From a virus, in IMG/VR virus record IMGVR_UViG_3300033066_000693, positions 128,001-192,000 of that record: a DNA stretch of 64,000 nucleotides; one strand, 5' to 3'. The notes under the pieces were generated by a model. That model was given only the letters and a program-made list of their open reading frames with translations, did no database searches and was not told where the DNA came from. Of this stretch, positions 1-64,000 are shown piece by piece (positions within the stretch are counted from its first letter, which is position 1; every line of letters starts with the position of its first letter). Position numbers and translations under genes: made by a program.

Positions 1-195
1 TCGTCTACATCTAACTCTGAAAGTTTAGAAACACTCTGAACTCTCGTCTCAATCACTCTGAACAATAAACCAACAATATCGAATAACAAAATAGTATAAT
101 AAAACTGTCGATGGCCTCCTTTCTCATTACTCTAAATCTCTGTTCTCTTAATCATCTAGGACATAGTTAACTTCGACTATTTCGAATCAATTCCT

Positions 196-1452
196 TCAAT
201 CCATCCAATCACTTTGTCCTGCTTTTTTCATCGTCCTATCTGGCTTAGGAGTAAAGTTCTTCACAGCCTCTTGAACCTCAAGACGGTCAAACCCTTCGTC
301 TGCCAACTTACTATGACTGGAACTCGTTTGTGCGGCTCGTTTTACGTTTTCTGGAAGGCTTCCAAAGGACTTCTCTAGACCGTCCGTAACATGCTGCTGC
401 TTGACAAGTTCAATGGCAATACTAATCTTACGGCTAAGAATTTCCTTAGCTTCAAGTAGATTATGATAAACGTCTTTGGCGCTCTGCTCAAGACTTTCAA
501 TTCTTGCAGCATACATCTCAACGTCTCGCATATGGTCATAGATAACGCCGTCTTGTCTAGCCGCAGGCTTCTCGTATGAAACCTTCGCAAGAACGCCTCT
601 CAGCAACTCAACGCCTCGCTTGCATGCGGAGCATTGACTAGTAGCTTGGATCTTTATCTGAACAACTCGATCCAAGTAGTCTTGGATCTTGGTCAGTTTC
701 TCGCCCATTCCTACAAGATCAGTAAGCTCAACATTTGTGCTAACAGAAGAGTTTTTCAGTTCAGCAACAAGCTTGTCAATATCAAGAGGACGACCATTGC
801 TAGTAATGTTGCGAATGAAAGCGCCCTTCTCGTCATAGAAGCGAGAATACATAGGAGCGGGCGGAGTCAGCATCCATCCGTCTGCGTTGGGCTTTTGCTC
901 ATAGATAGGGCCAGCAGCAGTCTCTTGCTCTGAATCTTCAACCTGAACATGCTTTACAGGATTAGGTTGAGACGGAGCGGCGGTTAGCCCCACAACATTA
1001 GGAACTGAGGCAGGCTCAATCCGAATCTTGTCATTGTCCTTATTCGCTTGGACATCGGTTGTATCTTTATTCTCAAAGATTTGTTCCGACACCAGCGGTT
1101 GTACCGCTGGGACGACAGGCTGCTTAGTTGGTATTGACTTCGACAGTATTTCCTCGAAGCTATTGTTCGAGACGACTGCGGGAGCGGGCTGTTCTGGTTG
1201 CTGGGCGACGGTCTGTTGAACATTAGCAGTTACCTCCGGTTGGGCGGTGTACTGTACGTCAGCAGTTGGTACGGCTTGTGCTATCTTGTCGCTCAATTCT
1301 TTAGCCTTTTGCTCAAATGTCGCATTGTCATGCGAAGGAGCTACCTCTGCGTATGCTCCCTCCTGACTCTCTTCGCTCTCGTCTCTGATGTTCGAACCGT
1401 TTTTTGGTACGTCGAATATAGAATCTAGTTGATCAACTATTCCTGAAGACAT
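196..1452 (-). CDS. hypothetical protein with a low-complexity Q/P/V-rich middle region and a coiled-coil-like C-terminal half
   Basis: 418-aa ORF. ATG at 1450-1452 is preceded by an AGGAAGA SD-like motif. No recognisable catalytic motifs. Confidence 0.6.
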   Translation of the reverse strand: MSSGIVDQLDSIFDVPKNGSNIRDESEESQEGAYAEVAPSHDNATFEQKAKELSDKIAQAVPTADVQYTAQPEVTANVQQTVAQQPEQPAPAVVSNNSFEEILSKSIPTKQPVVPAVQPLVSEQIFENKDTTDVQANKDNDKIRIEPASVPNVVGLTAAPSQPNPVKHVQVEDSEQETAAGPIYEQKPNADGWMLTPPAPMYSRFYDEKGAFIRNITSNGRPLDIDKLVAELKNSSVSTNVELTDLVGMGEKLTKIQDYLDRVVQIKIQATSQCSACKRGVELLRGVLAKVSYEKPAARQDGVIYDHMRDVEMYAARIESLEQSAKDVYHNLLEAKEILSRKISIAIELVKQQHVTDGLEKSFGSLPENVKRAAQTSSSHSKLADEGFDRLEVQEAVKNFTPKPDRTMKKAGQSDWMD

Positions 1453-1473
1453 AATTTCTTCCTATCTATCTAT

Positions 1474-1788
1474 TCAAGCAATCGCGTCGTAATCTTTCTT
1501 CTCGTCTGCGGAAAGGCCTTTTCTCGGTAATTCAGGCGCATTCACTATGGCAGCAACCGTATTAAGCTTGTATTCTTCGAATACTTTCTTGGCTGTCTGC
1601 TCGAAATCGTCTGCTACAAGCTTTGTGATTCCGTCGCTCTTAGCTCGCAGAGCCGCTACCGTATCCCATTCAACCTCAATCGAGTGGTCAACAAGGATGT
1701 CCATCGTTTCGTACTTTGCCGTATTGTACTTACGGGTAATGGATTTTCTGACAATCGACTTTCTTACAACTGGCTCGCCCTCTGCCAT
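1474..1788 (-). CDS. hypothetical protein
   Basis: 104-aa ORF in the co-directional array, tightly packed against its neighbours. No recognisable motifs. Confidence 0.5.
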   Translation of the reverse strand: MAEGEPVVRKSIVRKSITRKYNTAKYETMDILVDHSIEVEWDTVAALRAKSDGITKLVADDFEQTAKKVFEEYKLNTVAAIVNAPELPRKGLSADEKKDYDAIA

Positions 1789-1803
1789 GATCTTCCCTTT
1801 CTA

Positions 1804-2247
1804 TTAGGTACCAACTCTTTCGGAGGTTTCTCTTCCGTCTTCGGATATCCACACGAACTCTCCTGCTTCGCCAACAGGAAAGTAATCTCTACAGTTACAG
1901 CAAAATGTTCTGCCATAAAAAGAAGGCGTAGCTGCATAGGTTTCAGCGATAGCCGTTCCCATAGTCGTAGTAGTATTGCATCCGCTATCAAGCTGCTTTT
2001 GCGTCCAGAAACGGCCTACTACAGGCTCTTTTTCAGGGCCATACTCTTCATAGGCAACATAACCTTCGTTCTTATATCGCTCTTGCTCTTCAGCGGTCAA
2101 TGGCCTTGTAGGATTCTGCGGACGAACGCCTACATGCTTATATGTTCTACGAACAGGTCTTATGAACTTACGGTCTTCAGGAACAACAGTCGGATGCCGC
2201 TCATATTGTCCGTCTTCTCTCTTAGAGCCATAATCAAAGCTACTCAT
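1804..2247 (-). CDS. hypothetical Cys-containing protein
   Basis: The ORF track starts at a TTG at 2259. An in-frame ATG at 2245-2247 is preceded by GGAGG with a 5-nt spacer, so it is the likelier true start. Confidence 0.55.
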   Translation of the reverse strand: MSSFDYGSKREDGQYERHPTVVPEDRKFIRPVRRTYKHVGVRPQNPTRPLTAEEQERYKNEGYVAYEEYGPEKEPVVGRFWTQKQLDSGCNTTTTMGTAIAETYAATPSFYGRTFCCNCRDYFPVGEAGEFVWISEDGRETSERVGT

Positions 2248-2305
2248 ATTTGCCTCCAAATAAGCTATTCATACTCGTCTTTTTCTTTACGAGGTTACTC
2301 TATGT

Positions 2306-4291
2306 TCACGCAAAGATATTTCCTGTTTCTACCCCTCGCTTCTTGGCCTTCTTTAGGTCTTCGCGAATGACTTCAAACTCTGCGATAATGGCGTCTTTAC
2401 CTCTGCCTCTACCCGTCTTTGGTCTAAAGAAGCCAGCCTCTACCAGCGCTTCAACCGCCCTCATATCTACAATCTTGGTATCAGTCTTGGCCGCAAAATC
2501 CGCAAGACTTGAATAAGGCTGCTTAGAGACAATCTCATGAGCAGCATTATCGCTCAAACCCTTGCATTTAACCGAAGGACAAATCTGAGACTTGCCAATC
2601 CCTTGAGCGGCGTCTGCTCTTGCGATAATTCGATACTCTAGCTTGCAATCGTTGATATGACGAGGGGCTATGTCTATGTTCATATCCTCTGCCATCTTCT
2701 CAAGAACGCTTACTTTATCATAGTTTGATCTACCGACTTCTACGTTTAGATATGCGGTAACAAACTCTTCTGGGTAGTTAGCCTTGAGATATGCCGTGAT
2801 ATACGAGTTGTAGGCATAGCAACAAGCATGGGCCTTGTTGAAGCCGTAATCGGCAAAGGGCGTGATAACCTTGTCCCAATAGTCAGCCGCTATCTTGCCT
2901 TGAATCCCATTCTTTTCCGCGCCAGAAATAAACTTCTCTCGGTATTTTTGCAACAAATCTCTCTGCTTCTTACCAATGGCCTTAATAACGACATAACCCT
3001 CAGGAATCGAGAAACCAGCTATCGAGTTACAGATAGTCATGACTTGTTCCTGATAAACAAGCAAACCATAAGTCTTCTTCACATAAGGCTCAATGAACTT
3101 CTTGAGAGATGGATGGAAATAGTCCAGCGTCTCTGAGCCATGCTTACGAGCGCAGTATGTTGGAATGGAATCCATCGGACCCGGGCGGTACAAGGCTATA
3201 CCTGCCATGATGTCGTCTATAGAGTCAACTCCCATGTTGACCATCGTTCGCTGCATTCCATGCTCTTCGCATTGGAAGACACCTGTAAGCTTACCGCTCT
3301 TATAGAGCTTGAAAGTCTTAGCGTCGTCCAGCGGCAGATTCTCAATATCGATCTTGATTCCGGGATAGTTCTTTTCTACCTCTTGGCAACAACGGCGAAT
3401 AACAGAAAGCGTGCTAAGAGCCAAGATATCGAACTTGATAAGACCAAGAAACTCTAGGTCATTGTACTCAAACTGAGTTGCATAGGCATACTTTGGACCA
3501 GTCTGGAACTCGTCCGTAGAAAGCATCTTTGTCTGACGAAGAGGCGCTATGCGACCTAGCGGCTCGCTAGATATAACAATACCGGCAGCATGGACTCCAA
3601 AAGTGGATAGTAGTCCCTCGATATTACGAGAATGCTCCAAAATAGCAGGGTATTTATTGATGTAGAACGCAAAGTTTTTACACCACTTAGTAGCGTCTTC
3701 AACGGTCTTAATTGCATGTTCTTGCCCATCTGGACCCTTTACTTTCAGAAATGCACCATACTGCGGCGGAAGAGCAGTTAGGATATCTTCCCCTAGAGCA
3801 TTGGTTGCGGTTTTCCATTCGTCAAATCCTTTGAAGAAGGTTCGCTCCGGGTCAATTGCCTTGACCGCCCGACGAACAAACGACTTCATCTTCAACCCTG
3901 AATATGTACCAATGTTACCAACGTGTTCTCTTCCGTAAGTATCAATGATGTACTTATAGATATCGTCACGATGCTCATAGTCAAAGTCGGAGTCGATATC
4001 GGGGAAACCTTTTCTAGCAAAGGCTCGGCGCTTCTGAAGGAATGTCGAACCGTCTTCTGGCTTCTTCTCGGTCATGCCTAGAGCAAAAGCAGTCCAAGAG
4101 TTGATCTCATTGCGCTGTCCCTTTTTGCCGCCAGAATCCTTCCAAAGCTTATAGAACTTCTCCAAGATAGGCTTGCCGTCAAGTCCCTCAGTAGTTTCCA
4201 TCTTGGCAAGCTCTGCTTGGATGTTATTTAGAAGAGACTTGTCTTGAACAGCCGTCTCTAGTTCTTGCTTCATTTCCTGCAATGTTGCCAT
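2306..4291 (-). CDS. dnaE: DNA polymerase III alpha (DnaE-type) C-terminal fragment: palm catalytic DxD, fingers and HhH
   Basis: The motif FPDIDSDFD...YGREHV aligns with E. coli PDFDVDF...YGRD. Further DnaE matches are ALYRPGPM, YQEQVM and GFNKAHACCYAY...YLKANYPEEF (FNKSHSAAYA...LKAHYPAEF). The HhH region TDTK...VEALVEAGFFRP is also present. The ORF ends after HhH, with no OB or clamp-binding tail. About 95 aa of unassigned N-terminal head precede the palm motif. Confidence 0.9.
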   Translation of the reverse strand: MATLQEMKQELETAVQDKSLLNNIQAELAKMETTEGLDGKPILEKFYKLWKDSGGKKGQRNEINSWTAFALGMTEKKPEDGSTFLQKRRAFARKGFPDIDSDFDYEHRDDIYKYIIDTYGREHVGNIGTYSGLKMKSFVRRAVKAIDPERTFFKGFDEWKTATNALGEDILTALPPQYGAFLKVKGPDGQEHAIKTVEDATKWCKNFAFYINKYPAILEHSRNIEGLLSTFGVHAAGIVISSEPLGRIAPLRQTKMLSTDEFQTGPKYAYATQFEYNDLEFLGLIKFDILALSTLSVIRRCCQEVEKNYPGIKIDIENLPLDDAKTFKLYKSGKLTGVFQCEEHGMQRTMVNMGVDSIDDIMAGIALYRPGPMDSIPTYCARKHGSETLDYFHPSLKKFIEPYVKKTYGLLVYQEQVMTICNSIAGFSIPEGYVVIKAIGKKQRDLLQKYREKFISGAEKNGIQGKIAADYWDKVITPFADYGFNKAHACCYAYNSYITAYLKANYPEEFVTAYLNVEVGRSNYDKVSVLEKMAEDMNIDIAPRHINDCKLEYRIIARADAAQGIGKSQICPSVKCKGLSDNAAHEIVSKQPYSSLADFAAKTDTKIVDMRAVEALVEAGFFRPKTGRGRGKDAIIAEFEVIREDLKKAKKRGVETGNIFA

Positions 4292-4896
4292 TATTTCTCG
4301 TCCCTATAAAACAACCGGGGGAATGCAGCCCCGGTTCCGTATATCCAATAGCCAATCTTGGGATGTCGGCGTATTCCATACGAACCTAGCTCAATTCCAC
4401 TTTGAGTAACAATGTCATAGCTCTTAACTGTTGTACATTGTTCTCTTGGCTCGTCAACTGTTTCTACTACCCGCAGGTTACCAGACAACCCTCTTGTCTC
4501 TCTTGCAAACTCCAAATAGATTTTGGCAAGTGAGATCATCTGCTGAAGAGAACTATCATATGGTTCCTCGTCATTGTAGTAATCAATAAGCTCTACTTTG
4601 AAGAACTGCGCAAAGTGCAATCCGTCATTCCTCAATCCGTCTTGAACTCTATAGCATGGCGTTGCGCAGCAATACTTGCCTGCATGAAAATCAGTAGTAA
4701 GAATCAACTCCATGAACGATTGCTCGCCAGAAGCAACCAGAGTTCCCGGACCCATAAGATCACAATGACCCTTAGGGGCCGTCGTCATCATTGCCTCAAT
4801 ACCTACTACCCAAGGGACATCAATATAATCAAAGTCTTCGTCTGTATAGAACTCAATAGCTTGATGAACTGGTCCATAGAAGTTCATGTAACTCAT
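4291..4896 (-). CDS. class II aminoacyl-tRNA synthetase-like minimal catalytic core (AsnA/EpmA/PheS-alpha-like ligase fold)
   Basis: 201 aa. A motif-2-like segment YRVQDGLRNDGLHFAQFFKVEL carries the conserved Arg and an [HE]F..E signature. A motif-3-like segment GTGAAFPRLFY carries G.G...RL. There is no anticodon-binding domain. Confidence 0.5.
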   Translation of the reverse strand: MSYMNFYGPVHQAIEFYTDEDFDYIDVPWVVGIEAMMTTAPKGHCDLMGPGTLVASGEQSFMELILTTDFHAGKYCCATPCYRVQDGLRNDGLHFAQFFKVELIDYYNDEEPYDSSLQQMISLAKIYLEFARETRGLSGNLRVVETVDEPREQCTTVKSYDIVTQSGIELGSYGIRRHPKIGYWIYGTGAAFPRLFYRDEK

Positions 4897-5204
4897 TTTC
4901 TTGTTCCATCCATAAAAGCAGAATGAGTGGCGTCTGCCATTTTTCTCAGGTCGTCAATGGAAAAAGACGGAAACTGACGTTTCAAATAACCGTCAATAGC
5001 TCCAACAAGATCGGCCAACTCTATAAGGGCCATAAGGCGATTCTGTTGAGCTTCTGCGTCTTGCAGTTCCTCTACTTCCTCTCGGAGCTTGGAACTAAAA
5101 CCGTACTCACCCTTCTGTATCTTCGCTAGATGATAACCCATTATTTTCCTCCGGGAAACAAGATCCCTGTTCTGACTGCTTTGCCCAATCGCCCTTCTTG
5201 ACAA
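4893..5204 (-). CDS. MazG-like all-alpha NTP pyrophosphohydrolase domain protein
   Basis: The sequence LREEVEELQDAEAQ...LIELADLVGAIDGYL resembles the MazG/HisE EExxE...D helix pair. The ORF overlaps the Dam MTase by about 98 nt as drawn. An internal Met at 5141 is a likelier start. Confidence 0.5.
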   Translation of the reverse strand: MSRRAIGQSSQNRDLVSRRKIMGYHLAKIQKGEYGFSSKLREEVEELQDAEAQQNRLMALIELADLVGAIDGYLKRQFPSFSIDDLRKMADATHSAFMDGTRK

Positions 5205-5997
5205 TCAGTATTTCTTGCGCCTTGCTTTTGTTATCTCCACGCTGCATGCTTTTTACAACTCTCTTTTCGTAAATCTTGAACCCTTCGCTTTCGGGGTAGA
5301 GTTTTCGAATAAAGTCGCTGTCATAGTACGAGATAGCGCAACTGCCTTGAATTTGCTTAGCGGCATCAGCTAATCCATTATGGTCGAAGCCATCCTTTTG
5401 ATTAACATGATAGAAGTCTTTTTCTACATTCTCATAAGGAGGGTCTAAGTAAAACAAAGCAGGACCACAATCCCATTTACGGATACATTCCTTATAGTCT
5501 AGATTTTCAAGATAGACATTCCGCAAAAACGCCGCAACAGTTTCAATTAGAGGAGGCAGCTTTGCCCATGTCATACAAATGTTCTCTCCCGTTCGAGAAA
5601 CGCACCATGTTCCGTCTTCTTTTCCAAACATGGATTGACGGTTGTATATGAGATAGTTTCTAGCCCATTCAACTGGGTTTTCTTTCAAGAAGTCCCGCTT
5701 TGTTTCTATGTAGACAACAGCATTCTCTAGCTCTCGCCTGCTATATGGAGTCAAGACTTGAGCCGTAAGGAACTCGTCTCGGTGGTCCCGCAAGACACGA
5801 AAGAAATTCCAAACGTGCCCGTCAAGATCATTGTAGACGAGACGATAATCCGTCGTCTCTGGCTTTGGCATAGCAAAACCAACCGCGAAGCTACCGCCAA
5901 ACGGCTCGCAATAGAGCTTATGAACAGGGAGTAAGCCTTTGATCCATTCTCTAATCTTGACTTTACCTCCTACTCGTTTGATCAAAGTGTCTGCCAT
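5107..5997 (-). CDS. dam: D12-class (Dam-family) N6-adenine DNA methyltransferase
   Basis: The N-terminus IKRVGGKVKIREWI...YCEPFGGSFAVGF matches Dam KWAGGK...EPFVGAGSV (motif I). NYLIYNRQSMFG matches LYLNRYGYNG. The DPPY motif IV lies in FYLDPPYEN. Confidence 0.85.
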   Translation of the reverse strand: MADTLIKRVGGKVKIREWIKGLLPVHKLYCEPFGGSFAVGFAMPKPETTDYRLVYNDLDGHVWNFFRVLRDHRDEFLTAQVLTPYSRRELENAVVYIETKRDFLKENPVEWARNYLIYNRQSMFGKEDGTWCVSRTGENICMTWAKLPPLIETVAAFLRNVYLENLDYKECIRKWDCGPALFYLDPPYENVEKDFYHVNQKDGFDHNGLADAAKQIQGSCAISYYDSDFIRKLYPESEGFKIYEKRVVKSMQRGDNKSKAQEILIVKKGDWAKQSEQGSCFPEENNGLSSSEDTEG

Positions 5998-6503
5998 GTT
6001 TCATGCCCTTTCTTGATATTCCATTTGTCATTGATAAGAGCTATAAAGTATGCCTTATCGACTGGAATTTTTACATACTCTTCTTCCCCGCTAGTTACGT
6101 ACTTATTGGGCTTAAATTCCCAAGGAGAATCATCAAAGTCATTTCTTCTAACGACAATAAAGCTTTTTAGATCTCTATGAAAAAGAACAAAATACCTGAA
6201 GCCGTCATTTTTCTCTTTGTCTTTGCGAGAATGTTTGGTGCTTTTTCTAAAAGGAATGTCCACAGTTGGGTACGGGAAAGAAAGAGCATCAACCCATCCA
6301 GTTTTTTTCATCTCTAAAGAGAAAATATCCCCTTGCAGGATAAGATCCCAATAGTATTTAGATGATAATTCTTCACTGCCTTTTGCTGTAATAATCTCGC
6401 TCTGCAAGAAACCTTGCGATAACAAGAAATCGCTAAAAGCTTTCTTTACCGACTGATCGCAGCTTTCCAGTTCTTTGTGATTACATGGTTTTATGTAGTT
6501 CAA
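5982..6503 (-). CDS. hypothetical protein
   Basis: 173-aa ORF between the Dam MTase and DnaE-N, overlapping each by 4-16 nt. No recognisable motifs. Confidence 0.5.
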   Translation of the reverse strand: MNYIKPCNHKELESCDQSVKKAFSDFLLSQGFLQSEIITAKGSEELSSKYYWDLILQGDIFSLEMKKTGWVDALSFPYPTVDIPFRKSTKHSRKDKEKNDGFRYFVLFHRDLKSFIVVRRNDFDDSPWEFKPNKYVTSGEEEYVKIPVDKAYFIALINDKWNIKKGHETWQTL

Positions 6504-7987
6504 TAGCGGTCAACTCCACCCGGATCTTCCGTAACGTCTCTATCTTCGAACAACTCAGCAACAACTTCGTCTGCCTTCTTAGTTTCAATCTCTCCAAAGA
6601 AATCCTGCTCTTGAACAAAGAACTTGTCATCGAAGCCTAGGAATCTCTCCCAAATCAGGTCATACTTCAATGGGTCTGGTCCATAAGCGATTCCAATAAC
6701 TCGCAACAGAACGCTGGCATATCCTGAGCCTCGACCGCATCCCGTCAGGATGTTGCGCTTCTTCGCCTCTTGCATGTAGTCTCGAACAATCAAGAAGTAC
6801 GTAGCAAAATCGTACTTGTTGTTGTCCCAAGCAACTCGAACGTCCTCAATTTCTTGCTTGAGTCTATCAATATGCGGCTGGCTGCTCTCCCAACCAAGCT
6901 TCTTCATGCCCTCCCACGCAAGATGCTCCATATACTCCATTGGAGTCTTGAACGGAGGCGGAACCTTGTATGGAGGCAGCCGCATGCCTGAAGTCATGTT
7001 CTCATAGATGTTGTTGGCATCAATCTTGTCGGAAACCATTACAGTATTGAACAAGAACTCGGGATTAGAGCCAAAAATCTTCCCCATCTCTTCTGCCGAC
7101 TTGAGATAGAATTCATGATACGGGAAGTGAAGGTGCTTTGGGTCATGCAGACAACGACTGGTCATCATGCACATGAGGAGTTCTTGCGAAAGACCCTGCT
7201 CTTTCTGGCAGTAATGACAATCATTTGTTGCAATGATTGGAACATTCATTTCCTTGCCGAGCTTGATAACGTCTGGAATGATAAGAGCTTCGGCGTCAAT
7301 GCCGTGATACATGACTTCCAAATGGAAATCTTCCTTGAAGATATCCTTGAAGATTCCTACGGCCTTTCGTGCCATGTCAAAGCGATCATGAAGAAGGTTG
7401 GCATTGACAACGCTGCTAAGGCAAGCGGAATTGCAAATCAATCCTTCGCTATGAGCCGCCAAGGTTGGCAAATCAATACGAGGATCAATGTAATAGCCTT
7501 CGGTCCATGCTTTTTGCGAAAGCGTACAGAGGTTCTGCCAACCCTTCCAGTTCTTTGCAATCAGCACCAAGTGACGGTTGCCTCGCCGTCCGTCTGTTTG
7601 CCCTAGAATGGTCTTAGAACCCTCTTTGCGCTGCGTATAGTTGATGGTTCTGTCTTTGGCAAGATAGAACTCGCAACCGCAAATAGGCTTGATATCGAAC
7701 TTCTTGTTGTCTGAACTTCGACACGCATTCATGAACTTGATAGACCCGCCAATGTTACCGTGATCGGTAAGGGCGATAGACTTGAAGCCCATTTCCTTTG
7801 CTCGCTCTGGTAGCGATAACCAAGGCTTCTTGCTCTTGTCTTTTTCAGGGTGCGCTTGGATTCGATTCAGACCGTCAAAAGACGAGTATTCTGAATGATT
7901 GTGGAGATGAACAAAGTCTGCGTTGTTTATGAATCGAGGCATAGGGCTTAGTCGGCATTTCTCCCTCGGGAAGACAGAGAGCCACAC
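6500..7987 (-). CDS. dnaE: DNA polymerase III alpha (DnaE-type) N-terminal fragment: PHP domain and start of palm
   Basis: The PHP motif FVHLHNHSEYSSFDG (HxH...D) is present. GCGRGSGYASVLLRVIGIAYGPDPLKYDLIWERFLG matches E. coli [33 protein letters not shown]. The ORF stops about 45 aa after ERFLG, before the catalytic PDFDxDF motif, which lies in ORF 2306..4291. Confidence 0.9.
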   Translation of the reverse strand: MWLSVFPREKCRLSPMPRFINNADFVHLHNHSEYSSFDGLNRIQAHPEKDKSKKPWLSLPERAKEMGFKSIALTDHGNIGGSIKFMNACRSSDNKKFDIKPICGCEFYLAKDRTINYTQRKEGSKTILGQTDGRRGNRHLVLIAKNWKGWQNLCTLSQKAWTEGYYIDPRIDLPTLAAHSEGLICNSACLSSVVNANLLHDRFDMARKAVGIFKDIFKEDFHLEVMYHGIDAEALIIPDVIKLGKEMNVPIIATNDCHYCQKEQGLSQELLMCMMTSRCLHDPKHLHFPYHEFYLKSAEEMGKIFGSNPEFLFNTVMVSDKIDANNIYENMTSGMRLPPYKVPPPFKTPMEYMEHLAWEGMKKLGWESSQPHIDRLKQEIEDVRVAWDNNKYDFATYFLIVRDYMQEAKKRNILTGCGRGSGYASVLLRVIGIAYGPDPLKYDLIWERFLGFDDKFFVQEQDFFGEIETKKADEVVAELFEDRDVTEDPGGVDRY

Positions 7988-8335
7988 TCAAGCCAAGTCG
8001 AGAATATCGCCTCTTTCCACAACGTCCTTTTTGGTAAACACTTCGGATGGTGAGACAGTTGTGCATACATAATCAAGATACGCAAAGGGGATCTTCCTGA
8101 CTGTCATGCTATGAGCAGGATTGATGACCGAAATATCGAATGTCGTCTCGGCTACCCCGGTTATTCTAACTCTTTCATGAACAGTTGGTACGTCCATAGG
8201 ACTGCTGCGATAGCTTATCGAAGCGTCGGTACGAGAACGCAAAAAAGTACCAAGGATTTCCTTGATGACATTGGGATCGCTTATTACTTCGTCAGCAATC
8301 ACCTTAGTTACAATTTGTTTTCTGACGTATCTCAT
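7988..8335 (-). CDS. hypothetical protein
   Basis: 115-aa ORF in the co-directional array. Confidence 0.45.
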   Translation of the reverse strand: MRYVRKQIVTKVIADEVISDPNVIKEILGTFLRSRTDASISYRSSPMDVPTVHERVRITGVAETTFDISVINPAHSMTVRKIPFAYLDYVCTTVSPSEVFTKKDVVERGDILDLA

Positions 8336-8613
8336 CCGTGCTTATGAGGATCAAACCGTTCATGAATGCCCTTGGTCTTATCTGTTACCCATTTAGGCTT
8401 TGCGCTTCTAATATGATCTCGAACATCTGTACATCGTTCCCAAGCTGGGCGACTATCGTTTATCAATCCCATATTAGAAATGATGTGTCTGATTGGCCTT
8501 CCGTCTTCTGGATGCTTGGTATACTTAGGGTCTGACATCTTCTGCAAGAACTCAACAACTTCTCCTGTAGAATCGCCTTTTTCATTTAGAACTTCGTACT
8601 CGTAGAGAGGCAT
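8332..8613 (-). CDS. hypothetical protein
   Basis: 93-aa ORF with a 4-nt overlap to the downstream gene. Confidence 0.45.
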   Translation of the reverse strand: MPLYEYEVLNEKGDSTGEVVEFLQKMSDPKYTKHPEDGRPIRHIISNMGLINDSRPAWERCTDVRDHIRSAKPKWVTDKTKGIHERFDPHKHG

Positions 8614-8616
8614 TGT

Positions 8617-8841
8617 TTAATCCTTAGTATATCCTACGCACTGAAGAACAATAGACGGATTGTTTATGTTCTTTCTGTACACTTTCCATTGATGTTGTTT
8701 GCCAAAAATCGTAAGCGTTGTTGGCTCAATAGGGTTGCTACAGTCTTTCGTCTGACAAGAGTTACAAAGAGGCTCAACCACTCCCATAGGCCCTACGGGA
8801 AGCTTATCCAAAGGGAATAGTTTTACCTTGTATGTACTCAT
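8617..8841 (-). CDS. small Cys-containing hypothetical protein
   Basis: 74 aa with a CNSCQTKDC cluster. 4-nt overlap with the upstream gene. Confidence 0.4.
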   Translation of the reverse strand: MSTYKVKLFPLDKLPVGPMGVVEPLCNSCQTKDCSNPIEPTTLTIFGKQHQWKVYRKNINNPSIVLQCVGYTKD

Positions 8842-9485
8842 TTTTCGGCTCTACGAATCGAAGCGCCAGCGGTCTGCGCTTTCCTTAGCGCCTTCTCTCT
8901 AGCCGCCATGATATCTTGAACTTCTTCTTGCGAAAGCTCAACTTGGTCGGCGCTTGAAGACAAACTTTGAGCAGGAACCATTCCCTCAATCCCGTTGCTA
9001 ATATCTTCCATACGCTTTGCTTCTTTCTTTACAAGATCTTCAGGAAGGAATGGCTGTTCTGCTGGCGAATCGTCTTCAAGATCTACTTCAACAGCCTCTA
9101 CAGGACTCTTACGATTACCGACCTTAAGAGGGTTTACAACGGCTTGAGGATTAGGGCGGGTATTTACAACTCTAGGCTTTGGAAGAGGCTTCCTTGCCTG
9201 AGTCTCGGTTGCCTTTGTCATTGTATTCGTTATGTTTGGCAAACGATTTGGCATTGGCAAAGTCTTCTTACCCTGTAGAATGCCCTGCTCAACCAAGAAC
9301 TCGGAAACTTCCGAGAACATAGTAACTGGGAAGCTTACTGCTGGTTCGCCCTCGTCGTCCAATAGAGCGATAGTTGGGCCATACTCGTCTGTATGGAAGA
9401 ATCGCAACGAAATGGCATATGCCGTTCCAGTTGGGGACTCATATTCAAACTCGAAATCAACTTTTTTGTTGGACTTGATCGCCAT
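8838..9485 (-). CDS. hypothetical protein
   Basis: 215-aa ORF with an acidic N-terminal half and a basic C-terminus. Confidence 0.5.
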   Translation of the reverse strand: MAIKSNKKVDFEFEYESPTGTAYAISLRFFHTDEYGPTIALLDDEGEPAVSFPVTMFSEVSEFLVEQGILQGKKTLPMPNRLPNITNTMTKATETQARKPLPKPRVVNTRPNPQAVVNPLKVGNRKSPVEAVEVDLEDDSPAEQPFLPEDLVKKEAKRMEDISNGIEGMVPAQSLSSSADQVELSQEEVQDIMAAREKALRKAQTAGASIRRAEK

Positions 9486-9675
9486 CTTTGTCTCCTAAAA
9501 TCATTTGTTTCAGCACCATGCGTATCTTCTGCTGATTCATTGCTAGAACTTTTTCAGCTTCTTGAACCATCTTCGGCTTAACGACTGGTGGGATATACTT
9601 TCCGCACTTACTACACATCGTGCCAAAGACATTTTCCTTGTGGGGCATAGAATGAGCGCAAGAGGGGCAAATCAT
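9457..9675 (-). CDS. zinc-ribbon protein
   Basis: 72 aa with the pair CPSC...CSKCGK (CxxC...CxxC). Confidence 0.45.
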   Translation of the reverse strand: MICPSCAHSMPHKENVFGTMCSKCGKYIPPVVKPKMVQEAEKVLAMNQQKIRMVLKQMILGDKDGDQVQQKS

Positions 9676-10151
9676 ATGAGTTCGATTCTTTCGTCTTCAT
9701 CCTCGTCCGTAGTAGGATCATCGTCAAACTGCAAGTCTTTTCTTGCTCCATACTTCTTTTCTAGGTACTCGGAATCAACAATGTAAGTATCCCATTCCTT
9801 GCGCCAGAATGGCAGCCAAGAGTCGGCAATAGACGGCAGAGGCTCTGGGGTTTTCCACCCAGATTCATTGCACCAGCAAGTAAGACACCTAATGTCTGTA
9901 TTGTGTATGTCTTTTGAAGATGGTCGGTAGTCAGCTATATAGACCTTGCCATTCCAATAGAAATGGCATTCTAACATAGCAAAACCAAATGGACTTCGTA
10001 TAGTAACTCTTGAGCTAACCATCCACTCATTGCGCTTAGAACTTGCGCCTGTAGAATATGTATGAACATTCATTATGCGACAAACTTTTTTGTACGAACC
10101 GTTTGCCTGCAAAAGAGTTAGATCTGTAAACTGTATCTCAAAATCCATCAA
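9672..10151 (-). CDS. hypothetical protein with a Cys/His cluster and an acidic tail
   Basis: 159 aa containing RCLTCWC and an acidic C-terminus DDDPTTDEDEDE. Confidence 0.5.
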   Translation of the reverse strand: MMDFEIQFTDLTLLQANGSYKKVCRIMNVHTYSTGASSKRNEWMVSSRVTIRSPFGFAMLECHFYWNGKVYIADYRPSSKDIHNTDIRCLTCWCNESGWKTPEPLPSIADSWLPFWRKEWDTYIVDSEYLEKKYGARKDLQFDDDPTTDEDEDERIELI

Positions 10152-11008
10152 AAAACCTCGTTCTCAACTACTTCCTTAGGTATTTCTGCCTTGCTTTCCT
10201 TCAATCTTTGAGATCTTGGCACGTAAGGTTCGAAGATGTTGGCAATGTTGTTTATCCTATCCCGAGCGTATTTAACATCGCCTTCTGAGTTATCTATGCC
10301 TATGTAGTTTCGGCCAGTCATCTTAGCAACTGCGCCGGTTGTACCAGTCCCCATAAATGGGTCTAGGATAGTATTGCCTCGATAGCTAAATAGCTTCAAG
10401 ATACGAGTAACAAGCTCTTCTGGATATGGCGCAGGATGTCCATTTCTGTTCTTAGTTTCTGGCTGAATGAACCATGTACTAAACGTCCATTCTTGGAACT
10501 CTTTAGGGGTCATGTCGGAAAGCTCGCTATCGCCTTCCAAGCCAAACTCGTCTTTAGACCAAACAAGAACATATTCATGAGTTCTTCTAAGCGCTGGATT
10601 TGAGCATGAACACCAAGAACCGAATGCCGTAGCTCTTCCAGACCAGTTCTGCTTGTACCAGCAAATTTCTACGCGAAACTTCAAGCCTATTTCTCGCCCT
10701 ATGTTTACTAGGTCGGCATAAATAGGACGCATGTATTCTTCGCCGTCTTGCAGATTACGCACAGAGTCTATGTTGATGGCTATTCTGCCTCCTGAAACAA
10801 GAACTCGCTTGCATTCAATGAGAATGTCTTTCAGCCATGCAAGGTAATGAGCATAAGGATCGTTATCCTTTCGATTCTTGTATTTAATGTTGATGTTGTA
10901 AGGAGGCGAAGTGCATACTAAGTGTACGGTTTCGTCTGGGATCTTTCGAAGGCCATCAAGAACGTCGTCAAACATGATGGTATTGAGTAGCTGATCTATG
11001 GGTATCAT
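10148..11008 (-). CDS. beta-class DNA methyltransferase (N4-cytosine/N6-adenine, PF01555-like)
   Basis: Motif IV SPPY (LVCTSPPYNI) lies N-terminal and motif I C-terminal (ILDPFMGTGTTGAVA), the beta-class order. Confidence 0.85.
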   Translation of the reverse strand: MIPIDQLLNTIMFDDVLDGLRKIPDETVHLVCTSPPYNINIKYKNRKDNDPYAHYLAWLKDILIECKRVLVSGGRIAINIDSVRNLQDGEEYMRPIYADLVNIGREIGLKFRVEICWYKQNWSGRATAFGSWCSCSNPALRRTHEYVLVWSKDEFGLEGDSELSDMTPKEFQEWTFSTWFIQPETKNRNGHPAPYPEELVTRILKLFSYRGNTILDPFMGTGTTGAVAKMTGRNYIGIDNSEGDVKYARDRINNIANIFEPYVPRSQRLKESKAEIPKEVVENEVF

Positions 11009-11778
11009 TTGCTTTCCTTTGAATCGAATATCGTGGTAAGCTGACTTACCCGTTCCTGCGCGATATCTATGGCTTGTTTACTCTTGTCGGAACCTATGGA
11101 GTATCTTCCTAATGAAACACCAGTCTCTATCAATGATCCACTTCCGCAGAACGGATCTAGAATCCTGCTTTCTGCATTACTCCATATTTCTACGACCCTT
11201 TGCATGAGCTTTCTAGGCTTCTGCGTTGCATAGCCTGTTTTCTCTGGCTCATTCCTACAAAGAGCAGGGATATCCGTCCACCAATCCTCTAAAAGCTTGC
11301 CCTTTTGCTCGTATTTTTCCCAAGGAATCTTCTCTTTAGACCAAGCCGCTGCCCCTCCAACATTCATCTTTGTCTTATAAGGAATGCGAGGCTGGTTAAA
11401 GATATAGTCGCCTACTCCGTACCAAAGAATCGTATTATGTTTTCTAGGGAGCCATTTCTTAGCACTAGCTGGGTTGCTAAAGCACCATATGATCTCGTTT
11501 TTGAAGCTATCCCTACCAAACATTCCGTCCATCATTACCTTGAGATAATGAACAGCCTTATAGTCAACATGGACAAGGATATTGGCGCTGGGCTTCATTA
11601 GCTTTTGAAGGTTCTCCAACCGTTCCTTCATATAGGCTAGAAACTCGTCCAGAGTCTCGCCTTCGCCATAATACTCGTCCTCTTTCTTAGAGCTATATGG
11701 TGGGTCCAAATAGATAAGATCAACCGGATCGATAACTAGGTCTTTACAATCTGTAAGATGTAGCTCGTACTTATTCAT
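11005..11778 (-). CDS. beta-class N6-adenine DNA methyltransferase
   Basis: DPPY (LIYLDPPYSS) lies N-terminal and motif I C-terminal (ILDPFCGSGSLIETG). Confidence 0.85.
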   Translation of the reverse strand: MNKYELHLTDCKDLVIDPVDLIYLDPPYSSKKEDEYYGEGETLDEFLAYMKERLENLQKLMKPSANILVHVDYKAVHYLKVMMDGMFGRDSFKNEIIWCFSNPASAKKWLPRKHNTILWYGVGDYIFNQPRIPYKTKMNVGGAAAWSKEKIPWEKYEQKGKLLEDWWTDIPALCRNEPEKTGYATQKPRKLMQRVVEIWSNAESRILDPFCGSGSLIETGVSLGRYSIGSDKSKQAIDIAQERVSQLTTIFDSKESK

Positions 11779-12403
11779 AACTTCTGAAATCTTTGGCGCT
11801 CTGTATTTCCTCTTGCTTCTGCTTTTCTAGGAACATCTGATACCTATATCCGGTTCTCTTTGGAAGAGCGTCAGATAGCTTTTCTAGTTCCTCAAGATTC
11901 TCGATAAGAACCAAGCTATCTGCGAGAGCAAATACCTTCTCGGCAATCTGAATCTCATTGGGGTCAAAGTTTACTTTGCGCAGAAAATCATGCATATGGA
12001 CGCTAATAAACAATGAAGAAGCGAGGAGGTCTTCTCCCTTGTCTTCCTTGCCCGGGTCATTGATGTGAAGCAGTATCTCTCGAATGACTGATTCTAAAAC
12101 GTCGTCTATGTTGATATTCAGACCAGCCGAAAGTCTTTGAATAGTCTCCTTGATAGAGATCTGTTCGTAGGAAGCTATGAACTGGATAATAGAGCCTGCG
12201 CTCTTGCAGCCGTAGCAATAGTAATCCTGCCGAGTAGGTTTGTCATAGACGAAGAATGACGGCGTTTTGTCAGACTTATGAGACGGCAATGGACAACGGT
12301 ACTTGTATCTACCTCCGTCAAAAGACGACCATTGAACTCCCTTAGAAGAAAGGTAGTCTGTTATCTTGTTGGCCTTGATAATCGTGTCAAGAATAATGCT
12401 CAT
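11771..12403 (-). CDS. DnaG-type CHC2 zinc-finger protein (primase N-terminal domain only, no TOPRIM)
   Basis: YRCPLPSHKSDKTPSFFVY...YYCYGCKSAGSIIQF matches the CHC2 consensus CPFH.EKTPSF.V...Y.CFGCG.GG. No E...DxD TOPRIM motif occurs in the 210 aa. Confidence 0.7.
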   Translation of the reverse strand: MSIILDTIIKANKITDYLSSKGVQWSSFDGGRYKYRCPLPSHKSDKTPSFFVYDKPTRQDYYCYGCKSAGSIIQFIASYEQISIKETIQRLSAGLNINIDDVLESVIREILLHINDPGKEDKGEDLLASSLFISVHMHDFLRKVNFDPNEIQIAEKVFALADSLVLIENLEELEKLSDALPKRTGYRYQMFLEKQKQEEIQSAKDFRSYE

Positions 12404-13986
12404 AGTTCAAAACCCAAATCGTCTGTACTTTGACTGGCTTTCTTTGCAATCTTCGGCTTTTCCTTGGGCGTTATCATGGGCTTTGGCGGCTCGTCGTCAA
12501 AGGCCAAATCAATATCAGGATTGGGCGACGGAGCAGACTCGCCTCGTCGCAGGACTTCCGAAGCGTCCGGGTCATTATCTGCCCAACTAGCGTCTACAAA
12601 TGCGCTTATCTTGCCAATCTTGGGGTATACGTCTAGGGTTGCTTTAGATTGATTATGATGCGGTCCAAACATGGTTGAACCATATCTGGACTTGACGCAG
12701 AATAGGTAAAGCTTTTCTTCTGACTGTTCAGGATGTCTTACTTGAACATAGATGTTATCAGCGTCAGCGGAGAAGTCATGAGAACCTCTCAAAGCGTCGG
12801 AGCCTACAGATTGCTTGCCTTCTTTCTGGTTGCGTAGAGACTTGATAGCCTCTCGATTTAGCTGCACCGCTGAGAGTACAGCGAATCCCATCTTCCTTCC
12901 AAGCTGTCGCAAGTCTTTGCACATCTGTCCGTACCAGCTATGCTCTGCTAGCTTTTGGTACCAAGGCTCTGGGCTAAGAATGGAGATATAGTCAATGACA
13001 ACCAATCGAACCTTGAAGAAGTGCTTTCGCTTTTCTAGCTCGGCGCGAATCTTCGAGACTGTCATTCTCTCTTGGGCGTCTAGAATGGCAAACTTCGAGC
13101 TTATTTGCTTGAAATCTTCGGCAGCTTTCTTTACTCTAGCCTTCTCATCAGCGGTCAGTAAATTTGGCTTTGCAAGCTTCGAGGAATCGATCTCCGCCTC
13201 TCTGGAAATGATACGCTGCATAAGACGATCCTTGGGCATTTCCAAGGATACGTACAGAACATTTTCTCCTGATTGCTTGCATACATTCAGGGAGATATTG
13301 ATCATCGTAGCAGACTTGAATCCACCTACGTCAGCAACGATAAGAGTTAGAGAGCCGGGGTCCAAGCCAATAGGCATGGTTTCATCAAAAGGCAATATGC
13401 CAGTCTGCAAAACCTTCTTAGGATTGAGAGCTTCTTTCTCTAACTGGTCATACCAATCTGGACCGTAATCGTCAACGTTCACCCATGTAGCGGCATTGTT
13501 CTCGTCCGCGCTAGAAACAAGTATGTTTAGATCGTCAGCTATATCTCTAACAGCGCTGACATAATCCTTGTTCTTGTTTGTATTGAAGCGATCAAAAAAC
13601 TCTCCGCTCTTTCTCTTTATGTAATACTCTCTGACCTTACGGCAAATGAGAGGAAAATCCTGAGGGTCTACTTTATCTAGATTGGTAATTAGCTGAAAGT
13701 TTCGCTTCTCTGTTTGCTGAGCAAACTTAGCGCTTTCGATCTCGCTACCAGTCCATTTTTTGTAGTCTCCATTGGCGGCGGCGCGAGCTATAAAATCAAG
13801 GTAATAGTTTTCTGTAAACTTTTCTGAATCTTGATGAGATTGTTCTATGCCATAGATAAACGGGCGATACTTGCTTTCAAAGTACGCAGGCCCCATTTGT
13901 TCCGCAAGAAACTCTGGAATAAGTTCGTTGCGATTTATTACTAGATGCAGTAGTTTTTCTTGAGCTTCAAGTTCTGTTATTGCCAT
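12400..13986 (-). CDS. dnaB: DnaB-family replicative DNA helicase
   Basis: Walker A lies in LTLIVADVGGFKSATMIN. A Walker B/H2-like LVVIDYISIL is present. N-terminal domain plus RecA-like C-domain architecture. ATG at 13986 is preceded by GGGGGA. Confidence 0.85.
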   Translation of the reverse strand: MAITELEAQEKLLHLVINRNELIPEFLAEQMGPAYFESKYRPFIYGIEQSHQDSEKFTENYYLDFIARAAANGDYKKWTGSEIESAKFAQQTEKRNFQLITNLDKVDPQDFPLICRKVREYYIKRKSGEFFDRFNTNKNKDYVSAVRDIADDLNILVSSADENNAATWVNVDDYGPDWYDQLEKEALNPKKVLQTGILPFDETMPIGLDPGSLTLIVADVGGFKSATMINISLNVCKQSGENVLYVSLEMPKDRLMQRIISREAEIDSSKLAKPNLLTADEKARVKKAAEDFKQISSKFAILDAQERMTVSKIRAELEKRKHFFKVRLVVIDYISILSPEPWYQKLAEHSWYGQMCKDLRQLGRKMGFAVLSAVQLNREAIKSLRNQKEGKQSVGSDALRGSHDFSADADNIYVQVRHPEQSEEKLYLFCVKSRYGSTMFGPHHNQSKATLDVYPKIGKISAFVDASWADNDPDASEVLRRGESAPSPNPDIDLAFDDEPPKPMITPKEKPKIAKKASQSTDDLGFEL

Positions 13987-14889
13987 TCAATCCCCCGCTT
14001 TTATCAGAAAGGTGTTCTTAGAAGTTACCATCTTCTGGAAACTATAACCGAGGCTATCGGTATAATCTTTAGCGAGAGCATCGAAGTCACAGCACAATAT
14101 CGTTGGCTGCCGATTCTCAATTCGTGTCATCAGAAAATCGTCAAACAATGTAACAAAGTTCTGATGATTGAAGTCGGTTTCATTCAAAGGTAAACTTACA
14201 TCGTCAATCGCCAACCAATCATACTCTTTGAGCGAGCTTGCTCTTTCTGTTTTCTGTCTTAGGTCTTGTCTTAGAGTTTGATAAGACGTTAGGGCGTATG
14301 TATCTGCTCGATTCGTAGTATAAAGCCTTCGCCAGATGGCTTCCTTCAAGACCAAACAAGCAATGAGAGTCTTACCAGTAGGAACGGTCTGCGTAGACGG
14401 CATGCCCTCTTTCTTGAGGCGAAACGGATTGCCATGAATGATAAGATTAGTACCCTCGTAGAACCTAAGGTCCATCTTAGAAATCTTGTTGTAGTCTTCT
14501 CTGCTAGTAGCATTAGAACTATCGCTGTCTCCAAAGAGATACGACTTGAGAGAAGACTTGATAGACTCTACTGTTTTGTCGCTCCAAACTCGCAGATCCT
14601 CTCCCTGCTTAGTCTTGACCAATCCTCGAACATGGTTAATGGTCTTTTCTCTATACTCAGGAGGAATGACATATTCAATATGCCCTCTTGCGTCGGCAAC
14701 CTTTCGGCAGCGACATTGATCGGGCATTTGGCATTGGTCATTCCCCTTGTACCAAGGGCAGGCTATCGCTTCGCCTGTTTCTTTGTTGGTGCCGAAAGTT
14801 GAATAATTGCGATATCGGAAATGACGGATAAATGAGCTTAGTTCTGACATATTCTCTTCTCGACCCAAAAAAATCAATGACCCTAACAA
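13987..14889 (-). CDS. P-loop NTPase, putative DnaC/IstB-like helicase loader with a Cys-rich N-terminus
   Basis: The P-loop TVPTGKTLIA resembles PGTGKTHLA. The Walker B WLAIDDV resembles LLIIDD. An N-terminal CPWYKGNDQCQMPDQCRC segment is present. The gene lies immediately downstream of the helicase gene. Confidence 0.5.
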   Translation of the reverse strand: MLGSLIFLGREENMSELSSFIRHFRYRNYSTFGTNKETGEAIACPWYKGNDQCQMPDQCRCRKVADARGHIEYVIPPEYREKTINHVRGLVKTKQGEDLRVWSDKTVESIKSSLKSYLFGDSDSSNATSREDYNKISKMDLRFYEGTNLIIHGNPFRLKKEGMPSTQTVPTGKTLIACLVLKEAIWRRLYTTNRADTYALTSYQTLRQDLRQKTERASSLKEYDWLAIDDVSLPLNETDFNHQNFVTLFDDFLMTRIENRQPTILCCDFDALAKDYTDSLGYSFQKMVTSKNTFLIKAGD

Positions 14890-14895
14890 GGCACG

Positions 14896-17895
14896 TTACA
14901 GATCAAGGTCATGGCCTTTTTTCTGGTTTGAAGAGCGTACCTTATCTCTTGTGTTGGCAAACTTACATCTACCTTCTGCCCATTTTCGCATAGCGCTAAA
15001 ATCTTCAGCGCGAGTGCTAGACAATGCGCAGATGCTCTTACATGACGCCATCAAGTCTGTGGTTGTAATCGGCCTCTTGCCGTCGCAGAAACACTCGAAC
15101 ATGGCATTCTCAATGGTTTTCTCGATCTCTGCTCCGCTGAAACCGTCCGTACTACTAGCCAACGCATCAGTATCAAACTTACTGCTATCAAACTTGAACT
15201 TCTTAAGAAGAACTTCGTAGATCTGCCGCCTACCAATATGATTAGGCAAGTCAACAAAGAATACTTCGTCAAAACGTCCCGCTCTCATGAACTCAGGCGG
15301 AATATCTTGAACGTTGTTTGCAGTACAGATAACGAATACAGGAGCGGTCTTCTCTTGCAACCAAGTAAGGAAAGTACCAATGACTCTCTTAGTTGTTCCG
15401 CTGTCGCCAGAACCCTGACCAACTCCGCCAGCCAAACCCTTCTCAATCTCGTCTGCCCAAAGAATGCAGTTATGGCATAGGAAGCCATTGGCAAAGAAGT
15501 TGTGATTCTTTTCGCAGGATAGGTCATACGCCCACTGCGTTTCTGCAATCTGTATGCTGTCGATTTTGACGCCAACAACGTCAGAAGAAAGAAGTTTGGT
15601 CATCTCTCCGAGGTTCTTTCGTGCCAGATTAGCAGTAAGGAAATCATGAAGATCAATAGCGACATTCTGATTTACAAACGCATTTGGCTGCTCAAAAACC
15701 GCCATTTCCTGATCATTGTATTCAAGTTCGGTAATCCCATACTCATGTCGGATAGCAGAGAGAACTTTACCAAGCTGGTATCCAACAACCTCAACCCTAT
15801 TCATAGGAGAGCTAACTACAAGGTCCATAAAAGCTTCAACAGACCTAACTCTCTTCCTGTTAAAGATGGGTATGATATGGAAGAATCTTTCTATCTGCTC
15901 TGTCTCCATAACAATGCAGCTTTGCGGAGACAAGAATGAAATGATACCGAAGGTATGCAAAACAGTCTTGACTCTTTGAAATGTCGAAGGCGTATTGCAC
16001 TTCATTGCTACAAAAGGCTTGACCGGATTTCTCTGTTGGGCGTCTGCAAACCCAAAGTATCCAGCGCCATGAAAGAATCCAGCCAAGTAGAATGAAAGGA
16101 TTTCCTTAGACTGCGAAGCTAAGTTCTCCTTGAATCCCGCCAAGGCCTGAGTAACAACCTTGTTCGTCAAAAGAACCATGTTGTTCTCGAAGCTCGGCTC
16201 TGTCAAAAACGATTCCGACATCATTCCAGCAAAGAAGAACCTAATCTTTGGATCAGCATGATGGAACATGATCTCGCCGGTATCCTTATGAAAAGTACCG
16301 CAAGCGTCCATCATGCCAAATACGGTCGCAATCTGAATCAGATTCAGGTGCTTATCATTGATGCAAGCCTTATGGAGTTTTCCATTAGCTCGCATACTAA
16401 TGCTGCCTTCCTTCTTGCCCGGGAAAAGGCTAGTCAAAGAAAGAGTCTTCTTGTCTCTACGAAGCGTTTTGGGGGTAATAAGAAGATCGTTCTCAACAAG
16501 ATCCTTAGCTTCTACCCAAACAAGCTTTCCGTCACGATTGACCATCATCTTGTGGTCATGCGTAACCTCGATAGAGCCTACAGCCGTCCTGAGACGGAGC
16601 ATCTTCTTCTGCTCTGCGTGACGAATAATCGCTTTTACCCGAGTCTTTTCTAGCTTGAGAGTCTTTTCATTGAAAGAGTAAGTATAGAAAGGCTTCTTAT
16701 CAACAGACTCAAGCAAGTCTTTGACAAGATGCGACTTACCGTTTTCGTCATACACAACCGAGTTACCAGATACGCATGGCGCTACCGTCTCTGCCAACTT
16801 GATGACATGGCGAGCTATTTTTTCCGATTCGCCAACCAATGAGTTGAACATCTTTCCGAAGTCCAACCTCAAAAGAGGCATCTCATACAATGAAGCTGCG
16901 GCCTTAGCGGTAAGAGACTTACCGCAACCGGGCATGCCAAGAAGCAATACACCGCGAGGCGGCTTGAGTCCATACTCTGCTGCGTCCTTGGTAAATGCCT
17001 GCTTACGAAGGTTCAACCAGTGAGAAAGGTCGTCCAAACCTCCTACGTCTTGCATATCAATGTTTGAGTCAACATACTCAAGAATATCTGTCTTCTTGAT
17101 AATCTGCTTCTTCTCTTGAAGAATGATGTTGATATCAAACGGTTTAACTCCAAGCTGACTGCTCATGACAATAGATTTGGCATACGCTTGGCTAGCTTCG
17201 ATAGTCGTAAGTCCCTTGACTGAATTGATAAGCTCTTCTTGATGAAGTTCGACTTCTTTTCCTATGCCCGGAAATCCTGTCTTGACCTTATCTGTATCAA
17301 CAAGATCGAAGAGAATAGAGCGAATCTCTCCCTCATTAGGGAAAGGGAAATCCAATGCGGATATCTCCTTTTCCAAGGCAGGATTGGTAATGTAGTTTGG
17401 ACCAGTCAGAATGACATGGCAGTTGCTTGTAATGCGATTGATGTGCTTAAGCTGTCTCTCAATCTGAGGACTGCATCTCTCAGGTGAGAGATAGCGATAA
17501 AAGTCGCACAAGATATAGATTGAACCGTTGCCCGGCTCTTTGAGATTCTTTTTCTTCTCTAGCTCGCTGATAATGAAGGACAGAATACCTTCAGGGTATC
17601 TAGCGTCTACGGTAGCTGGCATGGTAATAGCTTCGTTTTTCTTGAGCTTTCTCAAGAGACGAAAGCAATCCCACTCGAAAGGCTCATAGCCTCTCGCAAT
17701 GCTTACGCTTTGAAGGTAATCTAGAAGCCGACTTTCCTCATTCGTTGAAATGTAAATGAGGTTCGTTCTTGTCCGCAATAGAGCTATCAGACTGTTGTTG
17801 AAATCCTCAGTTGCCATACTGAGGTATTGCTTCTGATAGTCTTCGGAAGACGCGAGAGGATTATCCTGTTGGCTTGGCTTCGGTGCTTTCGACAT
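14896..17895 (-). CDS. classical AAA-family ATPase (CDC48/FtsH-type cassette) interrupted by an intein
   Basis: MQDVGGLDDL...GLKPPRGVLLLGMPGCGKSLTAKAAAS gives Walker A. After the intein, ILWADEIEKG gives Walker B. FVICTANNVQDIPPEFMRAGRFDEVFFVDLP is the SRH/Arg finger and GFSGAEIE is sensor 2. The ORF overlaps the IF3 gene by 35 nt, so the true start may be the Met at 17817. Confidence 0.85.
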   Translation of the reverse strand: MSKAPKPSQQDNPLASSEDYQKQYLSMATEDFNNSLIALLRTRTNLIYISTNEESRLLDYLQSVSIARGYEPFEWDCFRLLRKLKKNEAITMPATVDARYPEGILSFIISELEKKKNLKEPGNGSIYILCDFYRYLSPERCSPQIERQLKHINRITSNCHVILTGPNYITNPALEKEISALDFPFPNEGEIRSILFDLVDTDKVKTGFPGIGKEVELHQEELINSVKGLTTIEASQAYAKSIVMSSQLGVKPFDINIILQEKKQIIKKTDILEYVDSNIDMQDVGGLDDLSHWLNLRKQAFTKDAAEYGLKPPRGVLLLGMPGCGKSLTAKAAASLYEMPLLRLDFGKMFNSLVGESEKIARHVIKLAETVAPCVSGNSVVYDENGKSHLVKDLLESVDKKPFYTYSFNEKTLKLEKTRVKAIIRHAEQKKMLRLRTAVGSIEVTHDHKMMVNRDGKLVWVEAKDLVENDLLITPKTLRRDKKTLSLTSLFPGKKEGSISMRANGKLHKACINDKHLNLIQIATVFGMMDACGTFHKDTGEIMFHHADPKIRFFFAGMMSESFLTEPSFENNMVLLTNKVVTQALAGFKENLASQSKEILSFYLAGFFHGAGYFGFADAQQRNPVKPFVAMKCNTPSTFQRVKTVLHTFGIISFLSPQSCIVMETEQIERFFHIIPIFNRKRVRSVEAFMDLVVSSPMNRVEVVGYQLGKVLSAIRHEYGITELEYNDQEMAVFEQPNAFVNQNVAIDLHDFLTANLARKNLGEMTKLLSSDVVGVKIDSIQIAETQWAYDLSCEKNHNFFANGFLCHNCILWADEIEKGLAGGVGQGSGDSGTTKRVIGTFLTWLQEKTAPVFVICTANNVQDIPPEFMRAGRFDEVFFVDLPNHIGRRQIYEVLLKKFKFDSSKFDTDALASSTDGFSGAEIEKTIENAMFECFCDGKRPITTTDLMASCKSICALSSTRAEDFSAMRKWAEGRCKFANTRDKVRSSNQKKGHDLDL
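15469..16776 (-). mobile_element. intein (436 aa) with LAGLIDADG-type homing endonuclease domain, inserted between Walker A and Walker B of the AAA ATPase
   Basis: The N-terminal splice junction is ...ETVAP|CVSGNSVV, with Cys1 confirmed as tgc at 16774-16776. The C-terminal junction is ...NGFLCHN|CILWADEIE, with HN then Cys+1 confirmed at 15466-15474. Two internal LAGLIDADG-like motifs occur (IATVFGMMDACGTF and FYLAGFFHGAGYFGF). Excision restores the contiguous AAA sequence LAETVAP-CILWADEIEKG. Confidence 0.75.
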
Positions 17896-18391
17896 TAGTG
17901 GCTTCTTTAATAGGCTTCAATATCACAAAAATCTCACGATCCGCAACCTTTAGATCGTCCCATTTAGCGATATTGCGCAAATCAGCCACGTTCTCTTCGA
18001 GCATCTTTTTTGCATGTTCTTTGAATGCTCGTTCTCTTCCTTTAAGCTCCACACCAAACTTGACTATGCACTTCTTTTCCAGCATAGTTCGCACTTTATT
18101 CTTCTTGATGTCAATATCATGCTGATGCTCTTTTAGAACGAACATCATTTCTTTTGTCTTCACTGTCTTCTGCGCCGCCTTCTTAGAGGCTTCAAACTTC
18201 ATCTTGCCAACATCGCCCCACTTGCAGAGCGGTATCCCTTTTTCAGTCTTTGCAACCTGAATAAGGTCTAAGCCCTTTTCCTTTGCCTGAGAAATAGCCA
18301 ATCGCTTGACAACTTCTGCTCTCTGCCCGTCCTGACCAATCACTACTACAGTATGACCGTAGATCTCATCGTTTGCTAGTATCTTGTTCAC
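17861..18391 (-). CDS. infC: translation initiation factor IF-3
   Basis: The protein is collinear with bacterial IF3 over its full length. EIYGHTVVVIGQDGQ...AKEKGLDLIQVAKTEKGIPLCKWGDVGKMKFE aligns with EIRAQEVRLTGLEGE...[31 protein letters not shown]. The C-domain segment KFGVELKGRERAF...REIFVILKP aligns with RFRGREMAH...RQMIMVLAP. The start is a GTG at 18389-18391 preceded by AAGGAG with an 8-nt spacer. Confidence 0.85.
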   Translation of the reverse strand: MNKILANDEIYGHTVVVIGQDGQRAEVVKRLAISQAKEKGLDLIQVAKTEKGIPLCKWGDVGKMKFEASKKAAQKTVKTKEMMFVLKEHQHDIDIKKNKVRTMLEKKCIVKFGVELKGRERAFKEHAKKMLEENVADLRNIAKWDDLKVADREIFVILKPIKEATNVESTEAKPTG

Positions 18392-18403
18392 CCTTCCTAC
18401 TCC

Positions 18404-19339
18404 TTACACGAACTCTTTGGCCGTGTTTGTAAACTGAATATTCGTCTCTTGAATCCCCGCCAGAATCTCCGACAGTCCCTCTACATTGTAAGATAATGGA
18501 TAGGGTTGCAACGACTTGGTTGATCTAACGATCTTCTGCAACGTAGACTCGCCTTCTTTGCGAGCGTCTAGTAATATGTCGGCCACAATCTTCTTAGCTT
18601 TGATTACTGGTAAGCTTTTCTTGTTTACCAACCATGCCATCGCTATTACTACTCCATAGTTGGTAAGAAAGCTAATCTTGTCTACATTGAATGTACGATC
18701 TATGCTACCAAAATCTACCTCAACATTCGGGATAACAATGGCCGCAACTGATTGAGGCTCTTGATACTCTCTAAGAAAACGCTTTACAGAAGCTTTGTTT
18801 CTAATGTGGATAGGACGGAAAAACCCTGCCTTGGCAATAATCTTCTCTAGCTCATTGGCAACAAACCATTCTATGTAGTTCTTGATAAATGAGTTGGAGA
18901 CTTCGTAGCCATTCAGGTTTTTGAAATCTTCCTTGAGCGTCTTAATGGTAATAGCACCTACTTGATTTGTTGTAGTAAACTCAACGCCCGGATACTTGGC
19001 ACGATACAACTCTTTGAAGTGAACAAAGAAGTATGCTGGTTTCCATTCCTCAACAGGAAGTTCCATAGAATAACTACGTGGCTTCTTATACTTGATTTGG
19101 TTCCATTCAAGTTCACCGCTTGAGCCAGTTGGGTCAACTACCTTGCCGTGTTTGTCCACTACTTCTAGCTTTGGCTCGTCTATGATCTCAAAGATATCGT
19201 CCTGCTTTTGCTTTGTTTTAGGACCGATTCCAAGGAGAGCATTCTTCTCGCTCTTGCCGAGCATACTCTCAAAGGCCGAAGGCTTCTCGATAGTCTTCAT
19301 CTTTTCCTTTTTAGGCTTCTTCGCCATACTACTGCCCAA
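18404..19339 (-). CDS. hypothetical protein
   Basis: 311-aa ORF with a basic N-terminus. Confidence 0.5.
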   Translation of the reverse strand: MGSSMAKKPKKEKMKTIEKPSAFESMLGKSEKNALLGIGPKTKQKQDDIFEIIDEPKLEVVDKHGKVVDPTGSSGELEWNQIKYKKPRSYSMELPVEEWKPAYFFVHFKELYRAKYPGVEFTTTNQVGAITIKTLKEDFKNLNGYEVSNSFIKNYIEWFVANELEKIIAKAGFFRPIHIRNKASVKRFLREYQEPQSVAAIVIPNVEVDFGSIDRTFNVDKISFLTNYGVVIAMAWLVNKKSLPVIKAKKIVADILLDARKEGESTLQKIVRSTKSLQPYPLSYNVEGLSEILAGIQETNIQFTNTAKEFV

Positions 19340-20426
19340 TGATTACATATTCAACGCCGCTGGTATTATCCTCGGCGCGACACTTATACTCGTAGGAGAG
19401 TTCTTTCATTTCAACTTTTTTCTTGAAAGGCTTTACCATATCTGATATAGTGGTTATATCGGCCCAACTGCTATTGTTGTAGCTAATGGCCCATGCAGCA
19501 TTGCCGGGAAGCGCAGCCAACAAGTCTGCAAAACTCTCTTTGTACGTCTTAGCCTTAACAAACTTCTTTGAGGCGTCTTTGAGATATGGGATTTTTCCTA
19601 TCTCTTGCTGGGCAAGATACTCTTCAAAGAACTGATACATGAAAGCATAATCGCTTTGCTGTCCGCCATACGGAGGGTCAATGTATATGAGATCAAACTT
19701 CGTTTGATTAGCCTTCAAGAAGTCAAAAACATCTCCATGATTGCAATGGCTATGCGGTCCAGTAATGTTGAACAAGAACGGCTTCATCTTATGGAAAGCC
19801 ATCTCCTTGTTTTGATTGCGTTGATGCTCAAGGCGATGTTTGAGTCCAGCAATAACCTGACCGCTATTAAGCCTACCGCCTACGTAGCAATGACTCATAA
19901 TGAAATGAATCAATGACGTATGAGCAACTGCCATTTTTACGCTTACGGCGTCTCCAAATACCGCTTTGCAGTTTGCATAGTAGTTGTCTATAAACTTGCA
20001 TTCTCGAATAGTAAAACGAATGTCGCCATACTTGGCTTCAACGAAGTTGGCTTTGTTCTTGTTGTCGTTCTCGGTCAAGAACCGCCATTCTTCCTTCGAA
20101 ATTCGGCCCTCCTGACCATTCAACAAGGCTATGCCATTCAAATATGAAGATTGCAAGATATCGTTACAGGTGACAGTCTTTCCCAGCATCCTAAAGAAAG
20201 CTGAGACAACAGAGCTACCCATAAAAAGATCGCAAACGTTATGGATGGAGTCCCATTCGAGTGCGTCATAGAGAGCTAACCCTATATCTGGCAAGATCTT
20301 ACGTTTATTGCCAACATAGGGATTAGGAATAACTCCAAGCGAGTTTTGTGCCGTCAAAGCGTCTGACGTAAATGTATCTCTTGGGGACGACGCAAAGATA
20401 TTATCAAACTGCTCAAGCTTATGCAT
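19329..20426 (-). CDS. D12-class (alpha-class) N6-adenine DNA methyltransferase
   Basis: The N-terminal YVGNKRKILPDI...VCDLFMGSSVVSAFF matches the D12 opening GGK...EPFxGxGsv (motif I). The DPPY motif lies downstream in FDLIYIDPPYGG. Confidence 0.8.
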   Translation of the reverse strand: MHKLEQFDNIFASSPRDTFTSDALTAQNSLGVIPNPYVGNKRKILPDIGLALYDALEWDSIHNVCDLFMGSSVVSAFFRMLGKTVTCNDILQSSYLNGIALLNGQEGRISKEEWRFLTENDNKNKANFVEAKYGDIRFTIRECKFIDNYYANCKAVFGDAVSVKMAVAHTSLIHFIMSHCYVGGRLNSGQVIAGLKHRLEHQRNQNKEMAFHKMKPFLFNITGPHSHCNHGDVFDFLKANQTKFDLIYIDPPYGGQQSDYAFMYQFFEEYLAQQEIGKIPYLKDASKKFVKAKTYKESFADLLAALPGNAAWAISYNNSSWADITTISDMVKPFKKKVEMKELSYEYKCRAEDNTSGVEYVIIGQ

Positions 20427-21954
20427 GAACCGACGATCCTTTGAAGTCTTTGATTATGAACTCAGGCTCAGTTTCGTAGATGCGACGACGAGCCTTGCTA
20501 TGGCCCTGCATGTACTTCATATTGTCTTGGAAATCGACAATGTAAGCGTCCTTTTTGACGAAACCACTTATCGGATCAGAGAACGTTCTAATTACTCGAC
20601 CAACCCGCTGCAATGCTCTGGTTTGAGACTTACCGCTACCAGCAAGAATCAATCCGTCCAATGGCTTTACGTCAACGCCCTCGTCAAAGATAGACGTAGC
20701 AATGGTAATCGGAGCTTTCTTGATTCGCATTTGATCAATATGCGATTGTCGAACCTTGGCGCTATGAGAACCATTCAAAAATACGCTATTTGGGATCATT
20801 GATTCCAAAAGCTCGCCATGCTCGATATGTTTGCCCAAGATAAGAACGTGCCTACCTTCTTGTACCATGTTCTGAGCGATATTGGCGATCAGTAGGTTTC
20901 TCTCTTCATTCTGAACAATGCCTTCTTTATAGGCAGTCTGATACGTAATATCTTCGTCCAGCTTCTTACGAGTATGAACAAAGTATATAGTAGGTCTTAC
21001 TAGGATTCCTTGGCGGATAAGGAATGAAGCATTGATCTCTGCAATCATCTTGCCGAAGCAAGCGTCAATAAGGAGATCGTCGCCCATGTCTCTCCAAGGA
21101 GTAGCGCTCAGTCCATAGCGGAACCTAGCGTTCATGGAGTGGTCAGCAATTACTTGGCACGTTTCGGCTGCCCAGTGCTGCACTTCGTCGCAGATCATTC
21201 CTTTTGCGCGATGAATAAGATCGGCAATCAGAGCATAGCGGGCCTTAACTTCTTCAGAAGGCTCTTCCTTTTCTGCGTCTTCGTCGTCATACTTCTTGAA
21301 CTTTTCGCCAACCGCTCGAACAGCGGTTTGGATAGTCATGATGTTGATATCTCGGATATCGCACTTGCCGCCTCCGATAACGCCAACTTCAAGAGGCATT
21401 CCGCTGATATTGAGGAATCTCTCTAGCTCGGATTTTGCCTGTCGCAAAAGGTCTTGAGAAGTAACATAGAAGATAAACGGACCAACGCCAAGCTTTGCAA
21501 TAATGCCAGCGCCGATGGCGGTCTTTCCTCCGCCAGTTGCAACCTTGATAATCCCTCGCTGCTGCTTGACGGCCTTATCTATAACCTCTTGCTGATAATC
21601 TCTGACTTGGAAATCATGATTGGTGCCAAGGATTACTTGGTTTGAAGAGAAACCGCTACGCTCGTCTGAGGTTGAACAACCAACGCCATAGGCTCGGAAG
21701 AAGTCCGTAGCTCGGCTATAAAGACCTGTAGGAAAATGAACGCCGTCTTTCTTAATAGAACAACGACACCTAGCCTTATCATAGCATACGGTGGTTATGT
21801 ATCCATTCCAGTTTTTAGCGTTCTTCCCCTTCCACATACGGTTGGGGTCTTCGTATCCAAGAGTTTTCTTGAACTCCTGATACAGTTCTTTGGTCATCTT
21901 GCCAACAACGAAAGTTGTTGAGTCTTGAACTCGCAGAGTTATAGGTGTTGTCAT
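20419..21954 (-). CDS. superfamily-2 DExH-box DNA helicase (UvsW/Res-subunit-like)
   Basis: Walker A is in KVATGGGKTAIG and the DExH box in ICDEVQH. Motif III is LSATP and motif VI QRVGRVIR. Confidence 0.85.
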   Translation of the reverse strand: MTTPITLRVQDSTTFVVGKMTKELYQEFKKTLGYEDPNRMWKGKNAKNWNGYITTVCYDKARCRCSIKKDGVHFPTGLYSRATDFFRAYGVGCSTSDERSGFSSNQVILGTNHDFQVRDYQQEVIDKAVKQQRGIIKVATGGGKTAIGAGIIAKLGVGPFIFYVTSQDLLRQAKSELERFLNISGMPLEVGVIGGGKCDIRDINIMTIQTAVRAVGEKFKKYDDEDAEKEEPSEEVKARYALIADLIHRAKGMICDEVQHWAAETCQVIADHSMNARFRYGLSATPWRDMGDDLLIDACFGKMIAEINASFLIRQGILVRPTIYFVHTRKKLDEDITYQTAYKEGIVQNEERNLLIANIAQNMVQEGRHVLILGKHIEHGELLESMIPNSVFLNGSHSAKVRQSHIDQMRIKKAPITIATSIFDEGVDVKPLDGLILAGSGKSQTRALQRVGRVIRTFSDPISGFVKKDAYIVDFQDNMKYMQGHSKARRRIYETEPEFIIKDFKGSSVHA

Positions 21955-22178
21955 TACTGCTTCTTGGCTGAAGGAATCGTTACTCCCAACTGATAAATCG
22001 TTTCAGTCGGGACTTTCTTATTCCTTTTCCATCGTCTAAGTATGGATTGTTCGTCTTTAGGATCACGACCTTCGAACAAGGAGCCTTGCCCGTTATCATT
22101 TTCGCCGGGAAATGAACCGGGTTGTCGCTTCATATCAGAAGCGAGTCTTTCAAAGCTCTCTGTACTAAGCCTTTTCAT
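21954..22178 (-). CDS. hypothetical protein
   Basis: 74-aa ORF with a 1-nt overlap to the helicase gene. Confidence 0.4.
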   Translation of the reverse strand: MKRLSTESFERLASDMKRQPGSFPGENDNGQGSLFEGRDPKDEQSILRRWKRNKKVPTETIYQLGVTIPSAKKQ

Positions 22179-22425
22179 CCGTATTCACCCTTGCGGCAAC
22201 ATATGCTGCTCTAGACTCTAGAAGATTCTTGAGATTATCCAAACCTTCTCTTGTCCCGCCTAAGCGATGATATGCGTCAATAAACTGACCGCCTCTCATC
22301 ATTGTAAGAGAGTTTTCGACATTACTTAGATGTCTTTGCACTATAGCATTCATCTTCTTATGAAAGTCTACTTCTGATAGTCCATTGTAATTGATGGGTT
22401 CCGGCATTGTTCGTCCTTTTACCAA
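22165..22425 (-). CDS. hypothetical protein
   Basis: 86-aa ORF. Confidence 0.4.
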   Translation of the reverse strand: MVKGRTMPEPINYNGLSEVDFHKKMNAIVQRHLSNVENSLTMMRGGQFIDAYHRLGGTREGLDNLKNLLESRAAYVAARVNTDEKA

Positions 22426-23465
22426 ATACGAGTCTTCGTCAATAGCTCTTGCAACGTCTGATTTGGGGGAACTTGAAGACCGTCGCTTTGTACGCGCAAA
22501 AGCAGTTCAAAGGGAAGTTCGGTCATTCCCCGTCTCTGCCTCTCGTCCTCCACCTTGTCCCATAGGTCTTTACTAAAATCTTGAAGGCTCTTTGTAGTTG
22601 ACCAGTCTGGCCCTCGGACCATATCCATCATCTTTTCTGTCAAACCGAGGAACCAAAAGTTTCCAACAAGAGAGTTAGATTGGGCTGTTTTAATGTCTTT
22701 CTTGTCACCGTAGCTCAGAGCCATATTCTCTATATCCTTTGACTGACAAAGAATAGACAAAACGGCTAGGAAGTTGGCGACTTCTGATTCGTCGCTAAAG
22801 GCAACCCCTAGGAAATCCAATATACGGTCTTTCATGAAGAAATTAGAAAGAGCTTCTCGAATAAGAGCCTCTGGACTGTCTTCGGTTTTGACATGCAATC
22901 GCAAAGCCTCAACCAACAAAAAAGCCGAACGTACAGAGTTCTTTTCAATATCCAAATTGACAAACAAAGAAGGCTCTTGATCAGGTTGCTCTATAGCAAC
23001 TACGGCGTCAAATGCTTCTGAAGACTTGGCAACTACTCGAAGGTTCTTCAGCGGGATTTGCTTGTAAGGGCAGAATATGTTCTTGAGAAGCATCCATACA
23101 ACAGGGAATTGGTCGAGTTTCATTCCAAAAACGTCCTTCTTATCAAAAGACGGCTTGTTGTTATACTCAGTCTTGAAATCGCGCAATAACGATAGGAAAA
23201 GCTTCAAAAGCGAGTTGCGAGTCTCAAGAGTATCCAAGTTCCTGCCGCATATCGACCCCATCGCATTGATGTAGACAGAATAGATGGCAGCCATAGTGTC
23301 AAGAAGATTTCCGCCAGCTTTTAAGGCTATGTAGCCGTTTTGGAAGCATGGAGAGTCTATCTTCTCAAACTTTACAGAAAGGTCAATGAAGTCACAGTCT
23401 AGACGCTTGCACAATATCTGCAAGGCTTTATGAACAAAGGCGAAATTGCTTATCTTACAATCCAT
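22419..23465 (-). CDS. hypothetical protein
   Basis: 348-aa ORF. A 37-nt upstream gap at 23466-23502 is one of the few intergenic spacers. Confidence 0.5.
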   Translation of the reverse strand: MDCKISNFAFVHKALQILCKRLDCDFIDLSVKFEKIDSPCFQNGYIALKAGGNLLDTMAAIYSVYINAMGSICGRNLDTLETRNSLLKLFLSLLRDFKTEYNNKPSFDKKDVFGMKLDQFPVVWMLLKNIFCPYKQIPLKNLRVVAKSSEAFDAVVAIEQPDQEPSLFVNLDIEKNSVRSAFLLVEALRLHVKTEDSPEALIREALSNFFMKDRILDFLGVAFSDESEVANFLAVLSILCQSKDIENMALSYGDKKDIKTAQSNSLVGNFWFLGLTEKMMDMVRGPDWSTTKSLQDFSKDLWDKVEDERQRRGMTELPFELLLRVQSDGLQVPPNQTLQELLTKTRIW

Positions 23466-23502
23466 GCGTGTTTATTCGCAAATCCTGAACTAATTCCTTT
23501 GG

Positions 23503-24693
23503 TTATCTCTCGTGGTTCAGATTGACATTATAAGTCCAAGTAATGCCTATCTTAGGATGTATTCCGAACAGCTTTTGTTCGGCAATGTTACCCGGCATAG
23601 CATTGCTAAGGGAGTACACATCTCCGCCTACAAAGCATCCGTTCATAAGTATTCGACCATTGTGCGTCGTAAACTCAGAGCAGTTATGAAAATGGCCGCA
23701 AAGCGTATAGTTTGGAATCTGCTTTGTTAGACCAGTCATCTTTCGCTCAAGATCCAAGAAAGAAGTAACCGGAGGATTCTTGCCCTTTACGTCGTCTCCG
23801 TGAACCATCAAGAACTTATGGTTCTGTACCTCCTTGATCATCCACCAACTCTTCTCGATGTTGAACTTGATACGAGGTTGCTCTCTAAACTCAAGCTCAA
23901 GATACTTGTAGCAGAACAAGTCAAAGTTGTTGTACTTCTTCTCTGCGCCGGTCGGGGCAATGCGACCATGATTGCCATACAAACCATAGAACTCAACCTC
24001 GTCAAACAAGGTTAGCATGTAGTAGATGAAGTCGGCAATAGCTCGATAGCCGATCATAACTTGATCGAATACAGGCGTTCCAATGTAGACGGCTGACCAT
24101 GCGCCTGCGGTATTCGCTCCTTCAACTATGTCTCCTAGAGAGAAGATATGGAGCTTTGGAATCTTGTACAGCTTAGAGTGAAGCTCTTTGATATCAGTAA
24201 TGGCCTTCTTCAGATTTTCCATGCGCTGAAGAAAGATATCAATGTTGTACTCTGATAGTCCGCCTGTTTCTTCAAGCGTATGCTCATGCCCAACATGAAG
24301 GTCGCTAAAGATTAGCCCCATGTCTTCGGCTGTACGATGAGAAGAAACTGTCGGCGTATAAACCGGAGGCGGAGCAATAGGAAGCTTTCGAGCGGCTTCA
24401 TAAAGCTTGTCTGCTATGATGTCCGCTTGCAAACGGTACTTATCTAGAGACTTCCCGATGCTAACTTCATGCTTGAGAAGACCCTGAGTAATGGTGGCTT
24501 GGCGATTCTCTTTGGCTTCCTCGTCATGGAAGTCAAAGTCTTCCCAGTTTGTATCTTTGTTGTACTTCGTCTCGCAAGCAGCATAGCTGCGATTGAGCAT
24601 GGAGGCTATAACCTTGTAAGGCGTCCCCTTCTGTCTCTCGGTATAAAGTAGTTCTAGCTCTTCGTTTGTCCACTTCCTATCACAGCTTGACAT
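23503..24693 (-). CDS. calcineurin-like metallophosphoesterase (Mre11/SbcD-like nuclease) with N-terminal Myb/SANT-like segment
   Basis: The phosphoesterase motifs occur in order: SDLHVGH (D.H), GDIVEG (GD), GNHG (GNH), MVHGDD and CGHFHN (GH.H). The N-terminus KWTNEELELLYTERQKGTPYKVIASML is Myb-like. Confidence 0.75.
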   Translation of the reverse strand: MSSCDRKWTNEELELLYTERQKGTPYKVIASMLNRSYAACETKYNKDTNWEDFDFHDEEAKENRQATITQGLLKHEVSIGKSLDKYRLQADIIADKLYEAARKLPIAPPPVYTPTVSSHRTAEDMGLIFSDLHVGHEHTLEETGGLSEYNIDIFLQRMENLKKAITDIKELHSKLYKIPKLHIFSLGDIVEGANTAGAWSAVYIGTPVFDQVMIGYRAIADFIYYMLTLFDEVEFYGLYGNHGRIAPTGAEKKYNNFDLFCYKYLELEFREQPRIKFNIEKSWWMIKEVQNHKFLMVHGDDVKGKNPPVTSFLDLERKMTGLTKQIPNYTLCGHFHNCSEFTTHNGRILMNGCFVGGDVYSLSNAMPGNIAEQKLFGIHPKIGITWTYNVNLNHER

Positions 24694-25417
24694 TCTTAAT
24701 CCTTTGCAAAAATGCGGCCAAGACTGTATTGTAGGAAGACAACTGCTTGAGTTTGTTCCGACGAGTCATGCCGTTTGGGTTTACTCTGTACTTTATTAGG
24801 TAGTCTTGAAGATTGTGAAACTTCTTTCCTTCAAGGATAGCTCGACACCAGAAGTCAAAATCATGGGCTGAGTCAACGCTAGGGTTCTGCGTATAACCGC
24901 CCAATTGTTTGTAGTCTGCTACTCTAAACATCGACGTAGGATTGATAATCGGACACTTGCGATAAATCGCCAACATCGTCACGATTTCTTTGTGATCTGA
25001 TGGCGGGAAATCCCAATCTCCAATAAAATCGCCATGAACGCCTATCTTCTTTGCTCTGCCGCCCACGCAAAATACATCTGCATGTGAATCTAGATAGGCC
25101 GCTTGAGCCTCTAACCTATTCGACATGCTTATGTCGTCGCCGTCATGGATGGCAATATACTCTCCACGGGCTAGTTCGATAGCCTCTTTGGATCGAGCGC
25201 TCACTCCTCGATTTTCGCTCGAATCAATGTACCTAAACCGCTCATCATTAGCTTCTGTATGTAACGCTCGTATAATCTTTCCAGTATCGTCGGTTGAACC
25301 ATCGTTGATCACGATAAGCTCAAGGTCTTTATAGCTCTGATTGAGAATAGAACGAATAGACTCTTCTATGAAGTCTTGGCAGTTATAGGCAGGAGTTATA
25401 ACGGTTATCTTAGGCAT
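24680..25417 (-). CDS. family-2 glycosyltransferase (GT-A fold)
   Basis: PKITVITPAYNCQDFIEESIRSILNQSYKDLELIVINDGSTDDT is a canonical GT2 N-terminus. DGDD/DxD-like motifs are present. Confidence 0.85.
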   Translation of the reverse strand: MPKITVITPAYNCQDFIEESIRSILNQSYKDLELIVINDGSTDDTGKIIRALHTEANDERFRYIDSSENRGVSARSKEAIELARGEYIAIHDGDDISMSNRLEAQAAYLDSHADVFCVGGRAKKIGVHGDFIGDWDFPPSDHKEIVTMLAIYRKCPIINPTSMFRVADYKQLGGYTQNPSVDSAHDFDFWCRAILEGKKFHNLQDYLIKYRVNPNGMTRRNKLKQLSSYNTVLAAFLQRIKNVKL

Positions 25418-26537
25418 TCAAGAAAAAATCTCTGTATTGCATCTTAACTTTCGACCAATTGTATTCTTCTTCAACCTGAGTTCTTCCATCTATGCCCAAT
25501 CGCTTCCCTAGATCTTCATTGGTCAACAGAGTTGCTATATGCTCCTGAAAAGTCTTTGACACTTTTTCGTCAAACTTTAGAAGCTCGCCTTTTCCTTGAT
25601 GGGCCTCAACGCAATATCCGCCTCTAAGCTCTGGAACGTGCCCGACATTTAGAGCTACCCAAGGCTTTCTGGCCGCCATTGCCTCAAGAAGAACTATGGG
25701 TCCGCATTCGGTTTGCGATGGGAACACAAAGGCGTCTGCCCCAAAGTAGGACTGAACAACTAGCTCTCTAGGGGCGTCCTTTACAAAGACAACAGGCAAG
25801 TGCATTCGCTGGCAGTTATTCCTAATCATTTCCTGTAAACGATTGCCGGGAATAAAAGCCAATGTAGAAGAAACAAATACAAGAGTTACGTCATGCTCAG
25901 CGCTGATATTCTTTATGATCGGAAGAAGATACTCTTGCCCTTTTCCCGGAAAGAAGTTGGCCACGCACAGTATCATCTTGCTTGTAGTAACTCCAAGCCT
26001 CAGTCTAATCTCTTGAGGCTCAGGTCTAGGCTTATCAAACTCTACTAGATCAATAGCGTTGTGAATGATAGATACTGGGATTCCCCATTCTCTACAAACA
26101 CGAGCGTCTATGTATTTGTCTGCATGCGCCAACACTTTGAAGTGCTGGTGCTTTCGCCTAAAGACTTCGGTTACTGCCGCATTTCTCTCAAGGGAGGATC
26201 TCATGCGGTTCATGCCAACCAATCCAATACTCTTCTTGCCGGGAATTTTCTCTACATGATTGAGAATCAAGTCCCAACGGAAAAACCAATCGCTATAAAC
26301 AAAGACATGATCGGCTTGTTCTGAGACAAGTCTTCCCAAGAAGTCTCCCTCCGAGAGCTTTCCTACAGGACAGACTCGAACTCCGTTATAAACTGTTTCA
26401 TTAGAACCATGCTGACAGAAGACTACGCACTCCATGCCATAGTCTTTGGTCATGGATTCTGTTATCTGCTGTATAACTCTTTCTGCCCCGCCGGTATGAA
26501 AGGGTTGCGCAAAGTTGGTACAAACCGCTAACTTCAT
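25410..26537 (-). CDS. family-4 glycosyltransferase (GT-B fold)
   Basis: The GT4 C-terminal signature VFPSQTECGPIVLLEAMAARKPWVA (E...E/EAMA.G.PVV) is present. The likely start is the MKLAVCTNF Met at 26537, immediately after the upstream stop. The track start at 26597 would overlap the upstream gene by 64 nt. Confidence 0.85.
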   Translation of the reverse strand: MKLAVCTNFAQPFHTGGAERVIQQITESMTKDYGMECVVFCQHGSNETVYNGVRVCPVGKLSEGDFLGRLVSEQADHVFVYSDWFFRWDLILNHVEKIPGKKSIGLVGMNRMRSSLERNAAVTEVFRRKHQHFKVLAHADKYIDARVCREWGIPVSIIHNAIDLVEFDKPRPEPQEIRLRLGVTTSKMILCVANFFPGKGQEYLLPIIKNISAEHDVTLVFVSSTLAFIPGNRLQEMIRNNCQRMHLPVVFVKDAPRELVVQSYFGADAFVFPSQTECGPIVLLEAMAARKPWVALNVGHVPELRGGYCVEAHQGKGELLKFDEKVSKTFQEHIATLLTNEDLGKRLGIDGRTQVEEEYNWSKVKMQYRDFFLNA

Positions 26538-27277
26538 AGAGAAATGATAACTGGATGAGCCGCTTGTTTCATGGGAGGGAATGATTGCCCATCCCACTTC
26601 TTCCTAAACTTGTCATAGCTTTGACGGAAGATTTCCATACGGTCTTTATTCTTGCCTAGAGTCTGGTGCGGCATATGTATGACTTTCGCCTCATGATTCC
26701 ACCCTATCTTGAGTCCAGCTTTTCGAGCGCGAAAGTTAAAATCAGGATCTTCGAAGTATGCTGGATTGAACTGTTCGTCAAACATCCCAATCGTGTCAAC
26801 AACCTTCTTTTTCATCATCATGCCGCCACAGCCGACATAGGTAAACGGCTCGCCGCTTCTTTTACAGTTGTGTCTTGGCATAAAGGCGGAATCCATAAGC
26901 CATGCGTCCGCTCCTACTAGATCATAGTCGCCAGCCGCCAAGAATGCTAAATACTGATGCATCCAATGCTTTTGGACAAACTGATCATTATCCAAAAAGA
27001 ACAAGTAGTCTGTAGGATTACTCTGATACAGAGTAAAACCCATATTCCTACCGCCTATAACTCCTAGATTCTCTTGGTTGAGAACCAGAGTGGTGTTTTT
27101 GGATTCCAAGAAAAGAGCATCTTCCAGATACTCTTTTGTCCCGTCAGTTGAACCATTATCAATCATGATAAGGTTGAACTCGGACGAAGTGTTTTCGTAC
27201 AAACACTCAAGAAACTTCTTGGTGACTTCCTTGCCATTATATGACAGTACAACAATCGTTGCTGTAGGACTACTCAT
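26534..27277 (-). CDS. family-2 glycosyltransferase
   Basis: ATIVVLSYNGKEVTKKFLECLYENTSSEFNLIMIDNGSTDGT is a GT2 N-terminus and an FEDPDF DxD-like motif is present. Confidence 0.85.
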   Translation of the reverse strand: MSSPTATIVVLSYNGKEVTKKFLECLYENTSSEFNLIMIDNGSTDGTKEYLEDALFLESKNTTLVLNQENLGVIGGRNMGFTLYQSNPTDYLFFLDNDQFVQKHWMHQYLAFLAAGDYDLVGADAWLMDSAFMPRHNCKRSGEPFTYVGCGGMMMKKKVVDTIGMFDEQFNPAYFEDPDFNFRARKAGLKIGWNHEAKVIHMPHQTLGKNKDRMEIFRQSYDKFRKKWDGQSFPPMKQAAHPVIISL

Positions 27278-27278
27278 T

Positions 27279-30200
27279 TCAGCTTATCGTCACGATATTG
27301 CTCTGAACAGCGACTCCCACGCTAAGGCCATCGAAGGGGACTACTTCAGCTTTCCACTGTTCGCCAGACGACGTATTAATCGCTGACACTATTCTCTGAT
27401 TCTGCAAAGCCGCAACCTCTGCAAACTCCATAGAGTTTCGAGGTGCCCGTAGCCATCGAATCGAGCTTTGGTCATTCTGAGTTGAACCTTGCTGTTGAGA
27501 ATCTACGTCTACATAAGTATACGAAAGCTGCAAAGACGACGATGACGGAGCGCTAGGATTAGGAGAGACTATGACGTTTCTAACAGTTGGAGGGTCATTC
27601 TCAACTGAGACTGCGGCGCTAGTAATCGGATTGCCAATGATGTTTTGAGAAGCAGGAAGGATGGTTACTTCCAATACATTTCCTATGGCAATAGCAATAA
27701 CATTGTTTCGTATTTCGCCAGTCAAAATCTCATTGTTAGAGAAACCGCCGACTACCGCATTCAAATCTCCTCGCTTGAACTCTCGTCCATTGACATACCA
27801 AACTATTTGAGACTTGGCCGAGCTATTCCCGTCTTGGAAATAATCAAAGTCGGCAAACGCTCTAGTAGCAGTCGTAAGCTTATCCTGAACCGATCCGTCG
27901 TTCTTCTTGCCCTTGATAGCAAGTCTCGACACAAACGGAGGAGCTTCGCTAATGGTAATAGACGGAGAGCGGACTACTTGACTGAACAACGTTCCGTCGC
28001 TAGCCCTTACAGTTACATATAGTACGTCATTGACTTTGAGAATACTTTCTTGTCTCTGTCTAGCAAACTCTTCTATGCTTGTTCCCGCTGTTACATCCGT
28101 AGGCTTGAAAGTAAAGGCATAAATCCAAATCGGATCAGTAAAGTCCTGAATGTTATTCCATGTTCTTAGATTACGCAGATACTCAATTTCAACTCCATTG
28201 ATATACCAACGAATCTCGCTCTTGGTTGTATCTTCATCCTTCTGATTGAGATCAATATAAGTATAAGTCAACCCCATAGTCTGATAGATTGTAACAAGCG
28301 ATGGATTGATTCTAAGACTATTGACTACCGGAGGACGAGCAGACAATGGCGGCGGCAAGAATACATTGGTGTTGTACATATAACCTAGGCCGTCGATGGC
28401 AACCGAGTTCTGAGAGTCCATATTTAGAACTCGAACGCCAAGCTTAAGTCTTCCAGCGTTTTCGACAGAGATAAACAGAGGCCCTATCTGTCGGCTACCA
28501 AAGACAATCACGCCTTCTTGCGGATATGCTTGATAAAGGGATGGGTCTAGTATGGTTTCCTCGCTGTCTGTTATAACTACAGCAGACGTATTATCCCATC
28601 TACCATACTTGGCTTTCCACATGTATCCGTCAATATTTTCTAAAGGCTCATTAAGAGTCTTGTCTTCAGTCTGCGAATAACGGATAGGGATGAATACCTT
28701 ACCGAACCTGTCAGAAGGAGGTTGAGCATTACTCTTGTAGTCCGACCAGTTGTAAGATCTGCTAGTTGTTGCTCCTACTTCTATCTGACTTAGAAGAGGC
28801 TGATTAGCAGAAACAGCAACAGATATTTGTTGAGGACTATAAGACAGCGTATCAGGATTCAGGTAAATGAAGCTTTCTGTTGGTAGGCTATAAGTGATGT
28901 AGATAGCCGCCAATGCCGGAACTCCCGGAGTTGGTATAAGATCATATTCGCTTGTTATCGAGGCGCTCAGCCCTGTAAGCAAAGTTACTTGGAATCGCAA
29001 ATAACGGGCGCTGACCTTGCTAAACTCAACTTGAGTATTCGACTTGAATGAATCGCTATAGTCTGAGTAGTTAACGCCGTCGTCGCTAGTAGCGAGCTTC
29101 CAGCTACCTTCGGTATTGTCAAATAACTCATACTCCAACAATATGTCATTGATGATACTTGATTTATCCAAATCAATTACGCATTGATAGAGTCCCCATC
29201 CAACCGAGCCTGCAACTCTTCCAAGAGAGTTGTTTACAACTTCGTCTACGAATGTTGCGTCTAGAACGGTCTGGCTCTGCCCTCCTGTTGCGAGCGATAT
29301 TCGGTCCAAACTATCAGTATCAGTTCTCGCTACCAAGGCAGAAAGCGTTACCGGGAAAACAACCGAGAAGTTGTTCATAATGACTGGAACCTTGCCAAAG
29401 CCGTCAATCGCCTGAACTTCTTCTATAGTGCTATCAAGAGTATTGACAGAAAGATTTTCTTCGTTGTCCGTATTTACATAGATGACTTTTGCATAGATAT
29501 CCAAAGAATCGTCAAGCATAAGAGACGCATTCTTGATGATTGCGTCATAGAGCGGTGAAGCTCCGAATGGGATCTCTCCGCTAAGCCTATTGAGATACTT
29601 AACAACCGTTTCGTATCCGTCATTGTTGACATGGACGATTATCTGCGGTATCCATTCGATATCGCTAAAATATGCTATCTCCGGGCTATCTAACTGAGGA
29701 GTTTGCGGTGGGCTAAGATCAAATACAGGATTGCTAGATTGCTTCAATCCTTGATCAATAGTTTGATTATTCTCGCTGTCTCGTCCGGGTTGCTGAGTCG
29801 TATTCTGACTTGCGGGAACCGATTGGCTTCCTTCAACGCTTCGGCATCCTTCAAAGTGTACTCCTGACCCTGTAGAGCCAGACGAGCTTCCAGAAGAGCC
29901 AGACGAGCTTCCAGAAGAAGTTGAATCAGTAGAAGTAGGAGTCACGATTGGAGTCGTATCGCTCTGATTGTCCTTGACATCCAAAACGGTTTGACCATAG
30001 AAGAAGTCGTCTATAACAGTAATGCGAACTCTGATCTTGTATGGGTTCCTTATGTCTCCCTCTTTGATCTTAAGCGTCTTGTCTGCTTCGGTTCCCTCTC
30101 CGGTCACTCTATCTTCTATTCCTAGCTTCCTCTTGATTTCAGATATCTTGCGCAGAATATCGTCAGAACGAGGCAGCATAATAGTCGAACCAACGCCATT

Positions 30201-33200
30201 TTGAATGTAGAAATCGTTAGAACTGAAGACAACAGGATAAACCAAAGCGTCTCTTAGAGCTTGGTCAGAAGCCTGCTGTTGGCTCTGGTCGCCGCCAGAC
30301 ACAGAATCAATCTGCGCATTAGGGAATAGTAATATTCCTTGAACAAGAACTCGAACAGATTGCGTTGGATGCTCTCCTACGTCATTGACAAGCTCAATAA
30401 CAACCGTAGTTGATTGCTGTCCATCCAAGCGTATTGACTGAGGATTCGCTCTTGCTTGAATCTGCAAGAATCCTTCTGGGCGTCCGCTTGTCAGTCCTCC
30501 CGCTGTATACAAGTATCTCCATTGGTCGCTAGATGTTCCAAAAGCAGTCTTAGCAACAGGAAGCTTGGTCAACACATCCAGATCATAGATTGGCGTGCCT
30601 TCTGCGATTTGTTCTACGGCATTAAGGACTTGAGACTTGCTGCTTGTACCGCCAAGGAAGTAATGATGATCAACTATAGAAGCATATCCGCCTCTGTAAC
30701 GAGGAGCCGGGATATCTCCATAGATAAAATCATCTTGCGACAAATCAAGAGAAGACAAAGATATCTTTATGGTATCTGTGACAAAATCTAGAGGCTGAGA
30801 ACCGTCATCATTACGAACGCCCGGTATCGCTCCACCCAAGATTCTAAGGGATAGCTGATTTGCGTCTGCAAACAAGAATGGAGAGATTCTGCTATAAAGC
30901 GTAAGCTCTGTTCCAGTGAACGCATCGCTGTATGTCCAAGTATGAGTATCTAGATCGAATACTAGAACCCTATCGTTCAATGCGTCAATACCGCCGCTTT
31001 CTCCAATCTTACGAATGCCGCAAACAATGTAAGCCTTGTTGTTTATACGACAGCATGCTCCAAGAGCTACCCCATATGGATTCTGATCAAACATAGGCAT
31101 AGACGGCATGGTTTCCCAAGTATCTGTAATCGTATTGTAACGCTCAACAGATTGCGTTATAGCCAATGATGTTCCGTCCGCTACTATGCCGCCAAAGACG
31201 TATATGTAGTTTGCGTCTTGAATAGACATATGATAGAATCTTGGAGTAGGCATTGCCTTCTTAGGAGTCCAAGTGTCTGTTGCAAAATCATACATCTCAT
31301 TGTATGCAAGAATGGATTTCCCATTCAATCCGCCTATAGCAAACAACTGCTCGCTGTATGCGTCGAAGGTCCAGTTGAGAGTAAGGCATCCTCTTGGATG
31401 AGCCATACCAGTCTTTTTGGTCCATGTATCAGTATATGTATCATACACATGGAGGTCGGCGCTAAAGACATTGTTGATTTGTCCTTGAGGGTCTTCAGTT
31501 TCGACATCATTATTTGGCTGAGACGGATCGTACTTAATTTCAACGCAAGCGGTCATGCTACGAAGAACATCGCCTCTCTTATCGTAGTTCGTCTCCGCCT
31601 GAACCTGCGCCTCGAAAGCTGATTCTGGACCAAATGGAGCAACAAAGAAAGAGGCATAACTCTTCTCTGGTCCATTAGGATTTAGCAATCTGTCATTAAC
31701 TTTGTTAGTATAGATTGTGTCATTCTGAAGGATTATCTTTTCAGGATTATTGCCGCCGATTGTCAAGAAAACAGGGGTTCCATTAGGTACTGCCTTGTCC
31801 TTGAAACTTACTTCTAGAACAAACTCATGGATGGCAACGCCATTGCATAGAATCTTTTCTACGCTTTCTCCGTTGCGACGGATATCTACCACAGAAATAG
31901 ACAATGGCTCTCTAAGCTCAATGGTAGTAGGAGGAACTCCGTTTCGAAGATCTCCGCCTCCGTTCAAGTATCTTGTTTGTCCATTGAATATAACAGAGGT
32001 TCGGCCTCGAACCGTTTTCAGATTGTTCTTTGCAAGAAGACCCGGAGGGATTTCAATGCAGGAACAGAGATTAGCACTTTGCGCTGGATCGTCATTCTGA
32101 TTGTTGTTTGTAGCTGTCTGCGGCTTACCTATGAACTTGTTGATACGAAGATAGAAGGTCGTGCTGCTACCGCTCTGCGCCAATGGGATTTGAGCAAAGG
32201 CTACATTCTGAGTAGCTTCTGTTATTACATACTCGTCTAGGTTTTCGTCATACGTTACTTGAAGATTGTCGCCATAAAGAATCTCAAACTCTTCTCCCGG
32301 TTCAATATCAATAAGCTGCCCATTGTCCAAGGTGAATATTGGCATGTTGGCGGCAGTAGCGCATTGTATGAAACAGTCGGCAAGCTGACCGCCAGAAATC
32401 GTAGGATCATGATAGATTTTTACTCTGGCAAGGTCATAGCCGTCTGCAACCAAAGTATTTACATACTGAGGCATCTCCATAAGAAAACGAGAACCAAACC
32501 CTCTTACGTCGCCGGGCGGGTAGATAATAGCTGGCCTTTCTTCAAAGGCATGAAGCCCGTCATAAACGACAGAGGCCTTAATAGCGTAAAGCTCTGGAAG
32601 AAGAATGACATTGCCGGGACATGGAATATAGGTTTCCCATGTAACTCCGCATGCAGGACCAAAGAAAATCTTCCTAGAGTGTCCGCTACGAGTATAAGAG
32701 AATACCCCCGGTCCTGACGGAACATTGTCAGTAGAATAGAATGGCCTATCTTTGGCGTTTCTTCCTTTTCGAAGATCCCAACGCACTATTTGCTGTCCAA
32801 CTATAGGAACCTTAATTGGTTCTTCTACATTTGGGCTATCTGGATCTATAAGGTAGATATTTGCCTGTTGTTCAGAAATATCAATGCAATTGGATTCTGG
32901 GGCCTCAATGGTCGTCTCAACTCGAAGTATGTTATCAAAGACAACGTACATCTTCTTGCGAGCAAAATATCCATTGAACAGAGTCTTGGCAAACAGCATA
33001 ATCGCTTGAGGAGAACGAGGAGCCTTAAGCGGTATATCTGCATATGAAACTTGTCTAGTCGTTCCGTCCGTAAGACGCTGCGTGCCAGTTCTTAGAGGTA
33101 TAGAAGTGGCAGGAGGCTGAACGCTTCGACTTCTTCTGCCAGAGAAGCTAGGAATAAACTCTGGCGGAGCGGAATCGCCACCGCCGCCAGACTGGGAACA

Positions 33201-36200
33201 TGGATTAGACGGGTTTTGGTCTTTATCGCATTGAGGGTCATTGGCTTCAAAGACCGCTGCATTGCAGCTAGACCCAACAGGAAGAGCGCCTCCTCTATAC
33301 GAAACAACGACTCTGCCTACGAATGGGCGAGTACGACGAATCCAGCATCCCGGGAATTCTTTGAACTTATCCGGATCAAAGAATGCCCCTCCGCTTGAGA
33401 TAAACTCCTGATCGTCTAGAGGAACTGTTTGCTTACAAAGAACCTTTACAGTATCGCCTGACGTACTATTGGCCGCTGTCGGCTCAACCGTACTTGAACC
33501 ATGACCTCTACGCCTCTTGCTCTTCTTAGTAAGTCCATTCTGAGTGGCGTCTCCAAAGTATGAGGTATTATCTCCAATATTGAGCAACTGCATAGAGAAA
33601 GGATTGAACGTCTCAATATGGAGAGGGAGCGAAGTAAACTCGAATACATTAGTATCAGGATTGTCCCTGTCTGGGATATTGTAAGAGACGGTGATATCGG
33701 CGGTGAGAGAGTTAATCGCAGAAAGCGTATCTGGGTCTGTTGTCATGCGGAATACGCCTCTAAGGAAACCATTTCCAATAGAGGTTGACGACAGAACGAA
33801 ACAGTTCTGAGCTTCTGGTGTAGAAGTCGTAGTATTAATGACTTCGCCAAATACGTCTTCTGCCAACTGCGCAGACTGAACAGACGCCTTAGCGGTAAAT
33901 GATATATTGCTAGCATCCGCTATTGGAGCGCCTAGTTCGTCTGTTATTTGCGCGAAAAGAGCAATACGCTGGTCGAACCAGCCCTGAATATCTCGCTGGA
34001 ACTTAACCGGAGCTTCCCAAGCCAAGCTTATAGCATTCTCATTTACAAGCTCGTATCTAAATGAACCAACCTCAAGAAGAGGGAATGTCGATTCGTCAGC
34101 CGTTGTTTGAGGAATAGAAGAAACATAGGCTGGTTCAGACAAGTTTCCGTAACGGTCTGCAAATAGCACCGCGTAATAACTAGTTGATTCATTTTCTATG
34201 TTGCGATCAACGAAGCTTGTATCTGAAGGGTTGCCAGAAAAGACAAGAATAGCTGAAGAATCTATGCCTTGATCATTGTTTACGATGGGATAGCTTGTGT
34301 CGGACCAGTAAACTAGGACTTGATGAACGTCAGTATCTATAGGCAAATCCCAAGTCAAATAATTCTTGTTATTGCCCGGCAAGGCCTGTACATTTGTGGG
34401 CTTTGAAACCATAGGAGTCGTAATCGCCGCATTACGTGCGTCCTTGCTGCTAAATACAGGGATAGGAATTGACAAGACTGGCGAATCTGAAGCAAGGCTG
34501 TAGTTGCCTAGAGTGTTCTGGGAATAGATTCTGAAATGATAGGTACGCCCATGTACATAGTCATAAGGCAGAACTACAGAAAAGCTTCCGGGTTCGGCGT
34601 CAGCTTGGAATACTATGTCTCCATCATTTTCATGAGACGGAGGCGTTCCAAATCCTTTGAATGTTAGCTGCGGAGAACCGCCATTAGGAGGCGTTACATA
34701 CTCAAACTTTGCGGTTCCTATGTCTTGCTTTCGAACAATCCTAATCTGTCCGCCAGCATAGTTGAAATCGTCAGCAACAACATACTTGATAGCAACAATA
34801 CGATCTCCATTGTCCAAGACTTTATCCGTCGTCAATACTGGGAAGTATGCTTCGCTAAGTATGTAGCTTGCAGAACGAATAGAGTTATGAATGCTGACTT
34901 CGCTTATCTTGCCAAAGAAAGATCCTGTCTTTCCTCCCAAGTAAATGTTCATAGGCTGCGGGCTATATGCTCCCAATAGCGTTATGCTACCAGACCCGGC
35001 CAAGTGTCCATTGATATAGAAACTAGCAGAAAGCGTTTCGGTATCTACAGTTACAGCAACGTGATTCCATTCATTTGCCGTCAGAGTTCCGCTAGAAACG
35101 GCAATAACCGCCTCGTCCATAGTGAACGTAAGCTTGCCATTAGTGTTTGTTCCAAATCTGAAACTTAGCTTGTTTTGGTTTGTAAGTTCTCTAGAAACAA
35201 TCGTCCTATTGGCATTGAAATCAAATGGATATATCCATGCCATGAACGTGTATTTGGTCGCAATGAACTTGCCGGACTCGTCATACCCAACAAGTCTCGT
35301 ATCATGTCCGTTGAAACGGATTCCGCTGATTCCAGTAGGAACATCAAAAGAGTTAAGCCATACAAGATCGTCTGTATCCGAACTTAGATTTAGGGGATTG
35401 TTGCTAAAATCGTATCCCATGAATCCAGTAGACTCATTGAGATGCCAAATGCCAATGGTGTTTGCGTCTCTTCTAACGCCCGTGCCAGCAATGATTCTGT
35501 ATGTAAATCCTCCAACTCCTCTTGGGATTACCTTTACAGCAGGAGTCGCAGAAAGCAGAGTTCCTTCGCTAAATATTCCAGCCGAGTTGAAGGTATAAGC
35601 GCCATAGTAATATGGCTGGCTCTCCAACAGATCGTCATCAAAAGCTCGCTCTATGAATCCTTCTGTAACAATCTCTCCGTCTAGAGGTCCGGTTGGGAAT
35701 GAACCCTTCTTGCGAATGATTCGAACGCCTGCATATCCGCTTTCTTGGTCGGCAAAGAAATCGCTTGCCACTTCGCTTGTATCATTAGTATTTACTTGGT
35801 CGGTTTCAACCACAGCGAAGAAGTTAATCTTGATAGGAGTTGAACCCAAGCTCAAAAGATTATAACGAACAGTGCCGGGATAAGTCGCCTGCAAACGGTC
35901 AATCATGCGGCGAGTAACTTCGTGGCGAAGTCCTCCGCTATCATTCCATGTCATAGAACCGCTTTGGTCCATAACAACTGAAACTAGCCTGTCAGGAAGA
36001 CTCAACTCGACTTTCTCGGTATCTGCTTCATTAGGAACAGCCTTGGTATTGATAAAGACTGGCTCTATGCTTTCAGTTGAAAAGATCTTTGTGGTCTTAG
36101 TAACTAGAGCAGAAGCAGGGACTACAATCTTACAAGCAGTCTCGTCTATGGCGTCTCTGAACGAATACAAACGGAGAGCATACCTATTGACACAATCCAG

Positions 36201-37019
36201 TTCCCAAATTTGAGAGTTGCTATTGTAGACCAAAGAACAGCTAGAGAAGTATGGGTCCAAAAGCTCATTTGTAGAGTCTGCATAGTCCCACATAAAGTAA
36301 AGGCTATCGCTACCGCCAGAGGACAGCAAGGCTGTAGCGTAATGGGCTGTAAAGTTGATTGAGGAATGGCCCGGGAGAGGGCCAAGAACGAAGTTATACC
36401 AGTTGTCATCAACGATTTCTTCAATCGAAGTCTTGTAGCCATAAATAGGCAAAGGAGCGTCTGGCGTAAAGTTGTCGTCTACTTCATACATCTTGAAATG
36501 CAAAGTAAGGAAACGACTTTGATATTCTACAGTTGTTGGTGAAAATTCCTGAGTAGTTATGTGTAAAGAGTCTATGCAGCAGTTCTTTGTCTTTGGAATA
36601 ATAGAAAGACTAAACTGGCGACCGTCTACAGCAACAAAGGTTGTTGAAATCCAGATCCACTGATTCGAAGGAACCGAAGCGATTACGTCATTAACCGATA
36701 TCCCATTGATCAATAAAGCAAATGAGAAAGTATCCTCAGCCTTGACTCTTAGAAAGAGCGTATACTTTCCGGCTGTTTCGCAAACAATTGGATAAGTAAG
36801 CGTAGGCCAACTATTGCCAGAAGAAGAGCCAATAGACATATAGCCATTGCCATAATAGCCGCTACCAGTTATCTCAAAAACAGCAGACGGATTTCCCTGT
36901 TCCAACTCTGAAAAGTTGGATGCGTCAAAAGAAACAGAACCGCCATCGCTCACGGTAAAAAATGGCGAACTCGTCTGGCCTACAACTCTAAGGAAAACTG
37001 AAGCTTTTGTAAGTATCAT
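27279..37019 (-). CDS. giant (3246 aa) multidomain virion/adhesin-like protein: vWA-like MIDAS segment, FN3, LamG/ConA-like lectin domain, Kelch beta-propeller, Gly/Ser-rich linker, C-terminal Ig-like tandem repeats
   Basis: ATG at 37017-37019. The MIDAS motif DQSGSM is at about aa 351. The LamG-like segment WIYPFDFNANRT...EWNHVAVTVD...FYINGHLAG spans roughly aa 520-700. Kelch motifs (YVFGG...VERYN..TDTWE) map to about 30.6-31.46 kb. The linker STDSTSSGSSSGSSGSSSGSTGSG lies at about 29.88 kb. Three C-terminal repeats of roughly 115 aa carry the core IRWYINGVEI. Confidence 0.8.
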   Translation of the reverse strand: MILTKASVFLRVVGQTSSPFFTVSDGGSVSFDASNFSELEQGNPSAVFEITGSGYYGNGYMSIGSSSGNSWPTLTYPIVCETAGKYTLFLRVKAEDTFSFALLINGISVNDVIASVPSNQWIWISTTFVAVDGRQFSLSIIPKTKNCCIDSLHITTQEFSPTTVEYQSRFLTLHFKMYEVDDNFTPDAPLPIYGYKTSIEEIVDDNWYNFVLGPLPGHSSINFTAHYATALLSSGGSDSLYFMWDYADSTNELLDPYFSSCSLVYNSNSQIWELDCVNRYALRLYSFRDAIDETACKIVVPASALVTKTTKIFSTESIEPVFINTKAVPNEADTEKVELSLPDRLVSVVMDQSGSMTWNDSGGLRHEVTRRMIDRLQATYPGTVRYNLLSLGSTPIKINFFAVVETDQVNTNDTSEVASDFFADQESGYAGVRIIRKKGSFPTGPLDGEIVTEGFIERAFDDDLLESQPYYYGAYTFNSAGIFSEGTLLSATPAVKVIPRGVGGFTYRIIAGTGVRRDANTIGIWHLNESTGFMGYDFSNNPLNLSSDTDDLVWLNSFDVPTGISGIRFNGHDTRLVGYDESGKFIATKYTFMAWIYPFDFNANRTIVSRELTNQNKLSFRFGTNTNGKLTFTMDEAVIAVSSGTLTANEWNHVAVTVDTETLSASFYINGHLAGSGSITLLGAYSPQPMNIYLGGKTGSFFGKISEVSIHNSIRSASYILSEAYFPVLTTDKVLDNGDRIVAIKYVVADDFNYAGGQIRIVRKQDIGTAKFEYVTPPNGGSPQLTFKGFGTPPSHENDGDIVFQADAEPGSFSVVLPYDYVHGRTYHFRIYSQNTLGNYSLASDSPVLSIPIPVFSSKDARNAAITTPMVSKPTNVQALPGNNKNYLTWDLPIDTDVHQVLVYWSDTSYPIVNNDQGIDSSAILVFSGNPSDTSFVDRNIENESTSYYAVLFADRYGNLSEPAYVSSIPQTTADESTFPLLEVGSFRYELVNENAISLAWEAPVKFQRDIQGWFDQRIALFAQITDELGAPIADASNISFTAKASVQSAQLAEDVFGEVINTTTSTPEAQNCFVLSSTSIGNGFLRGVFRMTTDPDTLSAINSLTADITVSYNIPDRDNPDTNVFEFTSLPLHIETFNPFSMQLLNIGDNTSYFGDATQNGLTKKSKRRRGHGSSTVEPTAANSTSGDTVKVLCKQTVPLDDQEFISSGGAFFDPDKFKEFPGCWIRRTRPFVGRVVVSYRGGALPVGSSCNAAVFEANDPQCDKDQNPSNPCSQSGGGGDSAPPEFIPSFSGRRSRSVQPPATSIPLRTGTQRLTDGTTRQVSYADIPLKAPRSPQAIMLFAKTLFNGYFARKKMYVVFDNILRVETTIEAPESNCIDISEQQANIYLIDPDSPNVEEPIKVPIVGQQIVRWDLRKGRNAKDRPFYSTDNVPSGPGVFSYTRSGHSRKIFFGPACGVTWETYIPCPGNVILLPELYAIKASVVYDGLHAFEERPAIIYPPGDVRGFGSRFLMEMPQYVNTLVADGYDLARVKIYHDPTISGGQLADCFIQCATAANMPIFTLDNGQLIDIEPGEEFEILYGDNLQVTYDENLDEYVITEATQNVAFAQIPLAQSGSSTTFYLRINKFIGKPQTATNNNQNDDPAQSANLCSCIEIPPGLLAKNNLKTVRGRTSVIFNGQTRYLNGGGDLRNGVPPTTIELREPLSISVVDIRRNGESVEKILCNGVAIHEFVLEVSFKDKAVPNGTPVFLTIGGNNPEKIILQNDTIYTNKVNDRLLNPNGPEKSYASFFVAPFGPESAFEAQVQAETNYDKRGDVLRSMTACVEIKYDPSQPNNDVETEDPQGQINNVFSADLHVYDTYTDTWTKKTGMAHPRGCLTLNWTFDAYSEQLFAIGGLNGKSILAYNEMYDFATDTWTPKKAMPTPRFYHMSIQDANYIYVFGGIVADGTSLAITQSVERYNTITDTWETMPSMPMFDQNPYGVALGACCRINNKAYIVCGIRKIGESGGIDALNDRVLVFDLDTHTWTYSDAFTGTELTLYSRISPFLFADANQLSLRILGGAIPGVRNDDGSQPLDFVTDTIKISLSSLDLSQDDFIYGDIPAPRYRGGYASIVDHHYFLGGTSSKSQVLNAVEQIAEGTPIYDLDVLTKLPVAKTAFGTSSDQWRYLYTAGGLTSGRPEGFLQIQARANPQSIRLDGQQSTTVVIELVNDVGEHPTQSVRVLVQGILLFPNAQIDSVSGGDQSQQQASDQALRDALVYPVVFSSNDFYIQNGVGSTIMLPRSDDILRKISEIKRKLGIEDRVTGEGTEADKTLKIKEGDIRNPYKIRVRITVIDDFFYGQTVLDVKDNQSDTTPIVTPTSTDSTSSGSSSGSSGSSSGSTGSGVHFEGCRSVEGSQSVPASQNTTQQPGRDSENNQTIDQGLKQSSNPVFDLSPPQTPQLDSPEIAYFSDIEWIPQIIVHVNNDGYETVVKYLNRLSGEIPFGASPLYDAIIKNASLMLDDSLDIYAKVIYVNTDNEENLSVNTLDSTIEEVQAIDGFGKVPVIMNNFSVVFPVTLSALVARTDTDSLDRISLATGGQSQTVLDATFVDEVVNNSLGRVAGSVGWGLYQCVIDLDKSSIINDILLEYELFDNTEGSWKLATSDDGVNYSDYSDSFKSNTQVEFSKVSARYLRFQVTLLTGLSASITSEYDLIPTPGVPALAAIYITYSLPTESFIYLNPDTLSYSPQQISVAVSANQPLLSQIEVGATTSRSYNWSDYKSNAQPPSDRFGKVFIPIRYSQTEDKTLNEPLENIDGYMWKAKYGRWDNTSAVVITDSEETILDPSLYQAYPQEGVIVFGSRQIGPLFISVENAGRLKLGVRVLNMDSQNSVAIDGLGYMYNTNVFLPPPLSARPPVVNSLRINPSLVTIYQTMGLTYTYIDLNQKDEDTTKSEIRWYINGVEIEYLRNLRTWNNIQDFTDPIWIYAFTFKPTDVTAGTSIEEFARQRQESILKVNDVLYVTVRASDGTLFSQVVRSPSITISEAPPFVSRLAIKGKKNDGSVQDKLTTATRAFADFDYFQDGNSSAKSQIVWYVNGREFKRGDLNAVVGGFSNNEILTGEIRNNVIAIAIGNVLEVTILPASQNIIGNPITSAAVSVENDPPTVRNVIVSPNPSAPSSSSLQLSYTYVDVDSQQQGSTQNDQSSIRWLRAPRNSMEFAEVAALQNQRIVSAINTSSGEQWKAEVVPFDGLSVGVAVQSNIVTIS

Positions 37020-37026
37020 ATTCGAT

Positions 37027-40000
37027 TCAAGGTATTTTGACGCCTGTAGCTATTTTTCTGACAAAGGTTTCTGAAACCACTCTAAACTGATTGTATCCAA
37101 ACAGCCAAATATCATCTTCTACAATCAGGACTTTGTGGATGGTTGAAAGCTTAGACAATGGCTGCATAACAAAACCGTCAGTATATACAACGTATCGGCC
37201 ATCAGATAGACCAATAACAGCCTTGTTAAAGTTCGAGTCTATGTCATTAATTACGACCTCAGAAGATCTTTCAACGTCATTGAGAATATCAAGAAGCTGC
37301 AAAGATAACAAGCTCGTATAGAATGAGCCACCGTCTTGGTAAAGACCTGTGTTTGTCGCAAAGAGAATCTGCGAACGATGCTTCTGCACTTTATTTACAA
37401 TCTTCTCATTGACTATTCCTACTCGATTCCATGTGAATCCGTCTGTTGAGTAGTAAGAACCTCCGTCGTCCGAAACAGAAAGCAATGCGTCTGGCGACGA
37501 AAGAATGTTTACCGCCTTGGTTGTAGAAACAACCTTTTTCCATGTCAAAGACGCCGCCTTACGAGCATACAGACCGTCGCTAGCTCCAATGACAATGTTT
37601 GAACCAAAGACTGAAGCAACGCTATGGAGCTTTCCGGGCAGTCCTTGGGCAATATCATTGGTTATAGTCTCAGTTGTCAGATTGTATATGAAGAGCCTTG
37701 TCTCGTCTAGAATGTAAACCTTATCTTGATACTTCTTCATGTCCTTTATCAACAAAGGACGGTCAGATGGAATATCTAGAATGTCTATTGATTTAGAGGC
37801 AATGTCTATAACCAAAACTCCGCCATAGCCTGCCGCCCAAACCTGTCCTTTTTCTGCCACATACAAGACAGCATTAGCGTAAGGTATGCTCAAGTTAGTA
37901 TTAGCATTATCAAGAAATAGATCATAGTCAATAGTTGAGTTGAGTACATCATACCAAGAAGTATTACATGGTATGATATACTTGGCTTGATATGCAGGAG
38001 CATGCGCGTCAAGGTTTCCGGGAGCTATTCTCTCGCCTGCCAAACCGCCAGACAATATATTGGAATGGTGTACTTGACTGAGATGAGAAGGCATGCCTGA
38101 GTTAACCCATTCAAATGTATCCTCGATAACCCAATGAGGCATACCAACGTTTGTTAGAACTGGATTGACAATATCAGCTTCAAGTCTATTGTATTTGCCT
38201 AAGGCCTTAGAAAGCTGTAGCGTTCCGTCAACAGAATTAGCGATAGCTATAACATCATAGGCTGAATAGTCAAACGGGAACTCGTCCCCAATACCGCCAG
38301 AAGGCGTGGGGTTGTATCTAGTTACTCCAAATCCGTCAATTGGGTCGCTAGGCTTCTTCTTATCTAGTCTTACAAGCTTCGTAATTCCCAAACGAGCAAG
38401 ATCAGATTCGCCTTCGGCATTAGGAGGAACAACTTCTGAAACAGATACCGTTGCTGGCGGGTCTATCGTCGCAATATCTCTCAGATACCTAGACTGAATA
38501 TCTCGCAGATGAGGATACCAGTTTTGAGCAACGCCATTCATGGTAGTAACTGCCTCTGCTGGCGTTAGCAGAACATCCCACCAAATAACTCCTTGGCATC
38601 CGGCAAGATACTTGCCCTTATACATCATCCCATATACGTTTGTATTCATTAGCCTTGTATCTCGAAGATGCTTAGACCAAATGAAAGGGATAACAGGTAT
38701 ATTGCCGCAATAGTTTGCGATTCTAAACTGATTTCTAACAAGCAATATATGAAACAGTATTGACTGTATAGGATCTGAGCCTAGTCTTCCTGCGTCTGAA
38801 TAAAGTAGCGGAGCATCATAATCAGGGTGATAATCCCAAAGATACATGCTAGGACCAAGGAAGTCCAACTTAGAAACATACTCTTTCCAATATTGAACCT
38901 CTAGATCATATTCAGGATGAGGAACATCTGGATTCGTTACTCCATAATCCAGTCCAACCAAATCCCATGTTCCGTATATTGGGCTTCCTGCATAGATCCC
39001 ATACAGAGTATTTGGTCGTTGAGTCCTAAACGTATTAGCAATCATTCCTTGCCATATAGCCCAGCGATCAGCCCACGTTTGCTGTAGAATAACGTCTTGC
39101 TGAGCTACAGTTTTTCCTGTAGACCATCCGGGCTGCTTCAAGTCTAGAACATATATCCACCAGTCTCTAAGAGTTCTAGAGGAAAGGCCGCTACCGGGGG
39201 TTGACGGATGAAGAGTTGTTGTTTGGAATGCTGTATACATAGCCAAGCCTACGCCTGCGGCATGCCAAGGCTCCCAGTTCAGCACAATATGACCCTCAAA
39301 GCCAGCTTCAATATAAGGACCGCTTGGACGATTAGTGCCATTGATGTTGTTTATAAGAGACTGTCTAGCTAGCTCTAGCTTATCATCTTCCCATAGCCAT
39401 TTCAAACTATCTCCGCCGTTGCATAGGTCGTCGCCAAAACCGCCCAAACCGGGGAACCAAGAATGGCCAGCAGACCAATCATATAAGCCATCAAACTGGT
39501 ACACGATTACTATGTCATATCGCAAGCTTGTTGGAATGTTTGAAGTATAATTGGTGGTCAAATCTTCATTTGTACAGGATTTGCGTCCTCCAAGAGCAGG
39601 ATCTCCTGATGTGCAGAGAGTGCTATAGGCTGTAATGCCGTCCAGAGTCTTAAACTCTTCTTTCCAATTTCTCTTACGAGGCATTCTACAAGCAGAGCGA
39701 GCAATGCGCCCTATTGTTACTACTATGCCTTGATGTTCTTTTTCTACTGTCTGCGCATAATCATCATATGCAGTTTCCGTTGCGGTGGACGTTCCATAGT
39801 CTGCATACCAACTCTTTATAGGCATGTAAACCCAAGGATCTGCTCCGAACAGCAAAAGGTCCAAGAACCAGTCTCTACCGCCCTTAGAATAATCAGCCGT
39901 CAGATACTCGCTTCTATCCATGTAAGACGGAACAACATATGCATACGTCTCGTTGGCAGTTCTATTCTTGCCGCTAAGCAATACAGAAGAAAAACCAATT

Positions 40001-41376
40001 CTCCAACTAGATAGATAGTCCATTACCCACGGCTCGACTACGGCGTTTGGAAGATCAAATAGCGCCAAGCCTCCGGCAGAACGCAAACTTCCATTATCGA
40101 AATTGGCCGCGATAGACTGAGACTGTATGATGTTAGTATGGTCAAAAGTTTCTGACGAATCGCTAAAGATTCCAGTATTGACAGTTTTTAGAGTATTATC
40201 TGCCGCGAAAAATACTCTTAGTCCGTTGGTATTTTCCCATTCCTTAATCTCAGGAATGGTGTTCCTCAAATTAGGCGGCAGGGCTGTAAATATTGACGGG
40301 TTGCCTCCTTGGTCTGCATTGCCCCATCCGCCCGGATGAAGTAGCAATACGGCTTGATAACCATAGGTTTTTAGGGTAGGTACGTCAGCTACAGCGTCTA
40401 AGAGGTCGCCCCAGCCGCCAACGGTTTGCGGATTCATGTATTCTTGACCCGGCAAAGGAAGCTGCCCATCAAGACTGCTCTTTGTTTCAGTAGCAAACAA
40501 GTAATATCTACGAGGGTTATCCCTTGGGGCAAAATAAGCCTTAGGCGCATTGGAACCAGCTAGGTCTACTCCATAGACTCTTCCGCTTATTCTAGGACCG
40601 TGATCTGGCTCTCCATTGTTTCGCCAATACGAAACAAAATACGGTTCGTATGATCTAAGAGCAGCTATCTTCCTATATGTTGGCCCGCCAAGTCCAACCG
40701 ATGTAAAATGGTTGTATATTTCAAATCTCAGCCATACTGTCCAAGTTCTTTCTTCGCCGGGGCTAAAAGTATCCAAGACGCCTTTGCCGCTAATATTGAC
40801 ATTGCCTTCAAGTCTAAAGTAAGCTTTTAGAGTAGACGGATCGTAGTCGCCATAGATTCTGAATGGGTATGGATAATCAGTAGAGACTGACATCATTTGT
40901 AGACCATAGGCTGCTCGCCCAACTGCCCAGTTATCAACAGCCAAGCAAGGCGCAAACCAGTTGACGCTATATATAGCGTTTGGATCTCCGAATTTTTCAT
41001 TAGCAACTGTCGCAGGAGACACAAGCGTAGACCGCATACCAAAGCTATCATGCGACATATAGTTGAGTACATGACGGAAGTTCGAGTCTGCTCCCGCTCC
41101 ATTCCATGTGCGATGATACATACCGCTATTTAGTTTGATATAAGGAGCAGGCTGCGGTTGGTCTGATATATTCTTGACGGTTATAGAGAGATTGATTCCT
41201 CTCTGCTCTTTCAACTGTCTGGTTACGTTAACTGCCCAACCAGCTTGGTTATCGCTCAAAGGCGAACCCGTCAAGCTATCGCGAAGGATATTTACTCCGT
41301 AATCGGTCGGGTTAAGCCATACATATCGCTGAGCTTCTCCGCCGCCGCTTTCAGAAGGAGAAAACAATGAACTCAT
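37027..41376 (-). CDS. large (1449 aa) structural protein with C-terminal beta-propeller (Y_Y_Y/BNR-like) repeats
   Basis: ATG at 41374-41376. C-terminal repeats of the form GLYARKAASLTWKKV / NTGLYQDGGSFYT are present. No catalytic motif was recognised. Confidence 0.75.
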   Translation of the reverse strand: MSSLFSPSESGGGEAQRYVWLNPTDYGVNILRDSLTGSPLSDNQAGWAVNVTRQLKEQRGINLSITVKNISDQPQPAPYIKLNSGMYHRTWNGAGADSNFRHVLNYMSHDSFGMRSTLVSPATVANEKFGDPNAIYSVNWFAPCLAVDNWAVGRAAYGLQMMSVSTDYPYPFRIYGDYDPSTLKAYFRLEGNVNISGKGVLDTFSPGEERTWTVWLRFEIYNHFTSVGLGGPTYRKIAALRSYEPYFVSYWRNNGEPDHGPRISGRVYGVDLAGSNAPKAYFAPRDNPRRYYLFATETKSSLDGQLPLPGQEYMNPQTVGGWGDLLDAVADVPTLKTYGYQAVLLLHPGGWGNADQGGNPSIFTALPPNLRNTIPEIKEWENTNGLRVFFAADNTLKTVNTGIFSDSSETFDHTNIIQSQSIAANFDNGSLRSAGGLALFDLPNAVVEPWVMDYLSSWRIGFSSVLLSGKNRTANETYAYVVPSYMDRSEYLTADYSKGGRDWFLDLLLFGADPWVYMPIKSWYADYGTSTATETAYDDYAQTVEKEHQGIVVTIGRIARSACRMPRKRNWKEEFKTLDGITAYSTLCTSGDPALGGRKSCTNEDLTTNYTSNIPTSLRYDIVIVYQFDGLYDWSAGHSWFPGLGGFGDDLCNGGDSLKWLWEDDKLELARQSLINNINGTNRPSGPYIEAGFEGHIVLNWEPWHAAGVGLAMYTAFQTTTLHPSTPGSGLSSRTLRDWWIYVLDLKQPGWSTGKTVAQQDVILQQTWADRWAIWQGMIANTFRTQRPNTLYGIYAGSPIYGTWDLVGLDYGVTNPDVPHPEYDLEVQYWKEYVSKLDFLGPSMYLWDYHPDYDAPLLYSDAGRLGSDPIQSILFHILLVRNQFRIANYCGNIPVIPFIWSKHLRDTRLMNTNVYGMMYKGKYLAGCQGVIWWDVLLTPAEAVTTMNGVAQNWYPHLRDIQSRYLRDIATIDPPATVSVSEVVPPNAEGESDLARLGITKLVRLDKKKPSDPIDGFGVTRYNPTPSGGIGDEFPFDYSAYDVIAIANSVDGTLQLSKALGKYNRLEADIVNPVLTNVGMPHWVIEDTFEWVNSGMPSHLSQVHHSNILSGGLAGERIAPGNLDAHAPAYQAKYIIPCNTSWYDVLNSTIDYDLFLDNANTNLSIPYANAVLYVAEKGQVWAAGYGGVLVIDIASKSIDILDIPSDRPLLIKDMKKYQDKVYILDETRLFIYNLTTETITNDIAQGLPGKLHSVASVFGSNIVIGASDGLYARKAASLTWKKVVSTTKAVNILSSPDALLSVSDDGGSYYSTDGFTWNRVGIVNEKIVNKVQKHRSQILFATNTGLYQDGGSFYTSLLSLQLLDILNDVERSSEVVINDIDSNFNKAVIGLSDGRYVVYTDGFVMQPLSKLSTIHKVLIVEDDIWLFGYNQFRVVSETFVRKIATGVKIP

Positions 41377-41379
41377 TTC

Positions 41380-44300
41380 TTAGCCTCCGCCAGACTTCGC
41401 GCCGCCCGAAATACTTCCTCCAACATTATCGCCACCTCCGCTAGAGCCAGTACCGCCAACCCCTCCAATAAGAGAAGAAGGCAATATACCATCGGTAGTT
41501 AGCTCATTTCCAAAACTGCCCACTGTCGAAGATTGCGAGTTAGAAGCGTCTTGCGTCCAATCCTTGTAAAGACCAAATGTTCCTACATTGCTTTTCTTTG
41601 TTCTTGCGACTGAAGAAAGGAGCAACACTCGGAAATCAGGGATCTTGAAGGGGACTTCGGAAACTTGTCCTTGCGAATCCGTTACAGACACCACTCGGGC
41701 GGATTCATATACTTGGGAAAGGAACCTTTCAATCCCATACAATGTTGCAACAACGTTCCCCTTGGTGAAGCCTTTCAGCTTAGTAATCTGCCCATTGTCG
41801 TCTCGTTCCACTTCTAATAGCAAAGTCTTGGCCGCTTCATAGAAGGCTTTGGCGTCGTCTGCTCCTGCTGCATGAGCGTTACGGTCATTGTAACTTGGCA
41901 AAACTAGATCCGAAATCTGCTGCGCTGGCTTCTCTGCAAGGCTAAGATCGTTTACCTTATTTCCGTCAACATACAAAGAAACTGACGACAAGTAGTTGGT
42001 GTCTGCCCATCCTCCGTTTGTCATGACAAACTTCTTATACTGATTGGCAACAGAAACAACAGCGCCAAAACGCTGCTTGACATCAAAACACACAAACTTT
42101 CTTAGCCTATCTGTACTTGTAGTAAAGCGATAACCTATGAACTGTTGCTCGCCGTCTACATAAACAGTTGGGTTCACTTCCGTCTCAAACTCAGAATGTA
42201 AAGATAGCTTACCGGGCTTGTCGGATATGAAGAGAGTCTCTTCGCTGCCTACAAATAGCTTGTCATCAATAACGTTCAAAGAACTAGCAGGAAGAGAGTA
42301 TGAGTTTGTTCTGAGCGCGGAAAAAGCATTCTCAAAAGTAATGGCATTGTCTTCATAGATGTCATTTTCAGATATAGAGCATAGAAGACCGCTATCGGTA
42401 GAAACATACAATCTGTCTCTCCATATAACAAGCTTTCTGGCTATGGAAGCATTCTCCATTACTCCGATTCTTTGGAATGTAGAATCGGTTGGCTTGCGTC
42501 TCCAAAGCATGAAATCTGTTATGGCGAATATACAGCCTTGACTCTGAATGAAAGCGTGAATAGGCCTTTGTTCTGTAAACTCAGAACTAAAAGTCCATCT
42601 TACTCCGCTATTTGAGCTTTCGAAGATTCCCAACTCATTGCTAACTATCAATCGCTGTCTCAATGAGTCATACAGAATTGCATACGACTCAGTGCTTCTA
42701 GGACCGAATATGGGAGTCTGCTGAAAGAAGAACGAGCCTTGACCTATATCTCTACGAAGCTTGAAAACTCCCAAATCAGAACTGCAAAACACGTCTCCGT
42801 TATTATCTTCAACTATGTTCCTGATAATCTTGGCGTTCTCTGCCCCGCCAACCTCGGTCCAAATACTAAACCCTCCCGCTACACCCCCTCGACCGAAGAG
42901 TATGCCTCTATTCGTGCCAGCAAAGTAAGTGTCAAATCGAGACGAATAGAAGAATCTGACTACTGGCGTCAGAGGTTCATATTTTCTTTGCCAAGAAGCT
43001 CCGAAGTCTTCGCTTGTATATATGCCATCGCTTGTGGACGCAACAAGTATATCAAGATCTCCATTGGCCTGAATAATGTCATAGAAAACAATAGCGTCTC
43101 CTAGAGGCTCTTTTGCGTCCACAGGAGCATATCGGTAGCCGTCGTCAATACTGAGAAGAGGAATGGTAACTGGCTTAAGAGCTTCCTTTTTTCGACCGTC
43201 ATGGCTAAGAGCAGGAACTTGTGCTTTTTCAAAGTATCCAACTCCAATCTGTTGCGCAGATATTCCGTCTATCCTTCCATTAGGAAGAATGCTCTGAACT
43301 TCTTCAAGATTATCAAACTCGATAGTAAGAGTTGGCGCAGTAGTAAACGGGAATACTTGGTTAGAATCAGTTTCAAAACCAGTTGGAGCCAATGGAGTTT
43401 CAAACGTTATCGTTCCATTATCAGAATCCAAAGAGAACAAAAGACCGAACGTAGAAACATCGTCTCCATTCAGAAGAATGGTATATGTTGTAGTATCTGA
43501 GATATCTGTTGCCGTTGCATAGGTTTGATTATCAATGGTTTCCCAGTCATCTACCGTAAGCTTGTCGCTAAGATTGATTCGTCTGTCATCGGTATCGCTA
43601 TACCACTTGTGCTTATGAAGAACAATCCTCGACTGAGCTTCTTCTTTGATTGGATCTTCTAGATTCTTGATCTTACGAATGCCAGTCAAATCTATGGTAG
43701 CTTGACCATTCTTTGTTACTACCTTACCCAAATATATTGCATTGGTTACAGAAGAAGCATTCTCGGTCACAAACAAGTCTGCTTCATTTCTGAACTTACG
43801 GACCATGTAATAGACGGTTCCGGTTTTAGTCAGTACAGATGAATCTAGATAATAGGTAATCGAGGCTGCTGTTGTAGCTATCAGAGTAAAAGAATACTTG
43901 TTACCGATTGAACGGTAAATCTCATAACCGTCAAACTGACCGCCAGTAGGCTGCCATGACAACTCAACGCTTCGCCCTGATACGCTTGTAGTAAGATTAA
44001 GAGGTCCATCAAGAGTGGAATTAGAAACTGGCTTCAGCGTAACGAGAGTATAGTTGATATATAGATCGTCTCTTGGATTTAGAGATTCTTGGTCATAGCT
44101 ATCTACAGTGGTAATGAAGTAGATATAGCTTACGTCATTCTGCACTTCATAGTCTGTATAGGTGAAACTGTTTGGCGATACCGTTTCTAGAAGCGTAAAA
44201 TCGCTTGAATGAATTGAAACAGCATCATTAGCCCTGTAAATACGGTAGCCTTTGATGTTCTCAATGCCTGCCTTATTCCATGTTAGAGTATTTTGCTTGT

Positions 44301-45954
44301 TTCCGGCAAAGCCTACTTGCTGTTGCGGAGGCGGAGGTCTTGGAAGATCAGCAAGAGCAGCAACGTCAAATGTTGTCTCTTTGATTGAGCTTTCATTTCC
44401 AAACTCGTCTACGCAATAGACTCTAAAAACATACCTAGTGTTTGCAGTTATGTAACTTGATTCCAAAAGATAAACAGTAGAACGTCCAACATTTGCTTCA
44501 TTAACAAGAACAGTCTCAGAAGAATCTGAAAGATTCACCTTTACAATAGAGAGTATATTGCTGCTAAAAATAGACGGAGAGTTTTCCCAACGGAACAGCA
44601 AAGAATGATCGATTCTGTCAATAATAGAAGTCGAAACAATAGGCTCAGGACTAATGAACGTTTGCGTATAGTGTTTTACTCTCTTGCCTATGCTTCGCTG
44701 ATTGTACTGATCTACATTGCGAATAGTGATGTAGTAAGTTGTTCTAGAGTCAATAGACTTGTAAAACAACTGACCGCTCTTCCTGTAAGGAAAAACCTCT
44801 ATGGCTTTCATCATAGAACCTTGCAGAACAGGAATCCATTCAGAAGTAACTACGCTTCCGTCTGTATGGTACTCTTCAAGCTGAATCTCTGAAGTACCAG
44901 AGAATCCAATATAAGGATCGATGATCGTCATCCATTCAAGAGTCAAACCATTGGTGGACACGCCAGAAGTAACCGCATAATCTGTTGCCGTTATCTCTAC
45001 GACATCAGCGGGGCCTGCCAAGTCCAACGGCATTCCAACAAGAATAACTCCGTCTGATTCAATGCCATACTTGCTTACGGCCTTCAGTTCAATTAAGTAT
45101 CTTTGTCCATTGACAAGACTATCCAATGTCATGTCTACAAATGTACTAGCAACATCAAAAGATAGAGTTGCTCCTACAGGAATTCTCTCTTCTGTTATAG
45201 GAGTAAAATAAGCTCTGTACGAAAGAATATTGCCATACGCAGACGAGTTCCAGCTAAGATGAATGACTTCCTTAGAAGACTTCAATCGAACAGACGTTGG
45301 AGGGGCAGGCTTGCTAAGATCTTGGCTAGTAATAACCAAAAGGCTAGAAGATAGGCCGCTTGCATTGCCTGATAGGTCATAGGCTTTTATCTTGTAATAG
45401 TAGATGGAATTCTCTTTGAGCGTTGCGTCCAAATACTCGGCGCTCTTAGACGTATTCAGCAAAGCATATGTCATGTTGTCATTGCTTCTATAGATTTCGT
45501 AGAAGTCAAAATCAATCTCTGCTGATGCTGTCCATTCTATAGTTGCCGAATCGGTTGATCGACTTCGAACAGACAATCCACTTGGAGTAGAAGGAGCAGT
45601 TGTGTCTTGATATGTCAAAGACGAGATAGGACAGAATGGGCTAATCTGCCCAATCACTCCCGGTCGCAGTCTCATCCATGCATATATGGTATTGTCATCA
45701 AGAAGAGACTTCTGAGAATCTCCAAATGTTCTAGTAATATACCTACCAATCATTCCCCATCCGCTAGAAACCTTCAGCGTAAGAGAAGACGGTATTGAAA
45801 GATCCCAGCCCTCTATTTTGCCCGGGCCAACAAGATCTGATATGAACGCCATATGCGTATCAATAGTGCGAAACCTTCGCTCGTCAATGACGCCTAGGTA
45901 AACGTCGCCTAAAACAAATGCTTCCAACCCGAAATGCGGAGTACGAACAGGCAT
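41380..45954 (-). CDS. large (1524 aa) structural protein with multiple FN3 domains, a beta-propeller region and a Gly-rich C-terminus
   Basis: FN3 units of the form PSTPSGLSVRSRSTDSATIEWTAS...YYYKIKAYDLSGN are present. A propeller-like middle region occurs. The C-terminus is GGVGGTGSSGGGDNVGGSISGGAKSGGG. Confidence 0.75.
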   Translation of the reverse strand: MPVRTPHFGLEAFVLGDVYLGVIDERRFRTIDTHMAFISDLVGPGKIEGWDLSIPSSLTLKVSSGWGMIGRYITRTFGDSQKSLLDDNTIYAWMRLRPGVIGQISPFCPISSLTYQDTTAPSTPSGLSVRSRSTDSATIEWTASAEIDFDFYEIYRSNDNMTYALLNTSKSAEYLDATLKENSIYYYKIKAYDLSGNASGLSSSLLVITSQDLSKPAPPTSVRLKSSKEVIHLSWNSSAYGNILSYRAYFTPITEERIPVGATLSFDVASTFVDMTLDSLVNGQRYLIELKAVSKYGIESDGVILVGMPLDLAGPADVVEITATDYAVTSGVSTNGLTLEWMTIIDPYIGFSGTSEIQLEEYHTDGSVVTSEWIPVLQGSMMKAIEVFPYRKSGQLFYKSIDSRTTYYITIRNVDQYNQRSIGKRVKHYTQTFISPEPIVSTSIIDRIDHSLLFRWENSPSIFSSNILSIVKVNLSDSSETVLVNEANVGRSTVYLLESSYITANTRYVFRVYCVDEFGNESSIKETTFDVAALADLPRPPPPQQQVGFAGNKQNTLTWNKAGIENIKGYRIYRANDAVSIHSSDFTLLETVSPNSFTYTDYEVQNDVSYIYFITTVDSYDQESLNPRDDLYINYTLVTLKPVSNSTLDGPLNLTTSVSGRSVELSWQPTGGQFDGYEIYRSIGNKYSFTLIATTAASITYYLDSSVLTKTGTVYYMVRKFRNEADLFVTENASSVTNAIYLGKVVTKNGQATIDLTGIRKIKNLEDPIKEEAQSRIVLHKHKWYSDTDDRRINLSDKLTVDDWETIDNQTYATATDISDTTTYTILLNGDDVSTFGLLFSLDSDNGTITFETPLAPTGFETDSNQVFPFTTAPTLTIEFDNLEEVQSILPNGRIDGISAQQIGVGYFEKAQVPALSHDGRKKEALKPVTIPLLSIDDGYRYAPVDAKEPLGDAIVFYDIIQANGDLDILVASTSDGIYTSEDFGASWQRKYEPLTPVVRFFYSSRFDTYFAGTNRGILFGRGGVAGGFSIWTEVGGAENAKIIRNIVEDNNGDVFCSSDLGVFKLRRDIGQGSFFFQQTPIFGPRSTESYAILYDSLRQRLIVSNELGIFESSNSGVRWTFSSEFTEQRPIHAFIQSQGCIFAITDFMLWRRKPTDSTFQRIGVMENASIARKLVIWRDRLYVSTDSGLLCSISENDIYEDNAITFENAFSALRTNSYSLPASSLNVIDDKLFVGSEETLFISDKPGKLSLHSEFETEVNPTVYVDGEQQFIGYRFTTSTDRLRKFVCFDVKQRFGAVVSVANQYKKFVMTNGGWADTNYLSSVSLYVDGNKVNDLSLAEKPAQQISDLVLPSYNDRNAHAAGADDAKAFYEAAKTLLLEVERDDNGQITKLKGFTKGNVVATLYGIERFLSQVYESARVVSVTDSQGQVSEVPFKIPDFRVLLLSSVARTKKSNVGTFGLYKDWTQDASNSQSSTVGSFGNELTTDGILPSSLIGGVGGTGSSGGGDNVGGSISGGAKSGGG

Positions 45955-48900
45955 TAGAGAACAAACCTCATACTAATAAACTCATTACCCTCTAGTTCCC
46001 ACATAATAGAGAAGTTCTTAAGTATAGGAACATCGGCATATGATCCACAATAAGCTTGAGAAGTCAAATCATTGGCCTTGAATGTAAACGAGTTGCTATT
46101 ATTCTCAAATACGCTTCCGTTGTATACATCAATGGACAAGTAGTATGTCTTGTTGGCGTCTATAGTAGAAAGACTTGGTGCATAGTTGACAACAATGGAC
46201 TCCCCTGAGTTGGTTTCAAAACCGGCAACTGGAAGATCTCTATCATTTACCTGCCAGTTGGTGAGATCGTTACCGCTGAAAGCGGTATACTTTAGATCTG
46301 TTCGTTCCGGATCATTGTAGAAACGAATACGGAAGTGGAAAGTCTCGGTACTTTCTGCGGTGTTGACAAACTCAAAGTTGATGTTGTCAACAAAAGTAGT
46401 TCCGCATGATTCTATAAAACTCAAAGCGTCTGTAACCAAGAACGTATCTGGCGAACTGATAGCCTCTATCTTAACATAGTAATACGTGCTGCATCGTAGC
46501 GGAGTTGCGCCTACAGGAGTGAACGAGAAGGCTCTAGTTTGATTGGCTACAAAAACCGTTCCGCCAGTTGGGAATATGTTTCCGTCTGTACTGAACCCAG
46601 TATGAGAGTTGGCGCTATTGATTTCATAGACAAGAGTAGTCAAAGAAGAATCTTCATAGAAGCTAATTCTGAAGTTAAAGGTACGGTCGATAGCGTCTGG
46701 GTTCTTGTAGCTCCATTCAACCGAGTTGAACATCAGAGGATACCCGTATGGACTGTACTCGTCTGGGTTCAACCCAATCGCCTCGGACTTGGTTGGAGTA
46801 ATAAAGCGTATACCAACTCTAAGTCCCTTTCCAATCTGGGAGTCTTCTGTAGTAAAGATTCTATTCTCGTCAATAATCTGATAGTCTGCGAAGTCGGTAG
46901 AGTTCTTTGTATCTATACCGAAAACGATATCTGCCGCAACTGGAAGAAGCTTTGTAGAAGTAAGAATACCGCTCTTTACTCTGCTTGGCATGACAAAGTT
47001 TGTCGTAAAGAAATGAGTAGAGTCGCTAGAGATGCTTTTGATAACAACATTTCGCAGAGACGGGCTTAGTCCTCGAACTTTGCTCTTCATAACAACCTTG
47101 AACTGAATGTACTGTCCAGAAAGGAAAGAGATATCAGCAGATTGGTCGCTGCCATTTACGCTGAACTCAAATTCCTTATCAAGAATCTCGTCCCGAGTAG
47201 CAGCGGTCTTGATATAGAAAGTAACTGATGTGTTATCTGGAATCGTAGCATCCCAAGAAATCTTGTCCCATGAAACTAGATTGTTTGTGCCGTTGAAAAA
47301 CTCGCTGTAATACTCTCCCTGCTCCTCTTCCACAACGTCGGCTGAATAGAATCTGTCATTACCCTCTCGGATATCAATAGCCTTGCCGAATGGGTCAACT
47401 CTCAATATTCGATTGCGATTGATAAACGCTGCGAGATCTGAAATAGAGATCTCGTCAAAAAGGTTAGGGTCCAACGTAGTCTGAGCTACGTCGGTATAGA
47501 GATTGGTTTCGTTGCCAGCCTTATCTATAAGCTTGAGATAGACTTTCTTTACGTTCTCTGCCTTTCCTATCTTGTAGATATAGGAATCGGAAATGAACCA
47601 AACTGTTCCGTCTGGTCCGTCCATAATGTCTCTAATATCTTCTCTATGAGTATACTTTGCTGTCCAAACATTATCAAGGTAGTACAATGTATTACCAATA
47701 GCAGCGTAGAGAACGCCTCCAATGTTCTTCATTGCATATACCGCAGAAGGTATAGTCTTGAAGGAGTGTACAAACGGAGAATCTGGAATCTTTGAACGCT
47801 TAATCTGTCCGCTAGATCCAAATCCTGCGAAGATATATCCTTGACCGTTTACTACAGCCTTGTTTATGCTAAGAGCCTTTCGGTCTGCATTTACATCAAC
47901 GATCTGTTGAGTATTGTTCTTTGGGTCGAGCTTGTAAATCCTTCCCTCAGAACCAGTTGCCGCATATAGCTCTCTTTCAGATTCAACTAGAGAGTAAATA
48001 GCTCCGCTGACATTTCTGAACACTTCCTTTGTTGTGGTTCCGTCAAATGAGTAAAGAGCGCCAAACCCTCCTCCGCCGCCGCCGATGTAAAGAACTTCGT
48101 CAAAAACAACAGCGCAATGAGCATAGGTATTTGTTGGAAGAGTTCTTAAAAGCTCAAACTTGAACGTTTCATTATTCATTATCCATAGCTTGCCAGAGCC
48201 ATTTGGACTTCCTGTTCCTGCGAAGATTCGCCCTTGGAACTCAATCAAGAACTCGACAGACGCATTTGGATTGGCGGTGCCTCCTACAACGTCCAAAGTG
48301 TCTATTTTTACCCATGACTGCGCAATCGGATCGTACTTGTAAACGTTTGCTGGCTCGGCTGTTCCGGCCAACATAATAGGGTCTTTGCCAATAGGTTGAT
48401 ACTTCAACATTCTACGTCCAAGACCGCTAACGAATGTGTATTGACGGCTTACGCTATCAAAGATTTCGCCTATGTTATGAAGCAAGAATCTAGTAAATAC
48501 GATAGGCTCAAGAGGAACCTCTCCGTCGCTAGTAAAGTTCGCATAGTTCGAAACAATCATCTTGTCTATACCAGACGTTTGATCAAACAATCCATCAACA
48601 TCGTCTTCTAGAGGCGCAACAGAAACTTCAAAAACGCTTCTCTCTCGACGGCTACCTAGAGTAATCTTACCAGCAGGAGGGGTCTTATCTAGAACAATCC
48701 TATCAAACGGAAGGTCTGTAGTTTCGTCATTGATTTGAAGAGTATTGATATCTCCTCCTGTCAATGCATAAACATGACCGCTAGTAGATAGCAGCTTCTC
48801 AATACGAGTTGCCTTGTTGCCCAAAGCGTACTTTTGCGCTTGATTCTGTGAAAAGTTTCCTAGTTTTTCGATATCGAAACGGACATTTACTTTTACTACG

Positions 48901-51900
48901 TCTGTTTCTGCCAACGGATAATCAAAACGTATTAGCTGCTTAGATGGAGAGAACGTGTATCCTCTTGTTATCTTGTTTCCATTCAACGTTACTTCAAACA
49001 ATGCATTCTTAGGTATTTGACGACCTGAAAGACCTATAAGCTGGAAGGTTTGCAAATCATTGTTACGAGCAAAGGCTACAGGAGTAAGAGTGAAATCGCT
49101 GCTGCTAAACTTAGCAATCTCTGTCTTTTCTGTAGTAAACGCCTCTTCAATGAATACGATCTCATATAGCGTATGATTAGACGCAATCCATAGAACGTTA
49201 GGATCTTTCCATTTGATTGCCTTAGTATTGTTGAAGACTGGGATCTTTATGTCTCCCGTACCAGTTTGGTTGAAAGCTGATGGAGGCGCATTTGTATTGT
49301 CGAAGTTCAAAGGACTTACGCTAATGCCTGTCATTTTATTGACACCAGCGGTTGTCGCTATGTAGCGAATAGCCGTATTTCGTATCGCTATGTCATTGAC
49401 CTTGTTAGAGTTTAGTCCATTGACAGTCGTAAAGAGAGCTATCTCTCCAGAAGCATAACGAATCAGCCCTTGGTCTGTTCCAATCCATGCGACATCATTA
49501 GCGTCAACTCTTACAACATTTGCTTTGATAGACGAGTCGCCATTTAGACTGAGCTTGGTTATGTCTGCGGCTGCAACAGCTATTGTTCTAGCGGTATTTG
49601 TTACGTTTTCTTTCGTAATCTCTATTTCTCCATAGAGATTGTTCAAATTGATTATGTATATGCCGCTGTCTGATGCAACATATAAACGATTAGCGTCGTC
49701 CACCTCAATAGAGCGAGGAGTTGCTGGCAAATCTCCGCTCAACTTGAAGAAATAGGAGTGATCTCCGCTAACGTATAATCCATTAGAAGTAGCAAGATGC
49801 ATATTGGACTTTCTATCAAAGGCAATACCATAGATAGAAAGATCCTTGATGTTGTAGTTTTCTGAATCCAAAAGATAGGTCTGGTTAGAATCTCTCTTAT
49901 AGAAGATAAGGCCAGTTTTAGTTCCTAGCCAAGCATCGCCGTTGTTATTAGCAGCAACAGCATACACTTCTGTGTTTGGCATATTGGTTGTTGCAGAAGA
50001 AACCAAGTTTATGCTAAATGGATCAACGCTATCAGAGAGGTAATACTTCAAAGCTCCTACAACCATGCGAGCAGAAAGATTCTCTGAGAAATCTCCAAAA
50101 CGGATTTCTTTGCGGTTCAAAGCTCCGTCCATTCGAATCTCTCCGGGCGAATGGCTGCTTATGTCATAGACAGGCTCAAATGTTAGATCGAAAACTATAT
50201 CTCGAACCTGAGTAAAGGTTTCGTTATGCTTTTCAACTTCTCCAACTGGAACAACAATAGAACTCTCAAAAAGAATATGTAGGTTTCCATGAAACTTATC
50301 TGAGATGATTGGACGGTAGGATTGTCTAGGGAGGCCGAAATCAAACTCTACATCGAAATTGAAGTCATAATCTTCAGGATGGTTTTGATTGCTGCTTTCC
50401 CAAACCTGCATAACAGCATTCCATCTCAAAGCATATACAGACGGACTCTTGAAATTAACATCGCTCTCTCTTGCGGCATATGGGTCATATGTAGATGTTA
50501 TCTTTTCCTGTTGTTTCTCAAAGACAACATAGACGTTACCGCTAAGGCTATCCACTCCGCAACGAGGATGCTCGGAATCGAAGTCTCCGGTAGTAAGCTG
50601 CTCAACGTCTTTGGCAAAAACCAATCGAGAGTTTATGAACCGTCCGAATACTTGTTGGTTATAACCAACAACATCGTTCCAAACAACAACAATCTGCCCC
50701 TTGAGGTCTACCGTTAAGTCTGAATGGTCAGCCTTAATCTCTCCCATACCAGAAACAGAGTAGTCGGTTCCGTTTTGACCTGACGAGAGCCAAAGCTTTT
50801 GTCCTCCGTCGTATACTCCCATACGAATGCCAGAAGATCCGTCTCTCTTGAATGAAGTCCAAGTCACAAACACGCTTTGATTGTAAGCTATGATGGCAGG
50901 TCTCTTTGCTCCAACTGCGTCCAAGCTTATCTGTACGTCTGTGCCGCCAAACATTGCGCTTTCCCATTGTCCATTTGCGGCATTGCGACGGCAATAGAAG
51001 ATTTGAGGGTGAGAAAGTCGGTAGTCTTCCCATACAACGTGAGCATTGTTCTTGTTGTCTATCGAGATCTTAGGGGCAAAAGAATCGTACAAGTTAGAAG
51101 TCAACAAGTATGGCTCAGACCATCCATAGGCATTCTTGGTTATAACTGAAATGTCAGTATAGTCAGAGCGAGTTGTTTCATAAACAACATAAACATTGCC
51201 CAAAGAATCAACTGCTATATCAGGATTTTCAGAACTAAACTCGTCAGAGACTATCAGTTCTGGTTCAGACCAAGAAGTACCAAAAGTTGAGTAATATAGC
51301 TGACGACGATTGACTCCCTTACCGTCATCATGCCAAACTGCATGCATAACGCCATTAGCGTCGGTGGTAATAGACGGACGGCCAGCGTTGCCTTGATTTG
51401 TGGCGTTAGGAATGATCGCTGTTTCAGCAATCAAGTTGTAAGTTTGGTCGGCTGCCTTCTTGCCATAAAGCTTAATCCTAGTCTTTTTGCCGATCAAGCG
51501 ATATTGCGTAAGGGAAGTTGTGTCATAGACAAAAGACTTACCAGAGTCTTCAAATACGATTTCTTGAGGGAGGAAGTAAATGTTCTCTGAACACAAACCG
51601 TCGTTCACGTACAACCCAATACCCTTAGGCTTTTCTACATTAGCAGGAGTATCGCTATCCTCGATAGAATCAAGTCTGAAATCGAAATCAACTGTCCAGC
51701 CTTTAGCATTATCTACTCTTTCAAACCAAGGCGTTCCAGACTTACGATGACAATAGAACCACTTTCCAGTAGCCAAAGTTCCATATGGGTTAGGATTGTA
51801 GGGGTCTACAACTTCATAAGTTCCACTTAGGCTTAGACTTGGGAAAAGATTACTCTGCGTCAACTCCTGCAAACGAGTAGCCGCCTGAGTTCCAACATCG

Positions 51901-54218
51901 TTCAATACGAAGATGTCATAAAACAATCCAAAGAAGTAGTACGCAGAGTCCGTAAGTGCTTTAAGCTCATTAACCAATGCTGTTACGCTCTTATCTAGAA
52001 GAGATGTAGAGTAAACTACCGTAGAAGTGCCAGCAAGATAGATGATCAAGATATTCGTAGACGTTATCTGTATGTCGAAGTTATAGCTTATGAGCGAATC
52101 GAAAACAGAAACGAACGATATAGCTTTTGCGGTAGTACGAATGGTTGTATTGTCTACAGATACAGACGTTTGGCGATTACCAACGGTAGTATCAATTACC
52201 AATCCATCGTCTTCATACATAGCGGCAACAAATGGAGTTGTTCTTACAAGCTCCCAAAGATCCAACTGAGGATCAAAGCCAGCGCTAAATATCGAGTCAT
52301 TGTCATATTTAGGAATGTAGTAACTGTCAAAGAAACTTGCGCCTTTTGTATGAGCTATGTACAACAGATTTTCCGTAGGAGAAAGAGAAAGGCTATTTAG
52401 CTTAATGCTAAATGCGTCTATGTTCTCCGTAGAAGCAAGAACCGCCTTTTCTGTTTCTACAATCTTGAATATCTGTCCGCTCTCGCTAGGGTTAAGCGGG
52501 TTTGCAGCAACTAGAATATTGCCTTCGTGTTCTGTTATATCAGATACGGCCATACCAGCAAAGTCAATAAACTTTTCCAAACGAATATCTGAATAGATAG
52601 ACGCTCCCGGCTCGTAGTTTCCGTTGATATTATACGCAACTCTCTTGAAGAAGCCAGTTGCGTCAGAGTTGCCAGAAGAACCAATCTCAATAAAGCGGTC
52701 GCTGGCGAACTCAACAAACAAATCAGTTCCGTCCAATATGAGAGAGTTTTCTGCATACACCTTGATAGAGTTGTTCTTACCAACAATCAAGATATTATGA
52801 GGAACGGTCATGTCAATATCAAAGACTTTGATATTGCTTTTACCCAGAAGAAGCTCTGTCTTGGATGGGTAGAATCTTATCTCCGCGAACCTTTTTCCGT
52901 CTCCAATAGAGATTCGCTGATAGCCTGTCTCTCCCGTAACGCTTACCGCAAGTTCTATAGTCCATCCTGTAGCATTGTCTACTTCCTTCTCCCAAAGATT
53001 GCCAGCAACTCGGAATCGAGCAGACTCGGCATTTTGAAACAAGTCAGGTTGGTCGCTCATGGCTACTGAAACATAGTAATCAACTCCACGACGAACAATA
53101 TTGTCTGGCAATGAGAACTTGTTGTCATATGTCTCAATCGTAGTTTCATATGTATTGTTTGAACCCGGAGCGGTACCCAAGCGGATATGCGCATAACGGC
53201 TTGCTCTATCGAATGGCTGAATAACGTCCCACTCTATTGTGGGGTTAACGCTATTGACGCTTAGATTCTCTATTAGACCATCAACTCGAACATTGATGAC
53301 ACGAAAGCCGGGGTCTTGAATTGTTACGGTTCTAGACGCAACAGTAGTTCCAACAAAGATTCCGTCGCTTGGAGTAACGGTAAAGTAAACCTCGTCATTT
53401 GGCTTTAGCCCAAAACGAACAAACCTCTCGTCATTGGCGACAGTAATAACCTCTCCATTGATGTACCAGCGAATCTCGCTCTTGTCTTGTATCAGTAGAG
53501 TCTCCGTATTAGGATCGTTAGCTACATAGCTAGCTTCCAAAATATCGTTGACGTTAGGGTTGAGAGGTAGTAACTGTAGATTATCTGCTACAGGCGGCTT
53601 TTTGCTTATTGTAACAGCCTTAACCGTAATGGTAGGCCCAAGCTCTAGACCGTCATGCGGGCTGATCTCTGCATACCAAGAATCTCCATACCTAAGGTAT
53701 TCCCTTGATACCTTGAGGTAGTTATCAAACTGCTGATAATGAACGCCATTGCGGAACCATTTGGTGCGCAACGTTGTAGACTCGGAGCTTGCTCCTACCT
53801 TAAGTTCCAAGTCAGTAGTTTCAGAAGGCTCTAGCGGGCTGATGGTAGCAGAAGTCAAGAATGGAAGCCTATTGATAGCAAAGCTGAATTTTACCCATTC
53901 GCTTTCTTCATTAGTTGTGTCTTTGACTCGTATCTGCCCATAATATACTTCTCCGCGCTGAATAAACTTGTTCTTCAGCCTCCAATACTGCGCCATATCT
54001 CTAGCATAAGGCTGGCGGATAACGTCTGAAATAAACGAGCTAGTACCCCAGTTGATGGTATTAGAACCAATACGAATCTCGTAAGATAGCTGCTTAATAG
54101 AAGGGGCGGTAGTAGATATATCCCATGTGATTATGGGAGCCTCGTAGGGGATTACCAAAGAACCGCCTTGATCGGCAATCTGGTTGTTGATTTTTACTTT
54201 CGTTACTACAATTGCCAT
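45954..54218 (-). CDS. giant (2754 aa) structural protein: N-terminal Ig/FN3-like repeats sharing the IRWYING core, BNR/sialidase-like beta-propeller repeats, poly-Gly stretch
   Basis: N-terminal repeats carry LRTKWFRNGVHY and SEIRWYINGEVI. BNR-like units include SWSEP, DIAVDSLGNVYVVYE and HVVWEDYR. An internal GGGGGGFGALYSFDG stretch is present. Confidence 0.8.
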   Translation of the reverse strand: MAIVVTKVKINNQIADQGGSLVIPYEAPIITWDISTTAPSIKQLSYEIRIGSNTINWGTSSFISDVIRQPYARDMAQYWRLKNKFIQRGEVYYGQIRVKDTTNEESEWVKFSFAINRLPFLTSATISPLEPSETTDLELKVGASSESTTLRTKWFRNGVHYQQFDNYLKVSREYLRYGDSWYAEISPHDGLELGPTITVKAVTISKKPPVADNLQLLPLNPNVNDILEASYVANDPNTETLLIQDKSEIRWYINGEVITVANDERFVRFGLKPNDEVYFTVTPSDGIFVGTTVASRTVTIQDPGFRVINVRVDGLIENLSVNSVNPTIEWDVIQPFDRASRYAHIRLGTAPGSNNTYETTIETYDNKFSLPDNIVRRGVDYYVSVAMSDQPDLFQNAESARFRVAGNLWEKEVDNATGWTIELAVSVTGETGYQRISIGDGKRFAEIRFYPSKTELLLGKSNIKVFDIDMTVPHNILIVGKNNSIKVYAENSLILDGTDLFVEFASDRFIEIGSSGNSDATGFFKRVAYNINGNYEPGASIYSDIRLEKFIDFAGMAVSDITEHEGNILVAANPLNPSESGQIFKIVETEKAVLASTENIDAFSIKLNSLSLSPTENLLYIAHTKGASFFDSYYIPKYDNDSIFSAGFDPQLDLWELVRTTPFVAAMYEDDGLVIDTTVGNRQTSVSVDNTTIRTTAKAISFVSVFDSLISYNFDIQITSTNILIIYLAGTSTVVYSTSLLDKSVTALVNELKALTDSAYYFFGLFYDIFVLNDVGTQAATRLQELTQSNLFPSLSLSGTYEVVDPYNPNPYGTLATGKWFYCHRKSGTPWFERVDNAKGWTVDFDFRLDSIEDSDTPANVEKPKGIGLYVNDGLCSENIYFLPQEIVFEDSGKSFVYDTTSLTQYRLIGKKTRIKLYGKKAADQTYNLIAETAIIPNATNQGNAGRPSITTDANGVMHAVWHDDGKGVNRRQLYYSTFGTSWSEPELIVSDEFSSENPDIAVDSLGNVYVVYETTRSDYTDISVITKNAYGWSEPYLLTSNLYDSFAPKISIDNKNNAHVVWEDYRLSHPQIFYCRRNAANGQWESAMFGGTDVQISLDAVGAKRPAIIAYNQSVFVTWTSFKRDGSSGIRMGVYDGGQKLWLSSGQNGTDYSVSGMGEIKADHSDLTVDLKGQIVVVWNDVVGYNQQVFGRFINSRLVFAKDVEQLTTGDFDSEHPRCGVDSLSGNVYVVFEKQQEKITSTYDPYAARESDVNFKSPSVYALRWNAVMQVWESSNQNHPEDYDFNFDVEFDFGLPRQSYRPIISDKFHGNLHILFESSIVVPVGEVEKHNETFTQVRDIVFDLTFEPVYDISSHSPGEIRMDGALNRKEIRFGDFSENLSARMVVGALKYYLSDSVDPFSINLVSSATTNMPNTEVYAVAANNNGDAWLGTKTGLIFYKRDSNQTYLLDSENYNIKDLSIYGIAFDRKSNMHLATSNGLYVSGDHSYFFKLSGDLPATPRSIEVDDANRLYVASDSGIYIINLNNLYGEIEITKENVTNTARTIAVAAADITKLSLNGDSSIKANVVRVDANDVAWIGTDQGLIRYASGEIALFTTVNGLNSNKVNDIAIRNTAIRYIATTAGVNKMTGISVSPLNFDNTNAPPSAFNQTGTGDIKIPVFNNTKAIKWKDPNVLWIASNHTLYEIVFIEEAFTTEKTEIAKFSSSDFTLTPVAFARNNDLQTFQLIGLSGRQIPKNALFEVTLNGNKITRGYTFSPSKQLIRFDYPLAETDVVKVNVRFDIEKLGNFSQNQAQKYALGNKATRIEKLLSTSGHVYALTGGDINTLQINDETTDLPFDRIVLDKTPPAGKITLGSRRERSVFEVSVAPLEDDVDGLFDQTSGIDKMIVSNYANFTSDGEVPLEPIVFTRFLLHNIGEIFDSVSRQYTFVSGLGRRMLKYQPIGKDPIMLAGTAEPANVYKYDPIAQSWVKIDTLDVVGGTANPNASVEFLIEFQGRIFAGTGSPNGSGKLWIMNNETFKFELLRTLPTNTYAHCAVVFDEVLYIGGGGGGFGALYSFDGTTTKEVFRNVSGAIYSLVESERELYAATGSEGRIYKLDPKNNTQQIVDVNADRKALSINKAVVNGQGYIFAGFGSSGQIKRSKIPDSPFVHSFKTIPSAVYAMKNIGGVLYAAIGNTLYYLDNVWTAKYTHREDIRDIMDGPDGTVWFISDSYIYKIGKAENVKKVYLKLIDKAGNETNLYTDVAQTTLDPNLFDEISISDLAAFINRNRILRVDPFGKAIDIREGNDRFYSADVVEEEQGEYYSEFFNGTNNLVSWDKISWDATIPDNTSVTFYIKTAATRDEILDKEFEFSVNGSDQSADISFLSGQYIQFKVVMKSKVRGLSPSLRNVVIKSISSDSTHFFTTNFVMPSRVKSGILTSTKLLPVAADIVFGIDTKNSTDFADYQIIDENRIFTTEDSQIGKGLRVGIRFITPTKSEAIGLNPDEYSPYGYPLMFNSVEWSYKNPDAIDRTFNFRISFYEDSSLTTLVYEINSANSHTGFSTDGNIFPTGGTVFVANQTRAFSFTPVGATPLRCSTYYYVKIEAISSPDTFLVTDALSFIESCGTTFVDNINFEFVNTAESTETFHFRIRFYNDPERTDLKYTAFSGNDLTNWQVNDRDLPVAGFETNSGESIVVNYAPSLSTIDANKTYYLSIDVYNGSVFENNSNSFTFKANDLTSQAYCGSYADVPILKNFSIMWELEGNEFISMRFVL

Positions 54219-54222
54219 CTAG

Positions 54223-55290
54223 TTATATCCTAACGGAAGACTTGAAAAGCTTTAGAGAACCATTCTCAACGGCGGTGATAGAATCTTCAGAAAAAACATT
54301 CTTCTTGACAAACTTGATTTCGTCTGGACTACCGAAGTCCCTCCTGACTTGCCACATCGTTCTATCGCCCTTGAATAAAGCTCCGTCATTCCGTCCTGCA
54401 TAGAAGTTCTTTCCATTACTTAGTACAGAGGTTACACCCAACGCAGTTGGGTCATCAAAGGCAAAGCAATTATCGACTACTTCCTTATAAAGAAGAGATT
54501 GATCAATAGCATGCTCAACACCAAGATTAATTACCTTCCCAATAACAGAAGTATCAGGAATAAACTGATTCAGAAACACAAGCTCATCAATAAGTCCTGC
54601 ATTGTTTCTTAACAATGAGCCATACCCAATTGCTGACTGGTTGAGATTGAAATGAACCAAGGCTGAGTTATTCAACGCCAGCGGGATAGGGAAACCGTCC
54701 TCGGAAAACAAGCCTATAGGAGAGCCGTTTACAAATACAAGAAAGCTTCTGCTAGGACCATAGTACGTAATCCAAAAATGGTTGAACTGATATGTCTTAT
54801 AGATATCAGTTTCCAAAACTATCTGAAGACCTGTAACCGACTGTAGCATGATCTTCATTATATTGAAGCCGTCTTCCTTGCATTCTTCATATATACTGAA
54901 AGTAGCTTCAATGGCGCTAATAAAGCCAGTGGCGCTTGCGTAAGCATAGCTAGCCTTGTCCATAAGAGCCATACGATAATAGACGGGAAGATTTGTAACA
55001 GGACTGATTGTAGGAGGAATCCAAGAAGACCTCAGCCAAAACCCTATGCTGAACTGAACTGGGCTGCTAAGGAACAGCGGAACAGACAAAGAAGACTTTG
55101 GCCTCATGCGAAGTCCATTTCCTAAAACTGCCTTTTCTAGGAAAGCCGGATTCTCATTGGTAATAAGTACGTTCTGTCCGCTCAGTTCTTCTATAACTGG
55201 CAGCGACTCAAACTTTAGAAAGAACTTAGCGTTTGAGTTTATTACGCTCTTATATGAGGCTAGATTGATATTTAGGGAGACTTCTTCCAT
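54223..55290 (-). CDS. hypothetical structural protein
   Basis: 355-aa ORF in the structural block, tightly packed against its neighbours. Confidence 0.55.
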   Translation of the reverse strand: MEEVSLNINLASYKSVINSNAKFFLKFESLPVIEELSGQNVLITNENPAFLEKAVLGNGLRMRPKSSLSVPLFLSSPVQFSIGFWLRSSWIPPTISPVTNLPVYYRMALMDKASYAYASATGFISAIEATFSIYEECKEDGFNIMKIMLQSVTGLQIVLETDIYKTYQFNHFWITYYGPSRSFLVFVNGSPIGLFSEDGFPIPLALNNSALVHFNLNQSAIGYGSLLRNNAGLIDELVFLNQFIPDTSVIGKVINLGVEHAIDQSLLYKEVVDNCFAFDDPTALGVTSVLSNGKNFYAGRNDGALFKGDRTMWQVRRDFGSPDEIKFVKKNVFSEDSITAVENGSLKLFKSSVRI

Positions 55291-55291
55291 T

Positions 55292-56707
55292 TTATACTCT
55301 ACTGTATATCAAACTCAAAGAGGTTCTATTGTTGAGAAACTCGTCATTAGATTCTGCAATACTTCTCTCAACCCATACGTAAACAACTTCGTTTGGCAAC
55401 AAGTCAGCGCCGCTAGAGCGATTGCCTTGTACATTAATGGATAGAGCATTTTCTTCGTTAGTGGCGTCATAAAAGCTTGAACAAGGAGCCGAGGGAGCTT
55501 TCGTGCCGGATTTTACTCTCTGCGATGGAGCGGTATCAATGAAAAACTCGTCTCCTTCGCTAATCGGATTGGGTAGCCTATTATCCAATACCAATGTACC
55601 GCTTGTTGGATTGTATGACTTAACAAGCCTACTCTGAGCGGTGTTAAGCCCAGAAGTAAAACTAATAGGAGCCAAGGCGTAATGATCTGTAGTAAACTTT
55701 CCTACAAGGTCAGACACAGCGAAAGCTGTAATACCTCCGCTCGTGGCTGTTCCTGAATAGTAATCGCTTGTTGGAGCCTCTATAGCTATCTTAAGGCGCG
55801 ACAGATTATTTCTACTAGGGAACTTGAAGAATACCTTCAGGTTTTTCGCTGTTTCTGTTGGATTTGTGTTTTTGATAGCAATGCAACGATACTGCTTGAG
55901 ATCTGTTCCCAAAGCTCCGTCAAAGAAGCTGTTCTTACTGATTTCTCTGATTACAGAGTTTTTAGGATGGAAACGAAGAGGAGTGTTGTATACGTTTCTT
56001 TCAGCTAAGTATGCGGTATAGTCAAGCCATTTACTAATCTTCACTATCTCATCCTGTATTTGCAGGTACTCCATCTTTTGCAAATCTTTGATAGTAAACG
56101 TAGAACTAAGGCTTGATTGATCTATGTATATAGTGTTGTCATAAGTTGATAATGGATTAGCAAGACGAACATTACGATAGACTTCGCTAAGGCTTACATA
56201 TCCGCCAAGCGATTGCGTTAGATTACGCTGCGCCATAAGAGGCTCAGTGCTAGTAAGCATATACTTGAGGTCAAGGTTTAGAGTAGAATAAACGTTGTTA
56301 CGAATGACTTTTGACGCTTCCAGATAAACCCACTTACCGCTTGCGTCTATAAAGGCCGTATCCTCCAAAAGATCAGAAGCGATAAACCCTGCCGAGTTGA
56401 CTGGTTCGGCAACAATATCAGAATAGCTGTTGAGAGTATTTACTAGGTCTTTAATGCTTTGACCTAACAATGGAATCTGAATAAGAGTAATGGTGCTTCC
56501 GTCTTCTCTGGCGAAAACTCCTGCCAATACCTTTACATCATTAGCTGTTACAATACAGAACTTAGCTGACACAAACGAAGTCAAAGAGTCCGTGCTTCGC
56601 TTGAACTGCATTCGGATAACTGAGTTATCCGTAGACGTATAGGAAGCTGAGACATTAGCTGTAAGCGGAAAAGTTCCGTAGATAGTAGGCGTATCAAGAG
56701 CGCTCAT
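55292..56707 (-). CDS. hypothetical structural protein
   Basis: 471-aa ORF. Confidence 0.55.
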   Translation of the reverse strand: MSALDTPTIYGTFPLTANVSASYTSTDNSVIRMQFKRSTDSLTSFVSAKFCIVTANDVKVLAGVFAREDGSTITLIQIPLLGQSIKDLVNTLNSYSDIVAEPVNSAGFIASDLLEDTAFIDASGKWVYLEASKVIRNNVYSTLNLDLKYMLTSTEPLMAQRNLTQSLGGYVSLSEVYRNVRLANPLSTYDNTIYIDQSSLSSTFTIKDLQKMEYLQIQDEIVKISKWLDYTAYLAERNVYNTPLRFHPKNSVIREISKNSFFDGALGTDLKQYRCIAIKNTNPTETAKNLKVFFKFPSRNNLSRLKIAIEAPTSDYYSGTATSGGITAFAVSDLVGKFTTDHYALAPISFTSGLNTAQSRLVKSYNPTSGTLVLDNRLPNPISEGDEFFIDTAPSQRVKSGTKAPSAPCSSFYDATNEENALSINVQGNRSSGADLLPNEVVYVWVERSIAESNDEFLNNRTSLSLIYSRV

Positions 56708-58272
56708 ATGGCAACCTCAGTAAACGTCGTTCCGTCATATACAAACAACTTCTTACTATTACGAGGAACGATGTACAACAAAGAATTATCGGAGTACAGT
56801 CTTTGTAGCGGTACTCCAAACACATGAACTATAGTTGCGCTACTGCCGTCATAGCTATATAGATTGCCGTTCTTACATCCTAAGAAAAGCTTGTTTCTAA
56901 AAGCGTGCAAAGATATAACTTCCGAATCAACAGCAGACAAGGACAGCATTTCTTCTAGAACGAATCCAGTCCAACGGTATACCAAAGCCGTACTATCTGA
57001 AGTCTGTACCGCAATATAAAGAATGTCTTCAAATAGGGCTATCGCATTGATTTGTTCATTGACCTTGGTTATGAAAGCATTATGAGGATTGAAACGATAA
57101 ATGCCGGGAACATCGCCATTCTTGGCTAACCAAATGGAAGTAGGATCTCCGTATTGAAGAGCGATATCAGCAATGTCTTCGTTGTTTATCTCGAAAAGAA
57201 CTCTAAAAGTACGAGTCTCCTGAGCGCTTCGATTAGCTCCATAGTCTTGCAATTTGACCTTTAGAGTTTTGATACCGTCGTCTTCTGTAAGCTTCCAATA
57301 CTTGACATTGGCAAAAGACTCAGCCGGACCCTCAATATCGTCTTGGTCTGATTCTATGAACTGCATGGAATGCACGCCAGTTGTCTCGTCATAGCCATAC
57401 AGTCTAACTGTTACGTTCTCATCGCGAGCAAACTGGTCTGCGTCATTGATTTGGACATAACCGCTTGGCGGCTTAGTATCAATCAAGAAGAAGCCTTCTT
57501 GGATAATAGACAAGTTTCGGATAGCAACTTCTTCTGATTTATTTCCATCGTCGTCTGCCAAATAGATAGTAGCAACATAGTCGTCAGAAGGAGGGAGCAA
57601 CGAGGTATCCCAAACCAAAGGTCCAGTACCAACGGCTATCTTTTGAGCTATGGGAGTAAACGGTATATTTGCCTTAGCTGAACTGAAGTAGATGTAATAT
57701 TTCGCTCTTTGCGCGAAACTTTTCAGAACCGCAGTATCGTCAAATATGAACTGAACAGACGTTCCATATCTCTGACTTGGAATAGGAGACAGAACTGCTG
57801 GCGTTACTGGCAATGAGCGGCGAATAGAGAATGAAGCCGCAGATATTGAGTAATCGCTGCGTTCGCCTCGGCTATTTACAGAGCGTACAGCAACTCGAAC
57901 ATTCTTGCTTTTTATGCTATTTCCTACCTTCCATAGATACTTGCTAAAGCCAACCGGCACCGTAGCAATCATTTTCCAGTCAGGTTCGGTAAAATAGTCA
58001 TAGTTTTCGCTGAAGTATATTTCGTACCAAACTTGCAGTTTGTCATTAGAAGCTGGGACAGGCTCTTTCCATGAGATCTCAATTTCTCTTGTAAGGATAC
58101 TCTCCCCTCCATTAGGATAAATGAGAGTAGGACGATTCAAAGAGTTTCTAGGACCAGCAGTAATGATAGTTGGGACCACGGGTGGCGGCGGCGGAGTGAC
58201 AACTTTCCACTCAAAATTAAGAGTAAAGCTATCCGGAACTGACCAATCATATGTTACTGTAATCGTACTCAT
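56704..58272 (-). CDS. hypothetical structural protein with FN3/Ig-like segment
   Basis: 522 aa, PPPPPVVP-linker then Ig-like region; 4-nt overlap with downstream gene. Confidence 0.55.
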   Translation of the reverse strand: MSTITVTYDWSVPDSFTLNFEWKVVTPPPPPVVPTIITAGPRNSLNRPTLIYPNGGESILTREIEISWKEPVPASNDKLQVWYEIYFSENYDYFTEPDWKMIATVPVGFSKYLWKVGNSIKSKNVRVAVRSVNSRGERSDYSISAASFSIRRSLPVTPAVLSPIPSQRYGTSVQFIFDDTAVLKSFAQRAKYYIYFSSAKANIPFTPIAQKIAVGTGPLVWDTSLLPPSDDYVATIYLADDDGNKSEEVAIRNLSIIQEGFFLIDTKPPSGYVQINDADQFARDENVTVRLYGYDETTGVHSMQFIESDQDDIEGPAESFANVKYWKLTEDDGIKTLKVKLQDYGANRSAQETRTFRVLFEINNEDIADIALQYGDPTSIWLAKNGDVPGIYRFNPHNAFITKVNEQINAIALFEDILYIAVQTSDSTALVYRWTGFVLEEMLSLSAVDSEVISLHAFRNKLFLGCKNGNLYSYDGSSATIVHVFGVPLQRLYSDNSLLYIVPRNSKKLFVYDGTTFTEVAI

Positions 58273-59852
58273 TACGTAGCTTCATTCCAGTCAATAGTTA
58301 GAGTTCCGGTCTTCAGTCCAACAACGTCGGTAGGGAATACAAGAGTAAAGACTCCTGCATTTGCGTTATTAGGAGTTAGAGTCAAAGGGAAAGCAGGCGT
58401 TCCTTGAATCTGTACATCGCCGCTTACGGAAACGGAGTTGATTACGATGCTCTTATAAATACCGCTGTTCTTTAGTGAATAAGACTTCGTGAAAGATTTT
58501 CCTCTGTCCAATGTTCCCAAAGAGAACTCTGCACCATCTACAATAGCCGTTCCAGAAAGAACAAAATCAAGCTTAGCCTGCGGAAGTATGGCATAGTTTA
58601 GCGTAATAGTATAAACATTGTTCGTTGGATCATTTGAAACAACTGATATTCTAACGCTCTTGTTTCCTAAATCTGAAGTTTGAAGATTGAGGTTGATATT
58701 GCCGCTAGAGTTTTGAACTATTGTACTTCCAGTTCCAACTGAACCGCTCGCTACCGTTCCGTCGCCAGTAACGCTTATAACAGAGATTGACAATGCATCA
58801 GTACCAGAATTGCTTACTACCACTGTTGCTGTTGTACTAATGTCTTCAGGAACCGAAGGAATAGACAATATGCCATTCTTTGCTACAACAACATTATTGT
58901 ACTTCAAAGCGATAACAGGATGTCCCTGAGGAGGAGCAGCGATAGCTGTAAAGAAAATGGTGATGTAAAACAGCGGATATGTTGGATCGTCAGTGCTTAT
59001 GTACAATGTGCCTGTATAAGTACCCGCAACGCCAGCAGAGCAATCAACATTGAACGTTATTTCGGTTCCTGCGTCTTGGCTATATGCAGCAACGCCAGTA
59101 ACGGGGCAGTTAGCGATCTTCATTGTTCCAGTATCCGTATATATGCCGCCAGCAGGATAAGATAGTTTGGCTTCAGAAGAATTCACTATATGAAAAGTAA
59201 GTCTATTAACGGATGAAACAAGAACTGTTCCTAGATTAATAGATCCGCCATATTCAAGTGCATTTGGACTAAAACTTGGCTCTGTAAGGGTATATGAAGG
59301 AAGCAACCCTTCAGTATATTCAACTTCCATTTGTATCTGAAAAAGCTTGATGTTACAAGAAGTTGTGCTTGATTTAACATGAAAGTACAACTCAAAAGCG
59401 AAATACGGGGATGTTACATCTGCTAGATCAGGGAAATTAGCTTCGCTATATGTGGCCACATATTCTAAAGTGTCTTCGATTGCCGACGTATCGTATTCTT
59501 CGCCTTCAATAGTAGTAGGAACAAAACCCAACGATTCGTGCTTATCTCCCCTCGTCATGTCCGGACCTTTAACTTCAACTAACGAATAAGAACCTCCGGC
59601 ATCTCCCTTGTATCTTGCTCTAAAAGTTACCTTAGATACAACACTTCCTTCTGGGATATCGCGAATCAGTTCTTCTCTATTGAAGCTTGCTCGATAGATA
59701 TAAGTATCTTCTTCGCTCTCGCAAACAGCAGCGGCGTAACTTAATTCTGTAATATTTTGACCAAGAGCGTCCTCTGGCTTAGACCAAATAACTCCCTTGT
59801 TATCAATAAGTTCATAAGAAAGAGCATAGACTTGAACAAATGGATTAGCCAT
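58272..59852 (-). CDS. Ig-like/ASH-like repeat structural protein (paralogue of 59862..61046)
   Basis: The C-terminal half is built of repeated beta-sandwich-like units (for example ISVISVTGDGT...NSGTDALS) and ends TLTIDWNEAT. It is paralogous to the upstream neighbour, which ends INVQWEVAS. Confidence 0.6.
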   Translation of the reverse strand: MANPFVQVYALSYELIDNKGVIWSKPEDALGQNITELSYAAAVCESEEDTYIYRASFNREELIRDIPEGSVVSKVTFRARYKGDAGGSYSLVEVKGPDMTRGDKHESLGFVPTTIEGEEYDTSAIEDTLEYVATYSEANFPDLADVTSPYFAFELYFHVKSSTTSCNIKLFQIQMEVEYTEGLLPSYTLTEPSFSPNALEYGGSINLGTVLVSSVNRLTFHIVNSSEAKLSYPAGGIYTDTGTMKIANCPVTGVAAYSQDAGTEITFNVDCSAGVAGTYTGTLYISTDDPTYPLFYITIFFTAIAAPPQGHPVIALKYNNVVVAKNGILSIPSVPEDISTTATVVVSNSGTDALSISVISVTGDGTVASGSVGTGSTIVQNSSGNINLNLQTSDLGNKSVRISVVSNDPTNNVYTITLNYAILPQAKLDFVLSGTAIVDGAEFSLGTLDRGKSFTKSYSLKNSGIYKSIVINSVSVSGDVQIQGTPAFPLTLTPNNANAGVFTLVFPTDVVGLKTGTLTIDWNEAT

Positions 59853-59861
59853 AGTTATTCC

Positions 59862-61046
59862 TTATGAAGCAACTTCCCATTGTACATTTATCGAAGCGTT
59901 TCTTGTTCCAAGAGAAGACGAACCAAACTTGGCAGTAAACTGAAGAACATTAGCCTCTCTCGGCTGAAGAACAACAGGTAGCAATGGAATCCCTTGAAGC
60001 TGTACGTCTCCTGTAGGAATAATGCCCAAAATGCGAATGTTATAGAAGATTCCTCGATTACTTGCAGAGATAGTCTTCAGAATATTTGACCTTCTGCTAA
60101 AAGACCCAAGATTAACCGTTTCGTCATCAGACACTTCTTCGCTAGATTCTTTTACAACCAAATCAAAAGCCTTAGCAATAGTATACGTTATGGTTACATT
60201 AAACGGATTTTTGTTAGTTCCAGTATCGTTAGAGATAATGGAAATATGCAATGTCTTGGTTCCTAATGTTGAAGAATCCAGTCTAATAGTAAACTGACTT
60301 GAAGCTCCAAATGACAGAGTTACAGCTTGACCATTGACAGGATTAACTACCAAAGACGCGCCGCCAGAATCAGGAATGCCTATACCTTGATCTGGTATAA
60401 TCAAAGAAGGCGTTCCATAGTTAAATATGTCAAAGTTGACATTGTTTGTGGTGTCAAATGGGAAGCTTCCTAGATTCACCGTGCTTTGGTCAGGAATAAT
60501 TGTACCTCCGTAAAGCAGGTTTATGTCAGGAGAAACTGCGGAAGCTGCCGTAACTGTAAAATTAACATTGAAGAAAAATGGAGTGCCAGAACTGGCGGTT
60601 TCCGTTGGGTCATTAGACAAAATCTTGTAATGGATTGCTTTTGCGCCAAGAGCGCTTGTAGTCAACGTAGTTGTAAATGTAGTTGACTCACCTCTATTTA
60701 GATTAACTGCGTGTCCAGTAGACGGATTAACGGTAATAGACCCGTCTCCGCTAAGAATAGATATACCGTTTGCGCTTATGGATAGAACGCTGCCAGCTTC
60801 TCCTACATTACCAACAGTAATAACAATGGTTTGAGAAGTGTTTTGAACGAAGGAGCCTATATTCCTAGATAAAGACGCGCTGTTCGTAAATAGAACAGAG
60901 CTATAAATAACTTGAATTCTAGGAGAAGGAAACTCATTTTCAACGCCTACGCCACCCTCATCAGGTATAATGAGAACGTCTTCTCCTGATTCAAACTGAA
61001 TATCTTCGCCACCGGGCATTAGGTCGTCACTTGGAATATCAGGCAT
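59862..61046 (-). CDS. Ig-like/ASH-like repeat structural protein
   Basis: 394 aa with repeated units of the form SISANGISILSGDGSITVNPSTGHAVNLNRGESTTF. Confidence 0.6.
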   Translation of the reverse strand: MPDIPSDDLMPGGEDIQFESGEDVLIIPDEGGVGVENEFPSPRIQVIYSSVLFTNSASLSRNIGSFVQNTSQTIVITVGNVGEAGSVLSISANGISILSGDGSITVNPSTGHAVNLNRGESTTFTTTLTTSALGAKAIHYKILSNDPTETASSGTPFFFNVNFTVTAASAVSPDINLLYGGTIIPDQSTVNLGSFPFDTTNNVNFDIFNYGTPSLIIPDQGIGIPDSGGASLVVNPVNGQAVTLSFGASSQFTIRLDSSTLGTKTLHISIISNDTGTNKNPFNVTITYTIAKAFDLVVKESSEEVSDDETVNLGSFSRRSNILKTISASNRGIFYNIRILGIIPTGDVQLQGIPLLPVVLQPREANVLQFTAKFGSSSLGTRNASINVQWEVAS

Positions 61047-61065
61047 GTTCTCTCCTACTCGTCAT

Positions 61066-63885
61066 TTAGGTTGCTCCCTCGACTCCGCCACCTGTTGTTC
61101 CAGCGTCTCCGGTAGACGGCGGGATAAATCCTGTATCATTGTTAAGAGGCCCCTCGCCTCCACCAATCCATTTGGTACTTCCAAAGTCCTTAGAAGTTGT
61201 TTCTCCAAGGCCAAATTTTCTTATCTTATAGTAGTCCGGAGAGCCAAATGAACCCTTTATGTCGTCTCCAAGGTACTTGTCCCTAAAGACCGTAAAGTTG
61301 TTGAACACAGAGACTTTTTGATCCAAACTTCTACTAGACAAAATGTTCTCTACTCTATAAGCCAAATCATCAAAAGTCAAAGGCTTGCATTGTCCGGGTA
61401 CGTCTACAACAATAACTGCCAATCCGTCAATGTTACAGATGCCATCGTCAGGCATTACAACAAACGAACTGCTATAAACTCCTTCGGCTATTTTAGTCAT
61501 AGCAAGACCTAATTGATCGCTTAGTCCTTGCTGATATACGCTCATAGTTAGCTTGTTAGACAGAGATAGTCTATCTACTGTTTGTAGCTTCTCCAAGAGT
61601 TGAATCTTTTTCTTATCTTTGAACTCAATCCTAGCGTAAATCGTAGTTTCTTGCGTTACGGCCTCATTGATAGAACCAAGATTTTCGTCGTCAATCAAAG
61701 TTGGTGTACTAAACTCGCTAACAACCATATAGTTCTTGAACTTAGGAACAGGCTTGGTAAATGCGCTATCGAAGAACAAGTCAATCTTGTAGTCGAGGTT
61801 GTCATAGATTGCCATGAAATCAACGCAGAACGTTTCTGTCTTACCGAAGAAGGTTAGGATCTCGCAACAGACTTTCTTTGTTCCGTTTCCAGCAGAAGCT
61901 ACCCAAGGGGCTGTAAATCTATTTCTCTGAGTAAAGAATGCTCTGAAGAATGACCTTTCTGCTTCTGTGCTTGCTGTATCAGTTTGAGATTGCGACGGGA
62001 GATCAGGACCGATTGGCAGCCATTCTGTCCAGTCTTCATCATTCTCGTTTTTCAAACGATATGCATAGGTTCCCGGAACTCCCAAAATATCCAGTTCTAT
62101 AAAACAATCATTTATGACTGGAATAGGAGATTGAAGATCTAGATAGGTAGAGAATGCTATGTATTTTCCAGAAATGCGAATCTTCTGATACTGAGCAACG
62201 TCTCTGTCAGGAGCGCCTCCAACCACAAAGAACGAAGAATCTGTTTCGTCTGTAAACATGCAAGGCAGTATTAGATCAGAATTCAATGATTCAAACTTAC
62301 AGCCAAGAGTACAAGATTGAGCATATACTCTGAACCCATCATGAGCTACCAAGTTTAGATTCTGGAACTGGTCAACAAAGATTGAAGCGTCATATAGAGA
62401 TTTGCCACCAGCCTTATATGTAGTCAATCTTCTGTCATATCCGCCTTGTCCTGAGCAAGTAAATGATTCTAGGACTGGATCATAGAGAGCCATGAAATAG
62501 TCAGGAGAGATAGCTCCTTGGTCTGATAGTATTCTTGTATACCTATAGTCTTGCCATACAATGTAGAACAGATCAAAGTCTGTAACTTTAACTTTAGGGA
62601 ATAGACTCCTATTATCTGTTTGCGAAATACGGAAATCATCAAATCCTTGACCGCTACATACCCATGTAGACGAGTCTCGGTCCTTTCTCCATAGATCTGA
62701 GTCTGTTTTCGAACAAGGACAAATAAACTGGAACTGATTTTCCAAAGTAAAGATGTTATCCACAACGCTCTCTATTGTAACGTAATACGTTACTCCACAA
62801 AGAAGAGACTGACGGATAATGCTTCCGTTCTGCATCTTGATTTGAGATTCATACATTTCAAACGGCAAGATTTCAGGAACATAGATAGCGCTTATCTCTT
62901 GACTTGGCGTAACCAAAAGACCGCCAGCGGGGAATGGAGTAGAGCCTGATTTCCAACCCAAGCTGTCAACCTTAGAGAAGGATGACATAATAGGATTGGT
63001 TCTTTCTGCGTCTGCATAGAATGAAACTCTGAAGTGGACATTCTTATTGGAGTTATGGTTGTTGATGAATGAACAGTTTACGTCGCATCGAGAAGACTGA
63101 GTAATGGGGCAATAGTAAACGAATTCGTTTTCTCCAATAGACTCTGTATCGTCTTGAAGTATAACTCTGATTTCATCAATAGCAGGATCGACTGTCATGT
63201 ATATTGTCAATGTCTTACGGTCTGCCGAAACTTGCAAAGTATCTATAGCTTCTAATCCTGCACCTGTAGTTTCATGATATGTTACACCGCTAACTCCGAA
63301 ATATCGCTTGCTAGAAACCAAGGAGCTTCCGCTAGTGAACATAGCAACTATTGGCGAAGTGAAAGTTATAGTTGCAGAAACTTCTCCCGCAGACCCAATA
63401 GGATCAAAGTGCAATAGAATGCTCTTAACTCTATCTCCTCGTTTCGCGCCGGGAAGCTTTGTAAGAGGACTTGCAAAAGACACGCCAGTAACAGGAGAAA
63501 CATTGAAGAAAGACAATCCTTGCGGGTTTATGCCAACTGGCGTTTCATCATTGAATTCCAAGAATGCTCGAATGAGATTATTAGCTTCATATCGAGTAGA
63601 CTTAAGATTGAGTCCAGAATACGGATGAACAATCTGTATATTGGTAGATTTTGAAATGTCTATTGGATTCGCATTGATCTGGAACTGAGCAACAACATAG
63701 AGAACTTTATCAGAAAGACCGTCTTCATACGATGGACTATAGCTTACTACGTAGCTAGACTCTGCCGTAGCAGTAACTCCATTGTAAGGAAGCTGAGTAT
63801 CGTCTATGCGCCAGCCATTGATATTTGCAGAAGAGGAAATCGTTTTGTAAAGAGTCTGATACTCTCTGTCTTCATAGAACAACAA
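61066..63885 (-). CDS. large (939 aa) structural protein with Gly-rich C-terminus
   Basis: Long ORF ending GGGEGPLNNDTGFIPPSTGDAGTTGGGVEGAT. Coding appears to continue upstream beyond the window edge. Confidence 0.65.
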   Translation of the reverse strand: MLFYEDREYQTLYKTISSSANINGWRIDDTQLPYNGVTATAESSYVVSYSPSYEDGLSDKVLYVVAQFQINANPIDISKSTNIQIVHPYSGLNLKSTRYEANNLIRAFLEFNDETPVGINPQGLSFFNVSPVTGVSFASPLTKLPGAKRGDRVKSILLHFDPIGSAGEVSATITFTSPIVAMFTSGSSLVSSKRYFGVSGVTYHETTGAGLEAIDTLQVSADRKTLTIYMTVDPAIDEIRVILQDDTESIGENEFVYYCPITQSSRCDVNCSFINNHNSNKNVHFRVSFYADAERTNPIMSSFSKVDSLGWKSGSTPFPAGGLLVTPSQEISAIYVPEILPFEMYESQIKMQNGSIIRQSLLCGVTYYVTIESVVDNIFTLENQFQFICPCSKTDSDLWRKDRDSSTWVCSGQGFDDFRISQTDNRSLFPKVKVTDFDLFYIVWQDYRYTRILSDQGAISPDYFMALYDPVLESFTCSGQGGYDRRLTTYKAGGKSLYDASIFVDQFQNLNLVAHDGFRVYAQSCTLGCKFESLNSDLILPCMFTDETDSSFFVVGGAPDRDVAQYQKIRISGKYIAFSTYLDLQSPIPVINDCFIELDILGVPGTYAYRLKNENDEDWTEWLPIGPDLPSQSQTDTASTEAERSFFRAFFTQRNRFTAPWVASAGNGTKKVCCEILTFFGKTETFCVDFMAIYDNLDYKIDLFFDSAFTKPVPKFKNYMVVSEFSTPTLIDDENLGSINEAVTQETTIYARIEFKDKKKIQLLEKLQTVDRLSLSNKLTMSVYQQGLSDQLGLAMTKIAEGVYSSSFVVMPDDGICNIDGLAVIVVDVPGQCKPLTFDDLAYRVENILSSRSLDQKVSVFNNFTVFRDKYLGDDIKGSFGSPDYYKIRKFGLGETTSKDFGSTKWIGGGEGPLNNDTGFIPPSTGDAGTTGGGVEGAT

Positions 63886-64000
63886 GTTGAAATGGAACTG
63901 ATTGTTTGTAGGAGCCGTAAACTCAAACTCGATTCCACAGTTTAGCTGAGAAATGGGCAGAGTATACGGGTCGAAGACTGGATCGATATTGCTGTTCCAT

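What the first reader, a model, noticed from the sequence alone, without database searches (positions are those of the whole stretch)
24680..27277. GT2-GT4-GT2 glycosyltransferase trio transcribed directly after the giant structural genes
Three glycosyltransferases follow the 3246-aa protein in the same transcriptional direction, with 8-nt and 3-nt junctions. The neighbouring giant proteins carry long Ser/Thr/Gly-rich linkers, which are potential O-glycosylation sites. This may be a virion-protein glycosylation module. Alternatively it could modify host cell-surface polysaccharide, that is, perform serotype conversion.
Basis: inference. Interest (0 to 1): 0.55.

Follow-up and report, generated by a model that had tools for sequence, protein, structure and literature searches.

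The report
Conserved glycosyltransferase trio in huge-phage tail module
Three ordinary-looking, soluble sugar-transferring enzymes sit directly behind a 3,246-residue tail-region protein in an uncultured 258-kb marine phage, are conserved across its whole clade, and most likely put sugars on the phage's own giant proteins, though no glycan has been observed.

Summary
Three tandem minus-strand genes encode GT2 (26534-27277), GT4 (25410-26537; the real start is an ATG, not the upstream GTG) and GT2 (24680-25417). Junctions are a 1-nt gap, a 4-nt overlap, an 8-nt overlap and a 14-nt overlap. All three enzymes are soluble and keep their catalytic motifs.

The trio is not a variable add-on. In 28/28 related huge-phage loci (170-500 kb contigs) with upstream sequence, GT2a directly follows the giant LamG/Kelch protein. 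GT4 is present in 27/29 loci and GT2b in 25/29.

Further glycosyltransferases lie among the tail genes. A second GT4 sits between two other giant proteins about 37 kb upstream. In a relative, a probable GT-B sits beside the tail-tube gene.

GT2a's nearest relatives outside the clade are GT2-GT4 fusion proteins. They lie one or two genes after the major capsid gene in eight loci, within methyltransferase/GT clusters. This mirrors mycobacteriophage Corndog, whose glycosyltransferases modify its virions.

No Gtr-type membrane parts, thymidylate-synthase-like, TET/JBP or C5-methyltransferase genes were found. The Ser/Thr-linker argument fails: there is one linker and it is not conserved.

Best reading: virion (giant tail protein) glycosylation, confidence about 0.5. 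Host-glycan and DNA glycosylation remain possible.

The parts
26534..27277 (-). GT2a: 247-aa soluble GT-A (family 2) glycosyltransferase, the universal member of the trio
   Evidence: PF00535 E 1.8e-19. AF2 model has pLDDT 93.5. Foldseek gives generic GT-A matches, with TM up to 0.73 to ppGalNAc-T2. D96xD98, E176-D177-x-D179 and H201/H204 are invariant in 34 homologues. No TM segment. At least 316 homologues at 45-72% identity, many on 170-500 kb contigs.
25410..26537 (-). GT4: 375-aa soluble glycosyltransferase with a PF00534 (GT4) C-terminal domain. ATG start at 26537 overlaps the GT2a stop (ATGA).
   Evidence: PF00534 E 1.1e-16 and PF13692. G16-G17-x-E19, K199 and E277-x7-E285 are conserved at 90% or more in 27 orthologues. 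Closest PDB sequences are GlgM, BshA, PimB and MshA. Present in 27/29 clade loci. The fold was not modelled.
24680..25417 (-). GT2b: 245-aa soluble family-2 glycosyltransferase of EpsE/TuaG/K4CP type. It overlaps GT4 by 8 nt and the exonuclease gene by 14 nt.
   Evidence: PF00535 E 7e-33. NCBIfam EpsE E 8.5e-42, below cut-off. PDB chondroitin polymerase E 8e-23. D39, D92xD94D95 and D186 are conserved in 25 orthologues. Present in 25/29 clade loci.
27279..37019 (-). 3246-aa giant protein (LamG/ConA-like plus Kelch beta-propeller), the gene that always immediately precedes GT2a. Candidate glycosylation substrate.
   Evidence: PF13385 E 6.7e-19 and Kelch families. PDB matches are Kelch only. An orthologue lies directly upstream of GT2a in all 28 clade loci with upstream sequence. 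One non-conserved S/T-rich stretch at residues 2349-2391.
37027..54218 (-). Three further giant ORFs (1449, 1524 and 2754 aa) with fn3/Ig-like domains, part of the same uninterrupted array
   Evidence: No PHROG or PDB homologues. 'Structural' status rests on synteny with the tail-tube gene in a relative.
54223..64000 (-). Mid-sized ORFs (355, 471, 522, 526 and 394 aa; Ig-like/DUF1573) and the C-terminal 939 codons of a 2383-aa DUF642 protein. That gene, and the second GT4 (GT4', 365 aa) before it, run beyond the window end.
   Evidence: L046 shows 1180-aa protein, then GT4' (PF00534), then the 2383-aa DUF642 protein, then the 394-aa protein and onward. GT4' is conserved at 46-70% in 9 clade contigs.
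23503..24693 (-). Downstream neighbour: Mre11/SbcD-like exonuclease, first gene of the DNA-replication/methylation block (context, not part of the module)
   Evidence: phrog_284 E 1.5e-41. Missing after GT2b in 6 of 29 clade loci, whereas the giant-to-GT2a adjacency never breaks.

Best explanation
The trio is a phage-encoded cytoplasmic glycan-assembly line. It has two inverting GT-A enzymes (GT2a, GT2b) and one GT4-family enzyme (retaining by family assignment). Together with at least one more GT4 embedded in the tail-gene array, it most likely uses host nucleotide-sugars to attach and extend a short oligosaccharide on the phage's own giant tail-associated proteins before or during virion assembly.

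Shown: the identity, solubility and intact catalytic motifs of the enzymes; clade-wide conservation; fixed position behind the LamG/Kelch giant; placement of further GTs among tail genes; and a sister GT family beside capsid genes in other phages.

Inferred: that the acceptor is a virion protein, which protein it is, the sugars used, and the order of action. GT2a as the universal and possibly initiating enzyme is a guess.
For: 1. Core-gene behaviour. GT2a is present in all 29 related IMG/VR loci (34-72% identity). It is about as conserved as the exonuclease and helicase, and more conserved than the giant.
2. In all 28 loci with upstream sequence, GT2a directly follows the giant's orthologue. 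The downstream exonuclease is absent in 6 loci, so the stable linkage is to the giant.
3. Other GTs are scattered through the same tail-gene array. GT4' lies between a 1180-aa and a 2383-aa protein. In a relative, a probable GT-B lies two genes before a Phage_tube_2 tail-tube gene, which is followed by a 1146-aa tape-measure candidate and then the giants.
4. Fusion ('Rosetta stone') evidence. Outside the clade, the GT2a-like domain is fused to a GT4 domain (615-650 aa), or to GT9 plus GT4 (914-947 aa).
5. These fusion genes lie one or two genes after the major capsid gene in 8 loci with two unrelated capsid families. They are followed by methyltransferases and more GTs.
6. The same layout is seen in mycobacteriophage Corndog: portal, O-methyltransferase, three GTs, protease, capsid. 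Its GTs are reported to glycosylate capsid and tail tube (Freeman et al. 2023, as cited in PMC11600133 and PMC12363180).
7. No TM segments. No ThyS/TET/C5-methyltransferase was found in the window or the flanks examined.
Against: - No glycan has been observed, and the phage is uncultured.
- The giants have no detectable homology to any known virion protein. Their structural role rests on gene order only.
- The S/T-rich stretch is not conserved, and the tail-tube protein of a relative lacks the S/T-rich C-terminal tail that I recall (own knowledge) as the acceptor in mycobacteriophages.
- GT2b and GT4 resemble enzymes (EpsE, TuaG, BshA, PimB) that act on lipid-linked or small-molecule acceptors.
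- The trio also abuts the DNA-replication block and overlaps the exonuclease gene by 14 nt.
- Homology to the characterised Corndog GTs is not demonstrable (hhalign probability 19%).
- The whole region is syntenic across the clade, so adjacency alone is weak evidence.
- The outgroup loci are a small sample chosen by motif search.
Confidence: 0.5

Rival explanations
1. Host envelope glycan remodelling. The soluble GTs act at the inner face of the host membrane on lipid-linked O-antigen, capsule or teichoic-type intermediates during infection. This would alter the cell surface, for example to block superinfection or to stop progeny adsorbing to debris. It is a non-Gtr mechanism like staphylococcal prophage TarP.
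For: GT2b's best named relatives are EpsE and TuaG, and its best PDB match is K4 chondroitin polymerase. GT2a matches rhamnosyl/galactofuranosyl-transferase-type models. TarP, RmlT and WrtF are among the fold and sequence hits. PHROGs files all three under 'moron/host takeover'. Iyer et al. 2021 interpret GT clusters in jumbo cyanophages this way. Peripheral-membrane GTs need no TM segment.
Against: Surface-modification GT sets in phages are described as sporadic and polymorphic. This trio is a fixed, clade-wide core set with 34-72% identity. Extra GTs lie inside the tail-gene array. No flippase, polymerase, GtrA/GtrC or nucleotide-sugar genes were seen. The sister family sits beside capsid genes.
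Confidence: 0.2
2. DNA sugar hypermodification. The three GTs build a mono- to trisaccharide on a hydroxymethylated pyrimidine in phage DNA to evade restriction, as in the GT-A/GT-B clusters described by Pyle et al.
For: The trio directly precedes, and is translationally coupled to, an exonuclease-helicase-methyltransferase-primase-polymerase block. Pyle et al. show sequential phage GT-A and GT-B enzymes, structurally like TarP and LPS enzymes, making up to trisaccharides on 5hmC. They also report that such clusters can neighbour helicases, methyltransferases and even structural genes.
Against: The defining partner enzymes were not found: no thymidylate-synthase-like hydroxymethylase, no TET/JBP dioxygenase and no C5-cytosine methyltransferase. 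This covers the 64-kb window, about 17 kb of flanks and the +/-10 kb Pfam tables of two relatives. All four window DNA methyltransferases, and a fifth in the flank, are N6A/N4C types, implying ordinary bases protected by methylation. GT4' and the probable GT-B lie deep in the tail module. Only about a third of the genome could be inspected.
Confidence: 0.1
3. Synthesis of a free glycoconjugate or small-molecule glycoside (glycolipid, thiol such as a bacillithiol-like compound, storage or exopolysaccharide) that supports infection metabolically. On this reading the position next to tail genes is historical accident.
For: GT4's closest solved relatives are small-molecule or lipid GTs (GlgM, BshA, MshA, PimB). 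The whole 60-kb region is collinear in the clade, so position may carry no functional meaning.
Against: No accompanying biosynthetic genes were seen. Several GTs recur next to virion genes in unrelated phage groups. GT2-GT4 fusions adjacent to capsid genes are hard to explain this way.
Confidence: 0.1

Closest known systems
Mycobacteriophage virion glycosylation (Corndog gp35-38; Che8 gp110; Freeman et al. 2023, read only through PMC11600133 and PMC12363180)
   Same: Several tandem phage-encoded soluble GTs embedded in a virion-morphogenesis gene block. Corndog has portal, O-methyltransferase, three GTs, protease and capsid in that order. The GTs are conserved within phage clusters. GT2a and Corndog gp37 align weakly across the region that includes the FDEQF...YFEDPD-type motif.
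   Different: No demonstrable sequence homology (phmmer found nothing for GT2a, GT2b or GT4; hhalign probability 19%). Here the GTs sit in the tail/giant-protein module, not the head module. The host is marine and unknown, not an actinobacterium. The S/T-rich C-terminal acceptor tail was not seen on the tube protein. Glycosylation is unproven here.
Uncultured mid-sized phages with a capsid-adjacent GT2-GT4 fusion cluster (L037, L040, L042, L043, L058, L059; L036, L041), found here
   Same: Their GT2 domain is the nearest relative of GT2a outside the clade (26-39% identity; phmmer E 4e-18 to 6e-33). The GT-B half weakly matches GT4. L038/L039 combine GT2b-like, GT2a-like and GT4-like modules.
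   Different: The domains are fused into one polypeptide. The genes lie after the major capsid gene. They are accompanied by methyltransferases and 2-4 further GTs. These clusters are themselves uncharacterised.
Giant-virus glycosylation machineries (chlorovirus PBCV-1 capsid glycans; mimivirus fibril glycans). Own knowledge, plus PDB and BFVD hits.
   Same: Virus-encoded cytoplasmic GT-A/GT-B enzymes are thought to decorate the virus's own surface proteins independently of host secretory pathways. GT4' weakly hits PBCV-1 B736L. Many giant-virus GT2 domains are among the fold matches.
   Different: Those are eukaryotic viruses that also encode nucleotide-sugar pathways. None were found here.
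Phage DNA sugar-hypermodification clusters (Pyle et al., bioRxiv 10.1101/2023.12.21.572611)
   Same: Sequential GT-A and GT-B enzymes in phages, structurally akin to TarP/LPS enzymes, sometimes near helicase, methyltransferase and structural genes.
   Different: Those clusters are defined by a neighbouring ThyS-type hydroxymethylase, or a C5-MT plus 5mYOX. None was found here.
Gtr serotype-conversion system (GtrA/GtrB/GtrC)
   Same: GT2b matches the N-terminal catalytic half of the GtrB-like PHROG (phrog_841, E 2.2e-12).
   Different: The match covers profile positions 2-117 of 309 only. There is no C-terminal membrane anchor, no GtrA/GtrC was seen, and the set is not an accessory lysogeny module.

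Membership tests
CAZy GT2 / Pfam PF00535 (GT2a and GT2b) | Score above Pfam gathering threshold for Glycos_transf_2 | tested here: met
   GT2a 70.7 bits and GT2b 114.4 bits against a cut-off of 23.3
CAZy GT2 / Pfam PF00535 (GT2a and GT2b) | GT-A fold with conserved DxD metal/nucleotide-sugar motif | tested here: met
   GT2a AF2 model has pLDDT 93.5 and matches GT-A structures at E 1e-12. D96xD98 is invariant in 34 sequences. GT2b D92xD94D95 is conserved in 25 sequences. The GT2b fold itself was not modelled.
CAZy GT4 / Pfam PF00534 (GT4) | Score above gathering threshold for Glycos_transf_1 | tested here: met
   61.3 bits against a cut-off of 26.4
CAZy GT4 / Pfam PF00534 (GT4) | E-x7-E motif and N-terminal GGxE / central K typical of retaining GT4 enzymes (motif knowledge is my own) | tested here: met
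   E277-x7-E285, G16-G17-x-E19 and K199 are conserved at 90% or more in 27 orthologues
CAZy GT4 / Pfam PF00534 (GT4) | GT-B two-Rossmann fold | not tested
   No structure was predicted for GT4. The N-terminal Glyco_transf_4 hit is weak (E 0.0078).
Gtr-type serotype conversion (GtrA/GtrB/GtrC) | GtrB has a GT2 domain plus C-terminal transmembrane helices | tested here: not met
   Maximum 19-residue Kyte-Doolittle hydropathy is 0.82-1.28 in the three GTs. The phrog_841 match covers only profile positions 2-117 of 309.
Gtr-type serotype conversion (GtrA/GtrB/GtrC) | Adjacent GtrA flippase and GtrC membrane transferase | tested here: not met
   No such families among the window ORFs scanned. The neighbours are a giant protein and an exonuclease. 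ORFs under about 90 aa were not scanned.
Mycobacteriophage virion-glycosylation GTs (Corndog gp36-38 / Che8 gp110) | Sequence homology to the characterised enzymes | tested here: inconclusive
   phmmer of Corndog gp35-38 against GT2a/GT4/GT2b/GT4' gave no hit. hhalign of the GT2a family against gp37 gave probability 19%, E 1.3e-3. tblastn hit summaries do not list Mycobacterium phages.
Mycobacteriophage virion-glycosylation GTs (Corndog gp36-38 / Che8 gp110) | GT genes embedded in the virion-morphogenesis gene block | tested here: met
   The trio follows the giant tail-region protein. GT4' lies between giants. A probable GT-B lies next to the tail-tube gene in a relative. Corndog layout.
Mycobacteriophage virion-glycosylation GTs (Corndog gp36-38 / Che8 gp110) | S/T-rich C-terminal acceptor extensions on capsid and tail-tube subunits (own knowledge of Freeman et al. 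2023) | tested here: inconclusive
   The tail-tube protein of relative L057 has no S/T-rich C-terminus. The capsid protein of this clade was not located.
Mycobacteriophage virion-glycosylation GTs (Corndog gp36-38 / Che8 gp110) | Glycans detected on virion proteins | not testable with these tools
   Needs virions and mass spectrometry
Phage DNA sugar-hypermodification gene clusters (Pyle et al.) | Neighbouring ThyS-type hydroxymethylase, or C5-cytosine methyltransferase plus 5mYOX (TET/JBP) dioxygenase | tested here: not met
   None in the Pfam scans of window ORFs. None in the precomputed Pfam tables of L002, L003, L005, L045 and L046. All MTases are PF02086 or PF01555. About two thirds of the genome was not inspected.
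Phage DNA sugar-hypermodification gene clusters (Pyle et al.) | Glycosylated base present in virion DNA | not testable with these tools
   Needs nucleoside LC-MS or native-read signal analysis

The most novel reading that the evidence does not exclude
A cosmopolitan clade of marine and aquatic huge phages (170-500 kb, DnaE-type polymerase) carries a conserved multi-enzyme glycosylation system: the GT2a-GT4-GT2b trio, GT4', and a probable fifth GT by the tail-tube gene. The system would be dedicated to coating megadalton tail or fibre proteins with phage-made glycans. This would be, as far as I found, the first virion-glycosylation system outside actinobacteriophages and the first aimed at giant tail proteins. 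It would also link to a second, previously undescribed group of phages with capsid-adjacent GT2-GT4 fusion clusters.
Probability: 0.4. Interest if true: 0.7.

Novelty: new variant of a known kind. Interest (0 to 1): 0.5.

Why it matters
Phage virion glycosylation has been shown experimentally only in a few mycobacteriophages, where it changes antibody recognition. If abundant marine huge phages glycosylate their giant tail proteins with their own enzymes, three things follow. Virion glycans would be a widespread, ancient phage trait. They would help explain what the enigmatic 1,000-3,000-residue proteins of huge phages are for (adhesion, protease protection or host mimicry). GT2a would become a simple marker gene: more than 300 homologues at 45-72% identity. 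The capsid-adjacent GT2-GT4 fusion clusters found on the way give a second, smaller and more tractable system in which to test the idea. If the trio instead modifies DNA or host glycans, it is a routine example of known phage strategies.

Tried and rejected
- DNA similarity to cultured phages: none (blastn). tblastn of GT2a and GT2b found only distant hits (23-34% identity), mostly unannotated fragments.
- Identity with 'moraphages' (PMC12619734): rejected. Those use PolB and reach 307 kb at most. This clade has a split DnaE and contigs up to 500 kb. That paper also reports four core GT groups and leaves their role open.
- Sigma-70 promoter and intrinsic terminator scans around the trio in the window, L007 and L032: counts at or near shuffle expectation, so no usable transcription boundary.
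- Isoelectric points of the GTs as a proxy for DNA binding: uninformative (medians 7.3-8.1 with wide ranges).
- S/T-rich linkers as conserved acceptor sites: rejected.
- Genes inserted inside the trio in relatives: HNH-like, DUF4238 and unknowns. No sugar-pathway genes.
- L028's MptE/Maf-like protein replacing GT4 and GT2b: Pfam score just above cut-off but no PDB support. Kept only as a weak hint.
- Reverse test (do giant orthologues ever occur without GT2a?): the C-terminal alignment was too divergent to seed a collection scan.
- Homology of the giants and the mid-sized neighbours to known virion proteins: none (PHROGs; PDB; tblastn).
- GT4' as a recent duplicate of GT4: rejected, no BLAST similarity.
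- The Freeman et al. 2023 paper itself is not held in the library, so it is cited second-hand.

Full report
**What is there.** All large ORFs of the window lie on the minus strand. Directly after the 3246-aa ORF (27279-37019) come three ORFs. All three score above Pfam's curated thresholds:
- 26534-27277 (247 aa): PF00535 Glycos_transf_2, E 1.8e-19.
- 25410-26597: PF00534 Glycos_transf_1 (the CAZy GT4 family), E 1.1e-16.
- 24680-25417 (245 aa): PF00535, E 7e-33.

PHROGs and NCBIfam agree, but no equivalog cut-off is reached. I call the three genes GT2a, GT4 and GT2b.

The middle gene most likely starts at the ATG at 26537 (375 aa), because the 374-aa orthologue in a related contig starts at the equivalent ATG. 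Read from the sequence, the junctions are:
- giant stop, one base, GT2a ATG;
- GT2a/GT4: ATGA overlap (4 nt);
- GT4/GT2b: 8-nt overlap;
- GT2b/next gene: 14-nt overlap.

The statement about 'long Ser/Thr/Gly-rich linkers' is only weakly true. One 43-residue stretch exists (G3246 residues 2349-2391). The other giants have none.

**The enzymes.**
- None has a membrane segment. The maximum 19-residue hydropathy is 0.82-1.28.
- GT2a was modelled with an alignment of 34 homologues (pLDDT 93.5). It is a plain GT-A domain.
- Foldseek finds hundreds of GT2-type structures at E about 1e-12. Examples are a Leptospira GT, WrtF, SpsA, RmlT and TarP. The highest TM-score (0.73) is to the catalytic domain of polypeptide GalNAc-transferase 2.
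- Viral-structure hits are equally generic.
- Catalytic residues are conserved across the clade. GT2a keeps D96xD98 and E176-D177-x-D179. GT4 keeps G16-G17-x-E19, K199 and E277-x7-E285. GT2b keeps D92xD94D95.
- By family assignment the set is two inverting GT-A enzymes and one retaining GT4-family enzyme. That is enough to build a short hetero-oligosaccharide.
- The closest named relatives act on lipid-linked, polymeric or small-molecule acceptors. For GT2b these are EpsE, TuaG and K4 chondroitin polymerase. For GT4 they are GlgM, BshA, PimB and MshA. Homology therefore does not identify the acceptor.

**The genome.**
- The window has no nucleotide match in cultured phages.
- Downstream of the trio lies a replication block:
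  - an Mre11-like exonuclease and a helicase;
  - an IF3 homologue;
  - an intein-containing AAA ATPase;
  - DnaB and a primase;
  - a DnaE-type polymerase split into two ORFs;
  - four DNA methyltransferases, all of N6A/N4C type.
- GT2a itself is 100% identical to a protein on a 257,887-bp contig. It has at least 316 homologues at 45-72% identity, many on 170-500 kb contigs from Tara Oceans and other aquatic samples.
- This is an uncultured huge-phage clade, probably within the DnaE-bearing 'PGC_A' of Weinheimer and Aylward. It is not the PolB-bearing 'moraphages'.

**Conservation and linkage.** A motif-seeded scan of IMG/VR returned 29 clade loci. I called and labelled their ORFs with the window's proteins.
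- The order giant, GT2a, GT4, GT2b, exonuclease, 348-aa protein, helicase, D12 methyltransferase, IF3, AAA is kept throughout.
- GT2a is present in 29/29 loci, GT4 in 27/29 and GT2b in 25/29.
- In all 28 loci with upstream sequence, GT2a directly follows the giant's orthologue.
- The exonuclease is missing after GT2b in six loci.
- GT2a (34-72% identity) is about as conserved as the exonuclease and helicase. It is better conserved than the giant (25-66%).
- Genes occasionally inserted inside the trio are HNH-like, DUF4238 or unknown, not sugar-pathway genes.
- One locus replaces GT4 and GT2b with an MptE/Maf-like protein. This is not corroborated by PDB.
- The S/T-rich stretch of the giant recurs in only about 3 of 27 orthologues. 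It cannot be the reason the trio is conserved.

**More glycosyltransferases in the same gene array.**
- Extending beyond the window end shows that the ORF cut at 63885 is the C-terminus of a 2383-aa DUF642 protein.
- Immediately before it lies another GT4-family gene (GT4', 365 aa, PF00534), itself preceded by a 1180-aa protein.
- GT4' is conserved at 46-70% in nine clade contigs at the same place. It is not a recent copy of GT4.
- Further upstream in a relative, the order is: a 385-aa probable GT-B, a 154-aa protein, a Phage_tube_2 tail-tube protein, three small proteins, a 1146-aa tape-measure candidate, then proteins of 1291, 1194 and 1180 aa, GT4', and the DUF642 giant.
- The 385-aa protein has only a faint PF00534 hit and a BshA match at E 1.6e-4.
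- This is the canonical order of a tail module. It is the only evidence I found that the 'giant structural genes' are structural. They have no PHROG, PDB or cultured-phage homologues beyond LamG, Kelch, fn3 and Ig-like domains.

Up to five GT genes are therefore interleaved with tail-module genes over roughly 70 kb (estimated).

**The sister family.**
- The most distant matches of the GT2a scan are proteins of 615-650 aa, in which a GT2a-like domain is fused to a GT4 domain. Others are proteins of 914-947 aa with an additional GT9 domain.
- The fusion argues that GT2a-type and GT4-type enzymes work in one pathway.
- In L037, L040, L042 and L043, and in two further contigs retrieved through the protein database (L058, L059), the order is:
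  - portal (with a MuF domain);
  - a protein of about 415 aa;
  - the major capsid protein (PF05065);
  - in some loci, a small ORF;
  - the GT2-GT4 fusion;
  - methyltransferases and two to four more GTs.
- In L036 and L041 a different capsid family (PF13252) is followed, one gene later, by the triple fusion.
- L060 starts at a contig edge and is uninformative.
- L038 and L039 place a GT2b-like gene (E about 1e-20) and a GT2a-GT4 fusion next to a tail-fibre-like protein and RCC1 propeller proteins.
- This layout parallels mycobacteriophage Corndog: portal gp34, O-methyltransferase gp35, GTs gp36-38, protease gp39, capsid gp41. Its GTs are reported to glycosylate capsid and tail-tube subunits (Freeman et al. 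2023, read through PMC11600133 and PMC12363180).
- Direct homology to the Corndog enzymes is not demonstrable. The relationship is one of organisation, not family membership.

**Weighing the explanations.**

*Virion-protein glycosylation (about 0.5).* This fits the most observations:
- clade-wide core status;
- unbroken linkage to the giant protein;
- dispersal of further GTs among tail genes;
- GT2-GT4 fusions beside capsid genes elsewhere;
- absence of membrane or DNA-modification partners.

It remains an inference. No glycan has been seen and the acceptor is unknown. The S/T-linker argument fails. The tube protein of a relative lacks an S/T-rich tail.

*Host-glycan remodelling without Gtr parts (about 0.2).* This is compatible with the enzymes' closest relatives, and with how GT clusters in jumbo cyanophages have been read. 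Those clusters are described as sporadic and polymorphic, unlike this one.

*DNA glycosylation (about 0.1).* This deserves mention because Pyle et al. showed that sequential phage GT-A/GT-B enzymes build up to trisaccharides on 5hmC, and that such clusters can sit by helicases, methyltransferases and structural genes. The defining partners are missing here. These are a ThyS-type hydroxymethylase, or a C5-MT plus a TET/JBP dioxygenase. They are absent from the window, from about 17 kb of flanks and from the neighbourhoods of two relatives. The phage instead carries at least five amino-methyltransferases. Roughly two thirds of the genome could not be inspected.

*A free glycoconjugate product (about 0.1).* This cannot be excluded.

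**Verdict.** The Gtr-type alternative is not supported. The enzymes are ordinary members of GT2 and GT4. What is unusual is their fixed, multi-copy embedding in the tail/giant-protein module of a widespread huge-phage clade, together with the discovery of a capsid-adjacent GT2-GT4 fusion family as their nearest relatives. I rate it a new variant of a known kind (phage self-glycosylation), interest 0.5.

Noticed in passing
window 2306-7987 (-): The DnaE-type DNA polymerase III alpha is split into two ORFs: 6500-7987 (N-terminal part) and 2306-4291 (C-terminal part). Both match phrog_405. About 2.2 kb separates them, carrying a D12 adenine methyltransferase (5107-5997), a 173-aa ORF and a 201-aa ORF annotated by PHROGs as 'histidyl tRNA synthetase'-like.
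   Followed up: partly
window 14896-17895 (-): A 999-aa AAA+ ATPase is interrupted by an intein (PF14890 between two AAA halves). Orthologues in L002 and L005 also carry it. Helicase orthologues vary from about 510 to 1426 aa among relatives, suggesting inteins there too; this was not checked.
   Followed up: no
window 17861-18391 (-): Phage-encoded translation initiation factor IF3 homologue with both IF3_N and IF3_C domains. It is conserved in most clade loci.
   Followed up: no
window 5107-5997, 10148-11008, 11005-11778, 19329-20426 (-); L045 12853-13752: Four DNA methyltransferases in the window and a fifth just outside it. All are N6-adenine/N4-cytosine types (PF02086 twice, PF01555 three times). 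None is a C5 type.
   Followed up: partly
L046 1743-2840 (just beyond window position 64000); L047-L055: A fourth glycosyltransferase (GT4', 365 aa, PF00534) is wedged between a 1180-aa protein and the 2383-aa DUF642 giant. It is conserved at 46-70% in nine clade contigs and is unrelated in sequence to the trio's GT4.
   Followed up: yes
L057 1916-4757: In a relative, a 385-aa probable GT-B protein lies two genes upstream of the tail-tube gene (PF18906). It has a faint PF00534 hit and a BshA-like C-terminal motif with the first Glu replaced.
   Followed up: partly
L037, L040, L042, L043, L058, L059; L036, L041: A group of uncultured mid-sized phages (contigs of about 6-77 kb) encodes GT2-GT4, or GT9-GT2-GT4, fusion proteins. 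The fusion gene follows the major capsid gene, directly or after one or two small ORFs, and is followed by methyltransferases and further GTs. This is a likely capsid-glycosylation cluster.
   Followed up: partly
L028 10615-11445: One clade member lacks GT4 and GT2b. It carries instead a 276-aa MptE/Maf-like (PF01973) protein, of the family that includes flagellin nonulosonic-acid transferases. Pfam E 3.7e-9, just above cut-off, with no PDB support.
   Followed up: partly
L002/L003 11875-12579: The public gene call places a 234-aa gene on the reverse strand. A 283-aa GT2b orthologue (39% identity) is in fact encoded on the forward strand there. This is probably a gene-calling error in the source annotation.
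   Followed up: partly
L027 10963-13264; L031 11134-11871; L005 10729-11901: In some relatives, unrelated genes are inserted between GT2a and GT4: DUF4238, an HNH-like protein and a 390-aa protein with no Pfam hit. The trio therefore tolerates insertions without being lost.
   Followed up: partly
L002 1-205: In the 498-kb relative, the large protein upstream of the LamG/Kelch giant carries a Glyco_hydro_56 (hyaluronidase-like) Pfam hit. This hints at glycan-degrading activity in the giant-protein array.
   Followed up: no
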